Of a DNA stretch of 58,871 nucleotides, positions 1 to 58,871 are shown piece by piece; positions within the stretch are counted from its first letter, which is position 1; every line of letters starts with the position of its first letter. This DNA comes from Pseudobdellovibrionaceae bacterium (GTDB taxonomy: Bacteria; Bdellovibrionota; Bdellovibrionia; Bdellovibrionales; Bdellovibrionaceae). The stretch lies in NCBI GenBank assembly GCA_019637895.1, contig JAHBUU010000001.1:1-58871 (forward strand), written 5' to 3'. Under the pieces are notes generated by a model that was not told the origin of the DNA, did not search any database, and was given only the letters and a program-made list of their open reading frames with translations. The position numbers were made by a program, and so were the translations under genes.

Positions 1-347
1 GTAAAGACGGCGTCATGGCCTTCGAACCCGGTTTCGTCAATGCCCAGCCGGGAGATACCGTCGTTTTCATCCCGACCGATCGGGCCCACAACTCCACTTC
101 CCATCTCGTCCCGGACGGAGCGAAACCTTGGAAAGGGAAGATGGATGAAAAGCTCACCGTCAAACTCGACAAAGAAGGCGTCTACATCTTCAAATGCGAT
201 CCGCACCTTCCCATGGGCATGGTCGGAGTCATCCAAGTCGGAAAAGCCGTCAACCTCGCTGCGGCCAAAGAAAAAGCGGATGCTCTGTCGAAAACCTTCG
301 CGATGAACAAAGACCGACTCTCGAAATACATCGGGCAGGTCAAATGA
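1..347 (+). CDS. pseudoazurin (type-1 blue copper protein), 5' end cut by window edge
   Basis: The frame is open from nt 3 (KDGV precedes the M at 15). 'FEPGFVNAQPGDTVVFIPTDRAHN' plus the copper-ligand loop 'KCDPHLPMGM' (Cys-x2-His-x4-Met) match pseudoazurins. Stop TGA at 345-347. Confidence 0.85.
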   Translation, partial: KDGVMAFEPGFVNAQPGDTVVFIPTDRAHNSTSHLVPDGAKPWKGKMDEKLTVKLDKEGVYIFKCDPHLPMGMVGVIQVGKAVNLAAAKEKADALSKTFAMNKDRLSKYIGQVK

Positions 348-514
348 GCCAACAGAAGCACGAGGAATCCTCCGAGGAGAACCTCCCCTCCTTTCAAAAA
401 CTCTATGACCGGCCTTTCCTGTGGCTCACATTGGGGATGATCGTGATGGTCGTCTTCTATACCGCCTGGGGAATCTTCGAAATGACGAATCTCACCAAGG
501 CGCCTCTTCCGTAG
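344..514 (+). CDS. small single-TM protein (56 aa), possible oxidase subunit IIa-like accessory subunit
   Basis: The ATG at 344 overlaps the pseudoazurin stop (ATGA). It has one hydrophobic helix, 'PFLWLTLGMIVMVVFYTAWGIF'. It sits directly before subunits II and I, like cbaD in Thermus cbaDBA. There is no sequence similarity I can vouch for. Confidence 0.45.
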   Translation: MSQQKHEESSEENLPSFQKLYDRPFLWLTLGMIVMVVFYTAWGIFEMTNLTKAPLP

Positions 515-529
515 GCCTCAGACTGGAGA

Positions 530-1087
530 ATGACGATGTCAGAAACAGAAAGCATGCATTCCGGGATTGTCCCCCCACAGGGCGTCTGGTGGAAAAACGT
601 CCCTCCCCAAGAGAAAGTCTGGATCACCATCGCCTTCGTGTGGTGCATGATCCTGTTCGCGATGATGCCGGTTTGGCACATTCGCGGCGGACAGAATCCC
701 TCGGGGATCCGTCACAAAGTGGACCCGGCGGCCTTTTTGGAAAGAACCGAACGCTTCGTCGAAGAGTACAAGATCGGCGAGGAATCGGGGATCCCGGTGG
801 TCGAGCCACCGCCCGGCTCTCATGTGTATCTCGTCGGCCGAATGTGGCAGTGGTACCCCGTCCTGAAACTGAAGAAAGGTGTCGAGTACACACTTCATCT
901 GTCGTCCATCGACGTCAACCACGGTTTCGCCCTGTTCCCGGTCAATATCAACTTCCAGGTCATTCCCGGTTACGACTACGGCTTAAAGATCACGCCGAAT
1001 CAATCAGGGGATTTCCGAATCATCTGTAACGAGTTTTGTGGAATCGGCCATCACATGATGGTCGGCAAGGTTCTCGTCGTCGACTGA
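530..1087 (+). CDS. heme-copper oxidase subunit II (CuA, ba3/B-family-like, single TM)
   Basis: CuA motif 'DVNHGF...ICNEFCGIGHHMM' (H...CxExCGxxHxxM). One N-terminal TM helix. The short ~185-aa architecture resembles Thermus ba3 subunit II, and 'QEKVW' resembles the ba3 'YEKGW' K-channel entry Glu. Confidence 0.9.
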   Translation: MTMSETESMHSGIVPPQGVWWKNVPPQEKVWITIAFVWCMILFAMMPVWHIRGGQNPSGIRHKVDPAAFLERTERFVEEYKIGEESGIPVVEPPPGSHVYLVGRMWQWYPVLKLKKGVEYTLHLSSIDVNHGFALFPVNINFQVIPGYDYGLKITPNQSGDFRIICNEFCGIGHHMMVGKVLVVD

Positions 1088-1103
1088 CATGAAGGAGCAG
1101 CGA

Positions 1104-2834
1104 ATGAGTGGCGCGATTGAAAGACTAAGTTCCCGGTTCAGAACCTGTGCCGTCACTGGACTGAAGGTCAATAAAGATTCTGAAAACCTGATCAAGGCCA
1201 ATGCGGTGATCGCCATCGTCTGCCTGCTGATCGGAGTCACGGCGGCCTTCGGGCTCGTTCTGACCCGATGGCAGACGGTGCACCTCTTACCCGCCGAGAT
1301 GTACTACCGGTTCCTGACTCTCCATGGAATGAACATGCTGATCTTTTTCATCATCTTCTTCGAAATGGCGATCCTGTACTTTGCAGGACCGGTGCTGCTG
1401 AATGCCCGGCAACCAACACCGAAACTGGGCTGGGCCGCCTTCGGATTGATGGTCATCGGGATGATCATGGTGAACGTCATGATCCTGATGGGAAAAGCCG
1501 ACGTGCTCTTCACGTCCTACCCTCCTCTGCAGGCGCATCCTTTGTACTATCTGGGCGTCATCCTGTTCGCCGTCGGTGCCTTGCTGGCAACTTCACTTTT
1601 CTTTGCGGCCCTTGTGGTCGCGAAGCGCGAAAAAACCTATAAAGGCAGCGTCCCCTTGGTGACCTTCGGAGCTACCACGGCGGCCATCATTGCCGTCATC
1701 ACTCTAGTTCATGGAGCCGCGACCTATATCCCGGCACTTCTGTGGTCCATGAACCTGATCGAGCTCGATGCTCAGCTTTATCGGCTTTTGTTCTGGGCCT
1801 TGGGACACTCCTCACAGCAGATCAACGTCGCCGCGATGGTGTCCGTCTGGTATCTGTTGGGTGGCCTCACTGTCGGCGCGGTGGTTCTGAACGAAAAAGT
1901 CAGCCGGACCGCCTTTGTCCTTTATATCCTGTTCATTTCCATGGCTTCGGCTCACCATCTTTTAGTCGATCCTGGTTTTGGTTCCGCTTGGAAAATCTGG
2001 AACACCAGCTATGCGATGTATCTGGCGGTTCTGGCCAGTATGGTTCATGGATTCACCGTTCCCGCCGGTCTTGAGATCGGTCAGCGACTGCGCGGTTTCA
2101 ATGCTGGAAAATTCGAATGGCTTCGCAAAGCTCCTTGGGGCGATCCTGGCTTCTCGGGCATGGTCCTGTCCGTGGTGATCTTCGGATTCCTCGGAGGAAT
2201 CACCGGCGTCGTCATCGGAACCGAGCAGATCAATATCATCGTTCACAATACGATGAGACTCCCCGGTCACTTCCATGCCACCGTCGCGGGCGGAACCGCT
2301 CTCGCCTTCATGGCCGTGACTTACTATGTCTTGCCTTTGATCTTCCAAAAACGAATTGCCTTCTGGAAGCTCGCAAAACTTCAGCCTTGGATTTTCGGTG
2401 GCGGCATGAGCTTGATGTGCATGTCCATGATCTACATGGGGATCTTTGGTGTTCCCCGTCGTCACTGGGACTCCTCTTTCTCGAACGCCCCTTTCTCGGT
2501 GGAATTCCATCCGGCGGTTTGGATCTCGCAAGCCTCCATGGGAGTGGGTGGTCTATTGGCCGCCAGTGGCGCTCTCTTGTTCGTGATCATCGCGGTCGTC
2601 ACGGTCTTCTTTGGGAAACCGCTCACCGAACAGGCGATCCGCGAAGGCGCCAGTGGGATTCCTCAAGGCGTGCTGAAACTTCCGGCCCAACTGCACGAAG
2701 GAGAAAAGGTCGTTGCCGTTCACAAAAAGGGCGCACCGGGAACGATGGTTTTGATCATGATCTTCTTTGCCTGCTTCGTTCTTTACTACTTCGTGAACTG
2801 GAAAATCCTCTCCTTCCTGTGGAAAGTGGGATGA
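1104..2834 (+). CDS. heme-copper oxidase subunit I, B-family (ba3-like) but lacking the cross-linked Tyr; candidate NO reductase-type HCO
   Basis: Heme and CuB ligands are present: 'LTLHGMN' (helix II His), 'GHSSQQ' (codons 1806-1820), 'SAHHLLVDPG' (1953-1958) and 'VHNTMRLPGHFHATV' (2268-2276). By eye it aligns along its whole length with Thermus ba3 CbaA. The ATG at 1104 has SD AAGGAG 6 nt upstream. An alternative in-frame ATG lies at 1089. Confidence 0.9.
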   Translation: MSGAIERLSSRFRTCAVTGLKVNKDSENLIKANAVIAIVCLLIGVTAAFGLVLTRWQTVHLLPAEMYYRFLTLHGMNMLIFFIIFFEMAILYFAGPVLLNARQPTPKLGWAAFGLMVIGMIMVNVMILMGKADVLFTSYPPLQAHPLYYLGVILFAVGALLATSLFFAALVVAKREKTYKGSVPLVTFGATTAAIIAVITLVHGAATYIPALLWSMNLIELDAQLYRLLFWALGHSSQQINVAAMVSVWYLLGGLTVGAVVLNEKVSRTAFVLYILFISMASAHHLLVDPGFGSAWKIWNTSYAMYLAVLASMVHGFTVPAGLEIGQRLRGFNAGKFEWLRKAPWGDPGFSGMVLSVVIFGFLGGITGVVIGTEQINIIVHNTMRLPGHFHATVAGGTALAFMAVTYYVLPLIFQKRIAFWKLAKLQPWIFGGGMSLMCMSMIYMGIFGVPRRHWDSSFSNAPFSVEFHPAVWISQASMGVGGLLAASGALLFVIIAVVTVFFGKPLTEQAIREGASGIPQGVLKLPAQLHEGEKVVAVHKKGAPGTMVLIMIFFACFVLYYFVNWKILSFLWKVG

Positions 2835-2835
2835 C

Positions 2836-3753
2836 GTGAAACTGTCAAAAGGGGCTCCCTATCTGATGATGATGGTCTGGATCCTGGGGACCCTTTTGTG
2901 GTGGGGGCTCGCTTTTTACCCGACGGGGGAACAAACTCCCGAATGGCTGAGTGTCGCGAGGAACGTCTGCTTCGGAGCGATGGATGGGGGCCTGCCCGAT
3001 CCGGCGGGATGGATCGTCCTGACTTTGGGTCCACTGTCTTTTCTGATTGTGGGTCTCGTGGCCTGGCCGAAAGAACTCGGAAAGGCGCTGCGAGGAACCT
3101 GGTCCTCAGGCCTTGGAAAAGTCCTTGCCGTGGTCCTTCTTTTTTCCATCGGAGTCGAGGCCCACTGGGTCCGCAGCAAACTCGCGACAGCCGCTCTCTA
3201 TGAAAATTTCAGCTACAAGAACTCTTCGTCGGAGGACCTGCCCATCGGCTATCCTCGCACGGATCGACCAGCTCCGGATTTCACTCTGGTGGATCAGAGC
3301 GGTTCCGCGTTCCGACTGGCTGAGCACTCGAAAGAGACGATCCTGTTGACCTTTGCCTTTGCCCATTGTGATTCCGTCTGCCCCGTCCTCGTTCGTCAGG
3401 TGTTGGATGTCGCAGAAAGCTTCAAAGGCGGCGTTCGCGTTGTCGTCCTGACTCTGGATCCTTGGCGGGATACTCCGAAATCCCTGCCCTATCTGGCGCA
3501 AGAGTGGGAGTTCCCGGCAAAGGCCCATCTTCTGTCAGGGCCGGTGGCGGATGTGACCGACGTTCTGAAAAATTATCAGGTGTCTTCTCAGCGCAACGAG
3601 AAGACCGGCGACATCATTCATCCGGCTCTGGTCTATGTGATCGCGCCGGGCGGACGAATCGCTTACACCTTTAACAATGCGCCGGACCAGTGGCTGCGTC
3701 AGGCGATCGAACGGATTGCAAACGATGGTCGCACTCATTCGGCATCTCGATAG
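2836..3753 (+). CDS. SCO1/SenC-family copper chaperone with N-terminal multi-TM extension
   Basis: Thioredoxin-fold Cu motif 'FAHCDSVCP' (CxxxCP) and the distal His in 'DIIHPALVYVI'. About 3 predicted TM helices precede the domain. GTG start 1 nt after the subunit I stop. Confidence 0.85.
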   Translation: MKLSKGAPYLMMMVWILGTLLWWGLAFYPTGEQTPEWLSVARNVCFGAMDGGLPDPAGWIVLTLGPLSFLIVGLVAWPKELGKALRGTWSSGLGKVLAVVLLFSIGVEAHWVRSKLATAALYENFSYKNSSSEDLPIGYPRTDRPAPDFTLVDQSGSAFRLAEHSKETILLTFAFAHCDSVCPVLVRQVLDVAESFKGGVRVVVLTLDPWRDTPKSLPYLAQEWEFPAKAHLLSGPVADVTDVLKNYQVSSQRNEKTGDIIHPALVYVIAPGGRIAYTFNNAPDQWLRQAIERIANDGRTHSASR

Positions 3754-5704
3754 GTTCTTCAACCGCCTTTTTTCATCCCGTTACAACCCGATCCATGCTT
3801 CGGGAACCGTCGCTCTGGGACTTTTTTTTATTGTCCTGATCACCGGTCTTTATCTGAGCTTTTTTTATCGGCTCGGTGAACCCTACGAATCCGTCGCAGC
3901 CCTGAATGCCGATCTTTTTTTTGGCTCCTGGATCCGGGCGGTGCATCGTTATGCTTCGGACCTCATGGCGATCTCTGTCGTCTTTCACATCCTCCGAATG
4001 GTCGCCCAAGGAAAAACTTGGGGTCCAAGAACTCTGGCCTGGGTCACTGGCGTTGGCCTTGTGGGCCTGATGCTGATTTCCGCCTGGACCGGCTATGTGA
4101 TGGTTTGGGATGTCCAAGGACAGGCTCTCGCCATCGCCGGAGCCCGAATCATGGATTCCCTGGGGCTCTTTCCCGACCCCATCATGCGTTCCTTCAGCGG
4201 CGCCGAGAATGCCGCAGCCTCTTTCTTTTTCCTGAATCTCTTTCTGCATGTCGCGATTCCTCTGGGGATGGTGTTCGGCGTCTGGGCTCACACCTCGCGA
4301 ATCGCCAGAGCTGACTGGCTTCCGAGTCGTGCCTTCATGGGGGGACTCAGCGCTTTGCTGATTCTCGTCTCTGTTGTCTGGCCCGCTCCGCTGGGGCAAA
4401 AGGCGGATCTTCTGCTCCGGGTCTCTGAGTATCCGAAAGACTGGATTTTCAATTTTTGGATGCCTTGGACAGAGAGTTCCCCTTTGGCGGTCTTTGCATT
4501 TTTTATTTTGGGTGGACTCGTGCTCGCTGCGGCTCCCTGGTATCTGAAACCCCGGGAAAAACGGAAACCTTCGTTCAATGATCCGAATATCTGCATGGGC
4601 TGTTCCCAATGTGTGCAGGACTGTCCCTATGAAGCCATTCAAATGGTGTCCATGGACGTTCGCTCAAAAATGAAAGAAGTCGCTCTGGTCAATCCCGATC
4701 TCTGTGTCAGTTGCGGACTTTGTGCGGCCTCTTGTGAACCGATGACGATCGGACCCGAGGGACGCAAAGGAGGCCATCAAGTGCGGGCCGCCAAGGCCTT
4801 TATGGCTTCTCTCAATGGAAACCTTGCCGGACAAACCTTGATCGTGGGCTGCCGAAACCAAAGTGGCGTTCTCAAATACCTGAACAACAGTTGTCGAACG
4901 ACGGCGGGCTATCAACTGTACCCGGTCGACTGCCCGGGCACACTTCATAGCGTCGTTTACGGCTTGCTGGCTCAGAAATTTTCAAGAGTGGTCATCGCCT
5001 CCTGCCCCGAGCGAATCTGCGTGAACAAGGATGGCTCCATGCTGCTCAACGAAAGGCTCAGCGGAAAACGAGAACCCACTCTGCCCGAAAGCTCTCTTCA
5101 GAAAAAGATCCATGTCTTTCCGGTGGGAGAGGGCGAAGAATCCGCCTTCTTCCGCAATATCAGCAGTGGTCGCGAACTTCCCGTCGCTCGCAAAGGACTT
5201 CGATCCATTCCAGCCTCGGCGATTGTCGCGGGCCTCGGGATTGTTCTGATCGCGGCCGTTCTCACTCGTTCGCCATCGCCCGCCATTTCCGACAAAGGAC
5301 TGCTGCGTCTCAATATCCGGCTCGTCGGTCAGACTGAAAAAACCTGCCGCCCCCCCTCCGCCGAAGAGACCGCAAAGCTCCCTCTGCATATGAGAGCCGC
5401 CGAGATTTGCAGCTATCGTTCTCTCAGCTACCGCATGAAGCTCAACATCGATGGCAAGGAGATCCTTGATGAACCCGTCCATCCAGGGGGGCTCAAACGC
5501 GACCGACCTCTTTATGTCAGTCGAGACATCGAAGTCGACAGCGGAACCCACCGGATCGAATTTTCGATGGAGCCGCTGGAGGCCAGCGCCCAAACCCTGA
5601 GCCTGGCTCTGCAGAAAAACGTTGAATTTCGACCAGGACAAATCGCTCTGATTCGCTACTCGCCCGATGAAAAGAACGCCGTTCTCAAGGAGAAAGCACC
5701 ATGA
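3725..5704 (+). CDS. fusion protein: di-heme cytochrome b (bc1/b6 N-terminal type) + 2x[4Fe-4S] ferredoxin + MvhD/FlpD-like domain + TM + C-terminal beta-rich domain
   Basis: Two His pairs are each spaced by 13 intervening residues: 'AVHRY..VVFHIL' and 'LFLHVA..VWAHTS'. Ferredoxin motifs 'CMGCSQCVQDCP' and 'CVSCGLCAASCEP'. MvhD-like pattern 'LIVGCRN...VDCPG...VVIASCPERICVNKDG'. A late TM helix 'AIVAGLGIVLIAAVL' is followed by ~150 aa. The start is uncertain (ATG 3725, or an upstream start at 3677). Confidence 0.8.
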   Translation: MVALIRHLDRFFNRLFSSRYNPIHASGTVALGLFFIVLITGLYLSFFYRLGEPYESVAALNADLFFGSWIRAVHRYASDLMAISVVFHILRMVAQGKTWGPRTLAWVTGVGLVGLMLISAWTGYVMVWDVQGQALAIAGARIMDSLGLFPDPIMRSFSGAENAAASFFFLNLFLHVAIPLGMVFGVWAHTSRIARADWLPSRAFMGGLSALLILVSVVWPAPLGQKADLLLRVSEYPKDWIFNFWMPWTESSPLAVFAFFILGGLVLAAAPWYLKPREKRKPSFNDPNICMGCSQCVQDCPYEAIQMVSMDVRSKMKEVALVNPDLCVSCGLCAASCEPMTIGPEGRKGGHQVRAAKAFMASLNGNLAGQTLIVGCRNQSGVLKYLNNSCRTTAGYQLYPVDCPGTLHSVVYGLLAQKFSRVVIASCPERICVNKDGSMLLNERLSGKREPTLPESSLQKKIHVFPVGEGEESAFFRNISSGRELPVARKGLRSIPASAIVAGLGIVLIAAVLTRSPSPAISDKGLLRLNIRLVGQTEKTCRPPSAEETAKLPLHMRAAEICSYRSLSYRMKLNIDGKEILDEPVHPGGLKRDRPLYVSRDIEVDSGTHRIEFSMEPLEASAQTLSLALQKNVEFRPGQIALIRYSPDEKNAVLKEKAP

Positions 5705-7041
5705 ATGGATCTCTCGCAAAGGCATGGGTTTCTCTGGGAGTGGTCGCTCTTCTCGCCAGCGGCTTGCTCGCGATCCTCGTCACCGGTGCCAAGATGCCGG
5801 GGGTGAAACATCTGGCGGACGTCGAGTTCATCCGGTGGTGCCTCGTGGTTCATGTTAACCTCGCGACACTGGTCTGGTTCACGGCCCTTCCCGTGGGTTT
5901 GCTGCATCTGTCAACGAAAGTGCGGGGTACCTTCAGCACACAGCTTTCCTGGGCAGGATTCCTGCTGGCACTGATCGGTATGCTGCTCTTGTTCAGCGTT
6001 CCCCCTCAAGAGGGTGTCCGCCCCATTCTGTCTAACTACATTCCTGTTCTCAGTCACCCCCGTTACTCCATCGGGATCGCCGTCTATCTGGCGGGCATTG
6101 CTCTTGGCCTGCTGTCTCCGAAGTTTTTTGTCGACTCTTTTTCCATCGCGAAAAGATGGCCAGGCCTGCTGGAAATTCGCTTTGGCCTTTTTGTCGGTTC
6201 AACCTTTATCGGCCTGGCCATTGTCACCCTGGCTCTTGCTTTCAAGGATCTCGCTTCGGTTCCATTGATTTCGGAGTTTCGTTTTTTTGAACTGGGAATG
6301 TGGGGAGGTGGGCACTTGATTCAGCACGCCTCGGCTGTTTTCACGGTCTGCGCCTGGGTGCTTTTTTTGTCACGACGAGTGGACCAACCGATTCTTTCTC
6401 GCTCTGAACTCTTTGTGGTCTTTGGGTGGATCGGCCTGCCGATCTTTTTTGTCCCCGTCATTCTGTTCTTCGATGTCACGGGTGGCGATTACAGACAGGG
6501 CTTTACCTGGCTGATGCAGTGGGGAATCGCACCACCGATTGTCTTTTTTCTCGGCCGAGCCCTTTGGCGCCTTTCTCCGCGTCTGTCCGACTTGAAAAAT
6601 CACGAGATCGTTGCTTTTTTTCTAAGTGCCTCACTTTTGCTGATGGGTTTCGTCTTCGGAGCTTTCATCCGCGGACCCGATATGCGGGTTCCGGGTCACT
6701 ATCATGCCAGCATCGGCGCCGTGACTCTTGCTTTTATGGCCCTGGGATATCTCCTGCTAGCCGACCGAGCAGAGAGCCGCTGGATGCTGAAGTCCATGTG
6801 GTTCTACGGTGTCGGCCAAGCGGTTTTTGCAGGGGGAATGTTCCTGGCTGGTTCCTTCGGAATGCCACGGAAAACCTATGGGGCTGAACACGTCTTCACG
6901 CATTGGGGACAGGGTCTCGGTGTCGCCGTGATGGCCATCGGTGGGATGGGTGCTCTCATCGGTGGAATCCTTTTTGCGGTGGCGATCATTCCTCGCTTGA
7001 AATCGACGGCGCCTCTGGCCGGGAAGGTGGCTCATGTCTAA
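5701..7041 (+). CDS. divergent, shortened heme-copper-oxidase subunit I paralog (446 aa) lacking the helix-VII His-His CuB ligands
   Basis: It retains 'LVVHVNLATLVWF' (helix II His, codon 5851), 'VPGHYHASIGAVTLAF' (HxH, 6697-6705) and 'MPRKTYG'. Helix VI reads 'WGGGHLIQH' (His 6313, His 6325). No HH motif is found where ba3 has 'GFHHQFADPG'. The ATG overlaps the upstream stop (ATGA). Confidence 0.7.
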   Translation: MNGSLAKAWVSLGVVALLASGLLAILVTGAKMPGVKHLADVEFIRWCLVVHVNLATLVWFTALPVGLLHLSTKVRGTFSTQLSWAGFLLALIGMLLLFSVPPQEGVRPILSNYIPVLSHPRYSIGIAVYLAGIALGLLSPKFFVDSFSIAKRWPGLLEIRFGLFVGSTFIGLAIVTLALAFKDLASVPLISEFRFFELGMWGGGHLIQHASAVFTVCAWVLFLSRRVDQPILSRSELFVVFGWIGLPIFFVPVILFFDVTGGDYRQGFTWLMQWGIAPPIVFFLGRALWRLSPRLSDLKNHEIVAFFLSASLLLMGFVFGAFIRGPDMRVPGHYHASIGAVTLAFMALGYLLLADRAESRWMLKSMWFYGVGQAVFAGGMFLAGSFGMPRKTYGAEHVFTHWGQGLGVAVMAIGGMGALIGGILFAVAIIPRLKSTAPLAGKVAHV

Positions 7042-8029
7042 GTCTAAAAAACTGCTGTGGTTGCTGAGTCTGCTCATCATGCTTTTTTCCATGGTCGCTG
7101 TGGGCGGCATCACCCGACTGACAAAGTCCGGTCTGTCGATCACCGAATGGCGACCGGTCACAGGCACGCTGCCACCCCTGTCGGAAGAAGCCTGGCAAAA
7201 AGAGTTCGATCTTTATCGCAGCTCGCCCGAATTTGAGCACCACAACAATCATTTCGAACTCGAAGATTACAAAGGCATTTTCTGGTGGGAATATCTTCAC
7301 CGCCTGTTGGGACGGGTGATCTTTTTCACCGCGACGGTCATGGGCTTTGTCTTTTGGCGGAAGAAAGAATTCTCGGGCAAACGCGCTCTGCTTTTGCCGG
7401 CCTTGATCGCCTTTCAAGGGCTGATTGGCTGGCTGATGGTCAAGACGGGGCTCAATCACCGCCCCTCTGTCAGCCATTATATGCTCGCGGTTCATTTTCT
7501 ACTGGCTCTGCTCACCATGAGCGTCGTCTATCATTCCCTTGCAAAGATGAAACAGCCTCTGGTTGTGAAGCTTTCAACGAAGGGCCGTTTCTTGATCGGT
7601 TTGCTGGGAGGCTTGATCCTGCTGCAGATCCTTTATGGCTGCTTCACCGGAGGCCTGAGAGCGGGGCTTTACTTCAATACGTTTCCTTTGATGGATGGCC
7701 GCGTGCTCCCTCCTCAAGGCTGGGATCTGGTTCCCGGCTTTCGAAATCTTTTTGAAAACCCCATCACCGTGCAGTGGATCCATCGATGGTTGGGCATTGG
7801 CCTTGCCGTCATTCTTCCCCTTGTGAGCTTTCATCTGCTCCGGTGCGAAAGCCCAGCGTTCAAAAGACCGATCCTGCATTTGGTGAGTGTCGTCGTCATC
7901 CAAGTCCTCTTGGGAATCTCGACCTTGCTCTTTCTGGTCCCGGTGCCCCTCGCCGTCTTTCACCAAGCGATGGCCGCCCTGATCTGGCTGGGCTATTGCA
8001 ATCTGATCTTCCGAATCAAGACCCCCTAG
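7034..8029 (+). CDS. ctaA: heme A synthase (COX15/CtaA family)
   Basis: 'VGGITRLTKSGLSITEWRPVTG' is the typical COX15/CtaA N-terminal signature. It is a multi-TM protein with conserved His residues ('YLHRLLGR', 'HFLLAL', 'IHRWLG', 'FHQAMA'). It overlaps the upstream gene by 8 nt. Confidence 0.85.
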   Translation: MSKSKKLLWLLSLLIMLFSMVAVGGITRLTKSGLSITEWRPVTGTLPPLSEEAWQKEFDLYRSSPEFEHHNNHFELEDYKGIFWWEYLHRLLGRVIFFTATVMGFVFWRKKEFSGKRALLLPALIAFQGLIGWLMVKTGLNHRPSVSHYMLAVHFLLALLTMSVVYHSLAKMKQPLVVKLSTKGRFLIGLLGGLILLQILYGCFTGGLRAGLYFNTFPLMDGRVLPPQGWDLVPGFRNLFENPITVQWIHRWLGIGLAVILPLVSFHLLRCESPAFKRPILHLVSVVVIQVLLGISTLLFLVPVPLAVFHQAMAALIWLGYCNLIFRIKTP

Positions 8030-8130
8030 CCCGACGCTTCTTAAAGCCGGGTTAAAGCCCATAGAGAGGGGAAAAATTCACAGTTCATTCCCCTAATGAC
8101 CAAATCGTCAAATTCGTATAGACTTTCCCT

Positions 8131-8880
8131 ATGTCGATCAAATCAGAAAAAGATCTCGAAGGGCTTCGGAAAATCGGTCGTATCGTGGCGCGATGCCTGC
8201 AGCTCATGCAATCGAAGCTCGAGCCCGGAATGACAACCGCTGAACTGGATGCCATCGGCGGGCAGTTTTTGGCCTCGCATGGAGCCCGATCGGCGCCGCA
8301 GCTGACTTATAACTTCCCTGGTTTCACTTGTATCAGCGTCAACGAAGAAGCGGCCCACGGCATTCCCGGCAGCCGAGTTTTACAGGCCGGAGATCTGGTG
8401 AACATCGACGTTTCGGCTGAGCTGGACGGCTACTTTGCCGACACCGGTGGCTCTGCGGTCATTCCTCCGGAATCGAAGCTCTATCTGCAAATCTGTGCTG
8501 TCGCGAAACAAGCCCTCGAAAATGCCATGCTGGAAGCGCGAGCCGGAGCCAAGCTGAACCGCATCGGTTTTGCCATCGAGGCCGAAGCCGTCAAAAATGG
8601 ACTCACCGTCATCGAAAATCTGGGAAGCCACGGCGTCGGTCGCGCTCTGCACGAAGAGCCGGGCTTTATCCCCGGTTATTATGACAAACGCGACAAGCGA
8701 GTTTTGCGGGAAAATCAGGTCATCACAATCGAGCCTTTTATTTCGTCCGGCGCCCGTGAAGTCTTTGAAAATGGCGACGGTTGGACTCTGATGACAAGCC
8801 CCGGAGTCTTCACCGCTCAATACGAGCACACGATGGTGATCACCAAAGGCAAACCGCTCATCATGACACTGCCGAACTGA
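8131..8880 (+). CDS. map: methionine aminopeptidase, type I
   Basis: Full-length match to the MetAP-I pattern: 'CISVNEEAAHGIP', 'GDLVNIDVSAELDGYFADTG', 'GHGVGRALHEEP', 'ITIEPF', 'QYEHTMVIT'. Confidence 0.95.
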   Translation: MSIKSEKDLEGLRKIGRIVARCLQLMQSKLEPGMTTAELDAIGGQFLASHGARSAPQLTYNFPGFTCISVNEEAAHGIPGSRVLQAGDLVNIDVSAELDGYFADTGGSAVIPPESKLYLQICAVAKQALENAMLEARAGAKLNRIGFAIEAEAVKNGLTVIENLGSHGVGRALHEEPGFIPGYYDKRDKRVLRENQVITIEPFISSGAREVFENGDGWTLMTSPGVFTAQYEHTMVITKGKPLIMTLPN

Positions 8881-8895
8881 GCGCTTGCGAACCGC

Positions 8896-10663
8896 TCACT
8901 CGGAGATGCCAATATTCAGTTTCGCAAAATAACGCCGACCGGGTTCACCATATCCATAGTCATTGCCTAAGACATGGTTCCCGACGTTTTCGACCACGAA
9001 GCCCACCGAGGCCTCCTTGAGGATTTGTCGCGGGATCTTATAAGAGCTTCCGAGATTCCAAAGAAGATACTCGGCCAACTGCTGATTGATCCCTCCGCTC
9101 TCGACCGTTCGTCGCCCATGATAGCTGAGCGTCGAGTGAAAACCGAGCCGGTCGGAAAAGTCCCATTCTCCGGTCAGATTGGAAATCATTCGGGGAGTAT
9201 TGGTCAAAATGCGATCCTCGGTCAGATTGCGGGCTTCGGTGTAGGTGAGGTTCCCTTTCAGCAGAAACATTTCCGTCAGCCGATAAGAAGCGCCGCCTTC
9301 GATCCCCTGAGTTCTCGCCCCATCAATGTTCTTCAAGAGGCGATACCGATCCGTTCCAATGGTTTCAAAATAGGTCGTGATCATGTCATCGAGATCTGCT
9401 CGGAACACCGTCAGATTCAAACCCGTGCGTTCCGTCTTGAAGTAAAGACCCGCTTCGTAGCTGACGCTTTTTTCCGGCGACAAATCGGAGTTTCCGATCA
9501 TCGTGCAGGCCCCTTGGCAGCTAGGAAGATGAAAGTTCGGATCCATTTCCAAAAGTCCCGGAGGCTTGTAACCCGTCCCCACGCCGGTTTTGAGCGTCAA
9601 GTCGGAGCTGAGCTGGCTGGTCAAATAGGCGCGTGGGCTCAGATGAGACCCAAAGCTGTCGTGTTTCGTTTGTCGAAGGCCTAAAGTCAGAACCGAGTCA
9701 GCCGTGACAGAAATCGAATCCTCGATAAAGACCGCTAGTTGGCTTGCTTTGGTTTCCCCCGTCGTCAGTTGAGCCTGATTCCGCAAAACGTTTTTTTCTG
9801 CGTCGATGCCGGCGACGATGAAGTGGCTCTCGCCGATCGCCCGTTGCAACTGCGCCTGTGCGGTTTCGGTCCCTAAGCGAGCCTTCGCTCCGTCCTCGTA
9901 ATCATAAAAGTCTCCGGAAACTCGAAGTGTCGTCTTGGTGTTTTCCCAGATCCCCTTGTGTTGGGCATCGAAATGATCACGTTTGATTTTTGTCGTCCGT
10001 GGTGTCCCTCGGGACAGCATTTCTTTTTTTTGAAAATTTCGCCCGAGATTCAACCCCAGCTCCTGGCCCGGACTGACCTTCCAACTGAGTTCGCCATCAT
10101 AAGAGGAATCATCGCGCCCATCATATTGACGGGAATCACTGGCCGCAAATTCAGGACGTGGTTTTTGCAGACTGCGTCCGGTGAGTTTCAAACCCAACTG
10201 ATCCCGCTTCAAAGGACCACTCACAGAAAACTGAGTCTGGTGCTGCGTCTTTGATTCTTTCGATGTCCTGCGGGGAAATCCAAGACAGATCGGCATCGTC
10301 ATTTTGACGAACAGACAGCGAGCGCGAGGTCAGGCGCCTCCCATCGACAAGAATCAGGGCATAGCTGGAATCAAATCCCCTCAGACTCACTCCCCGGTTT
10401 GTTCCCCCGATGAGCATGACGCCATCTGCGTAGCGCAGGACATCCGCCACCGTGCTGACCGTCTGTTTTTCGATTTCCTCATGGGTGATGATCGAAATAC
10501 TTGCCGGAGCCTGCTGGATATCCTGCTCGATCAGAGAGGCCGATTCGACCCGGATCACTCCGAGAACGGTCTCTTCGGTACCCGTCGAAGGCTCCGCAAA
10601 AGTGGCCGAGGAAAAAACAAGAAGAAATGTTGCTGCAAAAAACCGCGTCATGAGGAGACTCAT
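8896..10663 (-). pseudogene. TonB-dependent receptor, disrupted (frameshift plus loss of the conserved plug-barrel junction)
   Basis: The N-terminal ORF (to 10151) has a signal peptide and plug ('VSLRGFDSSYALILVDGRRL', 'DLSWISPQDIERIK'). The beta-barrel ORF (8896-10302) is in another frame. The frames switch around 10240-10260. The usual 'IEV.RGP.S.LYGS.A.GGVINIITK' segment is absent in both frames. The start codon is uncertain (10651, 10663 or 10675). Confidence 0.6.
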
Positions 10664-10790
10664 GACCGAGGCCATATCGAAATCCCCATCTCCAGGCAAT
10701 GCGATGTCTGAACACAGAGGCAGTTGAAAGCAATTTAAAAACGAGGACCACCGAACTGCAAGTCAAATGAGTTTCCGTGAAAGCCTCGGA

Positions 10791-11237
10791 CTAAATCGAT
10801 CCTTCCGGATGATCTTGGCACCACATTCGAACACCGTGAGCAGAAGCGATCCAGCCCAGAATTTTTCCATCCTGGTCCATCAACTTCCAGAGTTCAACGG
10901 CCCAACGATTGCTGCCATCGACGAAGATATTTTGAAACAACGCCACCTGATCCGCTCGCAGGCCGGAATCCCGGTGTCGATTCACCTCGTCCAGCAAATG
11001 AGGCAAGCTCGTCGGAGGCGTGGTCACTTCGCCTGCCGTCGTCCAGGGGGACGTGTACAGGGGCAATGCTCCAAGAGTGTAGACACTCCCTAACTTGCCA
11101 TTTTCATCCTGGAAAAGCCGAGCATAAAATCGGGGGAAAGTTGTCGAGTGTCCGTGACATTCCACGAGGGTCCGAGGAGCGGCTTCGGCCAGACCGAGTC
11201 CCAGCAAAAAAACGAAAAAAACCAACAATGTCCTCAT
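10791..11237 (-). CDS. secreted hypothetical protein
   Basis: The internal ATG at 11237 has SD GAGGGA upstream. Signal peptide 'MRTLLVFFVFLLGLGLAEA'. No motif recognised. Confidence 0.5.
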   Translation of the reverse strand: MRTLLVFFVFLLGLGLAEAAPRTLVECHGHSTTFPRFYARLFQDENGKLGSVYTLGALPLYTSPWTTAGEVTTPPTSLPHLLDEVNRHRDSGLRADQVALFQNIFVDGSNRWAVELWKLMDQDGKILGWIASAHGVRMWCQDHPEGSI

Positions 11238-11262
11238 TGATCCCTCTGTTTGCGATCTCGTC

Positions 11263-11736
11263 TTAAAGCAGACGGAGAAAGAAGCCATCCACCACGATAA
11301 TCAGCGCCACGGTCCACCCCAACATCAGCACCAGCAGAACCCAAAGATCCCACTTGGACGGAGGATCGCGCCGTTTCATCTCGACGAAATTCAAGGTCGC
11401 TACAAAATTAAAGACCAAGGGGAGCAAGAAGCCAAGAAGACTGAAGATGACCACTCGCTTCCGATAGTTCTTTCGAGCCGGAAGATCGTCAGCAGAGGTT
11501 TCAGCGCCCTCCCCATCGGCCAAAAACTCGTCCAAAACATGTTTGGCGGAAATAAAGTCGCGTTCGGAAATATACAGATCCGCTCTGTCCTGAACTCCAC
11601 CCAGAACGAGCGTGGTGTACTCCCTCGGCTGAGAGACCACTCGTGCTTCGATGCCTTTTCGTTCGAGCTGTTCTTTGACGGCCAAGGCCATCCAACCCTG
11701 CTCGAAACGATGCAATTTCTTTTCGGCCATGCTCAT
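11263..11736 (-). CDS. hypothetical membrane protein (soluble N-terminal domain + 2 C-terminal TM helices)
   Basis: The ORF has protein-like composition. The N-terminal ~70 aa are reminiscent of small DUF2007-type domains. TM segments 'VVIFSLLGFLLPLVFNFVATL' and 'LWVLLVLMLGWTVALIIVV'. Confidence 0.45.
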   Translation of the reverse strand: MSMAEKKLHRFEQGWMALAVKEQLERKGIEARVVSQPREYTTLVLGGVQDRADLYISERDFISAKHVLDEFLADGEGAETSADDLPARKNYRKRVVIFSLLGFLLPLVFNFVATLNFVEMKRRDPPSKWDLWVLLVLMLGWTVALIIVVDGFFLRLL

Positions 11737-11807
11737 CGGTAACGAGAAGAACCTGGACTGTCAATGAACGGTTTTCTTGCATAGACTAGGAGCCCTAGAG
11801 AGGCTTC

Positions 11808-12782
11808 ATGTTTGGACATCTTCAAGAACTCGATCAACTCCAACAGCTCCTTGAACGGTTCCCTCTTCCGAATCTGCAAACTCGGACCTTGGCCACCGTC
11901 GAAACAGCAAAAAAAACCTATCCAATTCTGGGACTGACTCTTGGCAACCCCGATCCCTCGGCGCCCACTCTTTTTCTTGTCGGTGGCGTTCATGGTTTGG
12001 AAAAAATCGGTTCACAGGTTTTGATTGCCTATCTGGCGGTTCTTTTCCGCCAGCTCACTTGGGACGAACACCTGCAGGAACTTTTTAAAAAAGTTCGCAT
12101 CTGCACGATTCCGATCTTGAACCCCGGCGGAATGGCCCACTCTCGTCGAAGCAACCCGAACGGTGTCGATTTGATGAGAAACGCTCCCGTCGAGAGCCTC
12201 TCATCGAATCGTCCTTGGCTGATCGGTGGCCAGCGTCTGAGTCCCCGACTGCCGTGGTATCGCGGACCCGAGGGCGCGCCGCTTGAACGGGAAGCGCAAA
12301 CCCTGATCGACTTCGCCAAGGAAAACTGCCTAACGGCAAAGACCTGCTTGGCCATCGATTTTCACTCCGGCTTCGGGATGAGGGACCGATTGTGGTACCC
12401 CTACGCAAAAACTCAGGAGCCTTTCCCGAAACTCAAAGAGGCGATGGCACTGAAAACGCTTCTTGATCTGACCTATGCCCATCATGTCTACAAGATCGAA
12501 TCCCAGTCTGACAGCTACACCACTCACGGAGATCTCTGGGACTATCTGTTTGAAATTCACGAAAGCTCGCCACTTTATCGAGATCATCTGTTCCTGCCCT
12601 GGACACTCGAGATGGGCTCTTGGACATGGCTGAAAAAAAATCCACTTCAGATTCTCAGCCCGCACGGACTGTTCCACCCGATGAAGCTGCACCGTTATTC
12701 ACGGGTCATGCGTCGGCACATTCTGCTGATCGATTTTTTCCTGAAGGCCACCGCCCATAGCTCCAGCTGGAGCCCTCGATGA
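11808..12782 (+). CDS. M14-family zinc carboxypeptidase-like protein (DUF2817-like)
   Basis: Zn ligands 'GGVHGLEKIG' (HxxE) and 'AIDFHSGFG' (distal His), plus 'IPILNPGGMAHSRRSNPNGVDLMRN'. Confidence 0.7.
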   Translation: MFGHLQELDQLQQLLERFPLPNLQTRTLATVETAKKTYPILGLTLGNPDPSAPTLFLVGGVHGLEKIGSQVLIAYLAVLFRQLTWDEHLQELFKKVRICTIPILNPGGMAHSRRSNPNGVDLMRNAPVESLSSNRPWLIGGQRLSPRLPWYRGPEGAPLEREAQTLIDFAKENCLTAKTCLAIDFHSGFGMRDRLWYPYAKTQEPFPKLKEAMALKTLLDLTYAHHVYKIESQSDSYTTHGDLWDYLFEIHESSPLYRDHLFLPWTLEMGSWTWLKKNPLQILSPHGLFHPMKLHRYSRVMRRHILLIDFFLKATAHSSSWSPR

Positions 12783-13537
12783 CGAACTGGGTTTTCATCC
12801 GCGGCCTCGGTCGACAGAAAACCCACTGGAAAGGCTTTCCGGAAAAACTCCAGGCCCGACTCGGAGGAGACATCCACTGTCTCGATCTCCCCGGCGTCGG
12901 CGAAAAATCCCCATTGAAATCTCCGCTCAGAATCTCGGAGTATTCAGAGAATCTCCATCAAGAACTCAGCTCCCTCAAATCGAAAGCGGATCCCCAAACC
13001 CCGTGGGCACTGGTTGCGGTGAGCCTCGGCGGCATGGTCGGTTTGGATTGGGTCTCGCGGTTCCCATCGGACTTTCAAACTCTTGTCACGATCAATACCA
13101 GCTCGAAGGACCTGAGCCCTCTTTTTCACCGCCTGCAACCTCGGGCTTTAAAAACGGTCCTGCGACTTTTCTGGAGCAATGACATTCGCGCTCGGGAAAA
13201 AGCGATTCTCGAGCTCACTACCAATCTGGTCACAATCGATGAGGAGCTGCTTGATCTCTGGGTTTCTTTCGATCGGCAATATCCCCTGACACGACCAGTT
13301 TTTCTGCGGCAGCTGCTGGCCGCCACTGGATTTCGCCTGCCGCCCTCGCTCCCCACGCGAACCCTGGTGTTGGCTTCGGAGCAAGATCACTTGGCTCACC
13401 CCCAATGTTCACGAGCCCTGGCCCGGCACTTTCAAACCGAATTGGCCGTGCACCCCACGGCCGGTCACGACCTGGTCTTGGATGCTCCCGAATGGGCGAT
13501 CGATCAGCTCGAAAAATTTATGATGTCGAAGAAATGA
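12779..13537 (+). CDS. alpha/beta-fold hydrolase
   Basis: 'WVFIRGLGRQKTHW', nucleophile elbow 'AVSLGGMVG', C-terminal 'HPTAGHDLVLD' (catalytic His region). The start overlaps the upstream stop (ATGA). Confidence 0.75.
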   Translation: MTNWVFIRGLGRQKTHWKGFPEKLQARLGGDIHCLDLPGVGEKSPLKSPLRISEYSENLHQELSSLKSKADPQTPWALVAVSLGGMVGLDWVSRFPSDFQTLVTINTSSKDLSPLFHRLQPRALKTVLRLFWSNDIRAREKAILELTTNLVTIDEELLDLWVSFDRQYPLTRPVFLRQLLAATGFRLPPSLPTRTLVLASEQDHLAHPQCSRALARHFQTELAVHPTAGHDLVLDAPEWAIDQLEKFMMSKK

Positions 13538-15539
13538 ACGCCGCCAACGTCCGATAGAAAAGGCGCGCATCGATCGGCTTTGTTAGGTACTCATTGCATC
13601 CCACCCGCAAGCAACGTTCCCTGTCCTCTTTCATCGCATGAGCGGTCAGTGCAATGATGGGCACCGAATACCCCCGTCGCCTCAGCTCCTCGGTCGCCGC
13701 ATAGCCGTCCACCACGGGCATCTGCATGTCCATCAGCACCAGGTCATACCGATGGGCCAAGGCCTTTTCGATTCCCTCACGGCCATTGTTCGCAAAATCC
13801 AAGACCATGTTCTTGCGTCCCAAGAAAACCTTCACCAAAAGCTGATTGTCGATGGAGTCTTCAACCACCAAGACATGCTTCCCGCTGAGTTCCAGATAGT
13901 CTTCGTTCACGGGTGGGACCAGTTCGACAGGCTTTTGACCTGATCCTAGCTCGGGTTGATAAGGCAGGGTCAGAATGAAAACAGACCCCACTCCGGGCCG
14001 ACTGGATTCCAGTTGGATGTCTCCGCCCATGTACTGAGCCAATCGACGAGACAGCAAGAGCCCCAGACCTGTACCGCCGTACTTGCGACTCGCCGAATGA
14101 TCCAGCTGGGAAAAAGCTTTGAAAAGTTGACCGTGCTCTGACTCGTTGATTCCGATTCCGGTGTCACAAACACGGAAGAAAATCGTTTTGTCTTTTTGAC
14201 CGTAAAAAACCGTGACCGAACCTTCGTGAGTGAACTTCAGGGCATTTCCGACAAGATTGGTCAGGATCTGGCGCAAGCGAGTGCGATCGGAGGACAGCAG
14301 TTCCGAAATCTCCCCTTGCCTCCGAAACTCCAAGACGTTCTTTCCTCGATGCGCCAACAATTGCAGATTGGCATTCAATTCGTCGATAAACTCATTCAAC
14401 TCAAAGGTCGAACTGTGAATGTCCAGATGGCCCGCTTCGACTTTCGAAATATCGAGAATGTCATTGATGATTTGCTGCAGATTCTTTCCCGTCTGCTCGA
14501 TCACCGCGATGTATTTCTGACGGTCTTCTTCGGTCAGGTTGGGGTCCTTGAGCACCTCGACAAGCCCCAGAATCACGCCCATCGGAGTGCGAACCTCGTG
14601 ACTCATATTCGCCAGGAAAAGGCTTTTCACCTGGTTGGCGCTTTCCGCTTTTTCCTGGCGTCCAATGCTCGTCTGAAGATCTTCGATCATCTTGTTCAGG
14701 CTGTGGGCCATGCAGCCCAACTCATCCTGAGAACGAACGGGAACCCGTTGAGTGAAATCGCCGCCCCCCACCTTCATCGCTACATCGCGAACCTCACCGA
14801 TGCTGCGTCGGAAGTACCGGCTCAGCCCATAAATCAGAACAATCCCGGTCCCACCCACCAAACCCACGGCCGCGATCAGAAGAATCATCATGATCTTCTC
14901 AAGGGCGCGAGCCCCATCCGTCATTCGCTTGGTGAAACCGGCTTGCAGGCCGGAAAACTCCTGATTGAGCTCTCCGATCCTCTCGATGGAAGCAGCAATG
15001 ACCGCCTCTCTCGGAGACGACGACTCGATTTCCCGATGCAGGGTCTCTCCCTCGGCGAGGACCTCCTCGTACATGCGATCCGATTTTCTCCAGAGGTCGG
15101 CGCTGCTCTCCATATGGGGAAGACCTCGCACGAAGCGAATCAGTCGGATGATATTCGGAATATCCGATGGAGGAAGACCGGCCTCGGTAAAGGCCGCCGT
15201 GACGATCTTGATTTTTTCGGTGCAGGTGCGGATGTCCTCACAGGTTTCCATGGTCGTTCGCGCTCTTTTGAACCCCGCAGGGACCCGCGAGGCCTCTAAA
15301 AAATCCTGATAGTGCTTTTCCTCCCGAACGACCGAGTAAGTGTACAGGCTCAGGGTGGCGTTTTTCTGGGCAATGCTCCAATGACCGGCCAATCCGACAA
15401 AGGATCGAAGTGCTGACAAGGTGGTGAACGAAAAGTGCAACGCGAACAGCTCGACCGTGATCAACAAGATCAAAACGCCCACCAGGGTGGACAGTTTTTT
15501 GGCAATCGAAATGTCCTTCATCCAATGGATCATCTTCAC
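13518..15539 (-). CDS. hybrid sensor histidine kinase / response regulator
   Basis: Two TM helices flank a ~190-aa sensor domain, followed by a HAMP-like domain. H-box 'FLANMSHEVRTPMGVILG', N/G boxes 'LTNLVGNALKFT', 'DTGIGI', 'GTGLGLLLS'. C-terminal receiver 'VLVVEDSIDN...DLVLMDMQMPVVDG...TAHAM...KP'. Confidence 0.9.
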   Translation of the reverse strand: MKMIHWMKDISIAKKLSTLVGVLILLITVELFALHFSFTTLSALRSFVGLAGHWSIAQKNATLSLYTYSVVREEKHYQDFLEASRVPAGFKRARTTMETCEDIRTCTEKIKIVTAAFTEAGLPPSDIPNIIRLIRFVRGLPHMESSADLWRKSDRMYEEVLAEGETLHREIESSSPREAVIAASIERIGELNQEFSGLQAGFTKRMTDGARALEKIMMILLIAAVGLVGGTGIVLIYGLSRYFRRSIGEVRDVAMKVGGGDFTQRVPVRSQDELGCMAHSLNKMIEDLQTSIGRQEKAESANQVKSLFLANMSHEVRTPMGVILGLVEVLKDPNLTEEDRQKYIAVIEQTGKNLQQIINDILDISKVEAGHLDIHSSTFELNEFIDELNANLQLLAHRGKNVLEFRRQGEISELLSSDRTRLRQILTNLVGNALKFTHEGSVTVFYGQKDKTIFFRVCDTGIGINESEHGQLFKAFSQLDHSASRKYGGTGLGLLLSRRLAQYMGGDIQLESSRPGVGSVFILTLPYQPELGSGQKPVELVPPVNEDYLELSGKHVLVVEDSIDNQLLVKVFLGRKNMVLDFANNGREGIEKALAHRYDLVLMDMQMPVVDGYAATEELRRRGYSVPIIALTAHAMKEDRERCLRVGCNEYLTKPIDARLFYRTLAAFISSTS

Positions 15540-15828
15540 TCAAATCGGTTCTTTCACTAAATTCTAATGATTTACCCCAAAAGCCCTGCCGAGGAAAATT
15601 AAATTTCCTCACGTTCTCTCGCTTTCTTAGATTAAAATGCCTTAAGTCACTCTAACCCCGCCTGTTCCTTGCTCTCAGATGAGTTGACGAGTTCTTCATC
15701 GACTGGCTGCGCCACGTCATGAGGCATTCACTCAAGAAATCAGCCCTCTTCTTAGCCTCTCCGATTTGACAATGGACAGAGGCGGACATTTTGTTAAATT
15801 TCCACCTCCTTCTTTCCGGAGAAACAGC

Positions 15829-17706
15829 ATGTCCATTCACGAACTGAGCGAAGAGCAGATCCACACCATGTCCCTCAAAGAAAAGGACGAATGGTGGCTC
15901 AAAAATGTCTACAAGGGCGATATGCCCCAATTGAATCTGCGCTCGGCCCTCACGGGGATGCTGCTCGGGGGAATCTTGAGCCTGACCAATCTTTATGTCG
16001 GGATCAAAACCGGATGGACCCTGGGAGTCGGGATCTCGTCGGTCATCTTGTCTTTTGCTCTCTTTAAGCTCCTCGCTAAACTTCAAATCGGCAAGGAGAT
16101 GACCATTCTCGAAAACAATGCCATGCAGTCCATCGCGACGAGCGCGGGCTATATGACGGCTCCTCTGATGGCGTCTCTTCCGGCCTACATGATGGTGACC
16201 GGTGAAGTGATTCCGATGTGGCAAACCTTCTGGTGGATCGTTTGCTTGGCTCTGCTCGGAGTGCTTTTCGCCTTCCCTCTGAAGAAAAGATTTATCAACG
16301 ACGAGCAGCTCCCCTTCCCAGAAGGACGAGCGGCGGGAATCGTTCTGGACAGTCTTCACAGTGAGACCGGTCGCGATGGACTGTTCAAAGCCAAGATCCT
16401 GATAGCCGGAGCTGGGATCTCGGCCCTGATCGAAACCATGCGGAACGAATCCGTGATGGCCGCGATCAAAATGCGTTTTCTCAAGCTTCCCGATTACTGG
16501 GACGATATCGTCTATCGTTTTTACACACCGGCCATCTTGAGCACCCCACTGAAGGATCTGACCATTCAGGTGGACACCTCCATCGTGATGATGGGAACCG
16601 GCGGCCTGATGAACATGAAGACCGCCATGTCCCTGTTGCTGGGCGCGATTCTCAATTATGTCGTTCTGGCTCCGATCATGATCCAGCAAGGAGCCATCGC
16701 GGGCGCTGGGTTCAAAAACATCACCATGTGGTCGCTGTGGGCTGGGGCCGCGATGATGACCACCGCTTCTTTGACTTCGTTCTTTGCAAAGCCACAGATT
16801 TTTGTCGAAGCCTTCCGAAGTTTGTTTCGTAAAAACGAAAAAAAGAAAGAAGACCCCCTCCGGAAGATCGAGCTGCCGATGTGGGTTTCCCTGGTTGGGA
16901 TTCCAGTCATGGGTGCCCTCACCGTTTACCTGGGGCATGCCTGGTTTGGTGTGCACTACTGGCTGGGGCTCATCGCCATTCCGCTGGTCTTTGTCTTTAC
17001 GCTGATCGCGGTGACCTCGACGGGACTCACGGCGATCACGCCGGGAAGCGCGCTCGGAAAAATCACGCAGATCACTTATGCAGGCCTTGCTCCGGGCAAT
17101 ATTCCGACCAATATCATGACGGCGGGAATCACCTCCGAGGTCTCGCTGAATGCCAGCAACCTACTCATGGATATCAAGCCCGCCTATATGCTGGGCGGAA
17201 AACCGCGACACCAAGCACTCGGTCATATTCTGGGTGTCTTTGCGGGTGGCCTTGTTGCCGTTCCCGTTTTCTATGCCATCTTTCATGGGGATATTTCCCT
17301 ATTCACCTCGGACAAGTTGCCTCTGCCGGGCGCGACCATCTGGAAGGCCGTGGCTGAAGTTCTGATGCAGGGATTGAATGCCCTGCACCCGACGGCTCAA
17401 ATCGCGGTTTTTGCGGGCGCAGCGGTCGGGATCATTTGTGAAGTCCTCAATATCCGCACACGCGGAAAGTTCCCGATTTCCGGAGTGGGACTTGGGCTTG
17501 CTTTCGTTCTGCGCTTTACGGACTCTTTGTCCATGGCCATCGGTGCTCTGTTCTTTTGGCTGTGCCGACGCCAGCTCAAGAATCCTCAGTCCACGGCTTC
17601 GAGAGTCTTTGTCGACAACCAGGAAACGCTATGTGCGGGAATCATTGCGGGGGGCTCGATCATCGGGATTCTGTTGATCCTGCTCGAAAACGTCGTTCTG
17701 GCGTGA
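15829..17706 (+). CDS. OPT-family oligopeptide transporter
   Basis: ~625-aa polytopic protein. The N-terminus 'KDEWWLKNVYKGDMPQLNLRSALTGMLLGGILSLTNLYVGIKTGW' and 'FPEGRAAG' are typical of bacterial OPT transporters. The start is taken at the internal ATG 15829. Confidence 0.8.
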   Translation: MSIHELSEEQIHTMSLKEKDEWWLKNVYKGDMPQLNLRSALTGMLLGGILSLTNLYVGIKTGWTLGVGISSVILSFALFKLLAKLQIGKEMTILENNAMQSIATSAGYMTAPLMASLPAYMMVTGEVIPMWQTFWWIVCLALLGVLFAFPLKKRFINDEQLPFPEGRAAGIVLDSLHSETGRDGLFKAKILIAGAGISALIETMRNESVMAAIKMRFLKLPDYWDDIVYRFYTPAILSTPLKDLTIQVDTSIVMMGTGGLMNMKTAMSLLLGAILNYVVLAPIMIQQGAIAGAGFKNITMWSLWAGAAMMTTASLTSFFAKPQIFVEAFRSLFRKNEKKKEDPLRKIELPMWVSLVGIPVMGALTVYLGHAWFGVHYWLGLIAIPLVFVFTLIAVTSTGLTAITPGSALGKITQITYAGLAPGNIPTNIMTAGITSEVSLNASNLLMDIKPAYMLGGKPRHQALGHILGVFAGGLVAVPVFYAIFHGDISLFTSDKLPLPGATIWKAVAEVLMQGLNALHPTAQIAVFAGAAVGIICEVLNIRTRGKFPISGVGLGLAFVLRFTDSLSMAIGALFFWLCRRQLKNPQSTASRVFVDNQETLCAGIIAGGSIIGILLILLENVVLA

Positions 17707-18542
17707 CGCCTGTGAAACGCACGCGGTATCTGGCGGTTCAAGCGGCGAAGGATCTCCCCTCTCGCCGCCCCTCCGACAACAAAACCCGAGGTGGGAAAAC
17801 CCTCATTCGGGCGGGCTCGAAAACGATGCTTGGAGCCGCCATCTTAAGTGCCACCGCCGCGGCCCGAGTCGGGGCTGGCTATGTGTACCTGCTTCCTGCG
17901 GACAAAAACTTCCCCCATCAAAAGCATCCTGATTTTCTGACTCTCGGATCCCGCCGGGAAATCCCCGATGTTTCTTTCTCTTCCATCGCCATCGGACCCG
18001 GACTGCCATCCACGCCTCATCTGCAAAAAGAAATTCTTTGGCTCCTCAAGCACACCTCCTGCCCCGTGGTGGTCGATGCCGGGGCCTTGACGGCGCTGGC
18101 TTCGTTCAAAAAACCGGTTCTCTTACCGGACAACTGGATCCTCACTCCACACGAAGGCGAGCTGGGACGGCTCTTGTCCCTTTCCGGAAAGGACGTCAGA
18201 AAAGATCGTCTCGGTTCAGCGCTGAAAGCTCAGAAAAAATGGGGCGGCACTCTGCTCCTGAAAGGTTCGGGCACACTGATCGTCGCGGAAGGCAAAGTCA
18301 TCGAGATCACGACAGGAAATGCGGCCTTGGCAAAGGCTGGAACCGGGGATGTCCTCACGGGAATGATTGCGGGCTTTTTGGCTCAGGGGCTTTCTCCTCG
18401 ACAGGCCGCCTGCCTCGGTGCCTTCGTTCATGGCGCCATCGCTGATCATTGGATCAAAAACAAAAAGGATGTCTTGAGCCTCATGGCCTCCGACATCCTT
18501 GGTGAAATCCCGTTCGCCTTGGCGCGCCTTCGGCGGTCTTAA
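17703..18542 (+). CDS. nnrD: ADP-dependent NAD(P)H-hydrate dehydratase (YjeF C-terminal type)
   Basis: 'GAAILSATAAARVGAGYVYL', 'AIGPGL', 'VVDAGAL', 'LTPHEGELGRLL', 'LLLKGSGTLI', 'GNAALAKAGTGDVLTGMIAG', 'GAFVHG'. The GTG at 17703 overlaps the OPT stop (GTGA). Confidence 0.8.
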   Translation: MTPVKRTRYLAVQAAKDLPSRRPSDNKTRGGKTLIRAGSKTMLGAAILSATAAARVGAGYVYLLPADKNFPHQKHPDFLTLGSRREIPDVSFSSIAIGPGLPSTPHLQKEILWLLKHTSCPVVVDAGALTALASFKKPVLLPDNWILTPHEGELGRLLSLSGKDVRKDRLGSALKAQKKWGGTLLLKGSGTLIVAEGKVIEITTGNAALAKAGTGDVLTGMIAGFLAQGLSPRQAACLGAFVHGAIADHWIKNKKDVLSLMASDILGEIPFALARLRRS

Positions 18543-19792
18543 GGCAGATCCTTCAGCACACAGGTCAACAGCGAGTTCAGATTCGATCCCGTCGAGTTCT
18601 GCAAAGGACCAAAGTGGTTATAAGCCTTCCCCGCTTTGATGAACGGAGTGACACAACGATCGTTGGTCGGCTTGGTCGAAGAACCCGACAGGTTGGCCGT
18701 GTGCGTGGCGCTCGCCTTGGTGGTGTTCACCTGAATGGCAAAGGTCTGTAAAAGCTTATGCGTTCCACAAAACGCATTGAACGTCTGATAACTCGAGCCC
18801 AAAAGCTGAATCATCTGAGCCTGCGAGGCATTGGTCGGCAAAGCGCAGCTTGGATAAGAGCTGTTCCAGCTCTTCAAGCAAGGATTGACGTTTCCACCTG
18901 CGGTCGGAGTGAACTGATAGAGACCGATGTTCAAACGGCTTTCCTGCGGTTGCAGGGCATCCTCGTAAAATTTGACTCCTGCCGGTTTTCTGTAACCGGA
19001 AGGGCCGACCTTGAGGGCGACGTTTTCGCTGGTTTTGGTGTCCGCCGTCGTCAGGCTTTCCGCATAAGAAAGACAGCTCATGAAACGGGTCCATAGACGA
19101 TTCAAAGCGATCTCGCTTTTCACGTCCCCCTTGAGACTGCCCGTGCGATGTTTATTATAAGCATTCACAAAGGTGTTCATTTTATCGATCACGCCTTGGG
19201 CGGGAACTTTGCCCGATCCCAAGGTATGGGTCAGGCTGGCCACCGTCACATTGCACATCGGAAAGCGCTTCAGGCTGACCGGCGCATGATTCGCGACAGT
19301 CGACGAGGCACCAAACAGCGAGGCGATCGAACCGACCTGAGGGCGCTGATCTTTCATCATTTCGTTCACGAAGAACGTGATCCGATCCGAAAAACGATCC
19401 TTCCCTTTGACATCGACCAGACAGCTATCGGCATTGACGTTTTGAGCGTTCGAACGAACTTCGAGAAGTTCGCGATAGCTGCTGTAGTAATTGTCGACGG
19501 ACAGACCCACGGGATACGAGACATCACTGAAGATCTCGATCGGCGTCTCTCCGGCTGGTTCCCGCGGAGGTGTTGGCACTGGCGTGGGCGCGGGTGTCGG
19601 TGTCGTCACCGGCGGTTGTGGCGTCGGAGTTGGCTGTGGAGCCGGCGTCGGGGCCGGAGGCGTCACCACCGGCGGCTTTTCTTCGGGTGGTCTCCAGGAA
19701 AAGCCATGAGCGGTTGGGATGGACACCAGAGTGCTCATCAGGACAAATCCAATGCGACCCCAACGACGAAGAGTGTATGTATGATGTTTCAT
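18539..19792 (-). CDS. secreted protein with Pro/Thr-rich linker and possible SLT-like (lytic transglycosylase) core
   Basis: N-terminal hydrophobic signal 'IGFVLMSTLVSIPTAHG', then 'PPVVTPPAPTPAPQPTPTPQPPVTTPTPAPTPVPTPP'. The later motifs 'SYAESLTT', 'IGLYQFTP', 'AYNHFGP' loosely resemble the ES / GLMQ / AYN motifs of SLT domains. This is a weak call. Confidence 0.5.
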   Translation of the reverse strand: MKHHTYTLRRWGRIGFVLMSTLVSIPTAHGFSWRPPEEKPPVVTPPAPTPAPQPTPTPQPPVTTPTPAPTPVPTPPREPAGETPIEIFSDVSYPVGLSVDNYYSSYRELLEVRSNAQNVNADSCLVDVKGKDRFSDRITFFVNEMMKDQRPQVGSIASLFGASSTVANHAPVSLKRFPMCNVTVASLTHTLGSGKVPAQGVIDKMNTFVNAYNKHRTGSLKGDVKSEIALNRLWTRFMSCLSYAESLTTADTKTSENVALKVGPSGYRKPAGVKFYEDALQPQESRLNIGLYQFTPTAGGNVNPCLKSWNSSYPSCALPTNASQAQMIQLLGSSYQTFNAFCGTHKLLQTFAIQVNTTKASATHTANLSGSSTKPTNDRCVTPFIKAGKAYNHFGPLQNSTGSNLNSLLTCVLKDLP

Positions 19793-19993
19793 ACACTGCT
19801 CTTCGGTCGCGGAACCAAAGTCTTAAGACCTTCGTCCCTTTTCCTGGCGCCGATCTCCTGCTTTCAACGGGAGTGAAAAACCCTTAGACGAAATTCACGG
19901 TCTCGCAGACCAAGGTCCTGTCGAAAAATTCGCCGCCATTGAGGGAAATGAAAGAGAGAGCCTCCTCACCGTCCTCAAGCAGAGGTGGGATTC

Positions 19994-20527
19994 TTAACGA
20001 AACATCTGACGGAGATGACGGACTTCTTGGGCGAGTTCGGCCAAGCGGTCCGAGGCCCCACCCAATTTTTGGGCGACTTGTGAGAAGTCGCGCTCTTTGC
20101 GGACGACTTGTTTCATCTCGCGCAGAACTTGGCGGGCGCCTTCGATCGAGAAACGATCGCGGTAAAGGAGCTTGCGGATCAAGAAAGCGTTCTCGACGTC
20201 TTTCTTGGTGTACATGCGCTGATTATTGGATGCTTTTTTCGGGCGAAGAAGGTCAAACTCGCTCTCCCAGTAGCGAAGCACGTATTGCTTCACATCCAGA
20301 AGGTCGGCAACATCCCCGATTTTGAAACCCATCTTATCCGGAATCGCGTTGATCTCTTCGAGGAGTTTTTCATCCACCAAAGCCGCTGGTAAAGACAGGG
20401 GCTCTGTCGCGGTGACAGCAAGACCCTGCGCCTCGACATTTGCGTCGCTCAGCTGCAGTTCCGTATTTACAGGCTCCTGGATCTCGAGATCCGGGAGCTG
20501 GGGTTTAATCGTTGTCGTCATCATCAT
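19994..20527 (-). CDS. MerR-family transcriptional regulator
   Basis: HTH 'FKIGDVADLLDVKQYVLRYWESEFDLLRPKKASNNQRMYTKKDVENAFLIRKLL'. It lies immediately downstream of ihfA, with a 23-nt overlap. Confidence 0.8.
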   Translation of the reverse strand: MMMTTTIKPQLPDLEIQEPVNTELQLSDANVEAQGLAVTATEPLSLPAALVDEKLLEEINAIPDKMGFKIGDVADLLDVKQYVLRYWESEFDLLRPKKASNNQRMYTKKDVENAFLIRKLLYRDRFSIEGARQVLREMKQVVRKERDFSQVAQKLGGASDRLAELAQEVRHLRQMFR

Positions 20528-20852
20528 CCGTCAAGTTAGTGATATCCTCACCGTTCAACATCGCTTTCAAAACCTGCGACGGACGGAAGGTCAAAACACG
20601 ACGAGCGGAAATTTTGATCTGATCGCCGGTTTGAGGATTCCGTCCCACACGTTCATTTTTCCCGCGCACGACGAAGTTTCCAAACCCGGAAATCTTCACT
20701 TTTTCGCCCGTTTGAAGAACATCCTTCAAGGTTCCGAAGACGAGTTCCACCAACTCAGACGCTTCTTTTTTCGAGAAGCCGATCTTTTGATAGACCTTCT
20801 CGACGATGTCCGCTTTGGTCACAGTGGATTTGCCCAAATTCTGGCCTGCCAT
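20505..20852 (-). CDS. ihfA: integration host factor subunit alpha (HU/IHF family) with acidic C-terminal tail
   Basis: 'TKADIVEKVYQKIGFSKKEASELVELVFGTLKDVLQTGEKVKISGFGNFVVRGKNERVGRNPQTGDQIKISARRVLTFRPS'. It sits downstream of pheT as in E. coli. The tail is 'LTDDDDDND'. Confidence 0.85.
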   Translation of the reverse strand: MAGQNLGKSTVTKADIVEKVYQKIGFSKKEASELVELVFGTLKDVLQTGEKVKISGFGNFVVRGKNERVGRNPQTGDQIKISARRVLTFRPSQVLKAMLNGEDITNLTDDDDDND

Positions 20853-20924
20853 AATCCCTTTTCACTCCTTGAGGTCGTACTTCTGAAAGAAAGCCTATCA
20901 ACCCTTTGAAACCGATCAAGTTTT

Positions 20925-23366
20925 TTATCTCACATGGATCCCGAAAGTTTTCGAAACCTGCTCCAGAATCTTGCTCTGAAGCTCTTGGATCTGCGCATCT
21001 TGCAGCGTGGCATTCTTGTCTTGATAAACAAGCCGGATGGCGACGGATTTATGTCCCGCCTCCATTTTGTCCCCCTCATAGACATCAAACACGTCCACAT
21101 CGGCCAAAACCGCGCCTGCCGTCTTTTTGATCTCCTTGAGGACATCGCCGACTTTCAGGTTTTTCGGCATGACAAAGGCGAAATCGCGCTCCACGGCCGG
21201 GAGCTTCGAAAGGCCCTCGGCACGATACGGACGTGGCTGCCCTTTGAGCAACAGATCGAGATCGAACTCGGCAATCGCCGCAGGCACCCGAACTTTTTCT
21301 TCATCCAACAAAACGGGATGAACCGTTCCGATAAAGCCGATTTTTTTACCTTCGACCAAGAGCTGAGCGAACTGTCCGCGATGGCAGAAAGAAACGACCT
21401 CTCCCCGATCCGAAGGAGTCACCCAGGTGTAAGAAGAAATCCGAAGTCCCTCGAGCAGACTTTCAACCGCCGCCTTGAGGTCATAAACAACCGGATGGGA
21501 CCAAGACTTGGTCCACAGACTGCGCGGACGCCCCCAGGCAATCAGCCCCAAACGAGTTCCCTCGCGGTAACCGCCCTCGGTGGTCCCGAAGTTTGAACCG
21601 ATTTCGTACAAGAAACCTTCTTCGTTGCCATAGCGCACGTTCGTCAGCAGGTTTTTATAAAGCCCATAGCTGAGGCCCGAGCGCATGACATCAAGGTCAT
21701 CACTGAGAGGATTGCGCAGACGAACCGGGTTTTCCGAGACCGACAAACCGGTTGCATTCAAGGCCGGAACATTTCCAAAGAAAGCCTTTTCGCCCTTGGA
21801 ACCAACGAAACCGTAGTTCCACGCTTGCAAAGCCCCTTGAGCGCGGATCGCCCCATGGACTCGTTTGAGCAAACGGTATTTATCCTCGTGCGGAGCCGGA
21901 GCCTGCGCGAGGACCGGCATGGTTTCAGGAATCTGATCATAGCCGTTCAGTCGAGCGTACTCTTCGACTAGATCCATATCCTGTTCGAGATCGAAGCGGA
22001 AACTCGGAGGCAAAACGCTATAGGATTGAGCGGCCTTCATCTGCACATCGCAGCCAAGACGTTTCATATAATCCACGAAGCGCTCTTCGTCGGCGACATA
22101 TCCCAAGCGTTCAGACACCTGCTCCAAGCGCAGATCGACCGGCTGCTTTTTCACAGGCTCGGGGTTGGTATCATAGGCATCCCCAAGAGCCTCGCCACCA
22201 GCGACCTTCACGATCAGTTCGGCCGCTCGGTCCATGGCACGGAAAGCTCCATCCGGATCAACGCCCCGGCTGAAACGATACGCGGAGTCTGTTTCAATCC
22301 CATGTCCTCGAGAGGCCTTTCGCACGGCCATCGCCTGGAACGAGGCGCTTTCGATGAAGATCTCGGTGGTTTCTTCAGTCACGCCCGAATTTTTTCCACC
22401 GACAACACCCGCCAAGGCCACGATTTTTTCACCATCACGGATGACGAGTTCGCCGTCTTTCAAGGTGAGCTCCGCATCCTGCAAGGAAGTGAATTTCTCG
22501 CCGGCCGAAGCTTTTCCGATCACCAGTTTACGACCGGCCAGACGAGCCGTATCGAAGGCATGAAGTGGTTGTCCCAACTCCATCATCACGTAGTTCGTCA
22601 CATCGACCACGTTATTGATCGAATTCATTCCGACGCTTTCAAGACGTTTCTTCAGCCAATCAGGGCTGGGACCGACTTTCACGCCGCGAACGACGCGACC
22701 GCAGTACCGCGGACAGAGTTCCTGGTCCTTCACTTCGAGGGAAATGCTTTGTTTCGTCGAGTCGGAAACCGGCGCCAAAGTCGATTTCGGCGTCACCAGC
22801 TCACGAGCGCGCACGCAGGCGATTTCACGGGCAAGGCCGAAGTGGGACAAACAATCCGCGCGGTTCGGAGTGACCTTCAGTTCAAAGAGCACGTCTTGAA
22901 GGTCCATATACTCACCGAAAGGTTTTCCAATCGGCGCATCCGTCGGAAGGATCATGATTCCTTCGGACTCGGTGGCGAGCCCCAGTTCTTTCAAAGAACA
23001 AAGCATGCCTCCGGATTCGACACCGCGAATGGCGCTTTTTTTGATCACAAAATTGCCCGGCAGAATCGCTCCCGGCAAAGCCGCGACAACACGGTCACCG
23101 GATTTGTGATTGGTGGCACCGCAAACGATTTGATGAACGACGCCTTCGCCGGTCGTGACCTTGCAAACCGACAAACGGTCCGCATTCGGGTGCTGTTCCT
23201 TTTCCAGGATCAAGCCCGTGATGACGAACTCGTAGTCCTTTCGACGATCGATGATCTCTTCGACTTCGAGGCCGGCTTTGGTCAGAGTGTCCGCCAGATC
23301 CTGGGGTTTATTCAGGTCCTCAGCGAGGTTCACGAAATCATTGGCCCATTGCAAACTGATCTTCAT
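20925..23366 (-). CDS. pheT: phenylalanine--tRNA ligase beta subunit
   Basis: 813 aa. N-terminus '[12 protein letters not shown]', tRNA-binding domain '[11 protein letters not shown]', B3/4 and B5 regions, C-terminal FDX-ACB-like 'ERDFAFV'. It overlaps the pheS stop by 4 nt. Confidence 0.95.
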
Positions 23367-24415
23367 ACGGACTCTCCCGCGAAGGGACGAAGGAACCGGA
23401 CGTCATTTTCTGGAAACAAGCGGATATCGGGAATCCCGTATTTGATGATCGCCATACGCTCGATCCCAAAGCCGAACGCAAAACCTTGCCACTGCTTAGG
23501 GTCGATTTTCGCGTGTTCGAAAACCCGCGGATTCACCAATCCACAACCACCGATTTCGATCCAGCCCGTTTGTTTGCACATGCTGCAACCCTTGCCTTTG
23601 CAGATCGGGCATTGGCAATCCACTTCCGCGCTGGGTTCGGTGAAAGGGAAAAAGCTGGGACGGAAACGAGTCTTCAAGGTGGCGCCAAAGAATTCGCGCA
23701 CGAAATAAGTGATCGTGCCTTTCAGGTCCGCCATCGAGACTTTTTTGTCCACGCAGAGCGCTTCGATCTGGTGGAAGTTCGGCAAGTGCGAAATATCGCT
23801 GTCGACCCGGTAAACGGGGCCAGTCCCGATCACTCGCAAAGGCAGGCTTTCGCTTTCCAACGAATGAATCTGAATCGGACTCGTGTGCGTGCGAAGAACG
23901 TGGTTTTGATCGACAAAGAATGTGTCCTGCATATCCCGCGAAGGATGGTCCTTCGGAATATTGAGGGCCTCGAAATTGTAATAATCTTTTTCGATCTGAG
24001 GACCGGTGCGAAGAGCGTACCCCAAGCGAGCCATGATCGTTGCGATCTCTTCGGTCACCAGATGGATCGGATGAGCACCGCCGCGAGGGCGACCGGCCGC
24101 TGGCAAAGTGATATCCAGTTCCTCTTGCGCGAGCTTCGCTTCGATTTCCTGTTTTTTGAGCGCTTCTTCCGCTTCTCCATAGGCGGTCTCGAGAGCGGAT
24201 TTCACCTCGTTCACCCGCTTTCCGAAGAGGGGTTTTTCCTCTTTCGGGAGAGTGGCCATTTCTTTCATGACCTCGGTGAGGAGTCCGCTTTTCCCCAGGA
24301 ACTTGACCTTGAGGTCGTAAAGATCCTTGGAATTCGCGGCCTGGCGGAAAGCCAGAAGGGCTTCTTCTTTGATTTGATCGAGTCGTGAGGATGACATAGG
24401 CTCCAAAAGTCCCAC
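23363..24415 (-). CDS. pheS: phenylalanine--tRNA ligase alpha subunit
   Basis: Class II motifs '[11 protein letters not shown]', '[10 protein letters not shown]', 'GPVYRVDS', '[16 protein letters not shown]', 'GCGLVNPRV', '[14 protein letters not shown]'. Confidence 0.95.
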
Positions 24416-24513
24416 GACAATGTCTTTATTTCAATGATTTCAATCATTTCCGAGGGCCATGACGCGCATTTTCCTTGGCAAAGAAAGCCCCCTCCTTTAA
24501 GGTGGCTTCTCTC

Positions 24514-25329
24514 ATGGCCCATAAGAACAAAACGAACTATAGCGCCTATAAAGCCCGTCAAAAGGGTTCCCCGTCTGCAACGGCGGCTCCTTTGCGTGGG
24601 CAGCACAAGCGACCCGATCAGGTTTTTTCCATCCCTGAGGCCGATGAACGCTTGGATGATGTCTTTCGGAACCATGGTTTCGCAGACATCACCCACGAGG
24701 AACGCCGAAAGTTCGCCGAGTTCTATGCTCTTTTGATGGCCGAGCAAGAGCACCAGAATTTTACCCGCCTGCTCAAGCTCCGCGATATCGCGATCAAGCA
24801 CTTCATCGATTCGATCATTGTGGCTCGATTGACCAAGCTGCAATTCCCGCTGATGGACGTGGGCACCGGCCCCGGCTTTCCGGGCGTGCCCCTAAAAATT
24901 ATGTATCCCAAGGACAAGATCCTGCTCGCCGAAGGCGTGCAAAAGCGTGTGGCCTTTCTGAAAAAGGTTCGTGAGGGATTGAACCTGCAAAATCTCGATA
25001 TCATCGGCCGCAATATCAATCCCTTCTTTGTGTATCCGGTCATGGGAGTCATCACCCGCGCCGTCGAGGACATGCAAAACACTCTGGGGAATGTGCTGTC
25101 CTCCATTCAAGTGGGTGGACGTGTTTACTTCATGAAGGGCCCTGGTGTGGAGCCAGAGATCCCGGTGGCCGTGAAGGCCTGGAGCGAATACTACAAGCTC
25201 GTCGAAGATCACACCTATGATCTGCCCCACACAACGAACCATCGCCGCCTGGTGGTCTTTGAAAAAATCAAAAATGCCCCTCTTCCGAATGAAGAAGAGC
25301 AGGACTTCCCTTTGCTGGAGGGCGAATGA
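24514..25329 (+). CDS. rsmG: 16S rRNA (guanine527-N7)-methyltransferase RsmG with basic N-terminal extension
   Basis: 'NFTRLLKLRDIAIKHFIDSI', SAM motif 'LMDVGTGPGFPGVPLKI', 'ILLAEGVQKRVAFL'. The ATG at 24514 has SD AAGGTGG upstream; a TTG at 24475 is the alternative. About 50 extra Lys/Arg-rich residues precede the domain. Confidence 0.8.
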   Translation: MAHKNKTNYSAYKARQKGSPSATAAPLRGQHKRPDQVFSIPEADERLDDVFRNHGFADITHEERRKFAEFYALLMAEQEHQNFTRLLKLRDIAIKHFIDSIIVARLTKLQFPLMDVGTGPGFPGVPLKIMYPKDKILLAEGVQKRVAFLKKVREGLNLQNLDIIGRNINPFFVYPVMGVITRAVEDMQNTLGNVLSSIQVGGRVYFMKGPGVEPEIPVAVKAWSEYYKLVEDHTYDLPHTTNHRRLVVFEKIKNAPLPNEEEQDFPLLEGE

Positions 25330-26090
25330 TTCAGATCGGCTCTGCAAGCAATGAGCACTTTAAGCGCTGGCGCGACCTGTCTTCGTCGAAGGGCATTCGG
25401 AAACATGGCGAATTCATTCTGATGGGCGAAAAGCTCATCGAGGAGTTCCGCCACCAACCAGGCGACTGGAAAATCCACGCGGAGATTCTGACCGAAGGCC
25501 TGACTTCGCTGTGGCCAGAACATGATCGCGATCCTCGCACGCCGAAGCGCTACTTCCTGGCGAAAGAACTGTTCAAAGAAGTCGACGTCATGGGCACGCA
25601 CTTCAATTTGCTGGTGCTCGAAGCCCCCACTTGGGAGACGGCGGATCTGTCAAACCCGGCACAAGGTTTAGAGCTGGTTTGTCCTTTGGGTGATCCCTCG
25701 AACCTGGGGGCCATCGTTCGATCGGCCGTGGCCTTTGATGCCACAGCCCTGATCCTCACATCGGAAAGTGCCAACCCCCTGCATCCGAAAGCCGTGAAGG
25801 CCAGCGCCGGAGCCGTCCTCCGAACAAAGTTTTTGAGAGGTCCTTCATTGAAAGACTATCAGGCCTCGGGCGAAAGCTGGGCCCTCGACATGAAGGGGGA
25901 CTCGGTGGGTGATCTGAAATGGCCAGACCACTTCCGTCTGATCGTCGGAGAAGAAGGGCCCGGACTCCCCGAGCTGCCAGGAGTCCGCCGCATTTCTGTT
26001 CCAACAAGGGGCGTGGAGTCCCTGAACGCCACCGTCGCCGCCTCGATCGCTCTCTTCGATTGGAAAAGACAGACCTTTTCCCGTCCCTAA
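25326..26090 (+). CDS. TrmH/SpoU-family RNA 2'-O-methyltransferase
   Basis: 'DPSNLGAIVRSAVAFDA', 'LIVGEEGPGLPE', 'ISVPTRGVESLNATVAASIALF' (SPOUT motifs 1-3). The start overlaps the rsmG stop (ATGA). Confidence 0.8.
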   Translation: MIQIGSASNEHFKRWRDLSSSKGIRKHGEFILMGEKLIEEFRHQPGDWKIHAEILTEGLTSLWPEHDRDPRTPKRYFLAKELFKEVDVMGTHFNLLVLEAPTWETADLSNPAQGLELVCPLGDPSNLGAIVRSAVAFDATALILTSESANPLHPKAVKASAGAVLRTKFLRGPSLKDYQASGESWALDMKGDSVGDLKWPDHFRLIVGEEGPGLPELPGVRRISVPTRGVESLNATVAASIALFDWKRQTFSRP

Positions 26091-26185
26091 AGGCGCCGCC
26101 CCCAGACGCGCTGAACGCACAAAAAAATTGCCTTCCTCCCAGAGACCAGCGGACAATTCCCGCTCAAGTCGGCCTGGGAGGTCTC

Positions 26186-26611
26186 ATGAAATGGATCGCT
26201 TTTGTTTTTATCGCTCTCTCGATTTCGTCGGCACAAGCGCAGCTCGCCTCGGAACCCCGGCATGAGCTGATGAAGTGCACGGCGCCTCAACACGGGACCC
26301 TCTGGGCCTCGTTCGGCCATCTGATGCGTTCCGGAGAAAATCATCTCATTCATTTCCCGACTGAAATCGTCTGGATTCCTCAAGGCGAAACAACCCCTCT
26401 CAGAAATCTCTATTGGACACTCGATGAAGCGCTGACCGTTCCCGTCTCCGTCGGTCCCCACCGTTTCAGCATGCAGTTCAAGATGGGTGAAGCCGAGCAC
26501 TACATCCGCCTCATTCGATATGGCAACCTGGCCCACTCGTTCCTTGGGAGCTGGCAAAGCACCTCGGAAGGCCGCGAGATTTTCGACGAAATCGCCTGTT
26601 CTCTGCACTGA
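26186..26611 (+). CDS. small secreted hypothetical protein
   Basis: ATG with SD GGGAGG upstream. Signal peptide 'MKWIAFVFIALSISSAQA'. No motif recognised. Confidence 0.5.
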   Translation: MKWIAFVFIALSISSAQAQLASEPRHELMKCTAPQHGTLWASFGHLMRSGENHLIHFPTEIVWIPQGETTPLRNLYWTLDEALTVPVSVGPHRFSMQFKMGEAEHYIRLIRYGNLAHSFLGSWQSTSEGREIFDEIACSLH

Positions 26612-26738
26612 CTTCGGGCACGGGCCTTGCTGTCCTAGCGGACGATCCTTTTTTAAGCGAGGCCCCTTTGTTTCCGTGACTCCAAGGCCTCCCAAAAACC
26701 GCACACTGTCGCGAGTTTCGACAGCGAAAGGAAGTCCT

Positions 26739-27251
26739 ATGAAGTTCTCGGCCCTGCTTTTCGTCGGCGCCTCCATGATCCTCTCAGCTCAAGCCCACGC
26801 AGCGGAACGGACGCTGATCTCGAACTGCAAAGCCCAAGTCAGCCTGGGTGGACCACAGAGCACCATCCAAATCCAGATTTTCAAAAATGCCGACGGCCGC
26901 CTGGTTGGTGAAAGCCGCACCGACAATGGCAGAATTCTAGCCCAAAAAGCCACTGTCGAAACCCATCAAGTTCGCGCCGGCTTGTCGGCCGAAAGCATCG
27001 ACTCGGAGGAAAATTTGAACCTCGGAGAAACACTCGTCGTTCACGCCATGATGATCGAGTCTTTCGATGAAATGAAGGCTTCCGCAGGCCTTGAGCTCAA
27101 GGATGTTCGTGAGGTGACCGCCTATGTCGTCGGACTCGAAGAGCAAGGGAATAATCCGATCGGCATGACCGCCATCGTTGAAGCCCGCAACGGCCAAGGC
27201 CAGGCAATGGGCAGCTACCTGGGTGGCTTCGTCGTTGGGAAATGTCAGTAA
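26739..27251 (+). CDS. secreted hypothetical protein
   Basis: ATG with SD GAAAGGAAG upstream. Signal peptide 'MKFSALLFVGASMILSAQAHA'. A terminator hairpin follows. Confidence 0.55.
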   Translation: MKFSALLFVGASMILSAQAHAAERTLISNCKAQVSLGGPQSTIQIQIFKNADGRLVGESRTDNGRILAQKATVETHQVRAGLSAESIDSEENLNLGETLVVHAMMIESFDEMKASAGLELKDVREVTAYVVGLEEQGNNPIGMTAIVEARNGQGQAMGSYLGGFVVGKCQ

Positions 27252-27271
27252 GGTTCAATTGCTTTGAAACG

Positions 27272-27305
27272 AAAAAAAGGCGAGGACTCCCCTCGCCTTT
27301 TTTTA
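27272..27305. terminator. bidirectional Rho-independent terminator
   Basis: An A-run (27272-27278) precedes a 7-bp GC-rich stem, GGCGAGG (27279-85) / CCTCGCC (27291-97), with a 5-nt loop. A T-run follows (27298-27305). It lies between convergent genes. Confidence 0.65.
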
Positions 27306-27324
27306 TTCTCGATTCACCGTCTGA

Positions 27325-28005
27325 CTAGCGACCGCTCACACAAGAATTCAAAGAATCGTAAGTCGCTCCAGAAGAGCGGACATCCCCCGTGCGGATCTCG
27401 ATCGACAAACGCGTGTAGGGCTTCATCCCGTCATTGTCTTTGGCCGCACAAACGGACAGATGCGTGCGCGAAACCAAAGCCTGGGACAACATCGTCGTGC
27501 ACTCGTTAAGGTCGCGGAAAGAAGCAAACGTTTTCGCCGCTTTCGTCCGAAGACTGAACATCACCAGCGCATAGGGATTGTGACCGTCGTTGTCCCGGCT
27601 GCCACAGACGAACAAAACGCCCTCGACTTCACGAGCCTGATTGATCGCCCGTTCGCAGCTCTCGCGGTTTCCAACCGTCCCTGGGATCTTGGTTTCCGAA
27701 AAGTCGGAAGGATCGCGCAGAGAAGCGATGAAAGGATTCACTCCGTCATTGTCGCGAGAGATGCAACTGAGTTGATAACGCTGGCCTGGTTGGTTGCCAC
27801 CACCCGAGCCGTAGCGCAAAGTTTCACGAATCTCGCGAAGCTGCGAACGGATGTTTTCAAGATCGCGGCGGCTGGCTCGAGAAAAATCCACTTCGGAACG
27901 AATGTCTTCGAGCAGATTCAGAATCTCGTTTTTCAAAACTCGTTCTTGTGCCTGTAGCGGCAGCGCGAAGGCGAGAGCAAAAACGGCCATCATCAACTGT
28001 TTCAC
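27325..28005 (-). CDS. secreted protein with N-terminal helical region and three ~50-aa Cys-containing repeats (unknown family)
   Basis: The GTG at 28005 has SD AAGGA 5 nt upstream; ATGs at 27993/27990 are alternatives. Signal peptide 'MMAVFALAFALPLQAQ'. Repeats: 'LSCISRDNDGVNPF..C', 'FVCGSRDNDGHNPY..C', 'SVCAAKDNDGMKPY..C'. Confidence 0.6.
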   Translation of the reverse strand: MKQLMMAVFALAFALPLQAQERVLKNEILNLLEDIRSEVDFSRASRRDLENIRSQLREIRETLRYGSGGGNQPGQRYQLSCISRDNDGVNPFIASLRDPSDFSETKIPGTVGNRESCERAINQAREVEGVLFVCGSRDNDGHNPYALVMFSLRTKAAKTFASFRDLNECTTMLSQALVSRTHLSVCAAKDNDGMKPYTRLSIEIRTGDVRSSGATYDSLNSCVSGR

Positions 28006-28172
28006 GGTGATCCTTTTCCGAGACCTCAAATGGTCATCTCGGGGCAAAGATTCGATGGCACCCTTCACAATGTCAAGAATCGGCCCGGGGCATCCGAAGC
28101 CGCATCAAAGAGAGCCCGGTCCACCAGTCATCGGCGCCAGGACAAGAGATGTTTGCAGAAAGAGGTCACCGT

Positions 28173-28916
28173 TTACTTTGCGAGCTGCGCCTTGATCCAA
28201 GAGGTATAATCGAGGACGAAAACGTCATAACCCCGCGTATCGCAATCCGCCATTGAGTGAATGCCCACCGTGCGTAGTCCCGAGGAGGTGCGACGGAAGG
28301 TCGCCCCACCCGAGTCGCCCTGACACAAGTTATTCGAGCCCCACAAACGAAGCAGTCGCGAACCATCGGAGAAGCGGCCGGGCTTCATCTCGGCGGTCTG
28401 CCCGAAGAAAAAGCTTTCTTGTAGCAAAGTGCGGATCCGAGTCTTCGCACGGTTCGAATAACCGAAGCCCGCCGCAATCAGTTCCAGTCCTTCTGGCAAT
28501 TCGGACCCCGTGATGGCCGCGGGAACGACATCCGAACCGAACGCAGACGACATTTTCAGAACCGCCAGATCCGCTTTGACATAGCTGTTCTCCATCCCGT
28601 AGCCGGGATGGATCTCGTAACTTTTAACTGCCGACGCTCTTTTTTTGTTCGAGCCTTTATAGACGACGATCTGACTCGTCCGCGGCTTCTTGTCGACGCA
28701 ATGGCCTGCGGTCAAAACATGGGTTTTCGAGATCGCCACGCCGGAACAAGTTCCCCCCTGCACAGAGACGAACATCATCGCCTTCGAGACGTCCGAGTTC
28801 GCAGGAACGGGTTTCCCGTCCAGAATCAAGGCCCCAAGCTCTTGCGCCTGAACGCCCAGAGCAAAAAGTGAAATCGATGCGCCAATCAACCATTTCGAAC
28901 AAAGATGTGTCTTCAT
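28173..28916 (-). CDS. secreted trypsin-like serine protease (S1 family)
   Basis: Signal peptide, then the catalytic triad contexts 'LTAGHC' (His), 'DLAVLK' (Asp) and 'CQGDSGGA' (Ser). Confidence 0.85.
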   Translation of the reverse strand: MKTHLCSKWLIGASISLFALGVQAQELGALILDGKPVPANSDVSKAMMFVSVQGGTCSGVAISKTHVLTAGHCVDKKPRTSQIVVYKGSNKKRASAVKSYEIHPGYGMENSYVKADLAVLKMSSAFGSDVVPAAITGSELPEGLELIAAGFGYSNRAKTRIRTLLQESFFFGQTAEMKPGRFSDGSRLLRLWGSNNLCQGDSGGATFRRTSSGLRTVGIHSMADCDTRGYDVFVLDYTSWIKAQLAK

Positions 28917-29066
28917 ATGCTCGTTTTCGGGGCATCGCGGACGCTTCGACAGTCTGGTTTGAGCTTTTAGGACTTCGGACGGTCCAGGCAGAAAATTCCG
29001 CTTCCCTCGACCTCACGGCCATGACACGAATAAAGAAGCTCTCGGGAGCAAGAGGGAGAAAAACAC

Positions 29067-29708
29067 ATGATTGCAATCGTCGCTGGAGCCACGGGACTCG
29101 TCGGAGAAATCCTCACAAGAAAACTCCTCGAGACCGCGGAGGTCCAGAGAGTCATCATCGTTGCGCGAAAAGAATTGAATCTGTCGAACCCCAAACTGTC
29201 GACCGTTCTCGTTCCCGATTTCAAAAACCTGGCGGCCCACTCCAATGAACTCAAGGGAACGCATTATTTCTGCGCCCTGGGCACAACGATCAAAACCGCA
29301 GGCAGTCAGGAAAAATTCCGCGAGGTCGACTTCGATGCCGTTCTCGCCTTCGGTCAACTGGCGTCCCAGCATCAAGCCACTTGCTTGTCCGTGGTCTCGG
29401 CCATGGGAGCAAATGCGAACTCATTCTTTTTCTATAACCGGGTCAAAGGCGAAGCGGAAAAAGCCCTGCAAGCGCTCCCCCTGAAGAGTCTCCGTCTGTA
29501 CCGACCCGGTCTGCTGCTGGGCTCGCGCCGCGAGCATCGCTCCGGAGAGAAGGCGGCGACCCATGTCGCTTCTGTTTTGAAAGTGGTCCTTCCGAACCGC
29601 TGGTTCAAGGGCCTCGCCACCGAGGCGTCGGACTTGGCGCAACGAATGATTGATGATTCAACATCGCCCTCTCCGGGTCTTGGGATTCTCTCGGCGAGAG
29701 AGATCTGA
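29067..29708 (+). CDS. NAD(P)H-binding (atypical SDR / NmrA-like) oxidoreductase
   Basis: Rossmann motif 'IAIVAGATGLVGEIL'. Its ~210-aa size and 'FFYNRVKGEAE' resemble YraR/HTATIP2-like proteins. Confidence 0.7.
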   Translation: MIAIVAGATGLVGEILTRKLLETAEVQRVIIVARKELNLSNPKLSTVLVPDFKNLAAHSNELKGTHYFCALGTTIKTAGSQEKFREVDFDAVLAFGQLASQHQATCLSVVSAMGANANSFFFYNRVKGEAEKALQALPLKSLRLYRPGLLLGSRREHRSGEKAATHVASVLKVVLPNRWFKGLATEASDLAQRMIDDSTSPSPGLGILSAREI

Positions 29709-29718
29709 TCAGCCGACC

Positions 29719-30600
29719 TCAGCAGGGAATCAGCGTCTCTTCAAGATCGGACGGAGGAGGCTCGCTCCAGAGGGAAAGGGCATATCCACCCCCACCGCTT
29801 CCCGTCGGCTTGACCGCCACAGCGCCCGCCTGTTTTAGCCGTTCCAGATGTTGTTGGACCGCGCCTTCCGAAAGCCCCCAGTCCTCGAAACAGGAACCGG
29901 CATTTTGAATGGAGGAAATCAACAGCGACAAGCCATCCCTTTCATCCATCGACAGAGCCCGTTCACAATCTTGAGCCGCCTGACTCATGCGTGCATCAAG
30001 CTCGCGGCCTTTTTCAGGATTCTCTTCGATCAAGCGCTTCACTTTGTTGACGGCATCCGAGGTGATCCCTCGCTGACCGGTGTAGGAAATGAACCATCGC
30101 GGATTCCATTTAGGGACGACGGCAAACTGCCGCCCCTCCCGTTCAAAATGCAAACCTTCGCCGCTGATCGCAACCGCGATATCCACGCCCGAGCTTTCAC
30201 CATGGAACAGATTTTCGAGCGTTCGTGCGAACTCGGCCAGTTCCGGCGATTTCAGGTGACCCAGGTGATGAAACCAACGGGTCATGGCGACACAAAAGGC
30301 CGCCGAGGCTCCAAGGCCCGCGCCGATGGGAATCCTCGACTCAATTTGCAAGCGACCCTTCAAGAGACTCCGAGGAATTCTGATCAGATCACAGGCTCGC
30401 TCAAGCACGGCCCAGAACAAAGGCTCCAGCTCGGACCCATTGCTCCCGCGAAATTGAACCGCCAAGGGGCCTTCGCCGTCTTCATGGGAAATCTTCATCG
30501 AACGGGACTTCAACGGAAAAACCAGGGCCGGACTGCCGCGCAAGACGGCGTGTTCTCCGGCCAGAATCCATTTCCCGAAAGACTCCGTGTGAAAGGACAT
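29719..30600 (-). CDS. mvk: mevalonate kinase (GHMP kinase)
   Basis: 'GKWILAGEHAVLRGSPALVFPL', GHMP motif 'IPIGAGLGASAAFCVA', 'KPTGSGGGGYAL'. Last gene of the mevalonate operon. Confidence 0.75.
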   Translation of the reverse strand: MSFHTESFGKWILAGEHAVLRGSPALVFPLKSRSMKISHEDGEGPLAVQFRGSNGSELEPLFWAVLERACDLIRIPRSLLKGRLQIESRIPIGAGLGASAAFCVAMTRWFHHLGHLKSPELAEFARTLENLFHGESSGVDIAVAISGEGLHFEREGRQFAVVPKWNPRWFISYTGQRGITSDAVNKVKRLIEENPEKGRELDARMSQAAQDCERALSMDERDGLSLLISSIQNAGSCFEDWGLSEGAVQQHLERLKQAGAVAVKPTGSGGGGYALSLWSEPPPSDLEETLIPC

Positions 30601-31563
30601 TTACTTAAGACCTCGCCACGAGGTGAAGGTCATGTGCTTTTTGCGGAAGTGCTCGATCATTTTGTCAGCCAGTTCCCGCTGATCCGCTCGGAACAGCAAA
30701 TGCACATTCGGTCCCGCATCCATCGTGACCAAAGGTCCATCGCCTTTGTGATTCCAAATGTGCTGACAGGCATCCGTCACATCCGAAGACTCTTTCGTCC
30801 GGTATTTGAAAGGCACGGCACTGGTTTCAAACAGTTCGTGCATATCGATAAACTCGTCCCGGCACAGACGATAGCTTTCGGACCAGTTGCGTTCTTTCAA
30901 AGCACTCGTCAGATCCCGGAGGCGTTGATGAGCCCGATCCACACGGCCTTCGAATCGAGGGCTGCTCGTCACTCGCACGTGAGCATCGCTGGACGAGACT
31001 TCTTTGACGCCCGCACTGATCACGACCGCCGCATGCAAAAGATCCGGATAGCCAAGATCCACAGCCTCGGCTCCTTCGTTTTCCCAAAGAGCCCAAGGCG
31101 CAAAGAAAGAACGACAGGACGAGCCCGAGCCCTTACGGGACAGAACGGACAATTCTTCGGGCGAAGTTCTGACGCCGGTTTTTTGCTCGCGCAGATGAGC
31201 CGCCGCCTGAGTCAGGGCCGCAAAGCTCGAGGCCGAGCTGGCCAGTCCGCAGTCCGAAGGAAAGTTGTTCGCAGACTCAATTCGGTAATGGCCCGAGAGT
31301 CCCCAAGCCTGCTTGAGCCGTTCAAAATGACCCAAGAATTTGCTTCGTCCTTTTTCCGACAACTCCGGAGCCGCAAAGCCCTTCAGCTCCAGGGGCGCCC
31401 ACTGATCTTGGTCGCCGTCGATCTCGTGCAGATGAACTTCCGTCACCAGATGAGGCAAGGTGTAGGACAGAGACGCATTGGTCGGTTTGTTCCCGGTCCC
31501 TTCGATTTTTCCCATGTACTTGATGAGCGCGATATTGGACGGAGCCTGACCTTTGATCATCAC
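30601..31563 (-). CDS. mvaD: diphosphomevalonate decarboxylase
   Basis: 'APSNIALIKYMGK...NASLSYTL', 'NFPSDCGLASSASSFAAL', 'SGSSCRS', 'TMDAGPNVHLL'. Confidence 0.85.
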   Translation of the reverse strand: MMIKGQAPSNIALIKYMGKIEGTGNKPTNASLSYTLPHLVTEVHLHEIDGDQDQWAPLELKGFAAPELSEKGRSKFLGHFERLKQAWGLSGHYRIESANNFPSDCGLASSASSFAALTQAAAHLREQKTGVRTSPEELSVLSRKGSGSSCRSFFAPWALWENEGAEAVDLGYPDLLHAAVVISAGVKEVSSSDAHVRVTSSPRFEGRVDRAHQRLRDLTSALKERNWSESYRLCRDEFIDMHELFETSAVPFKYRTKESSDVTDACQHIWNHKGDGPLVTMDAGPNVHLLFRADQRELADKMIEHFRKKHMTFTSWRGLK

Positions 31564-32501
31564 AAACTTGCTCCCGGCAATTCCGACCCTTTCAAAGGAA
31601 CCGGTGATTCCACCTTTAGCTCCAGACCGCGAGTCGAAGCTTCGCGGACATTCACGATTTCAAATTCGTGCTCCTGAGCCCAGATCTCGAAAAACCGACG
31701 GACATTTTTTTCGATGAGGACAAAGATCACGTCAGCCCCCATGGCTCCGCAGCCCTTCGCTCCCCTCACCCCATTCAACCAGAACAGGTTGTGCAGAATA
31801 TCGAGGGTGCTTTCGGCGACCTTGCCCTGTTTTGCCAAGGCTTTCCCATAGGCAGTGATGGATTCGCCGAAAAGATCGGCGTTCGAGGTCGCCCAGGCTT
31901 CTTTGATTTTTTCCATGAGCGGCGCCAAGGCCGAAAAATCGGTTTCCGTCAGATTCTTGAGGTGTTCATGGGTCGCGACCTTCACTCTGGTTTTCATCAG
32001 AAAACCGTCGTAATTTTCAAAGGGCCAGGCCTTCTGAGTGATCATGCCCGCGTTTTTTTCGAAGAAGGTGAATCCACCTTTGAGCTGTCCGATCATATCC
32101 GCACCCGATGGTGCGCGTCCCTGTCCGTTCCAGGCGTCTTTGCGATACTCATCCAAAAGCACTTTGGTATCGAGTTCCGCCTCGGCCTCGAGATTCGAAG
32201 CCTGCTTCCAGGAATACAGGGCAAAGACGGACAGATACTGGGCGGTCGAAGCCCCCCAGCCTCCGGCCCCTTGATGCGGATCCTGGAATTCAAGTTTCAG
32301 ATTGGAAAAGAAATCCTGATGCCGAGTCATGAATTTCGAAGCCGGCGATCCCTCAGGAATCCCCGTCGCCTCGCCGTGGCCTTCACTCACACGAAGCTCG
32401 AAGCGAGGCTCCGTCATCGACAAAAGGGTCAAGCCTCCATCAAGAGCGAGGTATTCACCTGCGAGAAAAGCTTTGCCTGGAACGGAAAATACAAGTGCCA
32501 C
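31560..32501 (-). CDS. phosphomevalonate kinase (GHMP kinase)
   Basis: 'PGKAFLAGEYLALDGG' (PMK-type N-terminus), 'GAGGWGASTAQY', 'GAKGCGAMGADVIFVL'. Assigning it as PMK rather than MK rests on the N-terminal motif only. Confidence 0.7.
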   Translation of the reverse strand: MALVFSVPGKAFLAGEYLALDGGLTLLSMTEPRFELRVSEGHGEATGIPEGSPASKFMTRHQDFFSNLKLEFQDPHQGAGGWGASTAQYLSVFALYSWKQASNLEAEAELDTKVLLDEYRKDAWNGQGRAPSGADMIGQLKGGFTFFEKNAGMITQKAWPFENYDGFLMKTRVKVATHEHLKNLTETDFSALAPLMEKIKEAWATSNADLFGESITAYGKALAKQGKVAESTLDILHNLFWLNGVRGAKGCGAMGADVIFVLIEKNVRRFFEIWAQEHEFEIVNVREASTRGLELKVESPVPLKGSELPGASL

Positions 32502-32513
32502 GAAGAGCCTCCG

Positions 32514-33809
32514 TTAGAGCGGAGGACGGGACGCTCGCAACTCCTTGAGCACCTCGACCGCATTGCTGAGCGAGATGCGCTTGCGGATGGCAAGGATCTC
32601 CTCCAGTTTCTTGACCATACCGGGAAGTTCCTTTTCCTCGGCGCCCGCGCCGAGCGCGAGATTTTTGATGTGCAATTTCATATGGCCTTCGATGATTCCC
32701 ACCGTGGTGAGAGCCCGAAGTGCACCCAGATTCTGAACCAATCCAACCGAGGCGAGGATGCGCGAAAGCTCGTTCGCGGATTTCGCACCAAGGATGTTCA
32801 TCGCGGTTTTCGCCGTCGGATGAAGGGCTGTCACACCACCCACGGTTCCCACAACCAAAGGCGCCTCAAGAACGCCCGTCAGCGTTCCGTCTTGATAAGT
32901 CCATTTAGTGATCGAACGGTACTGACCATCGCGGGAAGCATAGGCGTGAACACCCGCTTCGACGGCGCGCCAGTCATTGCCGGTCGCAATCAAGATCGGA
33001 TCGATCCCGTTCAAGACGCCTTTGTTGTTGGTCGCGGCCCGATAGGGATCGAGCTGCGCGAACAAAGAGGCCTCTTCGATCTTGCGACCGAGTTCTTCGT
33101 CGATTTTCATTTTCACGGTGGCCCGAGTGACCTTGGTGTCCACCAAGTTCGAAAGGATGCACATCGTGACTTTTTCGCCGGTGAAGCTTTCGATCGGATC
33201 TTTCAGGAATTCACAAACCTGATTGATGATGTTCGCCCCCATGGCGTCGCAGGGATTCATGTGAACGTGGATCACGGCCATGCTGATGCCATCGGGACGA
33301 GGCAAGTGCCGGACCTTGATGTCAGAAACACCACCGCCACGACGGACGAGTCCAAAGGCCACCTCACGGTTCGCCAGATCGATCAGATAGTTTTTTTGTT
33401 CGAGGATGGCTTTTTCAAAGGCCGCAAAATCGCGGACCTTCGCCAGCTGGATCTGTCCGATGATGTCGGTGCCGATCACTTCGGTCGTGATCTCGCCGTT
33501 TTCCCGGATCCACTTGGCTGTTTTGCTGGCGGCGGCCACGATCGAGGTTTCCTCGACGGCCATGGGAATCACGACGTCTTTGCCATCGATCCGAAAGTTG
33601 GTGGCAACACCCATAGGAAGCTGGAACCAGCCAATGACGTTTTCGATGAATTTCTCACCGAGAGCCATGTCGCGCAGTCCGCCCTTTTCCAGGTAGGCGG
33701 ATTCTTCCGGCGTCAAAACTCCGACCTCTTGCAGAGCCTTTAAGCGCTGCAAACGATCCAGTTTCGAAAAACCTTTGAAGATCTCCGTCAGTGTTTTCGC
33801 CATGTCCAC
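32514..33809 (-). CDS. mvaA: hydroxymethylglutaryl-CoA reductase, class II
   Basis: ~430 aa and soluble. 'ENVIGWFQLPMGVATNFRIDGKDVVIPMAVEETSIVAAAS', 'DAMGANIIN', 'GGV' and 'GHMKLH' regions match class II (P. mevalonii-type) HMGR. Confidence 0.9.
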   Translation of the reverse strand: MDMAKTLTEIFKGFSKLDRLQRLKALQEVGVLTPEESAYLEKGGLRDMALGEKFIENVIGWFQLPMGVATNFRIDGKDVVIPMAVEETSIVAAASKTAKWIRENGEITTEVIGTDIIGQIQLAKVRDFAAFEKAILEQKNYLIDLANREVAFGLVRRGGGVSDIKVRHLPRPDGISMAVIHVHMNPCDAMGANIINQVCEFLKDPIESFTGEKVTMCILSNLVDTKVTRATVKMKIDEELGRKIEEASLFAQLDPYRAATNNKGVLNGIDPILIATGNDWRAVEAGVHAYASRDGQYRSITKWTYQDGTLTGVLEAPLVVGTVGGVTALHPTAKTAMNILGAKSANELSRILASVGLVQNLGALRALTTVGIIEGHMKLHIKNLALGAGAEEKELPGMVKKLEEILAIRKRISLSNAVEVLKELRASRPPL

Positions 33810-34831
33810 TTCTCCCGGAGTTCCGACGGGGTTTTGGATCCCGTGCAGAACAAAGCGACTTTCAATTCATACTCGATGCGATCCGCGAAGGCGGCCAAAG
33901 CAGCCATCGGCTCTGGCAGCATCACCGCCTGCAACCACGGCTGGGCCAAACCCACCATCTCTGCACCGAGCGACATCAATTTTGCCACGTCGAGGCCGTT
34001 TCTCACACCCCCCGACGCCCAGAGTTGATACCTCAGGGGAAGCTCTTTGGCATTCATCATCGATTGGACTGTAGAAACACCCCAATCGGCAAAGACGGAA
34101 CCGGACTGCGAGCGCCAATCGGATTCATTGATTCTTAGAGTTTCGACTCGACCCCAATGGGTCCCACCACGTCCACTGACGTCCACCGCGTAAATCCCGG
34201 TGTTCTGTAGGCGTTCTAGAGTCGGTCGCGAAAAGCCCGAGCCGGTCTCTTTCACGATCACCGGAACGGGACAAGCCTTCACCAGAGCTTCAAGAGCCCG
34301 GAGTCCCCCTCGGAAATGGGGTGTTCCTTCCAGTTGAAGAACCTCTTGCAAGGGATTGAGATGAATGAAAATTCCAGAGGCCTGGAGATTCTCGATGAGT
34401 CGCAGCACCGGTTCCGGCCCCGCCTCGATCAACTGGGCGATACCCAAATTCCCGATCAAGACGGCACGAGGAGCCTCCGAGCGGATTTTTTTCCACTCTT
34501 GGGCGGCCATCCCGTTCAGGAGTTCTTTGCGCTGGGAGCCGACACCCATCACAAGGCCGCGTTCCTGGGCAAAGACCGCCAGACGACGATTCATTTCCTC
34601 ACCATGCTCGTGACCAGCGGTCATCGAACTGATGAAAAACGGAACGGACAAAGTGTGTTGCTGAAATTTGGTTCTGAGGTCGAGATCGGAAAAATCGAGA
34701 TCGGGAAGGGCTTCATGCAGAAGCTCGATCGATTCAAGGCCGGCAGAGAGTTCCGACTGAGCCTTGGAATCAAGCGCGATCCGAATGTGATCGCGCTTTC
34801 TTTGTTCAAATTGGGGATCTTGCTCCGCCAT
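33788..34831 (-). CDS. fni: isopentenyl-diphosphate delta-isomerase, type 2 (FMN-dependent)
   Basis: 'FEQRKRDHI', 'ISSMTAGH', 'MGVGSQR', 'VIVKETGSG', 'VDVSGRGGTHW', 'ASGGVRNGLDVAK'. The ATG at 34831 has SD GGAGG upstream; an alternative ATG lies at 34846. Confidence 0.9.
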   Translation of the reverse strand: MAEQDPQFEQRKRDHIRIALDSKAQSELSAGLESIELLHEALPDLDFSDLDLRTKFQQHTLSVPFFISSMTAGHEHGEEMNRRLAVFAQERGLVMGVGSQRKELLNGMAAQEWKKIRSEAPRAVLIGNLGIAQLIEAGPEPVLRLIENLQASGIFIHLNPLQEVLQLEGTPHFRGGLRALEALVKACPVPVIVKETGSGFSRPTLERLQNTGIYAVDVSGRGGTHWGRVETLRINESDWRSQSGSVFADWGVSTVQSMMNAKELPLRYQLWASGGVRNGLDVAKLMSLGAEMVGLAQPWLQAVMLPEPMAALAAFADRIEYELKVALFCTGSKTPSELREKWTWRKH

Positions 34832-34849
34832 TCCTTGCCTCCACATTCG

Positions 34850-34873
34850 GAGTGGCTCTTTTCAGAGCCGCTC
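34850..34873 (-). promoter_or_regulatory. stem-loop between the rplT stop and the fni start (possible attenuator or partial terminator, no T-tract)
   Basis: On the minus strand: GAGCGGCTC-tgaaaa-GAGCCACTC, with 8 of 9 positions paired. It lies 10 nt after the rplT stop and 18 nt before the fni ATG. No U-run follows it. Confidence 0.35.
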
Positions 34874-34883
34874 CCGGACGAGC

Positions 34884-35231
34884 TTAGGACAAAGCGTGCT
34901 TGCAAAGAGCGGTGAAAGCCGCAGCGTCGTTGATCGCGAGATCAGAGAGGACTTTGCGGTTGATTTCGATACCAGCTTTGGCCAGTCCACCCATGAGGCG
35001 GCTGTAAGTGGTTCCGTTCAAGCGAGCAGCAGCGTTGATACGTTGAGTCCACAGAGCGCGGAACTCGCGTTTCTTCACTTTGCGATCGCGGTACTCGTAA
35101 GCGAGTGCGCGGTCCATTTTCTCGACGGCGTGGATGTACGCGCGAGAACCCGCAGAGTAGAAACCCTTTGTGCGTTTAAGAACTTTTTTGTGACGAGCGC
35201 GATTGGTTTTACCAGATTTTACACGTGCCAT
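34884..35231 (-). CDS. rplT: 50S ribosomal protein L20
   Basis: 'MARVKSGKTNRARHKKVLKRTKGFYSAGSRAY...AYEYRDRKVKKREFRALWTQRINAAAR'. Confidence 0.97.
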   Translation of the reverse strand: MARVKSGKTNRARHKKVLKRTKGFYSAGSRAYIHAVEKMDRALAYEYRDRKVKKREFRALWTQRINAAARLNGTTYSRLMGGLAKAGIEINRKVLSDLAINDAAAFTALCKHALS

Positions 35232-35243
35232 GACAAACCTCCC

Positions 35244-35435
35244 TTAGAACAACAGCGTCCGGCTGGTTTGATACATGTTCGCATCGTCAACATAGGCTCC
35301 CTGCCCAAGGTGACGCTTGCGTTTCGAGCTCATGTGACCGTTCAAGTGGCGCATGCCAACCTGTTTACGCTTCACTTTGCCACTTTTAGTGACTCTCATG
35401 CGTTTCTTCGCACCAGAGTGAGTGCGTTGCTTCAT
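35244..35435 (-). CDS. rpmI: 50S ribosomal protein L35
   Basis: 'MKQRTHSGAKKRMRVTKSGKVKRKQVGMRHL'. SD GGAGAAGGA upstream. Confidence 0.95.
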   Translation of the reverse strand: MKQRTHSGAKKRMRVTKSGKVKRKQVGMRHLNGHMSSKRKRHLGQGAYVDDANMYQTSRTLLF

Positions 35436-35632
35436 AGTGTTTCCTTCTCCGAGAGGGCGAAAATCCGGAAGGGATTCTTCTTTTGGGGCCGATCTCAGTC
35501 GTTTGAAGACGGACAGGAATATGCTCCCCAGGACGGAAATGCAAGGGTTTTAAGGGACTTGGAGGATTTTCCGTGGTTTCACGCGGGATTCCGCGCCTTG
35601 CCAAATCCTGAAAGTTTTCGGAGAGTTAGGCA

Positions 35633-36118
35633 ATGAAAACTCTTTCTTTGACCTTGCTCCTGCTGATGGGAATGGCCGCCTCTGGGTGCGCCAGTCGCGA
35701 AAAATACCCGCTCCAAAAGGCCGACTCCTCGGAAGTCGAACCCGGGCCCTATGGAAATCCGGTCATCACCAGCGGGAACCCCTCGATCGATGCCGCCATC
35801 GCCCTGCCTTTTGCGGTGGTTGCGGCCGTGCAAGAATCGAAAGCCTTTCCGGACAACACCATTGGCGGCTCCTGCCATAATGAGGATGCCGGTCCCGCCT
35901 CGTCTCCGGACTGCAGCGGTCTTTTCGTTCAGATCAAAGAAGGCACTCGCTCGATCAAGACTCTGCCGATCACGCGCGGTCTGTTTTCGGCGTCCGATCT
36001 CAGACGGGGCTCTTACCGCGTGATTTTGTTTCAGCAACCGACTCAGCCTCTGGCCGAAAAAACCGTATCGACAGGCCAAAGCATCGACTTCACCCTCCGA
36101 AAGAACCTTCAAAAATGA
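35633..36118 (+). CDS. lipoprotein, unknown function
   Basis: Signal peptide and lipobox 'LLLMGMAASGC'. 161 aa. Confidence 0.6.
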   Translation: MKTLSLTLLLLMGMAASGCASREKYPLQKADSSEVEPGPYGNPVITSGNPSIDAAIALPFAVVAAVQESKAFPDNTIGGSCHNEDAGPASSPDCSGLFVQIKEGTRSIKTLPITRGLFSASDLRRGSYRVILFQQPTQPLAEKTVSTGQSIDFTLRKNLQK

Positions 36119-36747
36119 ACCCAACAAAAAAGACCTTCTATCTGATCCGCCATGGCCAGACGGACTGGAATCTGCAAAAGAGACTGCAGGGTTCCCACGA
36201 TATCCCCTTGAATGAAACCGGTCGCGAGCAAGCCCGCGTGCTGCAGCCGTTCTTCGATAACCACAAGATCGACCTCCTCTGTGCAAGCCCTCTGGGTCGT
36301 GCGCAGGAAACCTTGCGACTGATCTTTCCGAACTGGAATGGCAAGGCCATGGTCATCGAAGAGCATCTGCGCGAAGTGAACTTGGGCCCTCTCGAAGGCC
36401 GCATGCAGGCCGATGTCGAACAGGAATTCGGCCTGGACACCTGGAAAAAATGGATGGAAGTGCCCGAAGGCTCCGAAGACTTCGCCTATGACGGAGCGGA
36501 GACGCCCCGCCAGTCCAACGCCCGACTCAAAAAATGTCTTTTGAAGATCGCCGGCGAACACCCGTTCGAAACGGCCGCCGTTTGCATTCATGGATTCTTG
36601 CTTCGTCGGTTCATCCAGGACATCTCTCCGGTGCAACCGTCTCGGGTCATTCCCAACGGGCTGATCATGGAAATCGAATGCGATTTAAAAAATGAAACCT
36701 TCGCTTTGAAAGAAATCTTTCAGGTTCTCGAGGAAAAGCGCTACTGA
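36115..36747 (+). CDS. histidine phosphatase family protein (phosphoglycerate mutase-like)
   Basis: 'FYLIRHGQTDWNLQKRLQGSHDIPLNETGREQA' (RHG catalytic motif) and a distal 'CIHGF'. The start overlaps the upstream stop (ATGA). Confidence 0.8.
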   Translation: MNPTKKTFYLIRHGQTDWNLQKRLQGSHDIPLNETGREQARVLQPFFDNHKIDLLCASPLGRAQETLRLIFPNWNGKAMVIEEHLREVNLGPLEGRMQADVEQEFGLDTWKKWMEVPEGSEDFAYDGAETPRQSNARLKKCLLKIAGEHPFETAAVCIHGFLLRRFIQDISPVQPSRVIPNGLIMEIECDLKNETFALKEIFQVLEEKRY

Positions 36748-36864
36748 TCCCGTTTGAGACAGGACCTTCGACCAAAACTTCGACTTGTGCCGATATCGCG
36801 AAACGGCCTTCACCGAAGCCGGATATCTGACTCCGAAAGACTCTTCACAACGAGGAGGTTTTCA

Positions 36865-37338
36865 ATGAGTCAGTTTTCCATCGACCACAGCGAAGCCCAA
36901 ACCCAGAGTTCCCTTCCTTTCGTGAACCGAAAGAAATTTCTGATCGTCGAGGATGATTTCACCCTTCAGCCTTTTTGGGAGCATGTCATTCAGCGGGTTG
37001 CACCGAACGCCCTGATCCGCTGGGCAACGACCGAAGAAGGAGCGGAAAAGCTGATTCGCGATCGCCATCGTTTGAATGACGCTTTCGATGTCGTGATCGC
37101 GGACGTCCTGTTGGCCGGAGAAAAAACCGGAGTGGACCTGTGGAAAAGATACGGCAGTCCTGAAACGGTTTTTCTTTTCACCAGCGGCCTGAGCGCTCGT
37201 CGATTCAACGGCCTGATGGGACAGGAGGACGCCGACGAAGCGATCCTCATCAGAAAACCCCTGAATCCCATTCAATGCATGGAAAGCCTCAGGGCCGTGC
37301 TGGCCTATCACTCCGTCTTTCCAAAAAACGAGTGGTAA
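36865..37338 (+). CDS. single-domain response regulator (CheY-like receiver)
   Basis: SD GAGGAGG lies 6 nt upstream of the ATG. 'FLIVEDD', phospho-acceptor context 'DVVIADVLL', 'LFTSG', 'IRKP'. There is no output domain. Confidence 0.7.
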   Translation: MSQFSIDHSEAQTQSSLPFVNRKKFLIVEDDFTLQPFWEHVIQRVAPNALIRWATTEEGAEKLIRDRHRLNDAFDVVIADVLLAGEKTGVDLWKRYGSPETVFLFTSGLSARRFNGLMGQEDADEAILIRKPLNPIQCMESLRAVLAYHSVFPKNEW

Positions 37339-38439
37339 CTACCGAAGCACTCCCAGATCTTCTTTGCTGAAACCCTTGAGTTCGGATTGTCTGCTCTCGC
37401 GGACTTTCCGAGCCCATTCCGGATCCGCCAGCAAAGCCCTGCCGACAGCAACGAGATCGAACTCTCCCCGAGAGAGTCGTTGTTCCAAGGCATCGACCGG
37501 TGTCGGAGTCGAACTATCACCACGGAAGGCGCCGATGAATTCTCCGGAAAGACCAACCGAACCGACGGTCACCGTGGCTTTGCCCGTCAGCTTTTTGGCC
37601 CAACCAGCAAAGTTCAAATCGGACCCTGCGAATTCGGGTTCCCAGAACCGGCGTTGCGAACAGTGGAAAATATCGACGCCAGCGTCGGCCAGCGGAGCCA
37701 GCCACGACTCCATTTCGGCCGGAGTTTTCGCAAGCTTGGCTTCATAAGCCGAAGGCTTCCACTGCGACAATCGCAAGAGGATCACGAAATCCTCGCCGAC
37801 CGCTGCTCGGACCGCCTTGACGACCTCGATCGCGAACCGGCTGCGTTCGGCCAACGATTGGCCTCCGTAACCATCCGTTCGGTCGTTGGTGACGTCCCAG
37901 AAAAATTGATCGATGAGATAGCCGTGGGCTCCATGCAATTCGACGGCATCGAAGCCCAGGTTTTTCGCGTCGAGAGCCGCCTGAGCGAAAGCCTGAATCG
38001 TTTGGTGAATGTCTTTTTCGCTCATTGCAACACCATTGTTTTTTCCAAGAGCGTAACGCTCCGAAGGCCCCTCGAACGGCTGAGGAGGCGTCCAACCCGA
38101 ATGATGATTCGCCATCACACCCTGATGCCACAATTGAGGAGCCATTTTCCCGCCCGACTGATGAACGCTGTCGATCACCGTCTTCCAACCTTTGAGGGCC
38201 TCACCGCCATGAAAATGCGGCACGTTCGGATCAGCCGACGAGGACGGACGATTGATGACGGTTCCCTCGGAAAGGATCAGGCCGACCTCGCCCTCCGCAC
38301 GGCGTTTGTAGTAGGCGGCCACCTCGTCCGTCGGCACTCCGTTCGGAGAAAAGGACCGGGTCATCGGCGCCATCACGAGGCGATTTTTGAGTGGAAGGGA
38401 TTTAACGGTGAATGGCTGAAAAAGGCTGGAGGAACTCAT
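37339..38439 (-). CDS. NADH:flavin oxidoreductase (Old Yellow Enzyme family)
   Basis: 'LKNRLVMAPMTR', 'QLWHQG', 'GFDAVELHGAHGYLIDQFF', 'NDRTDGYGG', 'VGRALLADPEW'. Its stop directly abuts the convergent receiver gene. Confidence 0.9.
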   Translation of the reverse strand: MSSSSLFQPFTVKSLPLKNRLVMAPMTRSFSPNGVPTDEVAAYYKRRAEGEVGLILSEGTVINRPSSSADPNVPHFHGGEALKGWKTVIDSVHQSGGKMAPQLWHQGVMANHHSGWTPPQPFEGPSERYALGKNNGVAMSEKDIHQTIQAFAQAALDAKNLGFDAVELHGAHGYLIDQFFWDVTNDRTDGYGGQSLAERSRFAIEVVKAVRAAVGEDFVILLRLSQWKPSAYEAKLAKTPAEMESWLAPLADAGVDIFHCSQRRFWEPEFAGSDLNFAGWAKKLTGKATVTVGSVGLSGEFIGAFRGDSSTPTPVDALEQRLSRGEFDLVAVGRALLADPEWARKVRESRQSELKGFSKEDLGVLR

Positions 38440-38565
38440 TTGATGGCACGCTTTCTGAGAATTTTCTCTGCAAAGAGGGTCAGATCACCTTAGCCTATTG
38501 TTCGATGTTCGTCAAACATCAATCATCTTGCGAAAAGCGCCCTGCTTGCGCTAAGGTGAGCAAAG

Positions 38566-38907
38566 ATGAGGAACTTGGATCACCCTCGCATGAATCAGAT
38601 CTCCCTGACCGACGTGCTGACCGCGCTCGGGGATCCTATTCGCCTGGCGATCGTCGAACTCGTTTTCAGACACAAAGGCGAAGTCCCGTGGGGAGATCTC
38701 GAGTTCAATGTGAACAAGGCCACGCTCAGCCATCACATGAAAAAACTGCGATTGGCAGGCCTCATTGAGCACCGCAAGGAAGGCACTCGGTGTTTCATTT
38801 CCCTTCGACGTGATCTTGAAAAAACCTATCCAGGCCTGCTGTCGGCGATCCTGAAAAGCAAAAGGACCTGCCCTTACGCCCTCGTTGCGAAACGCACGCA
38901 GGATTAA
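38566..38907 (+). CDS. ArsR/SmtB-family transcriptional regulator
   Basis: 'LTALGDPIRLAIVELV...LSHHMKKLRLAGLIEHRKEGTRCFISL' (winged HTH). It is divergent from the OYE gene. Confidence 0.85.
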   Translation: MRNLDHPRMNQISLTDVLTALGDPIRLAIVELVFRHKGEVPWGDLEFNVNKATLSHHMKKLRLAGLIEHRKEGTRCFISLRRDLEKTYPGLLSAILKSKRTCPYALVAKRTQD

Positions 38908-39001
38908 ACCCGCACTTCACAATGGCTCCACAGTCTCATTTGGCGTCTCAATTCATCAATTCCCTTGGGAATGACTTCACTTCTCGATACCCTGAAGAGG
39001 T

Positions 39002-40024
39002 ATGACCCAAGGCTTAAAATGGATTGTAAGCCCTCGTTTCGACGGGTTCTTCTTGATCGCGTCCCCACTGGTCGCCGTGGCTTTTTATGCGATCTACTTG
39101 GGAACGGTTTCCGCAACAGGCTGGACTGCAGATTCTGCGGATGAATTCGCCTTTCTTTTGTTCCTGCTCTTCACCGGCCTCTTCGATGCGCCTCATATCT
39201 TTCAGACCTTTGCGAGGACCCATCTCGATGAGGCCGAGTATCGCCGACATCGTCTCTTGCATTGGACCTCGCTTGCGGTGACGATCACCGTTTCAATTGC
39301 GGCTTACATGCTGGACTGGAGCGATCTTTTTCTGTCTCTGCTTTCTGTCTATGGAGCCTGGCACATCATCAAACAGAACGTCGGATTCGTTCGGATCTAT
39401 CAAAAGACGAATCGCCATCTGGAACCGCGCCATTCCCGGCTTGAAACTCGGCTTCTGCCCTTGTCTTTGATTTTTTATTATCTGCACGGACACAGTGACT
39501 TCGAGGATCTGATCCGCTCGGTCTTTGCCCATGTTCCTTGGTTCAATGCCCTGTCCATCCTGCAGTTGGTTTCGACTCTCACCGTGATCACACTGATGGC
39601 GATTGTCTTCTGGAGAAACTTCCAGGTCTTCCGCGAAAAAGGACAGTGGAATTCACCCAAGATGGCGATGATCGCCTCCAGCTTGATTTTGGTCTTCTGG
39701 CTGTCACTCTTGAATGCGCCACCGCTGCTCTTGATCGCAATCTCCACCATCGGACACAACATCCAATACCAAGCCTGGATGTGGATCTACAATCAGCGGA
39801 GAACCCGTCGAGTGCTGGTTCCAAGCCTGGCTCTGGCGGGCAGCCTCGCCTTGGGAATCATGATGATCATGGGTTCCGACCTGTGGGCCATTCCCTATAA
39901 CGGCGTCGTTCTGTGGCACTACTTCATTGATGGCCACATCTGGCACTTCGGGGCCGCGCCGGAGCTGGTCGTGATGCTGGAATCGGGTGCTGCGGTCAAA
40001 GAACCTTTGGAGGCTCTCGGATGA
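39002..40024 (+). CDS. polytopic membrane protein with conserved-looking His motifs, unknown function
   Basis: About 8 hydrophobic segments. His-containing motifs 'FDAPHIFQTF', 'GAWHIIKQNVGF', 'GHNIQYQAW', 'WHYFIDGHIWHF'. No family recognised. Confidence 0.55.
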   Translation: MTQGLKWIVSPRFDGFFLIASPLVAVAFYAIYLGTVSATGWTADSADEFAFLLFLLFTGLFDAPHIFQTFARTHLDEAEYRRHRLLHWTSLAVTITVSIAAYMLDWSDLFLSLLSVYGAWHIIKQNVGFVRIYQKTNRHLEPRHSRLETRLLPLSLIFYYLHGHSDFEDLIRSVFAHVPWFNALSILQLVSTLTVITLMAIVFWRNFQVFREKGQWNSPKMAMIASSLILVFWLSLLNAPPLLLIAISTIGHNIQYQAWMWIYNQRRTRRVLVPSLALAGSLALGIMMIMGSDLWAIPYNGVVLWHYFIDGHIWHFGAAPELVVMLESGAAVKEPLEALG

Positions 40025-40102
40025 AAAACTCTAGGGACGGCTCAACGACTGGTATCAACCGATGACCTGTTGACCTCCGACGAATTCAGATCAATCTAAA
40101 AT

Positions 40103-40135
40103 AAAAAAAGCCCAGGTTTTCACCCGGGCTTTTCC
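40103..40135. terminator. probable bidirectional terminator
   Basis: An A-run (40103-09) precedes the stem GCCCAGG (40110-16) / CCCGGGC (40123-29), with 6 of 7 positions paired and a 6-nt loop. TTTTCC follows. It lies between convergent genes. Confidence 0.5.
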
Positions 40136-40160
40136 AATCATCTTCAAAAAGACAAAGTCC

Positions 40161-40817
40161 TTAGGCTTCTTCTTCGCCTTCGTCCTCTTCCTTCTTCTTC
40201 TTCACGGCGGCTTGAGGATTCGCTTTCAGGAAATCCTTAATCTTCACCGCGTCGGGCGCGAGGATGGTGAACATGTTTTTACCTTCCATCTTCGGAGGGC
40301 TTTCCACCAAGGCGATGTCTTTGACGAAATCCAAAGCTCGCTTCATCTGCTCCATGCCGAGTTCCTGGTGGGCCATTTCCCGGCCCAAGAAACGCATGTT
40401 CACTTTCACCTTGTCGCCTTCGAGCAAGAAACGACGAGCGTTGCGCATCTTGGTCTCGAAGTCGTGACTGTCGGTGCGAGGGCGCATCTGCACCTCTTTC
40501 ACCGTCACGATGACTTGGTTCTTACGAGCGGCCACGGCCTTTTTCTTGTTCTCGTATTTGTACTTCCCGTAATCCATGATCTTACAGGTCGGAGGCTGCG
40601 CCGTTGGCGCGATCTCGATCAAGTCGAGGCCTCTGTCTTCGGCCAAACGAACACCCTCTGGAACGGTCATTACGCCCAGCATTTGTCCGTTTTCATCGAT
40701 CACACGGATTTGAGGAGCACGGATCTCGCGGTTGACCCGCAAGCCGTCTTTGTCGCCACGTTTGCCGCGGAACCCGGCACCACCTCTAAAATCGTTTCGT
40801 CCACCCTGGAAGCTAAT
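40161..40817 (-). CDS. infC: translation initiation factor IF-3, probable AUU start
   Basis: 'NREIRAPQIRVIDENGQMLGVM', 'DLIEIAP..QPPTCKIMDYGKYKYE', 'KEVQMRPRTDSHDFETK'. An in-frame ATT at 40817-40815 has AAGGAGG 6 nt upstream. The ORF-track TTG start (40742) would remove 25 N-terminal codons. Confidence 0.9.
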   Translation of the reverse strand: MSFQGGRNDFRGGAGFRGKRGDKDGLRVNREIRAPQIRVIDENGQMLGVMTVPEGVRLAEDRGLDLIEIAPTAQPPTCKIMDYGKYKYENKKKAVAARKNQVIVTVKEVQMRPRTDSHDFETKMRNARRFLLEGDKVKVNMRFLGREMAHQELGMEQMKRALDFVKDIALVESPPKMEGKNMFTILAPDAVKIKDFLKANPQAAVKKKKEEDEGEEEA

Positions 40818-40828
40818 AACAGACCTCC

Positions 40829-42781
40829 TTACGGTCGTTCATTGGGGTTCGACGGTTGCAACCGCCGAGTCTTGATATCGTTTTCAATCCAATTCAATAA
40901 TGTCTCAACGGACAAATTATTCACTTGCGATCCGTCACGCAATCGAACCGAGACTTCGCCTTTTTCGGCCTCTTTGTCCCCGATCACGACCATGTACGGA
41001 ATCTTCTGCATCTGCGCTTCGCGAATCTTGAAATTCAGCTTCTCGCTGCGACGATCAAATTCGGCGCGAACGCCTTTGTCCTTTAATTTCCCGAGCAGCT
41101 CTTCGCAGAACGGGTTGACCCGGTCAGTGATGTTCAAAACCACGGCCTGAGTCGGCATCAACCACGGAGGCAAGTGCCCCGCCGTGTGCTCGAGGTACAC
41201 ACCGATGAAACGCTCAAGCGATCCCAGGATCGCACGGTGGAGCATGATCGGACGATGGTCTTTGTTGTCCTCGCCCGTATAAGACAGCTCGAAACGCTCG
41301 GGCAGATTCGGATCCACCTGCAGAGTTCCCAACTGCCACGGACGATTCAAAGCATCCACGAACATGATATCGAGTTTCGGTCCGTAAAAGGCCCCGTCGC
41401 CCGGATTGATCGTGTACGGCAGATTCAAACCCTTCAGCGCGTTTTCCAGAGCGCCTTCAGCCTGGTCCCACAGCTCCTCGGTTCCCACGCGTTTTTCAGG
41501 GCGTGTGGACAGATAGATCTTGTAGTTCGTCATGCCCAGCAACGAGTACGCCTTTTGGAGCATCTCCATGAAGCGCTTGATCTCGTTTTGGATCTGATCG
41601 ACCGTGCAGAACACGTGCGCATCATCCTGACAGAACGTCCGCACACGGGTCAAGCCGTGCATGGCTCCTGACTTTTCGTAGCGGTGCAAGCGACCGAAGT
41701 CGGCCATGCGGTAAGGAAGCTCGCGATAGGAGTGTTTCGTCGACCCGAACAGCAGGCAGTGCGAAGGGCAGTTCATCGGCTTCATTCCAAAGCCCTGCTT
41801 GTCCACTTCGACGAAGTACATGTTTTCTTCGTAGTTCTGCATGTGACCCGAGGTCTTGAACAGTTCAACGTTGAACAGCTGCGGAGTGATGACCTCGTTG
41901 TAGTCGTATTCGCGATACAGTTCGCGCATCAGTCCCTGAAGCTCGTTGTAGATCGTCGCGCCCTTCGCGGTGAAGAACGGAGAACCCGGAGCCCACTCGT
42001 GGAACATGAAGAGTTCGAGCTCTTTCCCGAGCTTGCGGTGATCGCGTTTTTTCGCTTCTTCGAGATTGTGAAGATGCTGCTCGAGTTCTTTTTTATCGGT
42101 GAAGGCCGTCGCGTACACGCGCTGGAGCATCGGGTTCTTGTCGTCCCCGCGCCAGTAGGCTCCTGCCACACTCAAGAGTTTGAAGGCCTTGATCTGACCT
42201 GTGCTCTGGATATGGGGACCGCGACAGAGATCGAACCACTGATCGCCGTTGTGATAGATGCCGAGGGTTTTTTCATCCTTCAGGTCACGAATGAGTTCGA
42301 CCTTGAATCGCTCGCCCATCTTTTCGAAGGTGCTGATCGCTTTTTCACGATCCCAATCCTCACGACGGATTGGCAGATCCTTGTCGACGATTTCCTGCAT
42401 CTTCTTTTCGATGGCCGCGAAATGATCTTCGGTCATCGAGAATGGGGAATCGAAGTCATAGTAAAAACCGTTGTCGATCACAGGGCCGATGGTGACCTTC
42501 ACTTCGGGCCACAGGCTTTGCACGGCTTGCGCCATCACATGGGCCGCCGTGTGACGGACGACATCGTTCGCTTCCGGGCTCTTCATGGTGATGAGCTGGA
42601 TCTTGTCGTTGTCTTTGAGCGGAGTGCGAAGATCTTTGATTTCGGTTCCGCCGTTCACTTTTACACCGAGGGTGTCTTTGGCCAAACGAGGGCCGATGCT
42701 TTGGGCAACTTCCAAAGCACTGGGTTCGTGATCGAACACCTTCGAAGACTGGTCAGGAAGATAAATTGTGACCTGTGACAT
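40829..42781 (-). CDS. thrS: threonine--tRNA ligase
   Basis: The start is taken at 'MSQVTIYLPD' (TGS domain). 'RHTAAHVMAQAV', class II motifs 'RMADFGRLHRYE', 'GLTRVRTFCQDDAH', 'GAFYGPKLD', C-terminal anticodon-binding 'PYMVVIGDKE'. Confidence 0.95.
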   Translation of the reverse strand: MSQVTIYLPDQSSKVFDHEPSALEVAQSIGPRLAKDTLGVKVNGGTEIKDLRTPLKDNDKIQLITMKSPEANDVVRHTAAHVMAQAVQSLWPEVKVTIGPVIDNGFYYDFDSPFSMTEDHFAAIEKKMQEIVDKDLPIRREDWDREKAISTFEKMGERFKVELIRDLKDEKTLGIYHNGDQWFDLCRGPHIQSTGQIKAFKLLSVAGAYWRGDDKNPMLQRVYATAFTDKKELEQHLHNLEEAKKRDHRKLGKELELFMFHEWAPGSPFFTAKGATIYNELQGLMRELYREYDYNEVITPQLFNVELFKTSGHMQNYEENMYFVEVDKQGFGMKPMNCPSHCLLFGSTKHSYRELPYRMADFGRLHRYEKSGAMHGLTRVRTFCQDDAHVFCTVDQIQNEIKRFMEMLQKAYSLLGMTNYKIYLSTRPEKRVGTEELWDQAEGALENALKGLNLPYTINPGDGAFYGPKLDIMFVDALNRPWQLGTLQVDPNLPERFELSYTGEDNKDHRPIMLHRAILGSLERFIGVYLEHTAGHLPPWLMPTQAVVLNITDRVNPFCEELLGKLKDKGVRAEFDRRSEKLNFKIREAQMQKIPYMVVIGDKEAEKGEVSVRLRDGSQVNNLSVETLLNWIENDIKTRRLQPSNPNERP

Positions 42782-43118
42782 TATGAAAGAGTGCTCGTCG
42801 TCGTGACGGTGCGGAGCGAGGCTGTTTTTGAAGACACAGAGAATGAAAGCATTTGCATCAAAAAGACAATGGGAGGCCCGGAAAGTCAAGATCTGCCTCG
42901 CGAAGATGCCCTCACATCGAGGATTCCGCCAAGAGCTGGACCCCGAGCTCCGTCCCCCCGTCCGCCGCCCGTTTTTGCCAGCGGACCTGTGCGTGGTAGC
43001 TCCGATTTTGCCCCAGGGAGTCCTTTAACGTGACTTCAAAGAAATCGCTCTCGGAGGGCGGAATCTCACAGGAAAAGCAAAGCCTCGCCCCCTGAGCGCT
43101 CGCATCCCTGACCTAACC

Positions 43119-43601
43119 TTAGAACTTCCGCCCCCGCTGCTGACGCGAGTAATCAGAATCCCTGAGACGGGCCCCGCCCCGGCAGCTCTGGCGCTCGGCC
43201 CTTCTCTGACGAAGATCAGTCTCGAGAAGCCAACGGGAGACCCGTGCCGCCCAACCTGGTTCACTCGGCCCCGATAGGAAAATCTGCCGCTCGGTGGGCG
43301 CGGGATCTTGAGGGTTCAGATGATCCCCCAGCATGATCCAACGAATCCCCGGGAAACGCCGCTCGGCCTCTTGAATGAAGTGGCGCAAAGCCGGAGTCAT
43401 CACCGAATAAGAGATCGCGACCGCCTCGGGCTTGGACTTGAGCCAAAGCCCCTGAAAGGCTTCAGGACTATGGCAAAGCAAAAGCCGCCAGCCCCCTAAT
43501 GCCGCAACAAATGATCGTCGATGCTGAAAGTTTCCCAGTAAAAGGAGTGTTCCCATCCAACCGGACAACATTGCAAAAGGAGTCCCATCTTGGGATCGCA
43601 T
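43119..43601 (-). CDS. hypothetical protein (weak call)
   Basis: It is the longest ORF in this interval and its middle part is protein-like. No motif recognised and the ends are Arg-rich. Confidence 0.3.
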   Translation of the reverse strand: MRSQDGTPFAMLSGWMGTLLLLGNFQHRRSFVAALGGWRLLLCHSPEAFQGLWLKSKPEAVAISYSVMTPALRHFIQEAERRFPGIRWIMLGDHLNPQDPAPTERQIFLSGPSEPGWAARVSRWLLETDLRQRRAERQSCRGGARLRDSDYSRQQRGRKF

Positions 43602-43750
43602 TGGTTGAAGGAGACCTGCGAAGGCTTTCTCAGCTGACCAGGAAGCAGACAGGACGCAAATCAGGGGCCACCAACATCACGATCGGCAGAAAGAACCTAT
43701 TGCGATTGAAGAGGATTTTTCAGGCCCGCTTTCTGCAATGATTCTTCCAC

Positions 43751-44503
43751 ATGAGAAACTTTTGGGCAGTGGTCCTTCTGATTTTTTCCTTCGAGGCGAT
43801 GGCCGTGGAATCCTCTTTCCATGAACGTCTGGAAGCCTTGCTCACGGAAGACATCGTCTTCACGGGACCGAACTGCTTCAACTCGGCCCTCTGACTGCTC
43901 GGAGTTCAGAATCAACGCCGACATCTTCCCGAAGCCGAGATGGATTTCATCCTGAAGACCTCCTGCCGGAAAACCGACCGACCATCGCAAGCAAGCCTTG
44001 GCATCCTCCGGTCTCCTCTTGATGGAAAGCCCCTGCACGGCTTTGTCCCTCTGGATGAGAATCTTGTTTTCACCAAAAACGGTCTTTCGAAACGGGCAAA
44101 AAACGAGATCCAAAATGCAAAGCAGATGATCGCGATTCACACCGCCGCGGCAAAGAAAGTCTGCCCGACCAGTCCCGCCGAATGCGCGCCTCTGGTGATC
44201 GAGTATTACTCTTGCGAACAACTGCCTTCGTTTTCAGTCGAGAATCTGATGACTCTGGCCTAGGGTTCTCGGGAGATGGCCTTTTCTGAAGACTTTCAAA
44301 AACGTTTCGAGCGGGAGTTCGACCTTTTGCTCGAGCAAGATCTCTCGGGCCAGGCCTGCGAGACGCGGCAGCAAACTCTGTCTTCACTGATCCTGTCGTG
44401 GACCTTGATCAACTATGCCTCGATCACACCGAAAGAAGCGGACTCTGTGGAGCAACTGGTGTCACGACTCTCTTCTCGGACGATTCCGACTTGCCGACCT
44501 TGA
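43751..44503 (+). pseudogene. secreted putative Cys-His-Asp (papain/transglutaminase-like) protein interrupted by in-frame TGA (43892) and TAG (44261)
   Basis: One reading frame carries the signal peptide 'MRNFWAVVLLIFSFEAMA' and 'GPNCFNSAL', then TGA. It continues with '...LHGFVPLDENLVFTKNG...' to a TAG, then a further 75 aa. All three segments are in the same frame, which I checked codon by codon. Confidence 0.4.
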
Positions 44504-44690
44504 TCCTCTCCAAGTCTCAAAATGAGACGCCCATCCATGGGGCCGAGAAACGTCGCCACTAACAATTTCCGTCATGTTCAAAGTTTTTGACGGGCCTGGA
44601 AAGCAATACAATCGCAGCGCCCTCCGCTTGTTCATGGCCCCCTGCTTGCTCAATGGGTTGTGGCCCCAGTCAGAAACCCGGGAGGTTTCC

Positions 44691-45563
44691 ATGTTCAATC
44701 ACCCCGCATTCCGTTTGATCGTGATGTCGATCGCACTCACTTCCGTCCTCGTGGCCTGCGGCCAAAAGGAAGGCAGTAACAATAAAACGGTCATCAAGAA
44801 ATCCCTCCTGAATCCAACACCGACTCCTCCAGCGGGCGAAGGGCAAACCACTCCTCCGGCCAGCGATGACATCGGCGCGGCAACCACCGAAGAAAAGAAA
44901 GACAAGCTCACGGCCTCGGACTCTTGCCCGAAACCTTTCGACGACTTCTCTCCACAAGATGGCGAACGCCAGGTTTCATTTGCGGACCTTTTGAATCAAG
45001 ACGCCCTCCAGTTGGGTGCCGACCTCAAAGGGAAAAAAGTGGTCTTCAAGCTGGTGGAATTGAAAGAGTGGGCAAAACGAGTCAACGTCGGCGACAACTC
45101 GACGGATGAACTGTCCGCAGGAGCCGCCGAAGCGAACTTGGAAGCCACAATGAATTGCCACACCATTCGGGTGGACCGAAAAGCCGAAGACGCTTTCACC
45201 TCGATTTCGACAATGCCAGACGCCTTGGACCTTTCAACCGGGAAAATCCCTGCTTTGCTGACACTCAAGATGACCGCATCGCCCGGAGAGACTTCGATCC
45301 AGTCCTTTAAGAAGTCAGCTGACTACGACCTCAAGACCATGGAAGCTCAATCGACAGGACAAGGACAAACAGCTCAAGTCGTCCTGAACAGGATCCGCGA
45401 GAATCACCTGATCATCCGACGCCAAGTCGATCGTTTGTCCGGTGATGGGAAATTCAAGATGACCGAGCTTTCCATGGCGACCTATGAAGCCGTTGAGAAA
45501 ACGGACGCCGCAGCAACGGTTGCTGATGAGGCCGAAGTTCCAGAAACAGACGCTCAAGATTGA
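44691..45563 (+). CDS. lipoprotein, unknown function
   Basis: SD GGGAGG upstream. Lipobox 'LTSVLVAC', then a low-complexity 'PTPTPPAGEGQTTPPASDD' linker. Confidence 0.6.
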   Translation: MFNHPAFRLIVMSIALTSVLVACGQKEGSNNKTVIKKSLLNPTPTPPAGEGQTTPPASDDIGAATTEEKKDKLTASDSCPKPFDDFSPQDGERQVSFADLLNQDALQLGADLKGKKVVFKLVELKEWAKRVNVGDNSTDELSAGAAEANLEATMNCHTIRVDRKAEDAFTSISTMPDALDLSTGKIPALLTLKMTASPGETSIQSFKKSADYDLKTMEAQSTGQGQTAQVVLNRIRENHLIIRRQVDRLSGDGKFKMTELSMATYEAVEKTDAAATVADEAEVPETDAQD

Positions 45564-45596
45564 TTTTCTTCGCGCTTCCCAGGACACTGGGAAGCG

Positions 45597-46163
45597 ATGA
45601 CCTCGCCTCAATACAATCTGAATTACAAGTACGGTGCGGATCTTCGGGAAATCCCCGAAGACCCGGCCAGCATGCAGGCCTACGTCGATCTTCTCCTGAA
45701 TGAACTGAAAAAACTCACAGCGGAACAACCTCGCCTTTCGGTCAAGTTTCTGGGCGAAGTCGGCTCCTATGCCCGCATGCTCGGAAAAACCGAAGCCGCC
45801 CATCATGCCTTGGAAAAATCCCTGACACTGATCGATCAGCACGACATGGGCCTGCCCCTGTGGGGCGTCCATTCCCTGCGCTATGGCGAAGTCATGCGAG
45901 CCAAGAAAGACGAACTGGCCGCCGAGACGGCCTTTCACTCGGTCCTCGAGATGAGCCTCCGCCACCCCGAGATCCGCGAGCTCGAGGACTTTGCTCTGCA
46001 ACACCTCGGCAAACTCCGTTTCTCACAAAAAAAATTCAAAGAGGCCGAAGACCTCTTCCGCCAGGCCCTCGCCATCCGTAAAAAGAAAGCCATCCCTGAA
46101 CTCATTCAATCCACGGAACTCGCCCTGCGAGTCCTGTTGATGACAAAAGACCGACAGAAGTAA
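45597..46163 (+). CDS. TPR-like helical repeat protein
   Basis: All-helical composition with TPR-like 'LGKLRFSQKKFKEAEDLFRQALAI'. No catalytic motif. Confidence 0.45.
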   Translation: MTSPQYNLNYKYGADLREIPEDPASMQAYVDLLLNELKKLTAEQPRLSVKFLGEVGSYARMLGKTEAAHHALEKSLTLIDQHDMGLPLWGVHSLRYGEVMRAKKDELAAETAFHSVLEMSLRHPEIRELEDFALQHLGKLRFSQKKFKEAEDLFRQALAIRKKKAIPELIQSTELALRVLLMTKDRQK

Positions 46164-46242
46164 AACCCTCAGCAGAAACGAACTCTAAATTTAAGGACGG
46201 TGCCCCTTCGGCATTGGCCCTGTTTCTGCATTTTCCCAGGGT

Positions 46243-47142
46243 ATGAAGTCGATTCTGTTCGGAATCCTTTGCCTATTGCTTCCCATGACCGGGATGGCCG
46301 CCGATGGCGCGCCCAAATTCGTCATTGTCAGCGATATCGACGATACGATCCAGAAGAGCCAGATTCATTGGAAACTGAATCCGATCGCCTTCGCGAAAAA
46401 CCTGTTCTCGTTCCATGATGCCTTCGTCGGGATGCCCGCGCTCTATAACACCCTCGCCGCCAACGGCATCGATTTCCACTACGTGACCGCCGCTCCAAAG
46501 TTCCTGAGTTTCCTGCCTAGAAAGTTCCTGGAAACATCGGGATTCCCAGTGGGCCCTCTGTGGACCAGAGACTCGGTCCGCGATCCCATGGCTGACTACA
46601 AAGAAATGAAAGTCATTGAGCTGATGAAAGCCAATCCAGACGCCCTGTTCATCCTGGTCGGCGACAACGGCGAAAAAGACGTCCACGCCTACAAACGAGT
46701 CCAAGACCATCCCGAATTCGGAAAACGAGTCGCACTGACCTTCATCCACAAACTCTACGACGACAAAACCGGAAGCCCCCTAGAGCCCGGCCAAAAACCC
46801 TATATCTCGACCGCCGAAATCACCTTGGATCTGCGTGAGGCTCAACTGCTGAACGACAGATCCACCGAAGCCATCCTGAAACAAGTCGAAAGAGGCCTAC
46901 AAAGCTCCTCCGCAAAAATCGAAAACCTGACCATCCCCGAGTACGCCAACTACGACCAAAACTCGATCAAGGCCCTCGCCACCCGAGCCCTCAACGAACC
47001 CAACCCCGAAATCCGCCGCCTCATCTTCTCGATCACCACCTCGATGAACGAAAGACTCAACCCCACCGAACGCAATGCCCTCCCAAGATTCCTCGAACAA
47101 AAATCATTAAGAATCGGCCACTGCTCAAAAGCCCTGCTATAA
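46243..47142 (+). CDS. App1-like phosphatidate phosphatase / DUF2183 (HAD-like DxDxT)
   Basis: Signal peptide, then 'FVIVSDIDDTIQKS' (DxDxT), 'YVTAAPKFL' and 'ILVGDNGEKDVHAY'. Confidence 0.65.
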   Translation: MKSILFGILCLLLPMTGMAADGAPKFVIVSDIDDTIQKSQIHWKLNPIAFAKNLFSFHDAFVGMPALYNTLAANGIDFHYVTAAPKFLSFLPRKFLETSGFPVGPLWTRDSVRDPMADYKEMKVIELMKANPDALFILVGDNGEKDVHAYKRVQDHPEFGKRVALTFIHKLYDDKTGSPLEPGQKPYISTAEITLDLREAQLLNDRSTEAILKQVERGLQSSSAKIENLTIPEYANYDQNSIKALATRALNEPNPEIRRLIFSITTSMNERLNPTERNALPRFLEQKSLRIGHCSKALL

Positions 47143-47199
47143 AAAAAGCCCATCAAGCAAAGGCTCAAGACCTCTTCCCAAAGACCATCGCCTCACAAC

Positions 47200-47410
47200 T
47201 TTTCTTTTCCGCCACTGCGGGGCCTGCGGCTGCCAGGGGCTCTGTGCCTTTTGCGGGATATCCGGGAAGCGTGACGCGTTTTTCACTCTAGGAACGCCGC
47301 TAGGCGATCCTAGAGTGAAAATCCCGGTCATAGCTCAAGGACGAGCGGGTCCCGCAAAAGGCACAGAGCGCCCGGAGCGGCCCGAGGCCTCACACAGGCG
47401 GAAAAGAAAA
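47200..47410. repeat. ~210-bp imperfect palindrome (long hairpin-forming element) in a convergent intergenic region
   Basis: There are three perfectly complementary arm pairs: 47200-47213/47397-47410 (14 bp), 47240-47258/47350-47368 (19 bp) and 47280-47293/47308-47321 (14 bp). The central pair extends to a 19-bp stem with 1 mismatch and a GCTA loop. Partial complementarity lies between the pairs. Confidence 0.75.
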
Positions 47411-47431
47411 TTTGCGTTCAAGCAGTGACGA

Positions 47432-47464
47432 GGAAAAAGCAAAAGGCCCCCAAAAGGGAGCCTT
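47432..47464 (-). terminator. Rho-independent terminator of the metalloprotease gene
   Basis: On the minus strand: AAGGCTCCC-tttt-GGGGGCCTT, followed by TTGCTTTTT. It begins about 30 nt after the stop at 47495. Confidence 0.55.
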
Positions 47465-47494
47465 CCGTTTCTCAGAAAGAGAAGAAGTCAGGAT

Positions 47495-48463
47495 TTAGAA
47501 GCGACGGAATGCAGGCTGGTCAAGTTGACCTTTGAACCAGCAAGTCGGACGAGCCGCTTCTTTCATGCCTTCGACAGCGAAGCAAGTGTACTTCATCGAT
47601 TCAGCTTCAGCGTCTTTGCTGTTTTGGCCTTTTGCATGGCCTTTACCAGGGATGACGTTGAGGTCGAAAGGTTTGTTACACAGAGATCCCGCGAAGTAAG
47701 TGTCCAAACGGCACTGAGCGCGAGGATGTTGTGTGTTTGTGCGAGTCACAACGGTGGTGTCCGGAGTCTCGAACTGAGGTTGTTTTTCGCGGCCCAGAGC
47801 TGCGAGAAGGCTGGCGAGCGAGTGACCACCGGCTGCCGCACGTACACACCATCCTTGTTGATTGGTGTTGGACGGGAATGCGTTTCCACAAGCCTGTTGA
47901 ACAGACGGTGGAACGTTGCGGATGCGACGGAAGCTTTCGTTTTGACGGAACTCGTTCCCCCAAACGACTTTCGCACAAACGTTGGTTGCCCAGTAGTCGG
48001 ACTGACCTTCGGTCGATGCCCAGTTGTTATCACCGTAGAACACGTATCCGCCGAAGTGGTGACCCAATTCATGGCAGACAACCAGAGCGAAACCGTCTGG
48101 AGTGACTTCTGGACGACGAGCGAGACCACCGTACATTTCGATGTTCCAAGTTTTGCCAGACTGATAGGCAACCGCGTTCACGGTGCTGTCATTCCACAAC
48201 TTGTGAGCAACGAGTTTAACACCCTTGGCAGCCGCGATTGGCTCCCAGTGCTTCACAACATTATCAACGATTTCGTTGAACTGTTCTTCCGTGATTTGGG
48301 ACGTGCGCTCGACACGGTCCATTTGGTGCGCGCCATTCGGCGGCATGAACGTCTTCACTTGCGGATTGCCGTAGTTTTCGTAACCAGGGCGTGGACCGCG
48401 CAATTGGGCCATGCCGATCGAGCCAGCGAGCAGAATCGTAGATGCAATCAATGCTTTCAACAT
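47495..48463 (-). CDS. secreted zinc metalloprotease (HExxH)
   Basis: The ATG at 48463 has SD AAGGAGGGG upstream. Signal peptide 'MLKALIASTILLAGSIGMA'. Zn motif 'VVCHELGHHFGG'. Multiple Cys residues suggest disulfides. Confidence 0.8.
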   Translation of the reverse strand: MLKALIASTILLAGSIGMAQLRGPRPGYENYGNPQVKTFMPPNGAHQMDRVERTSQITEEQFNEIVDNVVKHWEPIAAAKGVKLVAHKLWNDSTVNAVAYQSGKTWNIEMYGGLARRPEVTPDGFALVVCHELGHHFGGYVFYGDNNWASTEGQSDYWATNVCAKVVWGNEFRQNESFRRIRNVPPSVQQACGNAFPSNTNQQGWCVRAAAGGHSLASLLAALGREKQPQFETPDTTVVTRTNTQHPRAQCRLDTYFAGSLCNKPFDLNVIPGKGHAKGQNSKDAEAESMKYTCFAVEGMKEAARPTCWFKGQLDQPAFRRF

Positions 48464-48626
48464 TAGGTACCCCTCCTTGGCCATGGGCCAAGACAAAAGC
48501 CTAGTGAGGAAATGAGATGAATCAAGATAAAAAAAACGATTCTTAAGAAAAATCTGACAAAAAGGGAGAAATCTAAACGCGGCGAATCGCAAAGCAGCGA
48601 GCGCACTTTCAATAGATTTCCATCTT

Positions 48627-49112
48627 TTAAGGCTGTTTTTCGGACCGAAGTTCGCGGCCCCAGAGAACGAAAACAAGTCCAAGCACGATGGCAAAATCGG
48701 CTACGTTGAACACGCCCGTGCGCAACCAACCTTGTCCAAGAATCAGAAAGTCAGTCACGCTGTCTTTCCACACCCGATCGATCAGGTTTCCGAACCCACC
48801 CGCCCAGATCATGGCAAGACCGAAGGTCGCGCGACGATCCCACGCTTTTCTTTTATAGAGCCAAGTGATGTAGGCCAGAGTCGCGACGACTCCGATTTGA
48901 AAGGCCCATTGCCGGGCCCCCGCCGACCAACCGGAGCCGAGACTTAAAAAAGCGCCGCTGTTTTCGACCGTCTCGAGATGAACCCAGTCGCCCAAAAAAG
49001 AAAAAGGGCCGGCTTTCAGCATCGGCCCTCTTGCGATCCATTTGGTGAGCTGGTCGATCAAAACCACCAGCCCGATCCAAATGACGACGATTTTCCAGGA
49101 GGTCTTTTTCAC
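48627..49112 (-). CDS. lspA: lipoprotein signal peptidase (signal peptidase II)
   Basis: 'DQLTKW', 'ENSGAFLSLG', 'GGFGNLIDRV', 'VTDF', 'FNVADFAI'. Confidence 0.9.
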   Translation of the reverse strand: MKKTSWKIVVIWIGLVVLIDQLTKWIARGPMLKAGPFSFLGDWVHLETVENSGAFLSLGSGWSAGARQWAFQIGVVATLAYITWLYKRKAWDRRATFGLAMIWAGGFGNLIDRVWKDSVTDFLILGQGWLRTGVFNVADFAIVLGLVFVLWGRELRSEKQP

Positions 49113-49113
49113 G

Positions 49114-50313
49114 TCAGTAGGTCACGTGGTGATTGATCGCCTCTTGGATACGTGGGTCTTTGACAGCGACCAGCGAGAACTTCGAGAAGAAGGTGATCAA
49201 ACCGATCAGGAACAATCCCGCGAAGAGCGCAAAGACACCGACTTCCCAGAATCCGAAGACCATGTGCCCGTGGAAGAAGTTTGGATAGATCATCCACCAG
49301 ATGTCCACGTACTGCATGATCAAAACGAGAACCGAGACCGCGATGACGTGACTTTCGTTTCGCTTGAGTCCGCGAGGGAGCAAAGCGATGAAAGGAACAA
49401 CAAAGCGGAACACGATCAGGGCCATCGAAACGCCCAACCAGCCATGCTGAGCCCGCATGATGTAGTATTCGGTCTCTTCAGGGATGTTTGCGTACCAGAT
49501 CAAAAGGAACTGGGAGAAAGCAATGTAAGCCCAGAAGATGGTGAAGCCCTTCATGTACTTCACGACGTCGTGAAGATGGTCATGAGTGACATAGCCTTTC
49601 ACGAAACCTTTTCGCTTCATGTAGATGATGATCAGACTCAGAACCGCGATCGAGCTCTGGAACAGACCCGCGAAAGTGTACACGCCGAAGATCGTCGAGT
49701 ACCAAGTTGGGAGCAAGCTCATCAACAAGTCCACGCTGAACAAAGAATAGGACAAAGCGAAGAACAGCACGAAGCCGACCGACAGGCCGACGTTCTTAAG
49801 GGTGCGCTCGACACGGCCGTCCGTATCCTGATGGATGGAGTTGCCGACGATGAACCACTTGAAGAGGAACCAACCCACCGCAAAGAGAATGATGCGGATC
49901 ACGAAGCCAGTGATATTCAGGTAGCCCGTTTTTGCAGCCACCATCGGACTGCCGGCGATCACGGCCTCGTCCATCCAGGGGAACAAAGTTTTTCCGGCCG
50001 CCACCAGAACCAACCCGCCAATCAGGATGAACGGAATGAAAGAGGTCATTCCTTCGGCGTACCGGCGAACGGTCACCGACCATCCCGAGTTCGCAATGTT
50101 ATGAATGGCCACGAAAAACAGACCACCCAAGCCCAAGCTGCTGAAATAAAAGAAAGCCGCCAGGTAAGATGTCCATGCGCGCTCTTGGTTTTTCATCAGA
50201 CCGACCACAAAAGTGATCAATCCGATGGCCAAGAGAGCATACGCGATGGCCTTCAAGCTCGAGGGAGCGACAAATTTTTTGACCTCAAGGTCATGATGAG
50301 CGTGATTCGCCAT
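49114..50313 (-). CDS. actF: alternative complex III subunit ActF (membrane quinol-oxidoreductase subunit)
   Basis: ~400-aa polytopic protein that ends the act cluster. The N-terminus 'HHDLEVKKF...' and the overall pattern are as in ActF. The call relies mainly on operon position. Confidence 0.7.
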   Translation of the reverse strand: MANHAHHDLEVKKFVAPSSLKAIAYALLAIGLITFVVGLMKNQERAWTSYLAAFFYFSSLGLGGLFFVAIHNIANSGWSVTVRRYAEGMTSFIPFILIGGLVLVAAGKTLFPWMDEAVIAGSPMVAAKTGYLNITGFVIRIILFAVGWFLFKWFIVGNSIHQDTDGRVERTLKNVGLSVGFVLFFALSYSLFSVDLLMSLLPTWYSTIFGVYTFAGLFQSSIAVLSLIIIYMKRKGFVKGYVTHDHLHDVVKYMKGFTIFWAYIAFSQFLLIWYANIPEETEYYIMRAQHGWLGVSMALIVFRFVVPFIALLPRGLKRNESHVIAVSVLVLIMQYVDIWWMIYPNFFHGHMVFGFWEVGVFALFAGLFLIGLITFFSKFSLVAVKDPRIQEAINHHVTY

Positions 50314-50321
50314 AGTTCTTC

Positions 50322-50882
50322 CTACTCAGCTTTCTTTTGGAGTTGGCGGATATAGTTCACGAGCTGCCAACGGTCTTTCTGAGGAACGTGGGACGCATAA
50401 GGGCCCATGATCCCCTGACCCATCGTGATGACGTGATAGAGATGACCATCCGTATAGGCACGAACCTTTGGTGTCAGCAGTGATGGCGGCTTGAGTGCCA
50501 TGAATTCAGTCACATGGTTCGCCGGAGCATCGCCTTTCAATCCGTGGCAGACCGCACAGTGCGTGTCGTAAGCCTTCACGCCCGTCCACAAAACCGCTTC
50601 GCTGGTGTCACCGGCGAGAGGGTTTTTGTTTTCTTTGGAGGCTTTCTCGATGTCGCTGCCGTATTTATAGGCTTCGAAACCAACGGGAACCGTGTTCTCG
50701 GGAGGAACGCGCATTCCAGACTGATGAGGAGAGCTTTCGTCGTACTCCTGGGATTTGATCGCCGGAGACTCCATCATATCCTGGATAAATTCGATATTCG
50801 GCTGATTGCCGCCCGAGCATCCGGCCAAAACCGAGACTGCCAAAGCGACGACGCCCATTTGAATGGTCAAAGTCGTCTTCAT
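50322..50882 (-). CDS. actE: alternative complex III subunit ActE (mono-heme cytochrome c lipoprotein)
   Basis: Lipobox 'LAGCSG', a single 'CAVCHG' heme site and a distal Met region 'ITMGQGIMGPY'. Confidence 0.8.
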   Translation of the reverse strand: MKTTLTIQMGVVALAVSVLAGCSGGNQPNIEFIQDMMESPAIKSQEYDESSPHQSGMRVPPENTVPVGFEAYKYGSDIEKASKENKNPLAGDTSEAVLWTGVKAYDTHCAVCHGLKGDAPANHVTEFMALKPPSLLTPKVRAYTDGHLYHVITMGQGIMGPYASHVPQKDRWQLVNYIRQLQKKAE

Positions 50883-51408
50883 TAGAACACCGCCACTTTC
50901 TTCACCTCAGCGGCCCCGAGGTCTTTGAACATCTGTTCGAGTTTTCCGGCGTCATAACCATGATCGTCGGAAGGAACAAAAATCGCGAATTTATGAGAGC
51001 TCAAATCCGGATCGATCATTGGCGGGTCGATCTTCGGCAGGCTGCACATATAACCGAAAGCCGCCAAAGACGTCAGCGCCGCGAACAAAATCGTCAACTC
51101 GAAGCAAACCGGAATGAACGCAGGCAAGCTGTTGAAAGGCTTACCACCGACGTTGATTGGCCAGCTGTAAGCGGATGTCCAGATCGTGAACCAGAGACCG
51201 ACGACCAATCCAACCACTCCCCCACCAAAGGTGAAGTAAGGCAGAATCGAGCGACGGATGCCCACCGCTTCTTCCATTCCGTGAACAGGATAAGGAGTGA
51301 TCGCATCGAATTTTTTCAAGCCGGCTTCGCGGCAACGAGTCGCCGCAGTCACGGTCAGATGCTCATCGAGGAAAATGGCGGCCAAACCGCCAATCTGTTG
51401 CTGTGCCA

Positions 51409-51409
<1 letters not shown>
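50882..51409 (-). CDS. actD: alternative complex III subunit ActD (DUF3341)
   Basis: 'FDAITPYPVHGMEEAVG' plus two TM helices. It is coupled on both sides by overlapping start and stop codons. Confidence 0.8.
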
Positions 51410-52772
<1,363 letters not shown>

Positions 52773-52776
<4 letters not shown>

Positions 52777-55700
52777 GCGTGTTCACCTTCTCCGTGAGCC
52801 TTTTCATGACGGGCATCTTTCCCGTTGTTGCGAATCTTCGTGAGATAACGAACAGCCGGAGCCGCGTTCCACTCTTCGAGGAGCAGATAAGCGCGTTCTT
52901 TTTTGAACATCTTCGAGACTTCGGAGTTTGGATCGTTCATATCCCCGAAGACGATTCCGCCAGATGGGCAAGCCGTCTGACAAGCCGTCTTGATCTCGCC
53001 GTCTTTCAACGGACGGTTTTCCTGTTTCGCTTGGTTCACACCCGCTTTGATCCGCTGAACGCAGAACGTGCACTTTTCCATGACCCCACGGGTCCGGACG
53101 GTGACTTCTGGGTTCAAAGCCATGTTCAACGGCTTTTCGATATCTTTGGTGTAGTTGAACCAGTTGAAGCGACGAACTTTGTACGGGCAGTTGTTCGAGC
53201 AGTAACGAGTTCCGACGCAGCGGTTGTAAACCATCGCGTTCAAACCGTCGTCCGTATGGACTGTGGCAAGAACCGGGCAAACCGTTTCGCAAGGAGCGTT
53301 GTCACAATGCTGACACAACATTGGTTGGAAAACCGTTTCGGCATTTTCCGGCGTGCCGACATAGTAACGGTCGATCCGCAACCAATGCATCTCGCGGCCC
53401 TGCAGAACGTATTTCTTGCCGACGACCGGGATGTTGTTCTCGGATTGGCAGGAAACCACGCAGGCGTTACAGCCTGTGCAAGAGTTCAGATCGATCGCCA
53501 TTCCCCATTTGTGCCCGTTGTATTGGTGACCGGACCACAAAGACCAGGCGTGATGGCGGTGGATGTTGGCGTCTTTTTTCTTTTGGTACTCTTTCAAAGT
53601 CGCTTCGACAACGATCTGACGACCTTCCATCGAGTGGTGACCTTGCGGATTCGCCAGGCTTTCCTTGCGACCCGTTTTCTTGATTTCAACTTTGGCACCG
53701 GCGGCAATCGCCTGCCCGTTCACAAAAGACAGGAACGGATACAGATTGCGTCCCACACCATTGGCAATTTTGCCCGCGTGAGTCCGGCCGTAACCGATCG
53801 CAACGGTCAGAACCTCATCGTGCAGACCCGGTTGAACGTTCACCGGCAGGTCGATCTTTTTATCGCCGACCGTGATCTCGATGACGTCGTTCGCCTTGAG
53901 ATTGTGTTTCTTGGCAAAGCCGATCGAAACGCTGGCGTAGTTATCCCAAGTGATCTTGGTGACGGGATCCGGGATCTCGTGCAGCCATGAAGCATTGGTG
54001 GCAGAGCCATCCCCCATCGTCACCGTCGGATAAAGAACCAATTCAGTGAAGTCGGACGCTTTGCCCGGCTTGATGGACGAGAAGGAATCCGCACGGAACG
54101 AACGTGCCCCGGCGCTATTCGGAGTCCCCACGAAGCCCTTTTGCAGAGCTTCACTCCAGAAGGCTTCGAAGCCCATGCCGCGTCCATATTTAGGAGCGAC
54201 CTCTTCGCGCCAAACGGTACGAACGTAGTCATAGAAAGTTTCGCTGTTTCTCAGGCGAGCCGGACCGACTTCGGCCAAACGAGCCCAGTTCATCAGAGCA
54301 GTTTGGAACGCACGGGTTTCGTACATTGGACGGATTGTCGGCTGTTGGATCATGACGACGCCGGCGACCGGCTCGGCATCTCCCCATGATTCAAGAGCGT
54401 GGTTGTCCGGAATGATGTAGTGAGCTTCGCCCGCCGTTTCGTCGACGCGATCAGCGGTCGAAACGACCATTTCAACTTTACGAACGGCTTCCGAGAAACC
54501 GTGTTCAGAGGAAAGGACATAACCTGGGTTCACGTTGTGCATGATGAGGGTTTTGACTTTGCCCTCTTTCATGTCCTTGATGAGCGTCAGGAGGTCGGCC
54601 CATGAGCCCTTCAGGCCTGGGTTCCCGCCCCGTCCTTCGACGGTCTTGCCGTCGTTTTCCAGAACGGAGTTCAAAAGATTGACCGCGATCTGGAGTTCAG
54701 TCGCTTTGGAAGTCAGGGTCGGCAAACCGCCCGCAACAACCAAGGATTGACCGCGTTTGTCCCACAGGTCTTCAGCAATCTGAGTCAGCAACGCAGGCTC
54801 GATGCCCAAGCGAGCGGCCGCACCGGCACCCGACTCGATCACGGATTTAACAGAGCCGTTTCCTGCATAAGAAGAACGACCTTTTTTCACCACGATCTCG
54901 TGCAAGAGGCCGAGAACGACATCCAATTGCTGCGACGGCTTGATTCGAACACGGATATCCGCATTCGCACCGGTCAGGGAGTAATTGGAATCAAAGACCA
55001 CCAAACGGGACATGGTTTCCGGTTCTTTACGACCTTCGGAGAACTGTTTCGAGAAGGTCATCGGCATCAGCCAAGCACCCAGGAAATCCGCATCGACGGA
55101 AACGATCATTTTCGCTTTGTCGAAACGATAGAATGGGATGCTGTCGTCGCCGTAAGAAGCTTTTTGTCCCTGACGAATTTCTTCGTGCGAGAGAGGTTCG
55201 AAAACCACGTGGCGAGCATTGAACGCCTGGCAGAAATCACGAATGACCGCCTGATTGGCGGGTCCCGTGACCGCGCCGGTCAAAACGACGGCTTGGCCTT
55301 TTTGCAGTTGTTTGGAAACTTCGCCGTCCATCGCATCCCAAGAGGTGCCGATGGTGTCTTTGTTCGTGCGTTTTTCGTTGAACAAGTTTTTACGAGGACC
55401 GCGCAAGCGCTCTGGATCGTAGAGGTTCAGGATCGAGCTTTGACCCTTGATCGAAACACCGCAGTTCAAAGAGTGATCGCCGTGGCCTTCGATCTTGATC
55501 GGACGGCCTTCGCGGGTTTTCACCAACAAGGCCATCGCTTCAGAGCCGTCGAAGTGGACCGAGCTGTAGTAGTTCGGAACGCCGAGGACGACTTCTTCGG
55601 GCTGTTTGTTATAAGGAACGATTTTTTGAACGGGACGGCGGATGCAGCCCGCGCTCGCCATTGCGAGCGACGCTCCCATGAGTTTCAGGAAGTCACGGCG

Positions 55701-55895
55701 AGCAACGCCGTCTTCAGCATCCCCTTCGCGCAGCGGAGACGACATGAACTCTTGCTCGGCGAGTTTCATGAACTCGGGATCCTGCTCGTAGTGTTCAAGG
55801 CTCAGCCAATAGTTGGTATCCCGCTCAATTTTCGGGCGAAGGGCTTTTTTTGCTTCAAGATCGTGATCGTGATGATCGTGATTTGTGTCCGACAT
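52773..55895 (-). CDS. actB: alternative complex III subunit ActB (fused molybdopterin-oxidoreductase-like + 4x FeS ferredoxin domains)
   Basis: Tat-like '[19 protein letters not shown]' and a large MopB-like region. The C-terminal FeS motifs are '[16 protein letters not shown]', '[14 protein letters not shown]', '[12 protein letters not shown]' and 'CTFCVQR'. The ATG at 55895 has SD GAGGGA upstream. Confidence 0.9.
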
Positions 55896-55903
55896 CTTAT
55901 CCC

Positions 55904-56449
55904 TCAGTGGTGGCAAGTCGTGCAGTTGAGAGGAGCGTTGTTCTCAGGTTGACGATGGCAGTTGATACACCAGCCCATACTGAGATCGGCATTTTGATAA
56001 ACCTTTTGCATCGTCTCAACCTGGCCGTGACAGGTCTGACAGTTCACACCACGACGAATGTGCGCGGAGTGATTGAACGTCACATGATCCGGGAGCATGT
56101 GAACACGCACCCAAGGAATGGACTCACCCTTCGAGTAGGCCTCGGCCAACTTTTGGATGTGCGGGCTGTCGGTCTTCACCTGCATGTGGCAGTTCATACA
56201 AGTCGACAACGCCGGGACGTTCGAATGCTTCGAGCGCTCCACTTGGTTGTGACAGTACTGACACTGAATCCCGTTCGTCGAAACGTGTAGCTTGTGATCG
56301 AATGGAATCGGTTGTTCAGGTGAATGACCTTTGTTGTAACCGAATCCAGGTTGCCATTTGCAACCCGTCAAGGACACGCCAAAGGCAAGACAAAGAAATG
56401 CGAGCCCCAACGTGGCTCTCACAGATGTTTTCAGAGGCATCATGCGCAC
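55904..56449 (-). CDS. actA: alternative complex III subunit ActA (penta-heme cytochrome c)
   Basis: Five CxxCH sites: CQYCH, CMNCH, CQTCH, CINCH, CTTCH. An N-terminal signal/anchor is present. Confidence 0.9.
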   Translation of the reverse strand: MRMMPLKTSVRATLGLAFLCLAFGVSLTGCKWQPGFGYNKGHSPEQPIPFDHKLHVSTNGIQCQYCHNQVERSKHSNVPALSTCMNCHMQVKTDSPHIQKLAEAYSKGESIPWVRVHMLPDHVTFNHSAHIRRGVNCQTCHGQVETMQKVYQNADLSMGWCINCHRQPENNAPLNCTTCHH

Positions 56450-56568
56450 CTATGCTGTTGATTTTGGTTTGCCCCCGATTTAAGCCCCTCTTCTGAGAAG
56501 CGGCAAGACCTTTTTGCAAACTGACTGAGAAACCGGCACCTTACCTCGAGTGGGCAAAGTGATGAATG

Positions 56569-56598
56569 AGACCCGTTCTCACTCGCAAGAACGGGTCT
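56569..56598 (-). promoter_or_regulatory. perfect 11-bp stem-loop between ccsA and actA
   Basis: AGACCCGTTCT (56569-79) pairs with AGAACGGGTCT (56588-98), with an 8-nt loop. It starts 10 nt after the ccsA stop. No clear U-tract follows on the minus strand. Confidence 0.4.
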
Positions 56599-56608
56599 TG
56601 CCTGAACT

Positions 56609-58258
56609 TTAGGCAGACTTTCCAGACGCTCTCTCGCGACCTCTCTGAAGAACCACGATGTAGAGCGTGAACAGAAGATGAACTCCGATGAAGGTCGCGA
56701 CATACTCGACACCACCCGCTCCGAATCCATAGGAATGAAGCCCCGCGCCAAGAACGAAGTTCACCCCGTACCAAGCCATGATCACCAAAGAGAAAGTCAC
56801 CACTGCCGCAACGATCATCCCGAGATCCTTCATCCAGTTCGTCAAACGCGCGTGAAGAACGGCGAGATAACCAAGCAACGCGATCAGAGCCCAAGTTTCC
56901 TTGGGATCCCAGCCCCAGAATCGGCCCCAACTGTAGTCCGCCCAAACGCCACCCAGGATAATTCCCGGCGCCAGGAAGGCCACGCCGATTTGCATGGAGC
57001 GATAGATCGCACTGACGATGCTCTTGATCTGCTGTCGGTTCTTGGTTGGGTCCTTTAAATAATAGAACAAACCAATGTCACCCAACACAAAGGCCAGGAA
57101 GAAGGCTGCATAAGAGATAGTGATCGTCATCACATGAACGATCAGCCAGTAGTTCGACCGGAGAACGGCCTCAAGAGGCTGCAGCGAGGGATCCAAAACC
57201 GCCGGAGCGGAGTCCGCCATCACCAAGCAAGCCCAGGCACCCAACGCCCCCGCCAGCAGAATGAATTTTGTCCGATTCAAGTATTCAAGGATCGCCGCGA
57301 ACAAGATCGCTCCCCATGCAACCCACACCACGGTTTCATACATATTGGCGACCGGGGGCCGTCCTGCCAAATAAACCCGCAGTCCGAACCCGTAGGTGTG
57401 CAGCAAGAATCCAACAATTACAAAAAACCATGAGGCTGGCATCAAGCCCTTGCGACCAAAGGCCCAGGACAACAACAGCAGAATCGACGCCAGCAAATAA
57501 CTGACATAGGCCAAGCGGAAGGGATGGAAATCCAGATAGTGGATTTCCATGGCGATCCGACTCGACGGAATGATCAACTGCGGATTCTCGGCCTGCTGCA
57601 GTTTTTCAAAACTGGCAACCGACTGATTCAAAGCCAAACCAGCTTCGGTGGCATCTGCGTTCGGATCCGCCTGCTTGGCGAGGTAGCTGACAAACTTTTC
57701 AGTGACATCCAAAAAGGCCGTTTGCACCGGCCCCTCGGGCAGCTCAGCGACCGACAACCATGTTTCACCCTCTTTCGGTGGGAACACGCGGAGCAGACGC
57801 CCCGAGGCCATCTCGCGGAAAACGAACCACTGATTTTCGATTCGTTGAAGAGCCTGGAAATAAGGCGTCAGCTTTTCTTTGCTTTCGCGCTTCACGCGCA
57901 AATCCTGCATCAGTTCCGGAAAACGCTCTTTCGCGAAGATTTCGTCGCCCTTGAACCAGCGGCGCGACGAATCGAGCCCCAGCGCATCCAAGATGTCTTT
58001 ATTACGAACCTCGAACAGCTCACGCTCAGCCCAAGCGGACGGTGCCAGCATCCAAGTCAGAACGACTTCCCAAGCGGCTTTCTTTTCAAAAGTTTTTTTG
58101 CCGTAGACGACCTCGAGAGTTTCCTGAGCGAAGGTGCTGTAAGGTTTGACCCGACCGCCATCCTGAACCGGCAGATAACGAAGCCCTTCACCGGGCCCTA
58201 TGGCGTTCGCGAACGAAGTCAGAAGCAGAACGGACAGCAGAAAAAAAGGTCTCAGCAT
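56609..58258 (-). CDS. ccsA: cytochrome c biogenesis protein CcsA (system II heme handling, long form)
   Basis: WWD-type motif 'WADYSWGRFWGWDPKETWALIALL' and conserved His in 'YLAVLHARL'. The long N-terminal periplasmic region has extra TM helices. The ATG at 58258 lies 2 nt after the ccsB stop. Confidence 0.85.
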   Translation of the reverse strand: MLRPFFLLSVLLLTSFANAIGPGEGLRYLPVQDGGRVKPYSTFAQETLEVVYGKKTFEKKAAWEVVLTWMLAPSAWAERELFEVRNKDILDALGLDSSRRWFKGDEIFAKERFPELMQDLRVKRESKEKLTPYFQALQRIENQWFVFREMASGRLLRVFPPKEGETWLSVAELPEGPVQTAFLDVTEKFVSYLAKQADPNADATEAGLALNQSVASFEKLQQAENPQLIIPSSRIAMEIHYLDFHPFRLAYVSYLLASILLLLSWAFGRKGLMPASWFFVIVGFLLHTYGFGLRVYLAGRPPVANMYETVVWVAWGAILFAAILEYLNRTKFILLAGALGAWACLVMADSAPAVLDPSLQPLEAVLRSNYWLIVHVMTITISYAAFFLAFVLGDIGLFYYLKDPTKNRQQIKSIVSAIYRSMQIGVAFLAPGIILGGVWADYSWGRFWGWDPKETWALIALLGYLAVLHARLTNWMKDLGMIVAAVVTFSLVIMAWYGVNFVLGAGLHSYGFGAGGVEYVATFIGVHLLFTLYIVVLQRGRERASGKSA

Positions 58259-58260
58259 TT

Positions 58261-58871
58261 TCACTTTTGATCCTCCGGCGGAATCGGCGGCCAATAAACT
58301 TTACGGAGCCAGAACAAAGCCACGACACCCAAACTCATGACAAGAGAGCCTAGATATTTCAGCCATCGCCCTGGATCGTGATTCACGGAAAAGACCGAGG
58401 CGATCGGTCGCCCCATCTCGTCGTTTTGAAAACTGGCCTGATAAAAAGTCAGCCCTTGATAAACACCGGGCTCGTTCATCGAAATTTCGATCTGCCCGAG
58501 CGTCGGGAATTCGACCATGCTTTTGTATTCCTTGGCACGCTGAGTGCCCTCATAAGGAATCATCTCGAAGTGATCGAGTTTGATCGGAAAGCCAAGATCA
58601 ATCCGTCGGTTCAGATAGGAAACGAGATAGGCGGTGTTGTCCGTGAAGAGGCGAACCGTGTCGTTCAAAAGCAGCCAGTGAGATTTTCCCTGGAACTGGA
58701 TTTTCACAGCCGACGTCGTCAGTGGCGTCGGAGCCGGACGTTCCTCGAAATCCCAGCGCTCGCGAGCCTTCGGAAGAAAACGCAGCACGCGGAGCTCAAG
58801 CCCCATCCACCCCGTTTTGACCAGCCCCCCCTCTTCGACCATCCCGGAAGCCGCCGGTTCAGGTGCTTCAC
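58261..58871 (-). CDS. ccsB: cytochrome c biogenesis protein CcsB/ResB, C-terminal part (5' end beyond window)
   Basis: The frame is open to the window edge. 'FPIKLDHFEMIPYEGTQRAKEYKSMVEF', 'YQASFQNDEMGRPIASVFSVNHDPG' and the final TM helix are typical of ResB C-termini. It is adjacent to ccsA. Confidence 0.75.
   Translation of the reverse strand, partial: EAPEPAASGMVEEGGLVKTGWMGLELRVLRFLPKARERWDFEERPAPTPLTTSAVKIQFQGKSHWLLLNDTVRLFTDNTAYLVSYLNRRIDLGFPIKLDHFEMIPYEGTQRAKEYKSMVEFPTLGQIEISMNEPGVYQGLTFYQASFQNDEMGRPIASVFSVNHDPGRWLKYLGSLVMSLGVVALFWLRKVYWPPIPPEDQK

Follow-up and report, generated by a model that had tools for sequence, protein, structure and literature searches.

We conclude that the first eight genes of the window (the whole stretch of DNA analysed, 58,871 nucleotides) quite probably form the operon of an eNOR-family nitric oxide reductase from an uncultured Pseudobdellovibrionaceae-like bacterium. 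This assignment is drawn from sequence comparison: the signature residues of the catalytic subunits, the distribution of the homologs among taxa, and synteny with an operon of Ferrigenium all point to that family. The eNOR type has already been described; the window operon adds a new member, along with two conserved helper membrane proteins, the products of genes 6 and 7, whose roles are putative.

Results

Positions 1-8029 hold eight closely spaced genes on the + strand. The open reading frame list and a direct reading of the junctions confirm the overlaps and gaps that the first-pass annotation had reported, and profile matches uphold all eight of its product identities, the match to the FlpD/MvhD domain itself being weak. 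The pseudoazurin gene (1..347, +) is open to base 1, so its 5' end is cut by the window edge and the operon starts upstream, as had been suspected. It shares an ATGA overlap with the gene for a 56-aa single-helix membrane protein (344..514, +), which occupies the position of ba3 subunit IIa. A 15-nt gap precedes eNOR subunit II (530..1087, +), with one TM helix and a CuA cupredoxin domain, and 1 nt separates this from subunit I (1089..2834, +), a B-family-derived heme-copper oxidoreductase (HCO) with Gln replacing the cross-link Tyr. Another 1-nt gap leads to the GTG start codon of a Sco/SenC copper chaperone (2836..3753, +) that has an N-terminal extension of apparently three TM helices. Gene 6, the cytochrome b-FeS gene, begins at 3725, in a 29-nt overlap with Sco, and ends at 5704; an alternative ATG lies at 3677, and we prefer 3725 because the database copy of the protein has 659 aa. 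An ATGA overlap joins it to gene 7 (5701..7041, +), which encodes an HCO subunit-I-like paralog, and an 8-nt overlap joins that gene to the one for the heme A synthase CtaA (7034..8029, +). These overlaps and the 1-nt gaps support the translational coupling proposed earlier. An unrelated M24 peptidase gene follows CtaA after a 101-nt gap.

Comparison of homologous loci found the gene order again in two of them, L001 and L008, and the core of the operon in about 150 others. The juxtaposition is thus not due to chance. The core of mini-TM protein, subunit II, subunit I and Sco is kept across about 15 phyla. The mini-TM protein, which has no Pfam or NCBIfam match, immediately precedes subunit II in 70 of the 80 genome loci.

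Subunit I matches COX1 with 220.5 bits, and its closest solved relative is Thermus thermophilus ba3 (E about 1e-46). In the alignment of the two, H233 is kept, Y237 becomes Q244, S309 corresponds to S317, T312 becomes H320 and Y248 corresponds to Y255; the helix VI motif reads GHSSQQ in place of the GHPIVY of ba3. The earlier statement that the cross-link Tyr is missing is therefore correct, Q244 standing at the ba3 Y237 site. Gln at this site is the published eNOR criterion, Asn being found in sNOR and bNOR. The published residue table for the Rhodothermus marinus enzyme lists Q245, S318, H321, Y256 and E(II)21, and the window has all five equivalents: Q244, S317, H320 and Y255 in subunit I, where the numbering is offset by one, and E(II)28 in subunit II.

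The two hemes and the CuB/FeB site have their full set of six canonical His ligands (H79, H240, H289, H290, H394 and H396). Across 100 subunit I homologs the first five of these, together with Q244 and Y255, are invariant; S317, H320 and H396 are each present in 99. One homolog has Lys at position 396. A Thermus homolog has His/Lys low-spin heme ligation, which the Murali preprint describes for some eNORs. Subunit II matches COX2 (24 bits, cut-off 22) as well as CoxB. Its CuA ligands H131, C166, C170, H174 and M177 are invariant in 135 homologs, as is Glu28, which lies before the TM helix and is the counterpart of R. marinus E(II)21. One feature, an invariant Tyr (Y279) on helix VII, ten residues ahead of the HH pair, we count against the eNOR reading.

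Two further enzyme types were compared by their defining residues and do not match. The gNORs have an active-site His-to-Asp replacement and a subunit II without CuA ligands, and here every His and all CuA ligands are present. A ba3-type O2 reductase does not fit either by the helix VI criterion, the cross-link Tyr being absent.

The R. marinus eNOR, which contains a heme A variant, reduces NO and not O2 (Murali et al., 2024; PMC11214002). The likeness of the window proteins to the enzyme of strain DSM 4252, judged by signature residues and gene content, comprises the Q, S, H and Y of subunit I, the E of subunit II, a CuA subunit II, descent from the B family and, through CtaA, a link to heme A. 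In R. marinus the two catalytic subunits alone were characterised, with TMPD/ascorbate as donor (PMC11214002), whereas the window operon adds a pseudoazurin, Sco, the cytochrome b/FeS protein, the HCO-like paralog and CtaA.

Might the cluster instead encode a divergent ba3-like oxygen reductase for microoxic respiration? The nearest solved structure is ba3, CtaA requires O2, and the gene is labelled cytochrome c oxidase in public records; the cbaDBA-like order of small helix, subunit II and subunit I is retained, along with a single-TM subunit II and the layout of the K-channel. However, ba3 has the His-Tyr cross-link, reduces O2 and lacks a cytochrome b/FeS partner. The cross-link Tyr is absent in 100/100 subunit I homologs, the R. 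marinus enzyme shows no O2 reduction, and homologous clusters lie in nir/nos neighbourhoods. We consider an oxygen reductase very improbable.

The first-pass annotation had likened the cluster to the sNOR (norSY-senC-orf1) systems of ammonia oxidisers. The general resemblance is real: sNOR, too, is a putative NO reductase derived from the B family; its genes encode a Tyr-less HCO and a CuA subunit, and downstream of them lie SenC/Sco and one more open reading frame. The analogy nevertheless fails in detail. At the Tyr site sNOR has Asn and the window Gln; the Ser aligned with ba3 S309 is present in the window but absent from sNOR, which has another putative channel; and the His at the T312 site is eNOR-specific. 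Moreover, in the Murali preprint table, which breaks down GTDB genomes by phylum, Bdellovibrionota has no sNOR. That the cluster is an sNOR system is hardly credible. The same table counts eNOR in Bdellovibrionota, Gemmatimonadota and Deinococcota, and our homologs are found in these phyla as well.

The first-pass annotation could not place the cytochrome b/FeS fusion, the pseudoazurin and CtaA in any described system. This claim has to be given up: we read the cluster as an eNOR-family operon, and CtaA and cytochrome b/[Fe-S] genes both occur in published operons of that family. The Ferrigenium operon encodes eNOR II and eNOR I along with Sco1, heme o synthase, an HCO-like protein named "eNOR scaffold protein" and two proteins of the cytochrome b/[Fe-S] type; its expression rises under nitrate-reducing Fe(II) oxidation, and the encoded proteins have been detected (2026 bioRxiv preprint, 10.64898/2026.01.22.701106). 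With Ferrigenium straubiae the window shares both eNOR subunits, Sco1, the HCO-like "scaffold" and a cytochrome b/[Fe-S] protein, the last bearing the IMG name "ferredoxin/F420-reducing hydrogenase delta subunit", as do many gene 6 homologs. Ferrigenium differs in having heme o synthase in place of CtaA, in the presence of PerM, in the absence of pseudoazurin and in a second cytochrome b/FeS protein with fused FAD and NADH domains. Its authors call the cytochrome b genes "rather unusual", whereas in the clade of the window they are the rule.

Several related clusters have denitrification genes as neighbours. L088 lies between NnrS/Crp on one side and a nirK-like gene with nosZ, nosL, nosD and ABC-transporter genes on the other; in L170 a cd1 nirS directly follows the eNOR cluster; and L007 adjoins nirS-like, MCO and Rrf2 genes. 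Of the 80 genome loci, 12 contain Rrf2 genes; hemerythrin genes occur in L005, L087 and L088. The window itself contains no nir or nos gene, so that NO detoxification, not respiration, may be the role here.

The pseudoazurin is identified by TIGR02375 (125.9 bits, equivalog cut-off 109.85) and by the type-1 copper ligands read from its sequence, His..Cys-x2-His-x4-Met. Among the other loci it occurs only in L008, whose full-length ortholog has a signal peptide, and as a remnant in L001. It is likely to be the periplasmic electron donor to CuA. Sco matches SCO1-SenC (PF02630) with 72.8 bits; in 95 sequences its CxxxC motif (C178, C182) is invariant and H262 is found in 99%. The extension had rightly been called unusual: it has no Pfam match, and C45-F46, G58-W59 and P66 are invariant in the same 95 sequences. 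Over model positions 3-319 of 322, CtaA matches COX15-CtaA (PF02628) with 308.6 bits; the gene is present in many eNOR operons, and eNOR carries a heme A variant (PMC11214002).

Gene 6 encodes several domains, with matches to Cytochrome_B (56.3 bits) and Fer4 families. Residues 1-272 (3725..4540, +) form a di-heme cytochrome b of the bc1/b6 type with six TM helices, for which the best Foldseek matches in the PDB are bc1 cytochrome b chains. The four heme ligands that it shares with these, H74, H88, H175 and H189, are invariant in 46 homologs, with x13 spacing within each pair. A P-side loop holds a conserved D239-W-F-Y-x-F-W245 motif, which we take to be PEWY-like, as in bc1. Residues 286-466 (4580..5122, +) form a cytoplasmic 2x[4Fe-4S] ferredoxin followed by an MvhD/FlpD-like four-Cys domain. 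Both CxxCxxCxxxC motifs are invariant in the 46 homologs, as are C403, C427 and C432 of the four-Cys domain, and 45 of them have C376; the profile finds the ferredoxin domain at the C-terminus of HdrA (5odc_A, E = 2e-14). The profile check for FlpD/MvhD gave a divided result: FlpD (PF02662) is weak in the window protein (E = 0.01, 16.3 bits), under the cut-off of 22.3, but the orthologs have unmarked FlpD matches that are clearer.

Residues 497-659 (5213..5704, +), up to the stop codon, comprise a TM anchor and a periplasmic beta-sandwich (AF2 model, pLDDT 90). This fourth domain had been overlooked in the earlier reading, and in most other genomes it is a separate gene. It has no Pfam match and no significant fold match in the PDB (best E = 0.011). 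H555-M556 is invariant, and C541 and C562 each occur in 45 of the 46 homologs. Among the 1167 representative clusters that contain the domain, some have it as a protein by itself, of about 170 aa, and others at the C-terminal end of a cytochrome b-FeS protein of 650-750 aa.

Gene 6 adjoins the eNOR core in all 32 genome loci that have at least 4.5 kb on both flanks, and eNOR subunit I is present in all 41 metagenome loci that were found via gene 6 and have at least 3.5 kb upstream. It thus appears to be a dedicated partner of this eNOR clade. Unlike bc1 and b6f, it has a FeS/MvhD-like domain on the N side and no Rieske or cytochrome c1/f partner: neither is found beside the cluster in the Pfam tables of L001-L004, L088, L089 and L170, the further loci having been screened with the window's own proteins only. 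The eNOR clusters of Thermus and Thermomicrobium contain neither Sco nor gene 6, which implies that neither is needed for catalysis as such.

Gene 7 matches COX1 with 34.2 bits, narrowly missing the cut-off of 34.8; hhalign with the subunit I profile gives a probability of 99.9% (E = 2.6e-32, 417 columns). In the paralog the HH pair is missing, but the His of helix II, the first of the CuB/FeB His residues and the heme ligands of the H-x-H motif are still there; the description of a degenerate second HCO was apt. From these residues, the protein can probably bind two hemes and probably cannot form a binuclear site. At least 815 homologs exist, and the gene adjoins eNOR clusters in L001, L073, L084, L088 and L089. 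Ferrigenium gene 2878407321, assigned to K02274 and named "eNOR scaffold protein" (10.64898/2026.01.22.701106), is probably of the same family. A heme-handling or assembly scaffold is the most likely role for gene 7.

Discussion

The sequence signatures show a catalytic core made of genes 2-4: a IIa-like helix, the CuA subunit II, and a subunit I predicted to bind two hemes and to build a His3 metal site where Gln takes the place of the cross-link Tyr. By analogy with the R. marinus enzyme, periplasmic electrons, most likely from the co-translated pseudoazurin, would enter at CuA and pass through the low-spin heme to the high-spin heme and non-heme metal site, where 2 NO + 2 e- + 2 H+ would yield N2O + H2O. 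Protons may come from the cytoplasm along a K-channel-like path of E(II)28, Y255, S317 and H320, in which case the reaction would be electrogenic. From the established functions of their families, Sco would load CuA and CtaA would provide the heme A-type cofactor.

NosR and NosGH are accessory FeS membrane proteins encoded beside a periplasm-facing denitrification enzyme, nitrous oxide reductase. The logic of gene 6, with its cytoplasmic ferredoxin-type clusters, may be compared to that of these proteins, although it has no sequence relationship to NosR. We tentatively favour a transmembrane module for electron input or maintenance, in which electrons from a P-side quinol-type pocket, a cytoplasmic reductant or both would reach eNOR on its periplasmic side by way of the two b hemes.

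Genes 5-7 could alternatively be maturation factors only, gene 6 acting as a NOX/FRE-like transmembrane metalloreductase. Cytoplasmic electrons would then run through the FeS clusters and the two b hemes to the periplasmic Cys/His-Met/Cys domain and reduce Cu(II) or Fe(III); either the special Sco or the subunit I site would receive the metal, and the paralog would keep hemes during assembly. The near-invariant soft ligands C541, H555-M556 and C562 fit this proposal, as does the invariant Cys of the Sco extension. Gene 6 is nearly always found with Sco, and the Thermus and Thermomicrobium clusters that lack one lack the other. In Ferrigenium a relative of gene 6 is fused to an NAD(P)H-flavin reductase domain, and the proteome values of the cytochrome b/FeS proteins (23.9-26.2, units not stated, n = 1) resemble that of Sco1 and are much lower than for eNOR I/II (31.6) (10.64898/2026.01.22.701106), so that an accessory or assembly role fits these values at least as well as that of an electron donor. 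However, a protein of this kind is not known from any HCO assembly pathway, the periplasmic domain is unlike any known metallochaperone fold, the Qo-like D-W-F-Y motif would have no obvious use in a metal reductase, and in L016, which has Sco, gene 6 is absent from the 10 kb upstream and the 4 kb downstream. Maturation as the sole role is possible, if somewhat doubtful.

A bolder proposal is that gene 6 and eNOR form a Rieske-less, bc1-like electron-bifurcating unit, an idea of a type raised in the Ferrigenium preprint for the FAD/NADH-fused relative (10.64898/2026.01.22.701106). Quinol would be oxidised at the P-side D-W-F-Y pocket; one electron would be drawn by the NO/N2O couple, with its very high potential, via the periplasmic domain or the pseudoazurin and CuA, and the other would travel through hemes bL and bH to the cytoplasmic 2x[4Fe-4S]/MvhD-like chain, where an acceptor of low potential, for example NAD(P)+ or ferredoxin, would be reduced. 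We think this unlikely; if true, it would mean reverse electron flow driven by NO reduction.

In a recent survey of estuarine and coastal waters, eNOR genes ranked first among NO reductase genes in both abundance and transcription (PMC13592168). The window and the roughly 150 related loci indicate that a large, multi-phylum clade of eNORs retains a fixed set of partners, namely a special type of Sco together with a cytochrome b/FeS membrane protein that has several cofactors and a periplasmic domain of its own, to which some lineages add an HCO-like heme protein and a pseudoazurin. Overall, this partner set offers concrete candidates for the electron supply of eNOR and the building of its metal sites, and it also bears on energy conservation by eNOR-based denitrification.

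Enzyme Class

The solved structure nearest to subunit I is the ba3 oxygen reductase of Thermus thermophilus (E about 1e-46). Aligning the two shows H233 conserved and Gln in place of the cross-link Tyr237 (GHSSQQIN in the window versus GHPIVYFW in ba3). This active-site residue is Tyr in oxygen reductases, Asn in sNOR and bNOR, Gln in eNOR and Asp in gNOR (PMC8756737, Table A4). The eNOR of Rhodothermus marinus carries Q245, S318, H321, Y256 and, in subunit II, E21, while sNOR has N243 and lacks the Ser (Murali et al. preprint, Supplementary Table 1); the window has Q244, S317, H320 and Y255 in subunit I and E28 in subunit II. In alignments built from fetched loci, with 100 sequences for subunit I and 135 for subunit II, these signature residues are invariant or nearly so, and so are the five CuA ligands, both propionate Arg and the six His that bind metal and heme. 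The phyla with homologs, which include Gemmatimonadota, Acidobacteriota, Methylomirabilota, Myxococcota, Nitrospirota, Deinococcota and Bdellovibrionota, agree with the published eNOR counts, in which five Bdellovibrionota genomes have eNOR and none in that phylum has sNOR (Murali preprint). The Gln/Ser/His/Tyr/Glu signature and this phylum match lead us to class the enzyme, as judged from its sequence, as an eNOR. The same residues rule out the other candidates: sNOR, because Gln occupies the Tyr site and the Ser is present; bNOR, because the residue is Gln and not Asn; gNOR, because all His and CuA ligands are present; and a ba3-type oxygen reductase, because the cross-link Tyr is gone. The resemblance to sNOR noted in the first-pass annotation fails on two defining sNOR features.

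Another residue of subunit I, Y279 (1923-1925), lies in helix VII, ten residues N-terminal of the HH pair, and is invariant in the 100 homologs. In C-family oxidases the relocated cross-link Tyr stands six residues ahead of the HH pair. The eNOR homolog on a Thermus thermophilus megaplasmid (NZ_LR027520.1, 7983-9668; locus L007) has GHFK where others have GHFH; this would imply His/Lys ligation of the low-spin heme, as has been described for some eNORs (Murali et al.).

Operon Structure

An ORF list and direct reading of the junctions place all eight genes on the plus strand between 1 and 8029. The pseudoazurin gene (ending at 347) and the mini-TM gene (starting at 344) share an ATGA overlap; the mini-TM gene ends at 514, 15 nt before subunit II at 530; subunit II ends at 1087 and subunit I starts at 1089, leaving 1 nt; and subunit I ends at 2834, again 1 nt before the GTG start of Sco at 2836. 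Sco (to 3753) overlaps gene 6 (from 3725) by 29 nt, gene 6 (to 5704) meets the paralog (from 5701) in a second ATGA overlap, and the paralog (to 7041) overlaps CtaA (from 7034) by 8 nt. The tight co-directional packing that the first-pass annotation had described, with its overlaps and gaps, is thus seen throughout, and profile searches back each of its product identities, the MvhD/FlpD domain being the single weak call (E = 0.01 in the window gene 6, clear in orthologs). We regard the operon structure, along with the eNOR signature, the cofactor ligands and the exclusive linkage of gene 6 to this eNOR clade, as established. Subunit I is 581 aa long from ATG 1089, compared with 575-576 aa in homologs, and its sixth codon is another in-frame Met (1089-1103 precede it). 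The true start may be this ATG at 1104, in which case the gap behind subunit II is 16 nt instead of 1.

The pseudoazurin reading frame is open as far as base 1, as expected if the operon extends upstream of the window, a possibility raised at first pass. The full-length ortholog in the close relative L008 has a signal peptide, and upstream of it lies at most one further small membrane-protein ORF. Downstream of CtaA, a 101-nt gap leads to an M24 peptidase gene, followed by a TonB-dependent receptor and housekeeping genes. A promoter and terminator scan of 1-9000 gave sites no more numerous than in shuffled sequence, so the scan does not provide an internal operon boundary. The receptor itself is split into two minus-strand ORFs, the beta-barrel (8896-10302) and the Plug (10151-10699), which share about 150 nt read in different frames; this frameshift points to a pseudogene or else to an error in the assembly.

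Relation to Described eNOR Operons

With TMPD/ascorbate supplying electrons, the R. marinus eNOR reduces NO at 0.68 per second; it does not reduce O2 (PMC11214002). In Ferrigenium straubiae the eNOR operon codes for eNOR II, eNOR I, heme o synthase and Sco1, and for PerM and two cytochrome b/[Fe-S] proteins. It also includes an "eNOR scaffold protein", to which KEGG assigns the annotation cytochrome oxidase subunit I. Nitrate-reducing Fe(II) oxidation induces the operon's genes, and their proteins are detected (2026 preprint, 10.64898/2026.01.22.701106). One of the Ferrigenium cytochrome b/[Fe-S] proteins bears the IMG name 'ferredoxin/F420-reducing hydrogenase delta subunit', common to many gene 6 homologs. 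Public annotation names of homologs mask NO reductase potential in genome surveys.

From this literature, and leaving aside the pseudoazurin and the small-helix (mini-TM) protein, every gene of the cluster has a described eNOR-operon counterpart. The enzyme family is known and biochemically characterized, eNOR in Bdellovibrionota is already catalogued, and an operon of this type has been reported together with its transcript and proteome data; the cluster is therefore not the system of non-canonical composition it was first taken for.

Conservation of the Gene Neighborhood

A scan limited to one genome per species yielded more than 513 relatives, and the best 80 loci (subunit I identity 55-92%) were searched by tblastn with the window proteins. 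Among these 80, the mini-TM gene was found in 70, subunit II in 78, Sco in 70 and gene 6 in 69, the last rising to 32 of 32 where both flanks reach at least 4.5 kb. In the reverse test, on 80 metagenome loci found via gene 6, eNOR subunit I was present in all 41 that had at least 3.5 kb upstream. Gene 6 and this eNOR clade are therefore linked near-universally and reciprocally. Two layouts recur. In Bdellovibrionota, Eisenbacteria, Methylomirabilota, Latescibacterota and others, gene 6 is full length and lies downstream, transcribed from the same strand. In Gemmatimonadota and many others, it is upstream and divergent, with about 70% of the query covered, and behind it a separate gene of roughly 170 aa corresponds to the C terminus of the window gene 6; the divergent units often have an Rrf2-family regulator gene between them. 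This intervening gene is seen at many Gemmatimonadota loci (for example L021, L024, L026, L034 and L053). Rrf2 genes occur at 12/80 genome and 12/80 metagenome loci, and the regulator could be an NsrR-like NO sensor.

The remaining genes are more variable. The pseudoazurin gene is whole only in L008 (subunit I 92% identical), and L001 (94% identical) retains a remnant at 9144-9236 covering 28% of the gene, so it is a variable add-on even between close relatives. The presence of CtaA or CtaB varies among loci. The L007 cluster has neither Sco nor the cytochrome b/FeS gene. The paralog (5701-7041), less common, lies near eNOR clusters in L001, L073, L084, L088 and L089 and belongs to a separate family with at least 815 members. 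Its alignment with subunit I spans 417 columns (probability 99.9%); the heme-ligand His and the first metal-site His are kept, and the HH pair is lost. The paralog may plausibly act as a heme-binding scaffold or chaperone.

Sco residues 1-138 (2836-3250) form a strongly conserved N-terminal extension, apparently of three TM helices, in which C45-F46, G58-W59 and P66 are invariant across 95 sequences. Pfam searches of this extension and of the mini-TM protein returned nothing useful.

Anatomy and Possible Role of Gene 6

Gene 6 (3725-5704) was examined in an alignment of 46 homologs and an AF2 model (pLDDT 87.6, pTM 0.85). Its membrane part has six TM helices with the invariant His pairs H74/H88 and H175/H189, each x13 apart, and in the model its fold matches bc1 cytochrome b. 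A positively charged linker connects this part to a 2x[4Fe-4S] domain, whose profile is most like the HdrA C-terminal ferredoxin domain, and which is followed by an alpha/beta MvhD-like domain in which three of C376, C403, C427 and C432 are invariant and the fourth is present in 45/46. The protein ends in one extra TM helix and a beta-sandwich of about 135 aa, with H555-M556 invariant and C541 and C562 in 45/46. Cytochrome b is known to have its N terminus on the N side, a topology that would place the FeS domains in the cytoplasm and the last domain in the periplasm. Pfam gave nothing useful for this last domain or its standalone homologs; Foldseek against the PDB found generic beta-sandwiches only (best E = 0.011) and neither a chaperone nor a cupredoxin; and a profile search of 1.8 billion representative proteins revealed no new fusion partner to point toward a function. 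In that set the domain apparently exists in two forms only, standalone or at the C terminus of a gene-6-type protein. The P-side helix E-F loop carries a P-x-D-W-F-Y-x-F-W motif conserved in the 46 homologs. It presumably lines up with the bc1 Qo-site PEWYFLFA motif, and we treat this as a lead.

For the core enzyme, we propose that electrons would pass from pseudoazurin to CuA and then to the hemes and non-heme metal site; NO would there be reduced to N2O, with proton uptake possibly via K-channel-like residues; Sco would serve CuA and CtaA would serve heme A. NosR and NosGH are dedicated membrane redox modules next to periplasm-facing denitrification enzymes. This precedent, the conserved quinol-pocket-like motif and the two b hemes that bridge the membrane faces make us favor, tentatively, gene 6 as a transmembrane module dedicated to electron input or maintenance. 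The main rival, which we hold to be rather less probable, is that gene 6 and the special Sco form a metal-reducing maturation system: gene 6 is almost always paired with Sco, its periplasmic domain has a soft-ligand motif, the Sco extension has a conserved Cys, and proteome values for the Ferrigenium cytochrome b/FeS proteins are low, like those of Sco1 (units unstated, n=1). A bc1-like bifurcation, pushing electrons to a cytoplasmic low-potential acceptor, would be demanding in energy and seems improbable beside the electron-input or maintenance role.

Denitrification Context

The neighborhoods of homologs support a role in NO metabolism. At L088 the cluster is flanked by NnrS/Crp on one side and by nirK-like, nirV-like, nosZ, nosL, nosD and ABC-transporter genes on the other. 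In a Bdellovibrionaceae MAG (GCA_020635075.1; L170), a cd1 nirS (cytochrome c plus Cytochrom_D1, 11309-13270) directly follows gene 6 of a mini-TM/II/I/Sco/cytochrome b-FeS module, so some Bdellovibrionota combine the eNOR module with nirS. The Thermus copy at L007 adjoins nirS-like, multicopper-oxidase and Rrf2 genes, and hemerythrin genes lie behind the cluster at two loci, L005 and L087, and ahead of it at L088. In the rest of the window, tblastn found no nir, nos, NnrS or ctaB, the sole match being the NosZ CuA domain to subunit II. In this organism the enzyme may act in detoxification or in a partial denitrification pathway. Of interest is that this eNOR clade is linked, reciprocally and almost universally, with three conserved, uncharacterized parts: a cytochrome b/FeS/MvhD-like protein with an orphan periplasmic domain, an extended Sco and, in some lineages, an HCO-like paralog.

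Follow-up and report, generated by a model that had tools for sequence, protein, structure and literature searches.

The window (the whole stretch of DNA analysed here, 58.9 kb in length) encodes at 1104..2834 (+) the catalytic subunit I of an HCO in which a tyrosine of the ba3-type active site is missing, and this raises the question of what such an enzyme reduces and to which HCO family it belongs. The 576-aa product matched Pfam COX1 at 5e-65 and found its best solved match in the ba3 oxidase of Thermus thermophilus (PDB 1EHK, 1XME, 3S8F), residues 65-467 of the query aligning with residues 57-459 of ba3 subunit I at an E-value of about 1e-46 (phmmer, PDB) and about 25-30% identity. The AF2 model (pLDDT 85) points the same way, as the predicted structure adopts a B-family fold with TM scores of 0.76-0.80 to B-family oxidases (Foldseek); these are the nearest solved structures to subunit I by sequence as well as by fold, and the 13-helix layout of ba3 is retained. 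ATG 1104 is the true start of the gene, having AGGAG 7-8 nt upstream and giving the length of 576 aa that the homologues share; ATG 1089 was rejected as a start.

An earlier note on this DNA had read the protein by eye as collinear with Thermus ba3 CbaA, and every residue statement it made is borne out by the phmmer and MAFFT alignments. All six metal and haem histidines of ba3 (H72, H233, H282, H283, H384 and H386) are kept as H74, H235, H284, H285, H389 and H391, which are invariant, and the ligand columns further show the HFH stretch and the arginine pair R449/R450 as RR. The helix VI motif H235-S-S-Q238-Q239 is encoded at 1806..1820 (+) and lies within 1791..1832, which translates to FWALGHSSQQINVA. 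Its H235 serves as the first ligand of CuB/FeB, and in the phmmer alignment ba3 FWWTGHPIVYFW stands over FWALGHSSQQINV of subunit I, so that GHPIVY of ba3 becomes GHSSQQ, the column of the cross-linked Tyr237 is occupied by Gln239 and Val236 is likewise replaced by Gln. A ba3-type B-family O2 reductase was therefore ruled out, as the GHPxVY cross-link motif is missing and Gln stands in the Tyr column. The databases annotate homologues as "cbb3-type oxidase", and this C-family identity was also ruled out. Counting six positions back from the HH pair leads to Ile278 (VLYILFISMASAHH) and not to the helix-VII Tyr of cbb3-type enzymes, which is absent, as the note had stated, and subunit I is paired with a CuA subunit II in place of CcoO/CcoP. 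Tyr274, at position -10 from the HH pair, is not conserved. Together with the statement that no migrated active-site Tyr is reported for the eNOR family (PMC11214002), the sequence argues for an active site that would have no tyrosine nearby.

The channel residues are partly kept, again as had been noted, with S309 and T315 of ba3 conserved as S312 and T318, and Y248 (as Y250) is retained in addition. T312 is replaced by an invariant His and Y244 by Val, and the proton path of subunit I is thus not identical to that of ba3. The conserved K-channel-like residues may nevertheless serve as a proton path.

A ba3-type oxidase copy in decay, no longer functional, would also be expected to lose its catalytic tyrosine, but we attach virtually no weight to this reading: the ORF is uninterrupted over its 576 codons, homologues in many phyla are 65-94% identical, the operon is conserved, and the residues of the haem, metal and CuA sites and of the channel do not vary. 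More than 555 relatives occur in genomes spread over many phyla. The motif GH[SG][SA]QQ[IV]N was present in 240/240 homologues among the matches listed, comprising 120 close homologues (72-94% identity) and 120 relatives of the T. roseum homologue, with the QQ motif in 120/120 of each set. Q238, Q239 and N241 were invariant columns in a 43-sequence alignment reaching down to 43% identity. Such conservation shows selection on the Tyr-to-Gln substitution, as opposed to chance or decay, and already contradicts a pseudogene.

As the residue at the position of the cross-link tyrosine is Y in O2 reductases, E in cNOR and qNOR, N in sNOR and Q in eNOR (PMC8756737, Table A4), and Gln at this position has served as the eNOR diagnostic (Hemp & Gennis 2008; PMC8756737), subunit I is placed in the known eNOR family. 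The subfamily that the earlier note had left unnamed can therefore be named (PMC8756737, section 2.7.1 and Table A4), and its proposal of a Tyr-less B-family derivative, probably an alternative NO reductase, finds support in the B-family structures being nearest and in a tyrosine that appears replaced and not relocated. The novelty it implied did not stand, as the description of eNOR dates from 2008 and its biochemical validation from 2024 (PMC11214002). The region 344..8029 very probably constitutes an eNOR-type nitric oxide reductase operon, whose subunit I would be a B-family-derived HCO that has lost the His-Tyr cofactor for O2 splitting. The likeness to eNOR extends to the three His metal ligands, the CuA subunit II, the B-family-like K-channel with its Ser309 equivalent and the presence of CtaA and Sco1 in the operon; the CuA subunit, the K-channel-like residues, SenC and haem A synthase are all consistent with the assignment. 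Subunit I is in this respect an ordinary, mis-annotated member of an already described family, and the locus leaves the current understanding of eNOR unchanged. The window protein, whose homologues databases carry as cbb3-type oxidases, is most likely an N2O-producing NO reductase, and genes of this type regularly escape inventories of denitrification and N2O sources.

The eNOR of Rhodothermus marinus reduces NO with a kcat of 0.68 NO/s and does not reduce O2, and eNORs use haem As, with CtaA encoded in many of their operons (PMC11214002). NO reductase activity of the window protein is predicted by analogy, the NO-only activity and haem As being data on the R. marinus enzyme; ba3, in contrast, reduces O2. 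The tie to the R. marinus and M. magnetotacticum enzymes runs through the diagnostic residue and shared taxa and not through a direct alignment. In a simple NJ tree the Gln-type proteins were monophyletic with moderate support (22/22, bootstrap 66) and separate from the classical ba3 oxidases, and GHxxQY sequences that retain the Tyr branched at the base of the Gln clade (support 74). The clade includes the T. roseum, Chloroflexi and Ardenticatenales homologues as well as homologues from Thermus plasmids, and eNOR has been reported from Chloroflexi/Ardenticatenales and from Thermus (PMC4653789; PMC8756737). In the Thermus homologue His386 is replaced by Lys (MAFFT), which matches the His/Lys ligation of the low-spin haem in some eNORs (PMC11214002). 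Among the matches listed for the T. roseum homologue there were Chloroflexi and no Rhodothermus. WP_015717644.1, cited as an eNOR in PMC8756737, was not among the three Thermus plasmid homologue records, which bear other accessions.

Other B-family-derived NOR families were also weighed. A SenC gene followed by a further membrane ORF, as found in the window, resembles norSY-senC-orf1, the sNOR cluster of ammonia oxidisers, and sNOR and bNOR are likewise Tyr-less B-family derivatives with a CuA subunit. However, both have Asn where subunit I has Gln, bNOR sharing the sNOR active site (PMC11214002), and sNOR is without the Ser309 equivalent that is kept here as Ser312. In gNOR an Asp replaces one metal-ligand His and subunit II is without CuA ligands, whereas the window enzyme keeps all of these and is thus not a gNOR. 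The nNOR type has a cNOR-like His3+Glu site and a His/Met low-spin haem; it is excluded here by the Gln at the site and the His74/His391 pair. Membership of sNOR, bNOR, gNOR or nNOR instead of eNOR is accordingly very improbable. The cNOR and qNOR enzymes share the overall reaction and a non-Tyr residue at the same H+4 position, but their Glu ligates FeB, a cytochrome c subunit or quinol takes the place of CuA, and they are C-family related, lack a cytoplasmic proton channel and are distant kin of subunit I.

The genes around subunit I were compared with the 80 closest MAG relatives of the protein (genome-contig scan; some counts use 83 loci). A pseudoazurin, a blue-copper electron carrier, is encoded at 15..347 (+) with its 5' end cut by the window edge (TIGR02375 6e-37, above cut-off; Pfam Copper-bind), and a full-length 155-aa orthologue occupies the same place in a 93%-identical relative (L001). 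It is likely the periplasmic electron donor, though with 1/80 related loci carrying it the gene is not a core part. It is followed by a small single-helix membrane protein of 56 aa (344..514, +), without a Pfam or NCBIfam match, that immediately precedes subunit II in 71/80 of the related loci. From its position and the single TM helix of subunit II, it may be an analogue of ba3 subunit IIa. The eNOR subunit II (530..1087, +; Pfam COX2) combines one TM helix with a CuA cupredoxin domain, as in ba3, and its CuA ligands (H, C, C, H, M) were kept in 81/81 aligned sequences, as was the counterpart of Glu15, the channel-entry residue of ba3-II. A SCO1/SenC copper chaperone with N-terminal membrane helices is encoded at 2836..3753 (+; Pfam SCO1-SenC 3e-20), directly downstream of subunit I in 75/80 related loci. 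The haem A synthase CtaA/COX15 (7034..8029, +; Pfam COX15-CtaA 6e-92) was found within 8 kb in only 4/80. Its occurrence here is a matter of gene presence, and the haem type of the window enzyme follows only by analogy.

These components suggest a route for the reaction. Electrons would pass from a periplasmic carrier, probably the upstream-encoded pseudoazurin or a cytochrome c, to CuA of subunit II, then to the low-spin haem held by His74 and His391 and on to the binuclear site, which would consist of a high-spin haem on His389 and a non-haem metal, Cu or Fe, on His235, His284 and His285. There 2 NO would be converted to N2O + H2O, a reaction that needs two electrons and no Tyr radical, and the invariant Gln238, Gln239 and Asn241 may line the distal pocket in place of the tyrosine. 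The protons would probably be drawn from the cytoplasm along a K-channel-like route formed by the subunit II Glu, His315, Ser312, Thr318 and Tyr250, and with cytoplasmic uptake the reaction would be electrogenic. For maturation, SenC would supply copper and CtaA haem A.

A Tyr-less HCO may also carry out other chemistry, such as slow O2 reduction, peroxide reduction, NO dismutation or N2O reduction. The subclade at 65-94% identity is known from sequence, with no purified member, the window protein is 45-53% identical to the isolate homologues found, and NO dismutase or N2O reductase functions have been proposed for other Tyr-less HCO families (PMC11214002). We regard such chemistry as improbable, because the active-site motif is identical throughout the Gln clade, the characterised eNOR reduced NO and not O2 (PMC11214002), and the neighbourhoods of related genes, which contain nirK, nirS and nosZ, fit NO as the substrate. 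Within 8 kb, nirK-type genes occurred in 17/83 and nirS in 6/83 related loci, adjoining genes of this kind being a further likeness to eNOR; one related locus formed a complete nnrS-crp-eNOR-nirK-nosZLDFY island, and the Thermus locus adjoins a multicopper oxidase, an Rrf2 regulator and DUF542.

With NO reduction as the preferred chemistry, the role that it plays in the host may still differ. Instead of energy-conserving denitrification, the enzyme could serve to detoxify NO or protect against it, for example where prey or neighbours are a source of NO under microoxic conditions. This is a tentative possibility, somewhat short of an even chance; a detoxification role was also raised in the F. 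straubiae preprint. No nir, nar or nos genes were found in the 58.9-kb window or in the 7 kb upstream in L001, the closest relative. The rest of the window has an aerobic Bdellovibrionota-type look, with trypsin-like proteases, a mevalonate pathway and ACIII-like genes, and CtaA is O2-dependent (PMC11214002). On the other hand, the view covers 58.9 kb of the genome, a nitrite reductase gene lies beside the cluster in 23/83 related loci, and the conserved K-channel-like path together with the subunit II Glu suggests energy coupling.

Apart from the host, a Bdellovibrionota-like organism in whose genome eNOR is now placed with an active-site motif uniform across phyla, the locus differs from the eNOR family as described in two further genes. 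The first (3677..5704, +) encodes a membrane fusion protein made up of a di-haem cytochrome b, 2x[4Fe-4S], a weak FlpD/MvhD-like region and a C-terminal domain of ~170 aa with unknown function; the ORF overlaps senC at its end, which leaves the start codon uncertain. It matched Pfam Cytochrome_B (5e-15) as well as Fer4 families, and the FlpD match was weak (E 0.013), FlpD being precomputed for the homologues. The window subclade adds this fusion regularly, in 66/80 related loci, and the make-up II-I-Sco1-cyt b/Fe-S matches that of the eNOR operon reported for F. straubiae (preprint). The second gene (5701..7041, +) encodes a very divergent HCO subunit-I paralogue of 446 aa, whose Pfam COX1 score (34.2 bits) falls narrowly short of the cut-off. 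Both haem His sets are retained in it, together with a single CuB His, and the HH pair is missing; the AF2 model of the paralogue (pLDDT 93.8) has the HCO fold. The paralogue was confined to a minority of the subclade, with 5 true orthologues in the 80 related loci; it lay within Gln-type eNOR clusters in 6/6 look-ups and was found nowhere else, and no description of the family was found in the literature searched.

Both the fusion and the CuB-less paralogue could bear on the connection of eNOR to the respiratory chain. The two-subunit eNOR might be only the core of a larger membrane module in which the fusion and the paralogue link NO reduction directly to the quinone pool or to a redox partner in the cytoplasm, or in which the paralogue is a haem-bearing assembly or scaffold subunit, an arrangement that we put forward as speculative and rather unlikely. 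The C-terminal domain of the fusion shares 34% identity (6e-23) with a 165-aa protein encoded by a gene of its own in 27/83 loci, and the "eNOR scaffold protein" named in the F. straubiae preprint may correspond either to the HCO paralogue or to this 165-aa protein.

The haem-copper oxidoreductase (HCO) subunit I encoded at 1104..2834 (+) lies in a row of eight tightly packed genes, all on the forward strand at 1..8029 of the window. These encode pseudoazurin (15..347, 5' end cut by the window edge), a single-helix ORF of 56 aa (344..514), a COX2-type cupredoxin representing subunit II (530..1087), subunit I itself, SCO1/SenC (2836..3753), a 675-aa cytochrome b/2x[4Fe-4S] fusion (3677..5704), a second, very divergent HCO-like protein of 446 aa (5701..7041) and haem A synthase CtaA (7034..8029). 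The start of subunit I was placed at the ATG at 1104 on the basis of an AGGAG 7-8 nt 5' of it and the homologue length of 576 aa. Its best match among all PDB chains was subunit I of the Thermus thermophilus ba3 O2 reductase (about 1e-46, phmmer), with which it was collinear over residues 65-467, ba3 FWWTGHPIVYFW being placed above window FWALGHSSQQINV, a peptide borne out by translating 1791..1832. MAFFT alignments of subunit I with ba3 and diverse relatives provided the residue equivalences and reproduced every residue statement of the earlier note (ba3 numbering). The metal and haem ligands H72, H233, H282/H283 and H384/H386 are retained, the cross-link Tyr is absent with both Y237 and V236 replaced by Gln (also in phmmer and the translation), and Ile occupies the position six residues before the HH pair where the cbb3-type alternative Tyr would lie. 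Among the K-channel analogues S309 and T315 are retained, T312 is His and Y244 is Val; the equivalents of Y248 and R449/R450 are retained too.

A direct residue criterion for this position is available in PMC8756737, whose Table A4 (after Hemp & Gennis 2008) assigns Tyr to O2 reductases, Glu to cNOR/qNOR, Asn to sNOR and Gln to eNOR. The eNORs are derived from the B family and possess a CuA subunit II, a K-channel-like proton path with the Ser309 equivalent retained and haem As, CtaA genes being frequent in their operons (PMC11214002). The purified R. marinus eNOR reduced NO at 0.68 NO/s at 25 °C and did not reduce O2 (PMC11214002). The eNOR characters that can be read from sequence and gene content were found in the window protein and its operon, which supports the proposal in the earlier note of a Tyr-less B-family derivative acting as an alternative NO reductase, and by the Gln criterion the subfamily that it left unnamed is most likely eNOR. 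Judged from sequence, the Tyr to Gln feature is the hallmark of this already known family, although the window protein is linked only indirectly to the enzyme purified from R. marinus. Assignment to sNOR/bNOR was rejected as these need Asn at the Tyr position, where the window protein has Gln, and the defining features of gNOR (Asp-for-His and no CuA) and nNOR (Glu plus His/Met) were not found in it. An AlphaFold2 model of subunit I (pLDDT 85, pTM 0.88) matched best the B-family oxidases A. aeolicus 7DEG and Thermus ba3 (TM 0.76-0.80); the PDB copy compared contained nothing closer and hence no structure of an eNOR.

The Gln motif is conserved. GH[SG][ST]QQ[IV]N was present in 120/120 of the best clusters (72-94% identity) among more than 8000 related to subunit I. 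When one genome per species was scanned, at least 555 relatives were found; the top 80 (65-93% identical) belonged to MAGs assigned to Bdellovibrionota, Gemmatimonadota, Methylomirabilota, Acidobacteriota, Eisenbacteria, Verrucomicrobiota and others, and the nearest (93-94%) was a Pseudobdellovibrionaceae MAG. In a 43-sequence alignment reaching down to 43% identity, G234, H235, Q238, Q239, N241, Y250, H284, H285, S312, H315, H389, F390, H391, R452 and R453 were invariant, and in subunit II the CuA ligands were conserved in 81/81 sequences, as was the residue corresponding to ba3-II Glu15. A pseudogene is ruled out by this conservation, and the Gln substitution, as read from the alignments, is more than chance.

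In cultured organisms, tblastn against plasmids identified homologues in Defluviimonas sp. (53%), a Thermomicrobium roseum megaplasmid (48%) and Thermus thermophilus megaplasmids (45-48%), all far closer to subunit I than ba3 is and all carrying the QQ motif (MAFFT). Proteins related to that of T. roseum come from Chloroflexi, Ardenticatenales among them, a group from which eNOR has been reported (PMC4653789; PMC8756737), and the Gln-type ingroup of PMC8756737 includes one Thermus and one Rhodothermus profundi protein. In the Thermus homologue at locus L083, the sole Thermus copy aligned, the second low-spin haem His is Lys, which agrees with the His/Lys ligation noted for some eNORs (PMC11214002). 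In a neighbour-joining tree built from 51 sequences and 538 columns (100 bootstraps), the 22 Gln-type sequences formed a single clade (bootstrap 66%), at whose base sequences that retain the Tyr, with GHxxQY[VI]N, made up a grade (combined group 74%). As the classical GHPxVY B-family enzymes including ba3 stand apart from this clade, subunit I is in this tree not nested among O2-reducing ba3 oxidases, the placement that the earlier note had regarded as contrary to its reading. Both the Gln at His+3 and the His of the channel occur in the basal grade and so seem older than the loss of Tyr. The nearest Tyr-retaining relatives (50%-identity representatives P0127, P0128, P0129 and P0143) combine GHxxQY[VI]N with His at ba3 T312. 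A separate odd HCO group (P0172, P0189, P0193, P0262 and P0264) carries FHV[NY]HY on helix VI, with Tyr for the first His of the HH pair and for the proximal haem His (ba3 H384), the latter being Arg in P0262.

Across 80 related loci a conserved module was determined, comprising the small ORF (71), subunit II (80), subunit I (80), SenC (75) and the cytochrome b-Fe-S fusion (66); the eNOR operon in the F. straubiae preprint contains eNOR II and eNOR I together with haem O synthase, Sco1 and cytochrome b/[Fe-S] proteins. In 23/83 loci a nitrite reductase gene is no more than 8 kb away (17 of NirK-cytochrome c type, 6 NirS). One JGI metagenome contig of 1.26 Mb (L089:1-19374) harbours a complete denitrification island of nnrS, a crp-family regulator, hemerythrin, the eNOR cluster with a CuB-less paralogue, a NirK-cytochrome c fusion, SCO, cytochrome c and nosZ-L-D-F-Y, and at another locus the eNOR cluster adjoins nirS and d1-haem genes. 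The T. thermophilus megaplasmid copies (L083:7983-9668 and L092:5983-7665) adjoin multicopper oxidase, cytochrome c, an Rrf2 regulator and DUF542, with a cytochrome P460 gene additionally at L083, which is an NO-related neighbourhood. Together these nirK, nirS, nos and Thermus surroundings support NO as the substrate; a different chemistry for subunit I is unlikely and found no positive support.

For NO reduction, electrons would pass from pseudoazurin or cytochrome c through CuA and the low-spin haem to the high-spin haem/non-haem metal (Cu or Fe) site, where 2 NO + 2 e- + 2 H+ -> N2O + H2O, which in the family literature does not require a Tyr radical, would proceed. The invariant Gln238, Gln239 and Asn241 would shape the distal pocket, and proton uptake via the K-channel-like path would render the reaction electrogenic. 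Among the 80 loci, pseudoazurin (15..347, +) directly 5' of the eNOR genes was restricted to the window and its 93%-identical relative L001 (1/80), which suggests a lineage-specific electron donor.

With the eNOR hallmark itself already known, the accessory genes are the sole part that may be new. The fusion at 3677..5704 (+) joins a di-haem cytochrome b to 2x[4Fe-4S], a weak FlpD/MvhD-like region and, at the C-terminus, a domain of ~170 aa. In 27/83 loci this domain is a stand-alone gene of ~165 aa that lacks a Pfam match. The fusion may connect with quinol or with a cytoplasmic redox partner. The 446-aa product of 5701..7041 (+) is a member of a coherent family with 12 TM helices and an HCO fold (predicted model of the window protein, pLDDT 93.8), which comprises at least 117 full-length sequences (32-82% identity). 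Invariant features of this family are the helix II His, WGGGHxxQ, PxHYH and RK; the HH pair (CuB) is absent throughout it, so that a two-haem, CuB-less protein is predicted. Besides the window copy, the paralogue occurs at L088:9001-10437, L089:9001-10374, L090:4677-6125 and L094-L096:8001-~9500. It lay inside a Gln-type eNOR cluster in all 6 of the 6 contigs looked up, as well as in the window and five related loci; in the loci looked up it was found only within such clusters, mostly as the first gene. No description of this family was found in the literature searched.

As nir/nos genes are absent both from the 58.9-kb window and from 7 kb of upstream sequence in the closest relative, the role of eNOR in the source organism could be detoxification instead of respiration. 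The rest of the window encodes housekeeping genes, trypsin-like proteases, the mevalonate pathway and ACIII-like genes, a content that fits a Pseudobdellovibrionaceae-type organism. At 29719..34846 (-) are GHMP kinases, diphosphomevalonate decarboxylase, HMG-CoA reductase and an FMN-dependent dehydrogenase-like gene, mevalonate pathway genes that fit a Bdellovibrionota-type genome. The regions 51409..55916 (-) and 56609..58294 (-), which encode an NrfD-like membrane protein, a 1047-aa Fe-S protein and a cytochrome c assembly protein, look like an alternative complex III-type cluster.

Follow-up and report, generated by a model that had tools for sequence, protein, structure and literature searches.

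We identified a four-module fusion protein, encoded next to a heme-copper enzyme of the eNOR type, in a 58,871-nucleotide stretch of DNA (here called the window) from a Pseudobdellovibrionaceae bacterium (GCA_019637895.1 JAHBUU010000001.1:1-58871). The chances are about even that this protein is a membrane redox partner of eNOR that connects NO reduction with the quinone pool and with a chain of Fe-S clusters in the cytoplasm. It is a real, widely conserved, uncharacterised membrane protein, in which a Rieske-less bc1/b6-type di-haem cytochrome b leads on its N-side into Fe-S and MvhD-like domains, followed by a seventh transmembrane (TM) helix and a periplasmic beta-sandwich.

The gene occupies positions 3725-5704 and encodes 659 amino acids plus a stop codon; this and all features below lie on the + strand. 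The ORF and all the motifs quoted in the original prediction were present at their places, and its four module assignments hold in Pfam, in family profiles and in the AlphaFold2 model (pLDDT 93.1, pTM 0.90), which shows seven TM helices and, at the C-terminus, an all-beta domain. An alternative in-frame ATG lies upstream, at 3677, and would give 675 amino acids; the start at 3725 is backed by the public gene call and by homologues. A search for the same architecture elsewhere returned more than 1000 full-length homologues (645-726 aa, 97-100% query coverage), which fall into 607 clusters at 50% identity and at least 593 species. The architecture is not rare, and the family is large and unnamed in databases. 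Related genes are mentioned in one 2026 preprint. Across 116 homologues of 37-84% identity, each of the 16 Cys/His ligand positions is either invariant or conserved to at least 90%, far above chance. The prediction had also named a condition for its own failure, namely two genes joined by a sequencing error near 4560-4600. This artefact, taken here to include a frameshift or assembly error that merges two or more genes, can practically be discounted. We found no point in its support, and it is ruled out by the number, coverage and clusters of the homologues, by the module junctions conserved in them, and by the confident model across these junctions.

The N-terminal part (aa 1-275, positions 3725-4549) is a bc1/b6-type cytochrome b membrane domain, and this assignment is strongly supported. 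Pfam Cytochrome_B (PF00033) matched the protein above threshold (E 4.9e-15, 56.3 bits, cut-off 27.2) and matched 22/22 diverse homologues. The fusion-family profile matched cytochrome b6 of the PDB with an E-value of 5e-25, hhalign gave a probability of 98% over 252 columns against a bc1 cytochrome b of Legionella, and Foldseek matched bc1 cytochrome b over 280-330 columns. TM helices A-F span aa 26-45, 68-95, 100-127, 165-190, 202-218 and 253-273. Helix B (3926-4009) carries the haem ligands His74 (3944-3946) and His88 (3986-3988), and helix D (4217-4294) carries His175 (4247-4249) and His189 (4289-4291), all four being invariant among the 116 homologues. Judging from the homology to cytochrome b, His74 would be a ligand of the P-side haem bL and His88 of the N-side haem bH.

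The protein shares with bc1/b6f cytochrome b the four-helix di-haem core, the bis-His pairs on helices B and D (His74/His88 and His175/His189) with 13 intervening residues each, as well as helices E and F. Its ef-loop can be aligned with the PEWY region, and its HRYASD motif also resembles the HRWSAS motif of b6. Unlike bc1/b6f cytochrome b, it has DW[FY] in place of PEWY, lacks helices G and H, and runs on at its C-terminus into cytoplasmic Fe-S domains. The Qi-site His, located five residues after the bH ligand, is absent, and hhalign aligned HTSRIAR with HIVALH of bc1 cytochrome b at this place. Rieske or cytochrome c1/f partner genes were not conserved among 80 related loci, and none is found in the cluster. 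The cluster encodes no other high-potential acceptor either, which makes a working Qo-type site harder to picture and counts against the partner role.

The periplasmic ef-loop (4400-4462) contains the Qo-like motif KADLLLRVSEYPKDWIFNFWM, which hhalign aligned to ADPLTTPEHIAPVWY of a bc1 cytochrome b. Here, ADLL..P....DW[FY] is aligned to ADPL.TP.HI.P(E/V)WY, with Asp239-Trp240 opposite the E-W of PEWY; the motif is shifted or altered. We found ADL...P...DW[FY] kept in both the four-module branch and the three-module branch of Alphaproteobacteria, at about 30% overall identity. Asp239 is at least 90% conserved in the 116 homologues. Several members differ in the Trp of this motif, an observation on the opposing side for an electron partner.

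Next in the chain is a cytoplasmic 2x[4Fe-4S] ferredoxin domain (aa 286-340, positions 4580-4744), for which the predicted dicluster assignment is supported by Fer4_7 (PF12838; E 2.5e-8, 34.7 bits, cut-off 27) and by two Cys motifs. The first, CMGCSQCVQDCP, follows CxxCxxCxxxCP (Cys290/293/296/300), and the second, CVSCGLCAASCEP, follows CxxCxxCxxxC (Cys327/330/333/337). All eight Cys are invariant in the 116 homologues.

It is followed by a cytoplasmic MvhD/FlpD-like domain (aa 350-480, positions 4772-5164), in which the VGC, DCPG and SCPERIC motifs correspond to Cys376, 403, 427 and 432. This part of the prediction stands at the family level and falls below threshold for this sequence alone. 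Pfam FlpD (PF02662) scored only E 0.14 and 12.6 bits against the protein itself, with a cut-off of 22.3, and reached E <= 1e-3 in 15/22 diverse homologues, the best at 7e-10; other family members scored 37-55 bits (top 54.7). A profile of residues 350-485 searched against the whole PDB matched MvhD chains only (9sw2_D at E 0.0034, 7bkb_F and 9sfi_K). The similarity to MvhD of Mvh-Hdr is at the fold level, extends over about 100 residues and includes matching Cys positions (vdCaGtlH against VMCSGRIE, aaCPernC against TGCHHGDC), with the Cys motifs paired in the alignment to 9sw2_D. Among the 116 homologues, Cys403, 427 and 432 do not vary, and Cys376 is conserved to at least 90%. By analogy with MvhD, the domain probably binds a [2Fe-2S] cluster. 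In contrast to MvhD of Mvh-Hdr, it shares its chain with a ferredoxin domain and a membrane-bound cytochrome b, and no hydrogenase or HdrA-like flavoprotein gene was found near the ORF in the window or in related loci.

The seventh TM helix (aa 497-513, positions 5213-5263), recognised in the AlphaFold2 model and by its flanking charges, returns the chain to the periplasm. There it ends in a beta-sandwich (aa 520-659, positions 5282-5701; pLDDT 93). The original prediction of a TM-anchored beta domain of unknown fold is thus supported: the domain matches no Pfam family, and Foldseek against the PDB gave no significant structural match (best E 4e-3, TM < 0.4). Cys541 and Cys562 of the sandwich probably form a disulfide, and both are lost together in homologue P0063. 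In Alphaproteobacteria, the TM-beta module is a separate downstream gene of 166-177 aa, homologous to the sandwich with an hhalign probability of 98.9%; this gene fission and fusion counts in favour of the partner role. K+R counts are 16 on the N-side and 9 on the P-side. This distribution and the homology to cytochrome b support a topology with the Fe-S and MvhD domains facing the cytoplasm and the beta domain predicted to face the periplasm.

The fusion gene lies inside a heme-copper operon, as had been predicted, but the main neighbour is not the oxidase that the prediction assumed. Subunit I (1089-2834; COX1 E 4.9e-65) retains all six canonical His, with GHSSQQ, HH and HFH motifs. GHSSQQ places a Gln at His+4, the position of the cross-linked Tyr of oxidases, and this motif is also kept in Defluviimonas. 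Replacement of the cross-linked Tyr by Gln is a criterion for eNOR (PMC8756737 Table A4), and so is a CuA-containing subunit II (PMC11214002). Subunit II of this operon (530-1087; COX2 PF00116 E 3.9e-5) is a cupredoxin with the complete CuA motif H...CNEFCGIGHHMM. The Gln at the Tyr position indicates a nitric-oxide reductase and not an oxidase, and by its sequence features we class the enzyme as an eNOR-type NO reductase. A single-TM ORF of 56 aa (344-514) probably encodes a small subunit of the eNOR module, with 61% identity to the ORF at the same position in locus L084 and 33% in L083. The sNOR cluster of ammonia oxidisers (norSY-senC-orf1) was considered as another identity for the locus and rejected, since it needs Asn at the Tyr position, where the residue is Gln.

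Directly upstream of the fusion gene is a gene for the copper chaperone SCO1/SenC, here with a membrane extension at its N-terminus (2836-3753; PF02630 E 3.3e-20); the stop of this gene overlaps the fusion-gene start. Downstream is a divergent heme-copper subunit-I-like paralogue of 446 aa (5701-7041; COX1 34.2 bits, cut-off 34.8), which overlaps the fusion gene in an ATGA and is thereby coupled to it in translation. The paralogue keeps GH and HxH, lacks the HH pair and is lineage-specific, being seen only in L002-L004, L006 and L084. These start/stop codon overlaps on both sides indicate co-expression. The heme A synthase gene ctaA (7034-8029; PF02628 E 5.8e-92) comes next; eNOR uses a-type haems, and ctaA is found in many eNOR operons (PMC11214002).

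The association with eNOR is conserved. In 62/63 related loci with enough flank, the fusion gene adjoins the genes of subunit II (with complete CuA), subunit I and SCO1, across Bdellovibrionota, Methylomirabilota, Gemmatimonadota, Myxococcota, Verrucomicrobiota and Spirochaetia and in two different gene orders. The family gene of alphaproteobacterial isolates is likewise next to eNOR I, eNOR II and SCO1, and their eNOR operons contain a UbiA/CtaB gene. We found no other conserved neighbours of the fusion gene in related loci, which, like the adjacency to eNOR, favours the partner role. In one locus, L076, the 9 kb upstream contain no eNOR, and this speaks against a partnership.

Several known systems resemble the protein in part. 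QmoABC of sulfate reducers contains the same electron-transfer modules, which connect a quinol site in the membrane with an Fe-S/MvhD chain in the cytoplasm: QmoC combines a cytochrome b with two [4Fe-4S] clusters, and QmoB has an MvhD-like domain. However, the Qmo cytochrome b is of the HdrE/NarI type and not of the bc type, its modules are spread over three subunits that include HdrA-like flavoproteins, and it serves APS reductase instead of a heme-copper enzyme. Membership of the fusion protein among QmoC/HdrE-type cytochrome b-FeS proteins was rejected, because its best matches are bc1/b6 cytochromes b and not the NarI/HdrE fold; the likeness to Qmo concerns only its possible working. NarI/NarH of nitrate reductase and HdrDE share with it a transmembrane di-haem b relay that joins a quinol site on the periplasmic side to Fe-S clusters in the cytoplasm, but they belong to another cytochrome b fold family, and their acceptor enzymes are cytoplasmic and known. 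NosR/NirI and NapGH also carry ferredoxin-type clusters that are anchored to the membrane on its cytoplasmic side, and they are linked genetically to an N-oxide reductase fed from the periplasm, but they lack haem b, the bc-type fold and the MvhD domain, and their families are unrelated to the fusion protein. The eNOR operon of Ferrigenium straubiae comprises eNOR II, eNOR I, heme o synthase, sco1 and cytochrome b + Fe-S genes (10.64898/2026.01.22.701106), and the alphaproteobacterial operons have the same gene order, as far as the preprint's description allows them to be likened. The preprint reports the Ferrigenium cytochrome b + Fe-S proteins in the proteome of denitrifying conditions, calls them unusual, with 'partial similarity to bc1 chain C', and speculates about a supercomplex (10.64898/2026.01.22.701106), which favours the partner role. 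One of them also has FAD and NADH domains, and the preprint makes no mention of an MvhD domain or a TM-beta module.

For the protein as redox partner of eNOR, we propose the following mechanism. Quinol would bind in the Qo-like pocket on the periplasmic side, and haems bL and bH would form a transmembrane relay between this pocket and the cytoplasmic Fe-S chain, which may take the place of a Qi site. The MvhD-like cluster could be the contact point for a cytoplasmic partner, and the TM7/beta-sandwich module could dock the protein to the eNOR complex. In the sub-mechanism we favour, one quinol electron would reach the CuA of eNOR on the periplasmic side, by direct transfer within a supercomplex or by way of a small carrier, for instance the adjacent pseudoazurin, and the second would be drained via bL, bH and the Fe-S wire. 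A pseudoazurin-like gene and Alternative Complex III (ACIII) are present in the window. Together with the full CuA of subunit II, they suggest that a conventional quinol-ACIII-carrier-CuA route may already exist, for which the fusion protein would be unnecessary as a donor. The eNOR of R. marinus is active when isolated, with artificial donors (PMC11214002), which also counts against the partner role.

The same modules could work in the opposite direction. A cytoplasmic reductant could feed the MvhD-like cluster, and electrons would leave through the Fe-S wire, bH and bL to the periplasmic side and there to the CuA of eNOR, a quinone-independent supply for NO detoxification similar to NOX or ferric reductases, with the Qo-like loop as a docking surface instead of a quinol site. 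A transmembrane bis-His di-haem and cytoplasmic electron-input domains in one chain are consistent with this direction, as is the role of the MvhD domain as a protein-protein electron connector in Mvh-Hdr. Many carriers, moreover, live as aerobes or as predators (Bdellovibrionota) and would more plausibly detoxify NO than respire it, and in a paralogue of the Ferrigenium eNOR operon, cytochrome b + Fe-S is joined to domains that bind FAD and NADH (10.64898/2026.01.22.701106). However, the best 150 family representatives include no such FAD/NAD variant, no cytoplasmic donor gene is conserved nearby in related loci, and an ef-loop motif common to true Qo sites and kept across distant branches is hard to explain without quinol binding. 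We consider outward transfer rather unlikely. Oxidation of quinol at the periplasmic face, with both electrons passing through the haems and the Fe-S wire to a cytoplasmic acceptor, as in Qmo or NarI, would make the protein an independent loop, merely co-regulated with eNOR and without direct exchange with it. Its module set does equal QmoC plus the C-terminal part of QmoB, and the Fe-S domain stands in place of the missing Qi His. But the adjacency in 62/63 loci, in many phyla and two gene orders, points to a direct functional link, as does the fusion of a TM-beta module that is otherwise a separate gene of the same operon, and no candidate cytoplasmic acceptor gene is conserved in related loci. 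We consider such a loop very unlikely.

A biogenesis or maintenance factor would instead supply or remove electrons for eNOR assembly or activity, by analogy with NosR/NirI for the N2O and nitrite reductases, through metal reduction for CuA or active-site loading with SCO1, by support of heme A synthase, or by reductive reactivation. We regard this as unlikely. NosR and NapH are precedents, being membrane proteins with cytoplasm-facing [4Fe-4S] clusters that help periplasmic N-oxide reductases, and in Pelagibius the operon has a NosR-like gene as a neighbour. The fusion gene always follows SCO1, often with overlapping codons, and the other accessory genes of the operon (SCO1, CtaA and UbiA/CtaB) are maturation factors, which fits this explanation and weighs against the partner role. 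Isolated eNOR is also functional without extra subunits (PMC11214002). On the other hand, an entire bc-type cytochrome b whose Qo-like loop is conserved makes an elaborate device for maturation, and known heme-copper assembly factors have no such architecture. The related Ferrigenium proteins occur in the proteome alongside eNOR, a point against a maturation role that is still compatible with it.

The protein could even support Rieske-less quinol-based electron bifurcation, which we judge quite unlikely. NO reduction at eNOR, with its very high potential, would pull the first electron from quinol at the Qo-like site, and the low-potential semiquinone electron would pass via bL, bH, the two [4Fe-4S] clusters and the MvhD-type cluster to reduce a low-potential acceptor in the cytoplasm, NAD(P)+ or ferredoxin, through a partner. 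Reducing power would then come straight from denitrification without spending proton-motive force. eNOR has recently been validated as a source of N2O and is abundant in the environment (PMC11214002). A conserved Qo-type and Fe-S/MvhD partner would define a new coupling of a heme-copper enzyme to the quinone pool and cytoplasmic redox carriers, and the protein would be an example from nature of a bc-type cytochrome b that operates with neither a Rieske protein nor a Qi site. In genomes, the gene could also mark this eNOR module in at least 590 species. Since cultured Alphaproteobacteria carry the operon, its role is directly testable. In one isolate the operon abuts nirS, and in Pelagibius the genes located beside it, nirS, a nosR-like gene and a Crp/Fnr regulator, form a denitrification context in favour of the partner role.

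We identified an open reading frame on the plus strand that ends at 5704 and starts either at 3677 or at an internal ATG at 3725. The start at 3725, which overlaps the 3' end of the preceding SCO1 gene, is backed by the public gene call (P0001, 659 aa) and by the N-termini of homologues. All motifs quoted in the original prediction, which described a four-module fusion, were found in the 659-aa translation from 3725. The same architecture occurs widely in other genomes. A word-indexed search returned 1084 homologues, and the best 120 of these were 645-726 aa long, with 38-84% identity and query coverage of 93-100% (nearly all ≥97%). A HMMER scan of 1.84 billion representatives gave 607 clusters (50% identity) at E ≤ 1e-30, and family members were located in at least 593 species-representative genomes, with hosts in Bdellovibrionota, Methylomirabilota, Gemmatimonadota, Myxococcota, Verrucomicrobiota, Spirochaetia and other groups. 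An alignment of 116 sequences shows no variation in the four His that ligate haem, in the eight Cys of the ferredoxin domain or in three of the four Cys of the MvhD-like domain, and the remaining one, Cys376, is at least 90% conserved. Since the family of full-length homologues is large and its ligands are conserved, the possibility that a sequencing error had fused two genes was refuted. Databases name these proteins only as 'cytochrome b N-terminal domain-containing protein', '4Fe-4S binding protein', 'ferredoxin/F420-reducing hydrogenase delta subunit' or 'hydrogenase iron-sulfur subunit'. No NCBIfam model covers them, the best match there being ExtP cytochrome b (95 bits against a cut-off of 290), and the 150 best representatives included no FAD/NAD fusions or other alternative architectures.

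This real, widespread and uncharacterised family is also confidently modelled, as an AlphaFold2 model from 116 sequences reached pLDDT 93.1 and pTM 0.90. The model has seven TM helices (26-45, 68-95, 100-127, 165-190, 202-218, 253-273 and 497-513), an alpha/beta region at residues 287-480 and an all-beta region beyond residue 520. The window protein scored 56 bits for the Pfam family Cytochrome_B (E 4.9e-15, cut-off 27 bits), and the family profile found cytochrome b6 (E 5e-25) and, over positions 38-295, mitochondrial cytochromes b. Foldseek aligned bc1 cytochromes b to the model across 280-330 columns, and hhalign aligned the bc1 cytochrome b of a Legionella plasmid to the family over 252 columns (probability 98%). 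These extents indicate that the homology spans helices A-F, beyond the haem bundle alone. Judged by score, haem ligands and modelled fold, which all agree, the membrane part belongs to the cytochrome b (bc1/b6) family, as originally predicted.

The family keeps a Qo-like loop. In the hhalign alignment, its periplasmic loop KADLLLRVSEYPKDWIF pairs with PADPLTTPEHIAPVWYM of the Legionella-plasmid protein, which is the ef-loop bearing the PEWY-type Qo motif, and Asp239 falls at the position of the catalytic Glu. This Asp is conserved in at least 90% of the 116 sequences, and the Trp of the DW motif varies in some members; the pattern ADL...P...DW[FY] is common to the window-type branch and a distant alphaproteobacterial branch. 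The Qi-site His, expected five residues past the ligand of the N-side haem bH, is absent in the hhalign comparison with bc1 cytochrome b. Functional bc complexes have this His and a Rieske partner, whereas the fusion protein lacks the His and no Rieske gene is conserved in the related loci.

The ferredoxin module was also supported, with matches to several 4Fe-4S dicluster families in Pfam (Fer4_7, E 2.5e-8) in addition to its eight invariant Cys. Because FlpD reached 12.6 bits (E 0.14), short of its cut-off of 22.3 bits, the MvhD/FlpD-like domain was not established from the window protein alone. The assignment stands at the family level: FlpD matched 15 of 22 diverse homologues at E ≤ 1e-3 (best 7e-10) and reached 37-55 bits in other family members, spanning nearly the whole model. 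A profile of residues 350-485 compared with the whole PDB matched only three distinct sequences, all of them MvhD subunits with aligned Cys motifs (9sw2_D, E 0.0034; 7bkb_F; 9sfi_K). The K+R count (16 on the predicted N-side, 9 on the P-side) and the homology to cytochrome b place the ferredoxin and MvhD-like domains probably in the cytoplasm and the C-terminal domain probably in the periplasm.

The TM-anchored beta-rich domain of the original prediction was recovered as a beta-sandwich following TM7, and modelled alone it reached pLDDT 93 (AlphaFold2). No Pfam family was found for this domain, and a Foldseek search of the PDB gave generic likeness only (best E 4e-3, TM < 0.4). Its conserved Cys541 and Cys562 are lost jointly in one homologue, as expected for a disulfide.

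A split version of the protein was found in Alphaproteobacteria. A plasmid search gave one true relative, in Defluviimonas sp., and its other matches were ordinary cytochromes b; the same split operon is carried on the chromosomes of Pararhizobium sp. IMCC3301 and Pelagibius sp. CAU 1746. It runs from a small TM gene through eNOR II, eNOR I (53% identical to that of the window, with the same GHSSQQINV motif), heme O synthase and SCO1 to a cytochrome b-Fer4-FlpD protein of 526-528 aa, a hypothetical protein of 166-172 aa and a hemerythrin (12106-12513 in locus L083, 10083-10487 in L081 and 8519-8926 in L086, the Pelagibius locus). In hhalign, the 166-172 aa protein proved to be a homologue of the segment formed by TM7 and the beta-sandwich in the window protein (probability 98.9%, E 3e-17). 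The window protein is thus a fusion of two genes that lie side by side in the operon, which implies that both parts work together. Database relatives of the three-module form number in the thousands, nearly all with FlpD recorded, and those of the stand-alone TM-beta protein about 500, every one annotated 'hypothetical'. In Pelagibius, genes for a Crp/Fnr-type regulator, a cytochrome c, ApbE, a NosR-like protein and NirS lie 3' of the operon, which is thus set in a denitrification context.

In the window, the fusion gene (3725-5704, plus strand) follows cupredoxin subunit II (530-1087) with a complete CuA motif, heme-copper subunit I (1089-2834) with all six canonical His, and SCO1/SenC (2836-3753, plus strand). 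The original prediction described an operon of atypical oxidases. Subunits I and II are indeed adjacent, but subunit I reads GHSSQQ where oxidases have GHPxVY, and Gln at the position of the cross-link Tyr is the signature of the nitric-oxide reductase eNOR. The norSY-senC-orf1 system (sNOR) of ammonia oxidisers was ruled out, since it would have Asn at this position. We compared the window proteins with 80 related loci by tblastn and made counts on the 63 loci whose upstream flank was 3.6 kb or more. The link to eNOR and SCO1 is near-obligate: eNOR I, eNOR II and SCO1 adjoin the fusion gene in 62 of the 63 loci, the eNOR module being on the same strand in 26 and divergent in 36 (Gemmatimonadota and others), with eNOR I identity of 62-92% across phyla. 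Clustering of ORFs from the 80 loci revealed no conserved fifth gene, such as one for an HdrA-like flavoprotein or a Rieske protein. The only amply flanked locus (9 kb upstream) without an adjoining eNOR is from a Candidatus Schekmanbacteria MAG, and its downstream flank is 0.6 kb.

The fusion protein thus varies known electron-transfer architectures and is tightly tied to eNOR, and we see a roughly even chance that it is a dedicated electron-transfer subunit of this enzyme. The P-side and N-side haems bL and bH would carry electrons through the membrane, linking a quinol pocket on its periplasmic side with a cytoplasmic chain made up of two [4Fe-4S] clusters and an MvhD-type cluster. The latter, as the last in the chain, would contact a cytoplasmic partner, and the TM-beta module may anchor the protein to eNOR. 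We favour a mechanism in which one quinol electron would reach CuA at the periplasmic face while the second would be drained inward. However, eNOR is active in isolated form with no subunit of this kind (PMC11214002), and the pseudoazurin-like protein beside the operon and the Alternative Complex III (ACIII) in the window mean that a conventional donor route may exist. Electrons could also flow outward from a cytoplasmic reductant to CuA through a NOX-like conduit, which we consider unlikely.

Rather improbable is a role as a maturation or maintenance factor for eNOR, which would fit the analogy with NosR and the companions SCO1 and CtaA/CtaB. NosR and NapGH resemble the fusion protein in function, as Fe-S membrane helpers of N-oxide reductases, and are not members of its family. 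The same applies to QmoABC, HdrDE and NarGHI, whose likeness would lie in a di-haem relay to cytoplasmic Fe-S clusters; an independent redox loop of the Qmo/NarI type seems to us very unlikely. Literature searches on a cytochrome b-Fe-S-MvhD fusion led only to a 2026 preprint on Ferrigenium straubiae (10.64898/2026.01.22.701106), which reports 'rather unusual' cytochrome b and [Fe-S] genes in the eNOR operon, detected their products in the proteome, and speculates on a supercomplex in which NO reduction would be coupled to that of NAD+. The eNOR papers examined did not discuss a cytochrome b plus Fe-S subunit. The partner eNOR is biogeochemically relevant, and the mechanism of the fusion protein is testable in cultured Alphaproteobacteria.

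Several other genes of the window were noted. Directly 5' of the eNOR operon is a cupredoxin (15-347, plus strand, probably cut by the window edge) of the pseudoazurin/plastocyanin family (PF00127, E 1.7e-12) with the type-1 copper motif CDPHLPMGM, which may serve CuA as a periplasmic donor; the gene is present in locus L001 and not in the Bdellovibrionaceae locus L084. A single-TM ORF of 56 aa (344-514, plus strand), directly 5' of subunit II, has a conserved counterpart at the same place in Bdellovibrionaceae (61%) and Alphaproteobacteria (33%), and is probably an unannotated small eNOR subunit. SCO1/SenC, which consistently comes before the cytochrome b fusion, begins with ~130 additional residues that include several hydrophobic helices, ahead of its thioredoxin-like CxxxC domain. 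The stop of the fusion gene shares an ATGA overlap with a divergent heme-copper subunit-I-like paralogue (5701-7041, plus strand, 446 aa), followed by CtaA (7034-8029). This paralogue still has the first of the CuB-type His (GGGHLIQH, His at +4) and the haem-ligating HxH, lacks the HH pair, and among the 80 loci is confined to close Bdellovibrionales relatives.

The minus strand carries an ACIII-like cluster and system II cytochrome c biogenesis genes (50322-58842), comprising a monohaem cytochrome c (50322-50882), an NrfD-like subunit (51409-52776), an Fe-S subunit of 1047 aa (52773-55916), a multihaem cytochrome c (55904-56449), and CcsA-like (56609-58294) and ResB-like (58261-58842) genes. 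The organism is therefore already equipped with a quinol:carrier oxidoreductase. A mevalonate-pathway run was also observed (29719-34846, minus strand), with genes for a GHMP kinase, diphosphomevalonate decarboxylase and HMG-CoA reductase and an FMN-dependent dehydrogenase-like gene, and it helps to place the organism. The nearest relatives of the window genes are in Pseudobdellovibrionaceae/Bdellovibrionaceae MAGs.

Follow-up and report, generated by a model that had tools for sequence, protein, structure and literature searches.

A conserved relative of HCO subunit I with predicted heme sites and an incomplete metal-B site in eNOR gene clusters

Introduction

Much of the N2O produced in the environment is thought to come from eNOR-type enzymes, and the purified eNOR from R. 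marinus reduces NO (both according to passages in PMC11214002). In Ferrigenium straubiae, the eNOR operon also encodes a COX1-like "eNOR scaffold protein" (IMG 2878407321). This is a hypothetical protein, assigned to K02274, whose operon includes heme O synthase, Sco1, and cytochrome b-FeS (10.64898/2026.01.22.701106). According to Becker et al., the scaffold protein has an unknown function and its arrangement is "a very common observation" (10.64898/2026.01.22.701106). Its gene is transcribed at about 300 TPM, which is the level of Sco1 and CtaB, while eNOR subunits I and II are at 2,000-13,000 TPM, and the protein was detected in the proteome (10.64898/2026.01.22.701106, SI).

Here we describe a protein family that this 2026 preprint appears to name as the "eNOR scaffold protein"; we liken the two by annotation and genomic context. 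Our literature search for a "CuB-less HCO homolog" found only the passing mention by Becker et al., which comes without sequence analysis, motifs, or function.

Results

An HCO-like gene in an eNOR operon

The gene is from a Pseudobdellovibrionaceae bacterium (GCA_019637895.1, contig JAHBUU010000001.1), of which we analyzed positions 1 to 58,871 (the window, 58,871 nucleotides). It lies at 5701..7041 on the forward strand, as do all of the window's genes described below, and encodes a 446-amino-acid paralog of HCO subunit I with 12 transmembrane (TM) helices (hereafter, the paralog). An AAGGAG ribosome-binding site lies 8 nucleotides 5' of its ATG start codon. This ATG overlaps the TGA of the preceding cytochrome b fusion gene (ATGA), as the initial annotation had reported. 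At the other end, the gene for heme A synthase (CtaA; 7034..8029, 331 amino acids; Pfam COX15-CtaA, 308.6 bits) starts within the last 8 nucleotides of the paralog's gene, and CtaA is translationally coupled in the window.

The cytochrome b fusion protein, or cytochrome b-FeS (3677..5704, 675 amino acids; Pfam Cytochrome_B and Fer4), combines a di-heme cytochrome b, two [4Fe-4S] units, an FlpD/MvhD-like domain, one TM helix, and a C-terminal domain that is conserved, as is its HMR motif. (The FlpD match is weak in the window's protein, E = 0.0085, and clear in its homologs. The true start of this gene may be an internal Met at about 3725.) Upstream are a SCO1/SenC copper chaperone (2836..3753, 305 amino acids; PF02630, E = 3.3e-20), eNOR subunit I (1089..2834, 581 amino acids; Pfam COX1, 220 bits), and eNOR subunit II, a CuA cupredoxin (530..1087, 185 amino acids; Pfam COX2, E = 3.9e-5) with the CuA motif CNEFCGIGHHMM. 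The HCO at 1089..2834 had been noted to lack the cross-linked Tyr. It reads GHSSQQ, AHH, and HFH, which is the eNOR signature, with the Gln of GHSSQQ at the Tyr position. All adjacent HCOs in related loci have the same signature.

The paralog has the fold of HCO subunit I and is closest to eNOR

Pfam's COX1 model (PF00115) matches the paralog with E = 1.7e-8 and 34.2 bits, marginally below the gathering cut-off of 34.8 bits. Precomputed PF00115 matches are present in many of its homologs and absent from others, and no NCBIfam model matches it. A search of the PDB with the single sequence (phmmer) found nothing; with a profile of the family, we reached the ba3 oxidase from T. thermophilus (E = 4.5e-10, across helices I-XII). 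The initial annotation had proposed both a comparison of HMMs and a structure prediction. Comparing the family's alignment to that of eNOR subunit I with hhalign gave a probability of 99.9% (E = 2.3e-32), and AlphaFold2 predicts a confident 12-helix HCO fold (pLDDT 93.6, pTM 0.93). Foldseek's top matches to this model are all HCO subunit I, with TM-scores of 0.68-0.75. The homology claimed at the outset is thus borne out by the marginal Pfam match, the family profile, hhalign, AlphaFold2, and Foldseek.

As for which HCOs are closest, the family's HMM gives 103 bits to the window's eNOR subunit I, about 40 bits to ba3, and -24 bits to A-family COX1, so we place the family closest to eNOR. The paralog shares with eNOR subunit I the 12-helix core, the heme ligands, the operon, and several motifs: S/N-Y-x-P...H-P in the loop between helices III and IV, W-x2-G-H-x2-Q in helix VI, P-G-H-[FY]-H in helix X, and the P-R-[RK] loop. 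Unlike eNOR subunit I, it lacks the His-His of helix VII, the second Gln at the Tyr position (H-x3-Q), the WNTSY motif of helix VIII, helix XIII, and the C-terminal tail, and the two are only about 23% identical. Among solved structures, the best relatives by profile (E of about 5e-10) are subunits I of B-family oxygen reductases (ba3 and 7DEG from Aquifex). 7DEG is also the top Foldseek match, and ba3 chains have TM-scores of around 0.7. Compared to ba3, the paralog has a CuB ligand only at the equivalent of H233, and it lacks the cross-linked Tyr, the K-channel residues, and a dedicated subunit II.

Heme ligands are conserved and most of the metal-B site is not

We counted the conservation of residues across 313 members of the family. 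The predicted ligands are H51 (helix II) and H335 for the low-spin heme and H333 for the high-spin heme (helix X, H333-Y-H335). These align to H72, H386, and H384 of ba3 and to H79, H396, and H394 of eNOR, and they are conserved in 313 (H51), 312 (H335), and 313 (H333) members. Judging from the sequence, the paralog retains every residue needed for a low-spin and a high-spin heme, in line with the heme His ligands originally annotated. The likeness of MPRKTYG to VPRRAY that had been pointed out also stands: R390 and K391 (conserved in 312 and 310 members) align with the "PRR" propionate pair. Other conserved residues include W201 (313), H205 (312), and Q208 (306). Overall, five positions are the same in 313/313 members, and more than 20 are conserved in at least 94% of them.

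H205, in helix VI, is the only metal-B histidine that is kept. The histidine pair of helix VII (H289/H290 in eNOR) is opposite P252/V253 of the paralog in the hhalign alignment, and none of the 313 members has HH at this position, so the reported loss of the CuB His pair holds across the family. Could the pair have moved elsewhere in helix VII? The survey of the 313 members rules this out: HH occurs near helix VII in just one of them, in a cytoplasmic loop, and 240 lack His throughout residues 232-262. (A subclade of 31 members has one His, at position 248, and 45 members have at least one within residues 236-256.) The metal-B sites of sNOR, gNOR, nNOR, and bNOR consist of three His, or two His and an Asp, with or without a Glu (according to passages in PMC11214002). 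No complete site of this kind is present in the paralog, in which one of three ligand positions is filled.

The initial annotation had also placed a histidine at the position of the cross-linked Tyr. H209 is indeed at i+4 from H205, within the helix VI sequence GGGHLIQH, but it is specific to a clade: position 209 is F in 111 members, L in 60, V in 52, and H in 50. H-x3-H is therefore not a feature of the family, and a rebuilt metal site based on it is not supported. The conserved motif is H-x2-Q, which is shared with eNOR (Q208, at i+3 from H205, corresponds to Q243, which is invariant in eNOR). There is no Tyr at i+4 from H205 and no conserved Tyr nearby that could form a His-Tyr cross-link.

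In eNOR, polar residues of helix VIII that resemble a K-channel are described as conserved (in passages of PMC11214002). The paralog has no counterpart of the invariant W304-N-T-S-Y308 and H320 of eNOR; relative to eNOR, there is a 9-residue deletion, and the lower half of its helix VIII is hydrophobic. We saw no conserved residues for a K- or D-type proton path, and the HNT motif ahead of helix X has been replaced.

The family is widespread and diverges as quickly as SCO1

Clustered at 50% identity, the family comprises about 700 clusters (E <= 1e-30), and many phyla have full-length members. Its mean pairwise identity is 43%, compared to 42% for cytochrome b-FeS, 37% for SCO1, 68% for eNOR subunit I, and 63% for eNOR subunit II. 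So, the paralog evolves at a rate like those of SCO1 and the cytochrome b fusion and unlike those of the catalytic subunits; in particular, it evolves much faster than eNOR subunit I (43% vs. 68%). Its identity co-varies with that of eNOR subunit I (r = 0.84).

Decay of the gene into a non-functional copy of eNOR subunit I, which the initial annotation had raised, might be suspected because only one of three metal-B ligands is left and the Pfam score is marginal. But the breadth of the family, its confident predicted fold, the conserved synteny (see below), and the heme ligands and distal-pocket residues that are invariant across phyla all argue otherwise. Given this conservation and synteny, we reject decay as having almost no chance of being correct.

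The paralog accompanies eNOR, but most eNORs lack it

Among the 45 loci of the family with enough flanking sequence, 39 contain eNOR subunits I and II and the cytochrome b-FeS fusion, on the same strand and in two fixed gene orders; SCO1 is also in most of them. One of the family's genes is part of a complete denitrification island (NnrS, Crp, eNOR, NirK, and NosZDFYL). The association with a Tyr-less subunit I, which had been proposed as a test, does not hold in reverse: just 1 of 27 eNOR-centered loci has the paralog, while 25 of 27 have cytochrome b-FeS. (These loci are from the 80 eNORs that are most similar to the window's, so this frequency speaks for that clade only.) Within this sample, the result rules out an obligatory subunit of eNOR and indicates an accessory of eNOR clusters.

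Heme O synthase (TIGR01473, above the cut-off) is encoded in 22 of 80 loci, CtaA is adjacent in about 5 of 81, and Crp/Fnr regulators are nearby in 9. We also found fusions. In P0218, the paralog is fused to heme O synthase within an eNOR II-I-...-SCO1 cluster; in P0223, which starts at a contig edge, a di-heme cytochrome b is fused to the paralog next to nirS. (Each of these fusions is from a single sequence cluster.) A fusion to TPRs was seen once. One member heads the operon of an A-family oxidase (paralog-SCO1-CoxA-CoxC-...-CoxB) with CtaB nearby and without a cytochrome b-FeS gene, which implies that the association is with clusters for heme-A oxidases and not with NO chemistry alone.

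Five "orphan" members (L051, L057, L059, L065, and L067) had neighbors that were uninformative in a Pfam scan, except for one P-type ATPase. Beyond CtaB, Crp/Fnr, NirK, and a radical-SAM family, all-against-all clustering of neighboring ORFs added nothing, and it was noisy in high-GC contigs.

What might the paralog do?

We are confident that the paralog belongs to a conserved and experimentally uncharacterized HCO branch of the eNOR/B-family lineage, which keeps the heme sites and H205/Gln, lacks FeB/CuB, and is an accessory of eNOR clusters in denitrifiers. Most likely, it helps to build or service eNOR rather than reducing NO. Our more specific proposal is tentative, with a chance that we put slightly short of even: the paralog may be a redox-linked cofactor-maturation accessory for the adjoining heme-A-type enzyme, and not a second NO reductase. 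It would bind a prenylated heme (heme O or A(s)) from CtaB and CtaA and pass electrons to and from its partner, the di-heme cytochrome b-FeS. It would thereby support the supply of heme A(s) to eNOR subunit I or its loading. We favor redox-linked heme maturation because of the fusions to heme O synthase and to di-heme cytochrome b, the coupling to CtaA, and the SCO1-like rate. Three options had first been put forward: a metal site that was rebuilt, a subunit that is non-catalytic or a sensor, and an assembly factor. An accessory or assembly factor gains from the CtaB fusion, the SCO1, CtaB, and CtaA partners, the presence in a subset of operons, and the evolutionary rate; the rebuilt metal site is not supported.

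The paralog's genomic company (CtaA, CtaB, SCO1, and heme-A-type HCOs, with a CtaB fusion in one lineage) is that of the factors for heme A biogenesis and insertion, and CtaA-CtaB fusions have been reported. As in CtaA, there would be one cofactor heme and one further heme site. However, it has no sequence or fold relationship to CtaA/Cox15, CtaB, Surf1/Shy1, or CbaX. By Pfam (COX1 only) and NCBIfam (nothing), it does not belong to the Surf1, Cox11/CtaG, CbaX, Sco1, CtaA, or CtaB families. Nor does it match NnrS (PF05940) in Pfam; the true NnrS in L164 is a separate gene. Since it is outside of these families of HCO assembly factors, any role in assembly would make it a new kind of factor. An analogy, in concept only as the proteins are unrelated, is NifEN, the scaffold paralog of the catalytic NifDK of nitrogenase, which has likewise lost ligands for catalysis and is encoded beside maturation genes.

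There are several difficulties with maturation. Within HCO subunit I, the hemes are deeply buried, which makes it mechanistically awkward for such a scaffold to hand heme over. CtaA is rarely adjacent, most of the sampled eNOR operons lack the paralog, and the fusions have the narrow origins described above. Also, the invariant H205, Q208, and W201, along with the cytochrome b fusion, would suit a working redox site no less than a passive chaperone. A less likely explanation, which still deserves weight, is that the paralog is a redox enzyme with hemes only, or a module for electron transfer, and that its low-spin and high-spin hemes connect to the di-heme cytochrome b-FeS-FlpD. Quinol or a cytoplasmic reductant would supply electrons to a high-spin heme without metal B, where the distal His and Gln would bind a small molecule, perhaps for NO detoxification or dioxygenation, O2 scavenging in a micro-oxic denitrifier, or cis-heme NO reduction. 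The invariant heme ligands and propionate-binding R/K pair, the ATGA coupling, the cytochrome b fusion beside nirS, and the denitrification island fit this idea, as does a cytochrome b-FeS variant in F. straubiae with FAD and NADH domains (10.64898/2026.01.22.701106), a reductase layout that recalls flavohemoglobin. On the other hand, the second metal and the proton-path residues (WNTSY and HNT included) are gone, the paralog evolves at the pace of an assembly gene, a fusion to a biosynthetic heme O synthase would be odd for a respiratory enzyme, and the A-family oxidase operon has no cytochrome b-FeS gene. Somewhat less probable again is a version in which the paralog and cytochrome b-FeS-FlpD form a so far unrecognized four-heme membrane redox enzyme on an HCO scaffold without the second metal. 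This enzyme might oxidize heme O, form heme A(s), supply electrons to CtaA, or handle NO or O2.

The strict same-strand gene order and the co-varying identities could instead reflect a non-catalytic structural or regulatory subunit that docks eNOR subunits I and II to cytochrome b-FeS, as an electron relay or stabilizer; a supercomplex is among the speculations of Becker et al. (10.64898/2026.01.22.701106). We consider this improbable: 26 of 27 eNOR-centered loci keep cytochrome b-FeS without the paralog, the scaffold's transcripts are sub-stoichiometric in F. straubiae (10.64898/2026.01.22.701106), and the pocket of the high-spin heme would not have to be conserved in a pure relay. It is more doubtful still, and indeed very improbable, that the paralog is a membrane sensor of NO or O2 with a five-coordinate heme as the receptor. 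The distal His and Gln above the heme, the otherwise hydrophobic pocket (V/I/P replacing HH), and the nearby Crp/Fnr regulators would fit. But the protein has no output domain, conserved partners with signaling domains are absent (the TPR fusion is the only hint), and the low-spin electron-transfer heme would be superfluous.

We know of no Surf1 or Cox11 equivalent for B-family-type HCOs, and the family is a testable candidate for a missing step in the biogenesis of eNOR-type enzymes (heme A(s) or metals) or in their electron supply. If the paralog does form heme A(s) or feed CtaA, then eNOR-based denitrifiers could make heme A at very low O2, which would address a question from the literature: how an enzyme that is used near-anoxically gets its O2-dependent cofactor. 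More practically, the annotation label on these genes gives a false signal of an extra oxygen reductase in metabolic reconstructions from MAGs.

Small genes at the start of the operon

A cupredoxin of the plastocyanin/azurin family (15..347, 110 amino acids; PF00127, E = 1.7e-12), with the type-1 Cu motif C-x2-H-x4-M, is probably a periplasmic electron donor; its ORF may be cut by the start of the window. Directly 5' of eNOR subunit II is a conserved ORF for a 56-amino-acid protein with a single TM helix (344..514), which has no match in a Pfam scan. Homologs of 46-56 amino acids are found at the same position in three other loci (L163, L164, and L082) and share the motif Y-T-x-W-G-x-I-E, and this protein is a candidate for a small subunit of eNOR.

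The operon and its small open reading frames

The HCO subunit I paralog is a 446-aa ATG open reading frame at 5701-7041 (+), with a ribosome-binding site (AAGGAG) 8 nt 5' of its start. Its start codon and the stop codon of the preceding cytochrome b fusion gene overlap as ATGA, and ctaA starts (at 7034) inside the paralog's final 8 nt. The other genes of the operon are also on the + strand. A cupredoxin of the plastocyanin/azurin family (15-347; PF00127, E 1.7e-12) lies at the window's edge, upstream of the nitric oxide reductase (eNOR) genes, and is a likely electron donor to CuA. It is followed by a conserved 56-aa ORF with a single TM helix (344-514), by eNOR subunit II with CuA (530-1087; CNEFCGIGHHMM), and by an HCO subunit I (1089-2834; GHSSQQ, AHH, and HFH). 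Then come SCO1 (2836-3753) and a gene that fuses di-heme cytochrome b with 2x[4Fe-4S] and an FlpD-like domain (3677-5704), which we call cytb-FeS. CtaA (7034-8029) ends the operon, and housekeeping genes lie 3' of it. The subunit I at 1089-2834, which the initial annotation described as lacking the tyrosine, carries the published signature of eNOR, a glutamine that replaces this tyrosine (PMC8756737, PMC11214002).

The 56-aa ORF is directly 5' of eNOR subunit II, and homologues of 46-56 aa are at the equivalent position in three other loci (L163, L164, and L082). They share the motif Y-T-x-W-G-x-I-E, and a Pfam scan of ORF 344-514 found no matching family. This ORF could encode a small eNOR subunit that has escaped annotation. 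The window's eNOR I ends with ~35 residues (2720-2834) that form one TM helix (...VLIMIFFACFVLYYFVNWKILSFLWKVG), and the counterpart of this segment in L082 is a separate 48-aa gene (2473-2619). The segment is a small subunit, split off or fused, that recalls subunit IIa of the ba3 oxidase.

A subunit I paralog of eNOR descent

Across its full length, the paralog matches Pfam's COX1 model (E 1.7e-8) with 34.2 bits, just under the cut-off of 34.8 bits. Neither an NCBIfam scan nor a search of the PDB with the single sequence gave any match. A profile of 37 homologs did match the PDB, hitting the T. thermophilus ba3 and Aquifex oxidases over helices I-XII (E ~5e-10). The AlphaFold2 model (pLDDT 93.6, pTM 0.93) has twelve TM helices, and Foldseek returned only HCO subunit I chains for it (TM-scores of 0.68-0.75). 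A profile-profile comparison with eNOR subunit I (29 sequences) gave a probability of 99.9% (E 2.3e-32, 23% identity). Finally, with the family's HMM, the scores are 103 bits for the window's eNOR I, ~40 bits for ba3, and -24 bits for an A-family COX1. Therefore, the paralog descends from the eNOR/B-family lineage.

The functional residues align as follows. His51 (eNOR His79; ba3 His72) and His335 (eNOR His396) correspond to the ligands of the low-spin heme, His333 (eNOR His394) to the ligand of the high-spin heme, and Arg390/Lys391 (eNOR Arg457/Arg458) to the propionate-binding pair. In helix VI, the conserved Trp201 (eNOR Trp236), the first metal-B ligand His205 (eNOR His240), and Gln208 (eNOR Gln243; invariant in both families) are retained. 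Position 209, which is histidine in the window's protein, aligns with eNOR Gln244 at the tyrosine-equivalent position. In contrast, the histidine pair of helix VII (eNOR His289/His290) is replaced by Pro252/Val253. The invariant W-N-T-S-Y of helix VIII and His320 of eNOR have no counterpart in the paralog, and eNOR's HNT motif before helix X is replaced.

A profile search against 1.84 billion cluster representatives found 728 proteins at E <= 1e-30. Because eNOR I itself reaches only 85-125 bits against the family profile, ~700 is close to the true family size. Among 313 distinct full-length members, the heme ligands are nearly invariant (His51 in 313, His333 in 313, His335 in 312), as are Trp201 (313), His205 (312), Gln208 (306), Arg390 (312), and Lys391 (310). 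Met272 (311), Asn112 (306), Tyr113 (311), Ser309 (308), and Glu197 (296) are also conserved. None of the 313 has the metal-B histidine pair. In 240 of them, residues 232-262 contain no histidine at all, and a Verrucomicrobia-type subclade has a single histidine one turn lower, at position 248. So the initial annotation was correct that the heme histidines are kept (in 312-313 of 313 members) and the helix-VII pair is lost (Pro252/Val253). But its H-x3-H motif in helix VI is specific to a clade: position 209 is histidine in 50 members and is otherwise mostly phenylalanine (111), leucine (60), or valine (52). The conservation counts imply strong constraint on the family, which rules out a decaying paralog.

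The paralog travels with eNOR

A scan of species-representative genomes yielded 195 relatives, from which we kept 80 loci, all from MAGs. These are from Bdellovibrionota (including the closest relatives, at 69% identity, which makes this phylum the window's probable source), Myxococcota, Verrucomicrobiota, Acidobacteriota, Planctomycetota, Spirochaetota, and other phyla. Where at least 7.5 kb was available on each side, eNOR II, eNOR I, and cytb-FeS are on the same strand as the paralog in 39 of 45 loci, mostly with SCO1 as well. The gene order is paralog-II-I-SCO1-cytb in 60 loci and II-I-SCO1-cytb-paralog(-CtaA) in 6 loci and the window. Every HCO that adjoins the paralog has GHxSQQ and HFH; the HH pair is in each one with that region assembled, as AHH with the exception of two open reading frames. 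Other neighbors include heme O synthase (22 loci; TIGR01473, above cut-off), Crp/Fnr regulators (9 loci), and NirK-cytochrome c (6 loci). One locus (L164) is a complete island with NnrS, Crp, eNOR, SCO1, cytb-FeS, the paralog, NirK, NosZ, NosL, NosD, NosF, and NosY. In 10 of the 80 loci, a radical-SAM/SPASM protein (TIGR04053, above the family cut-off) is near the paralog or the eNOR cluster (L023, 7565-8764 (-); L006, 16334-17329 (-); and 8 further loci). Among named proteins, it is closest to AhbD heme b synthase and NirJ, and it may be an oxygen-independent tetrapyrrole-modifying enzyme linked to this system.

An exception is a locus from Calditrichaeota (L028, 9980-16951), where the paralog heads an A-family operon (paralog-SCO1-CoxA-CoxC-...-CoxB). 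CoxA matches TIGR02891 at 650 bits, CoxB is a CoxB-cytochrome c, heme O synthase (CtaB) is nearby, and we found no eNOR or cytb-FeS gene within 10 kb. For a few family members from Acidobacteriota, the neighbors were uninformative.

We also examined 80 metagenome loci around eNOR I proteins that share 62-79% identity with that of the window. Both SCO1 and cytb-FeS are nearly universal in these, but the family HMM found the paralog in just one (L084, with the window's gene order plus CtaA). Comparing the two sets of loci, the paralog depends on eNOR while eNOR, at least among those nearest the window's, does not depend on the paralog.

Three kinds of fusion occur, each in a single cluster of proteins. 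In P0218, the paralog is fused to heme O synthase (TIGR01473, 250 bits, cut-off 210), and the genes run eNOR II, eNOR I (GHPSQQ), a 48-aa ORF, the fusion, and SCO1. In P0223, it is fused to di-heme cytochrome b without the FeS domain, and nirS follows. The third is a TPR fusion. As a measure of evolutionary rate, we computed mean pairwise identities across 59 loci and the window: 68% for eNOR I, 63% for eNOR II, 43% for the paralog, 42% for cytb-FeS, and 37% for SCO1. Identities for the paralog and for eNOR I are correlated (r = 0.84). The paralog travels with the eNOR module but evolves like the module's accessory genes.

Previous descriptions

Murali et al. (PMC11214002) defined eNOR. They showed that the enzyme from R. 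marinus reduces NO and that each of its two hemes is heme A(s), and they noted that eNOR operons commonly contain CtaA. We found no description of the paralog in the accessible text of that paper. The paralog's family is outside the ones named there, which are the A, B, and C oxygen reductases, cNOR, qNOR, eNOR, sNOR, gNOR, nNOR, bNOR, NOD, and a putative N2O reductase. Going by the active sites that the paper describes, these named families keep a largely complete metal-B site. Neither Pfam nor NCBIfam has a dedicated model for the paralog's family. Becker et al. (10.64898/2026.01.22.701106) mention an "eNOR scaffold protein" gene in F. straubiae, annotated as "hypothetical protein" and K02274. 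It is expressed at ~300 TPM (versus 2,000-13,000 TPM for eNOR I/II), and the protein was detected in the proteome. This gene very probably belongs to the same family, as judged by annotation and operon context rather than by sequence. The family's prior mention is this one preprint, in passing.

Possible functions

The protein is an HCO subunit I paralog of eNOR descent with two predicted heme sites and no metal-B site. It is conserved across phyla, is embedded in eNOR and denitrification clusters, and counts as an accessory, not as part of the core. Our best single reading, which we hold tentatively, is that it would have a redox-linked role in maturing the heme cofactors of eNOR. We favor this because the paralog keeps company with SCO1, CtaB, and CtaA and is fused to CtaB in one case, because it evolves and is expressed like an accessory gene, because it occasionally joins an A-family oxidase operon, and because it lacks both a second metal and proton-path residues.

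The distal histidine and glutamine are invariant, however, and a fusion to cytochrome b exists, as would suit a true redox or catalytic function, such as modifying heme or handling NO or O2 together with cytb-FeS. We consider an independent heme-only enzyme possible but distinctly less probable than a role in maturation. A structural subunit of a supercomplex seems unlikely, and a sensor more unlikely still. Decay is hardly conceivable for a family under such constraint.

The cytochrome b-FeS fusion

The cytb-FeS protein consists of di-heme cytochrome b, 2x[4Fe-4S], an FlpD/MvhD-like domain, a single TM helix, and, as its fifth part, a C-terminal domain of ~130 aa (5290-5701). In this last domain, which has no match in Pfam, two cysteines flank a conserved HMR motif. 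(In L164, it is a separate 165-aa gene immediately 5' of the paralog.) The listed ORF overlaps SCO1 by 77 nt (3677-3753), but alignments to homologs begin at residues 8-25, so the true start is probably an internal methionine at ~3725. Although the 2026 preprint (10.64898/2026.01.22.701106) calls this gene "rather unusual," it is a near-universal companion of eNOR, present in 25 of the 27 eNOR-centred loci with enough flanking sequence.

CtaA is close to cytb-FeS in six eNOR loci that lack the paralog (L118, L121, L130, L131, L134, and L141). In all of these but L141, it is directly beside cytb-FeS and on the opposite strand from eNOR. This proximity hints that heme A synthase and cytb-FeS are functionally linked, for example through electron supply.
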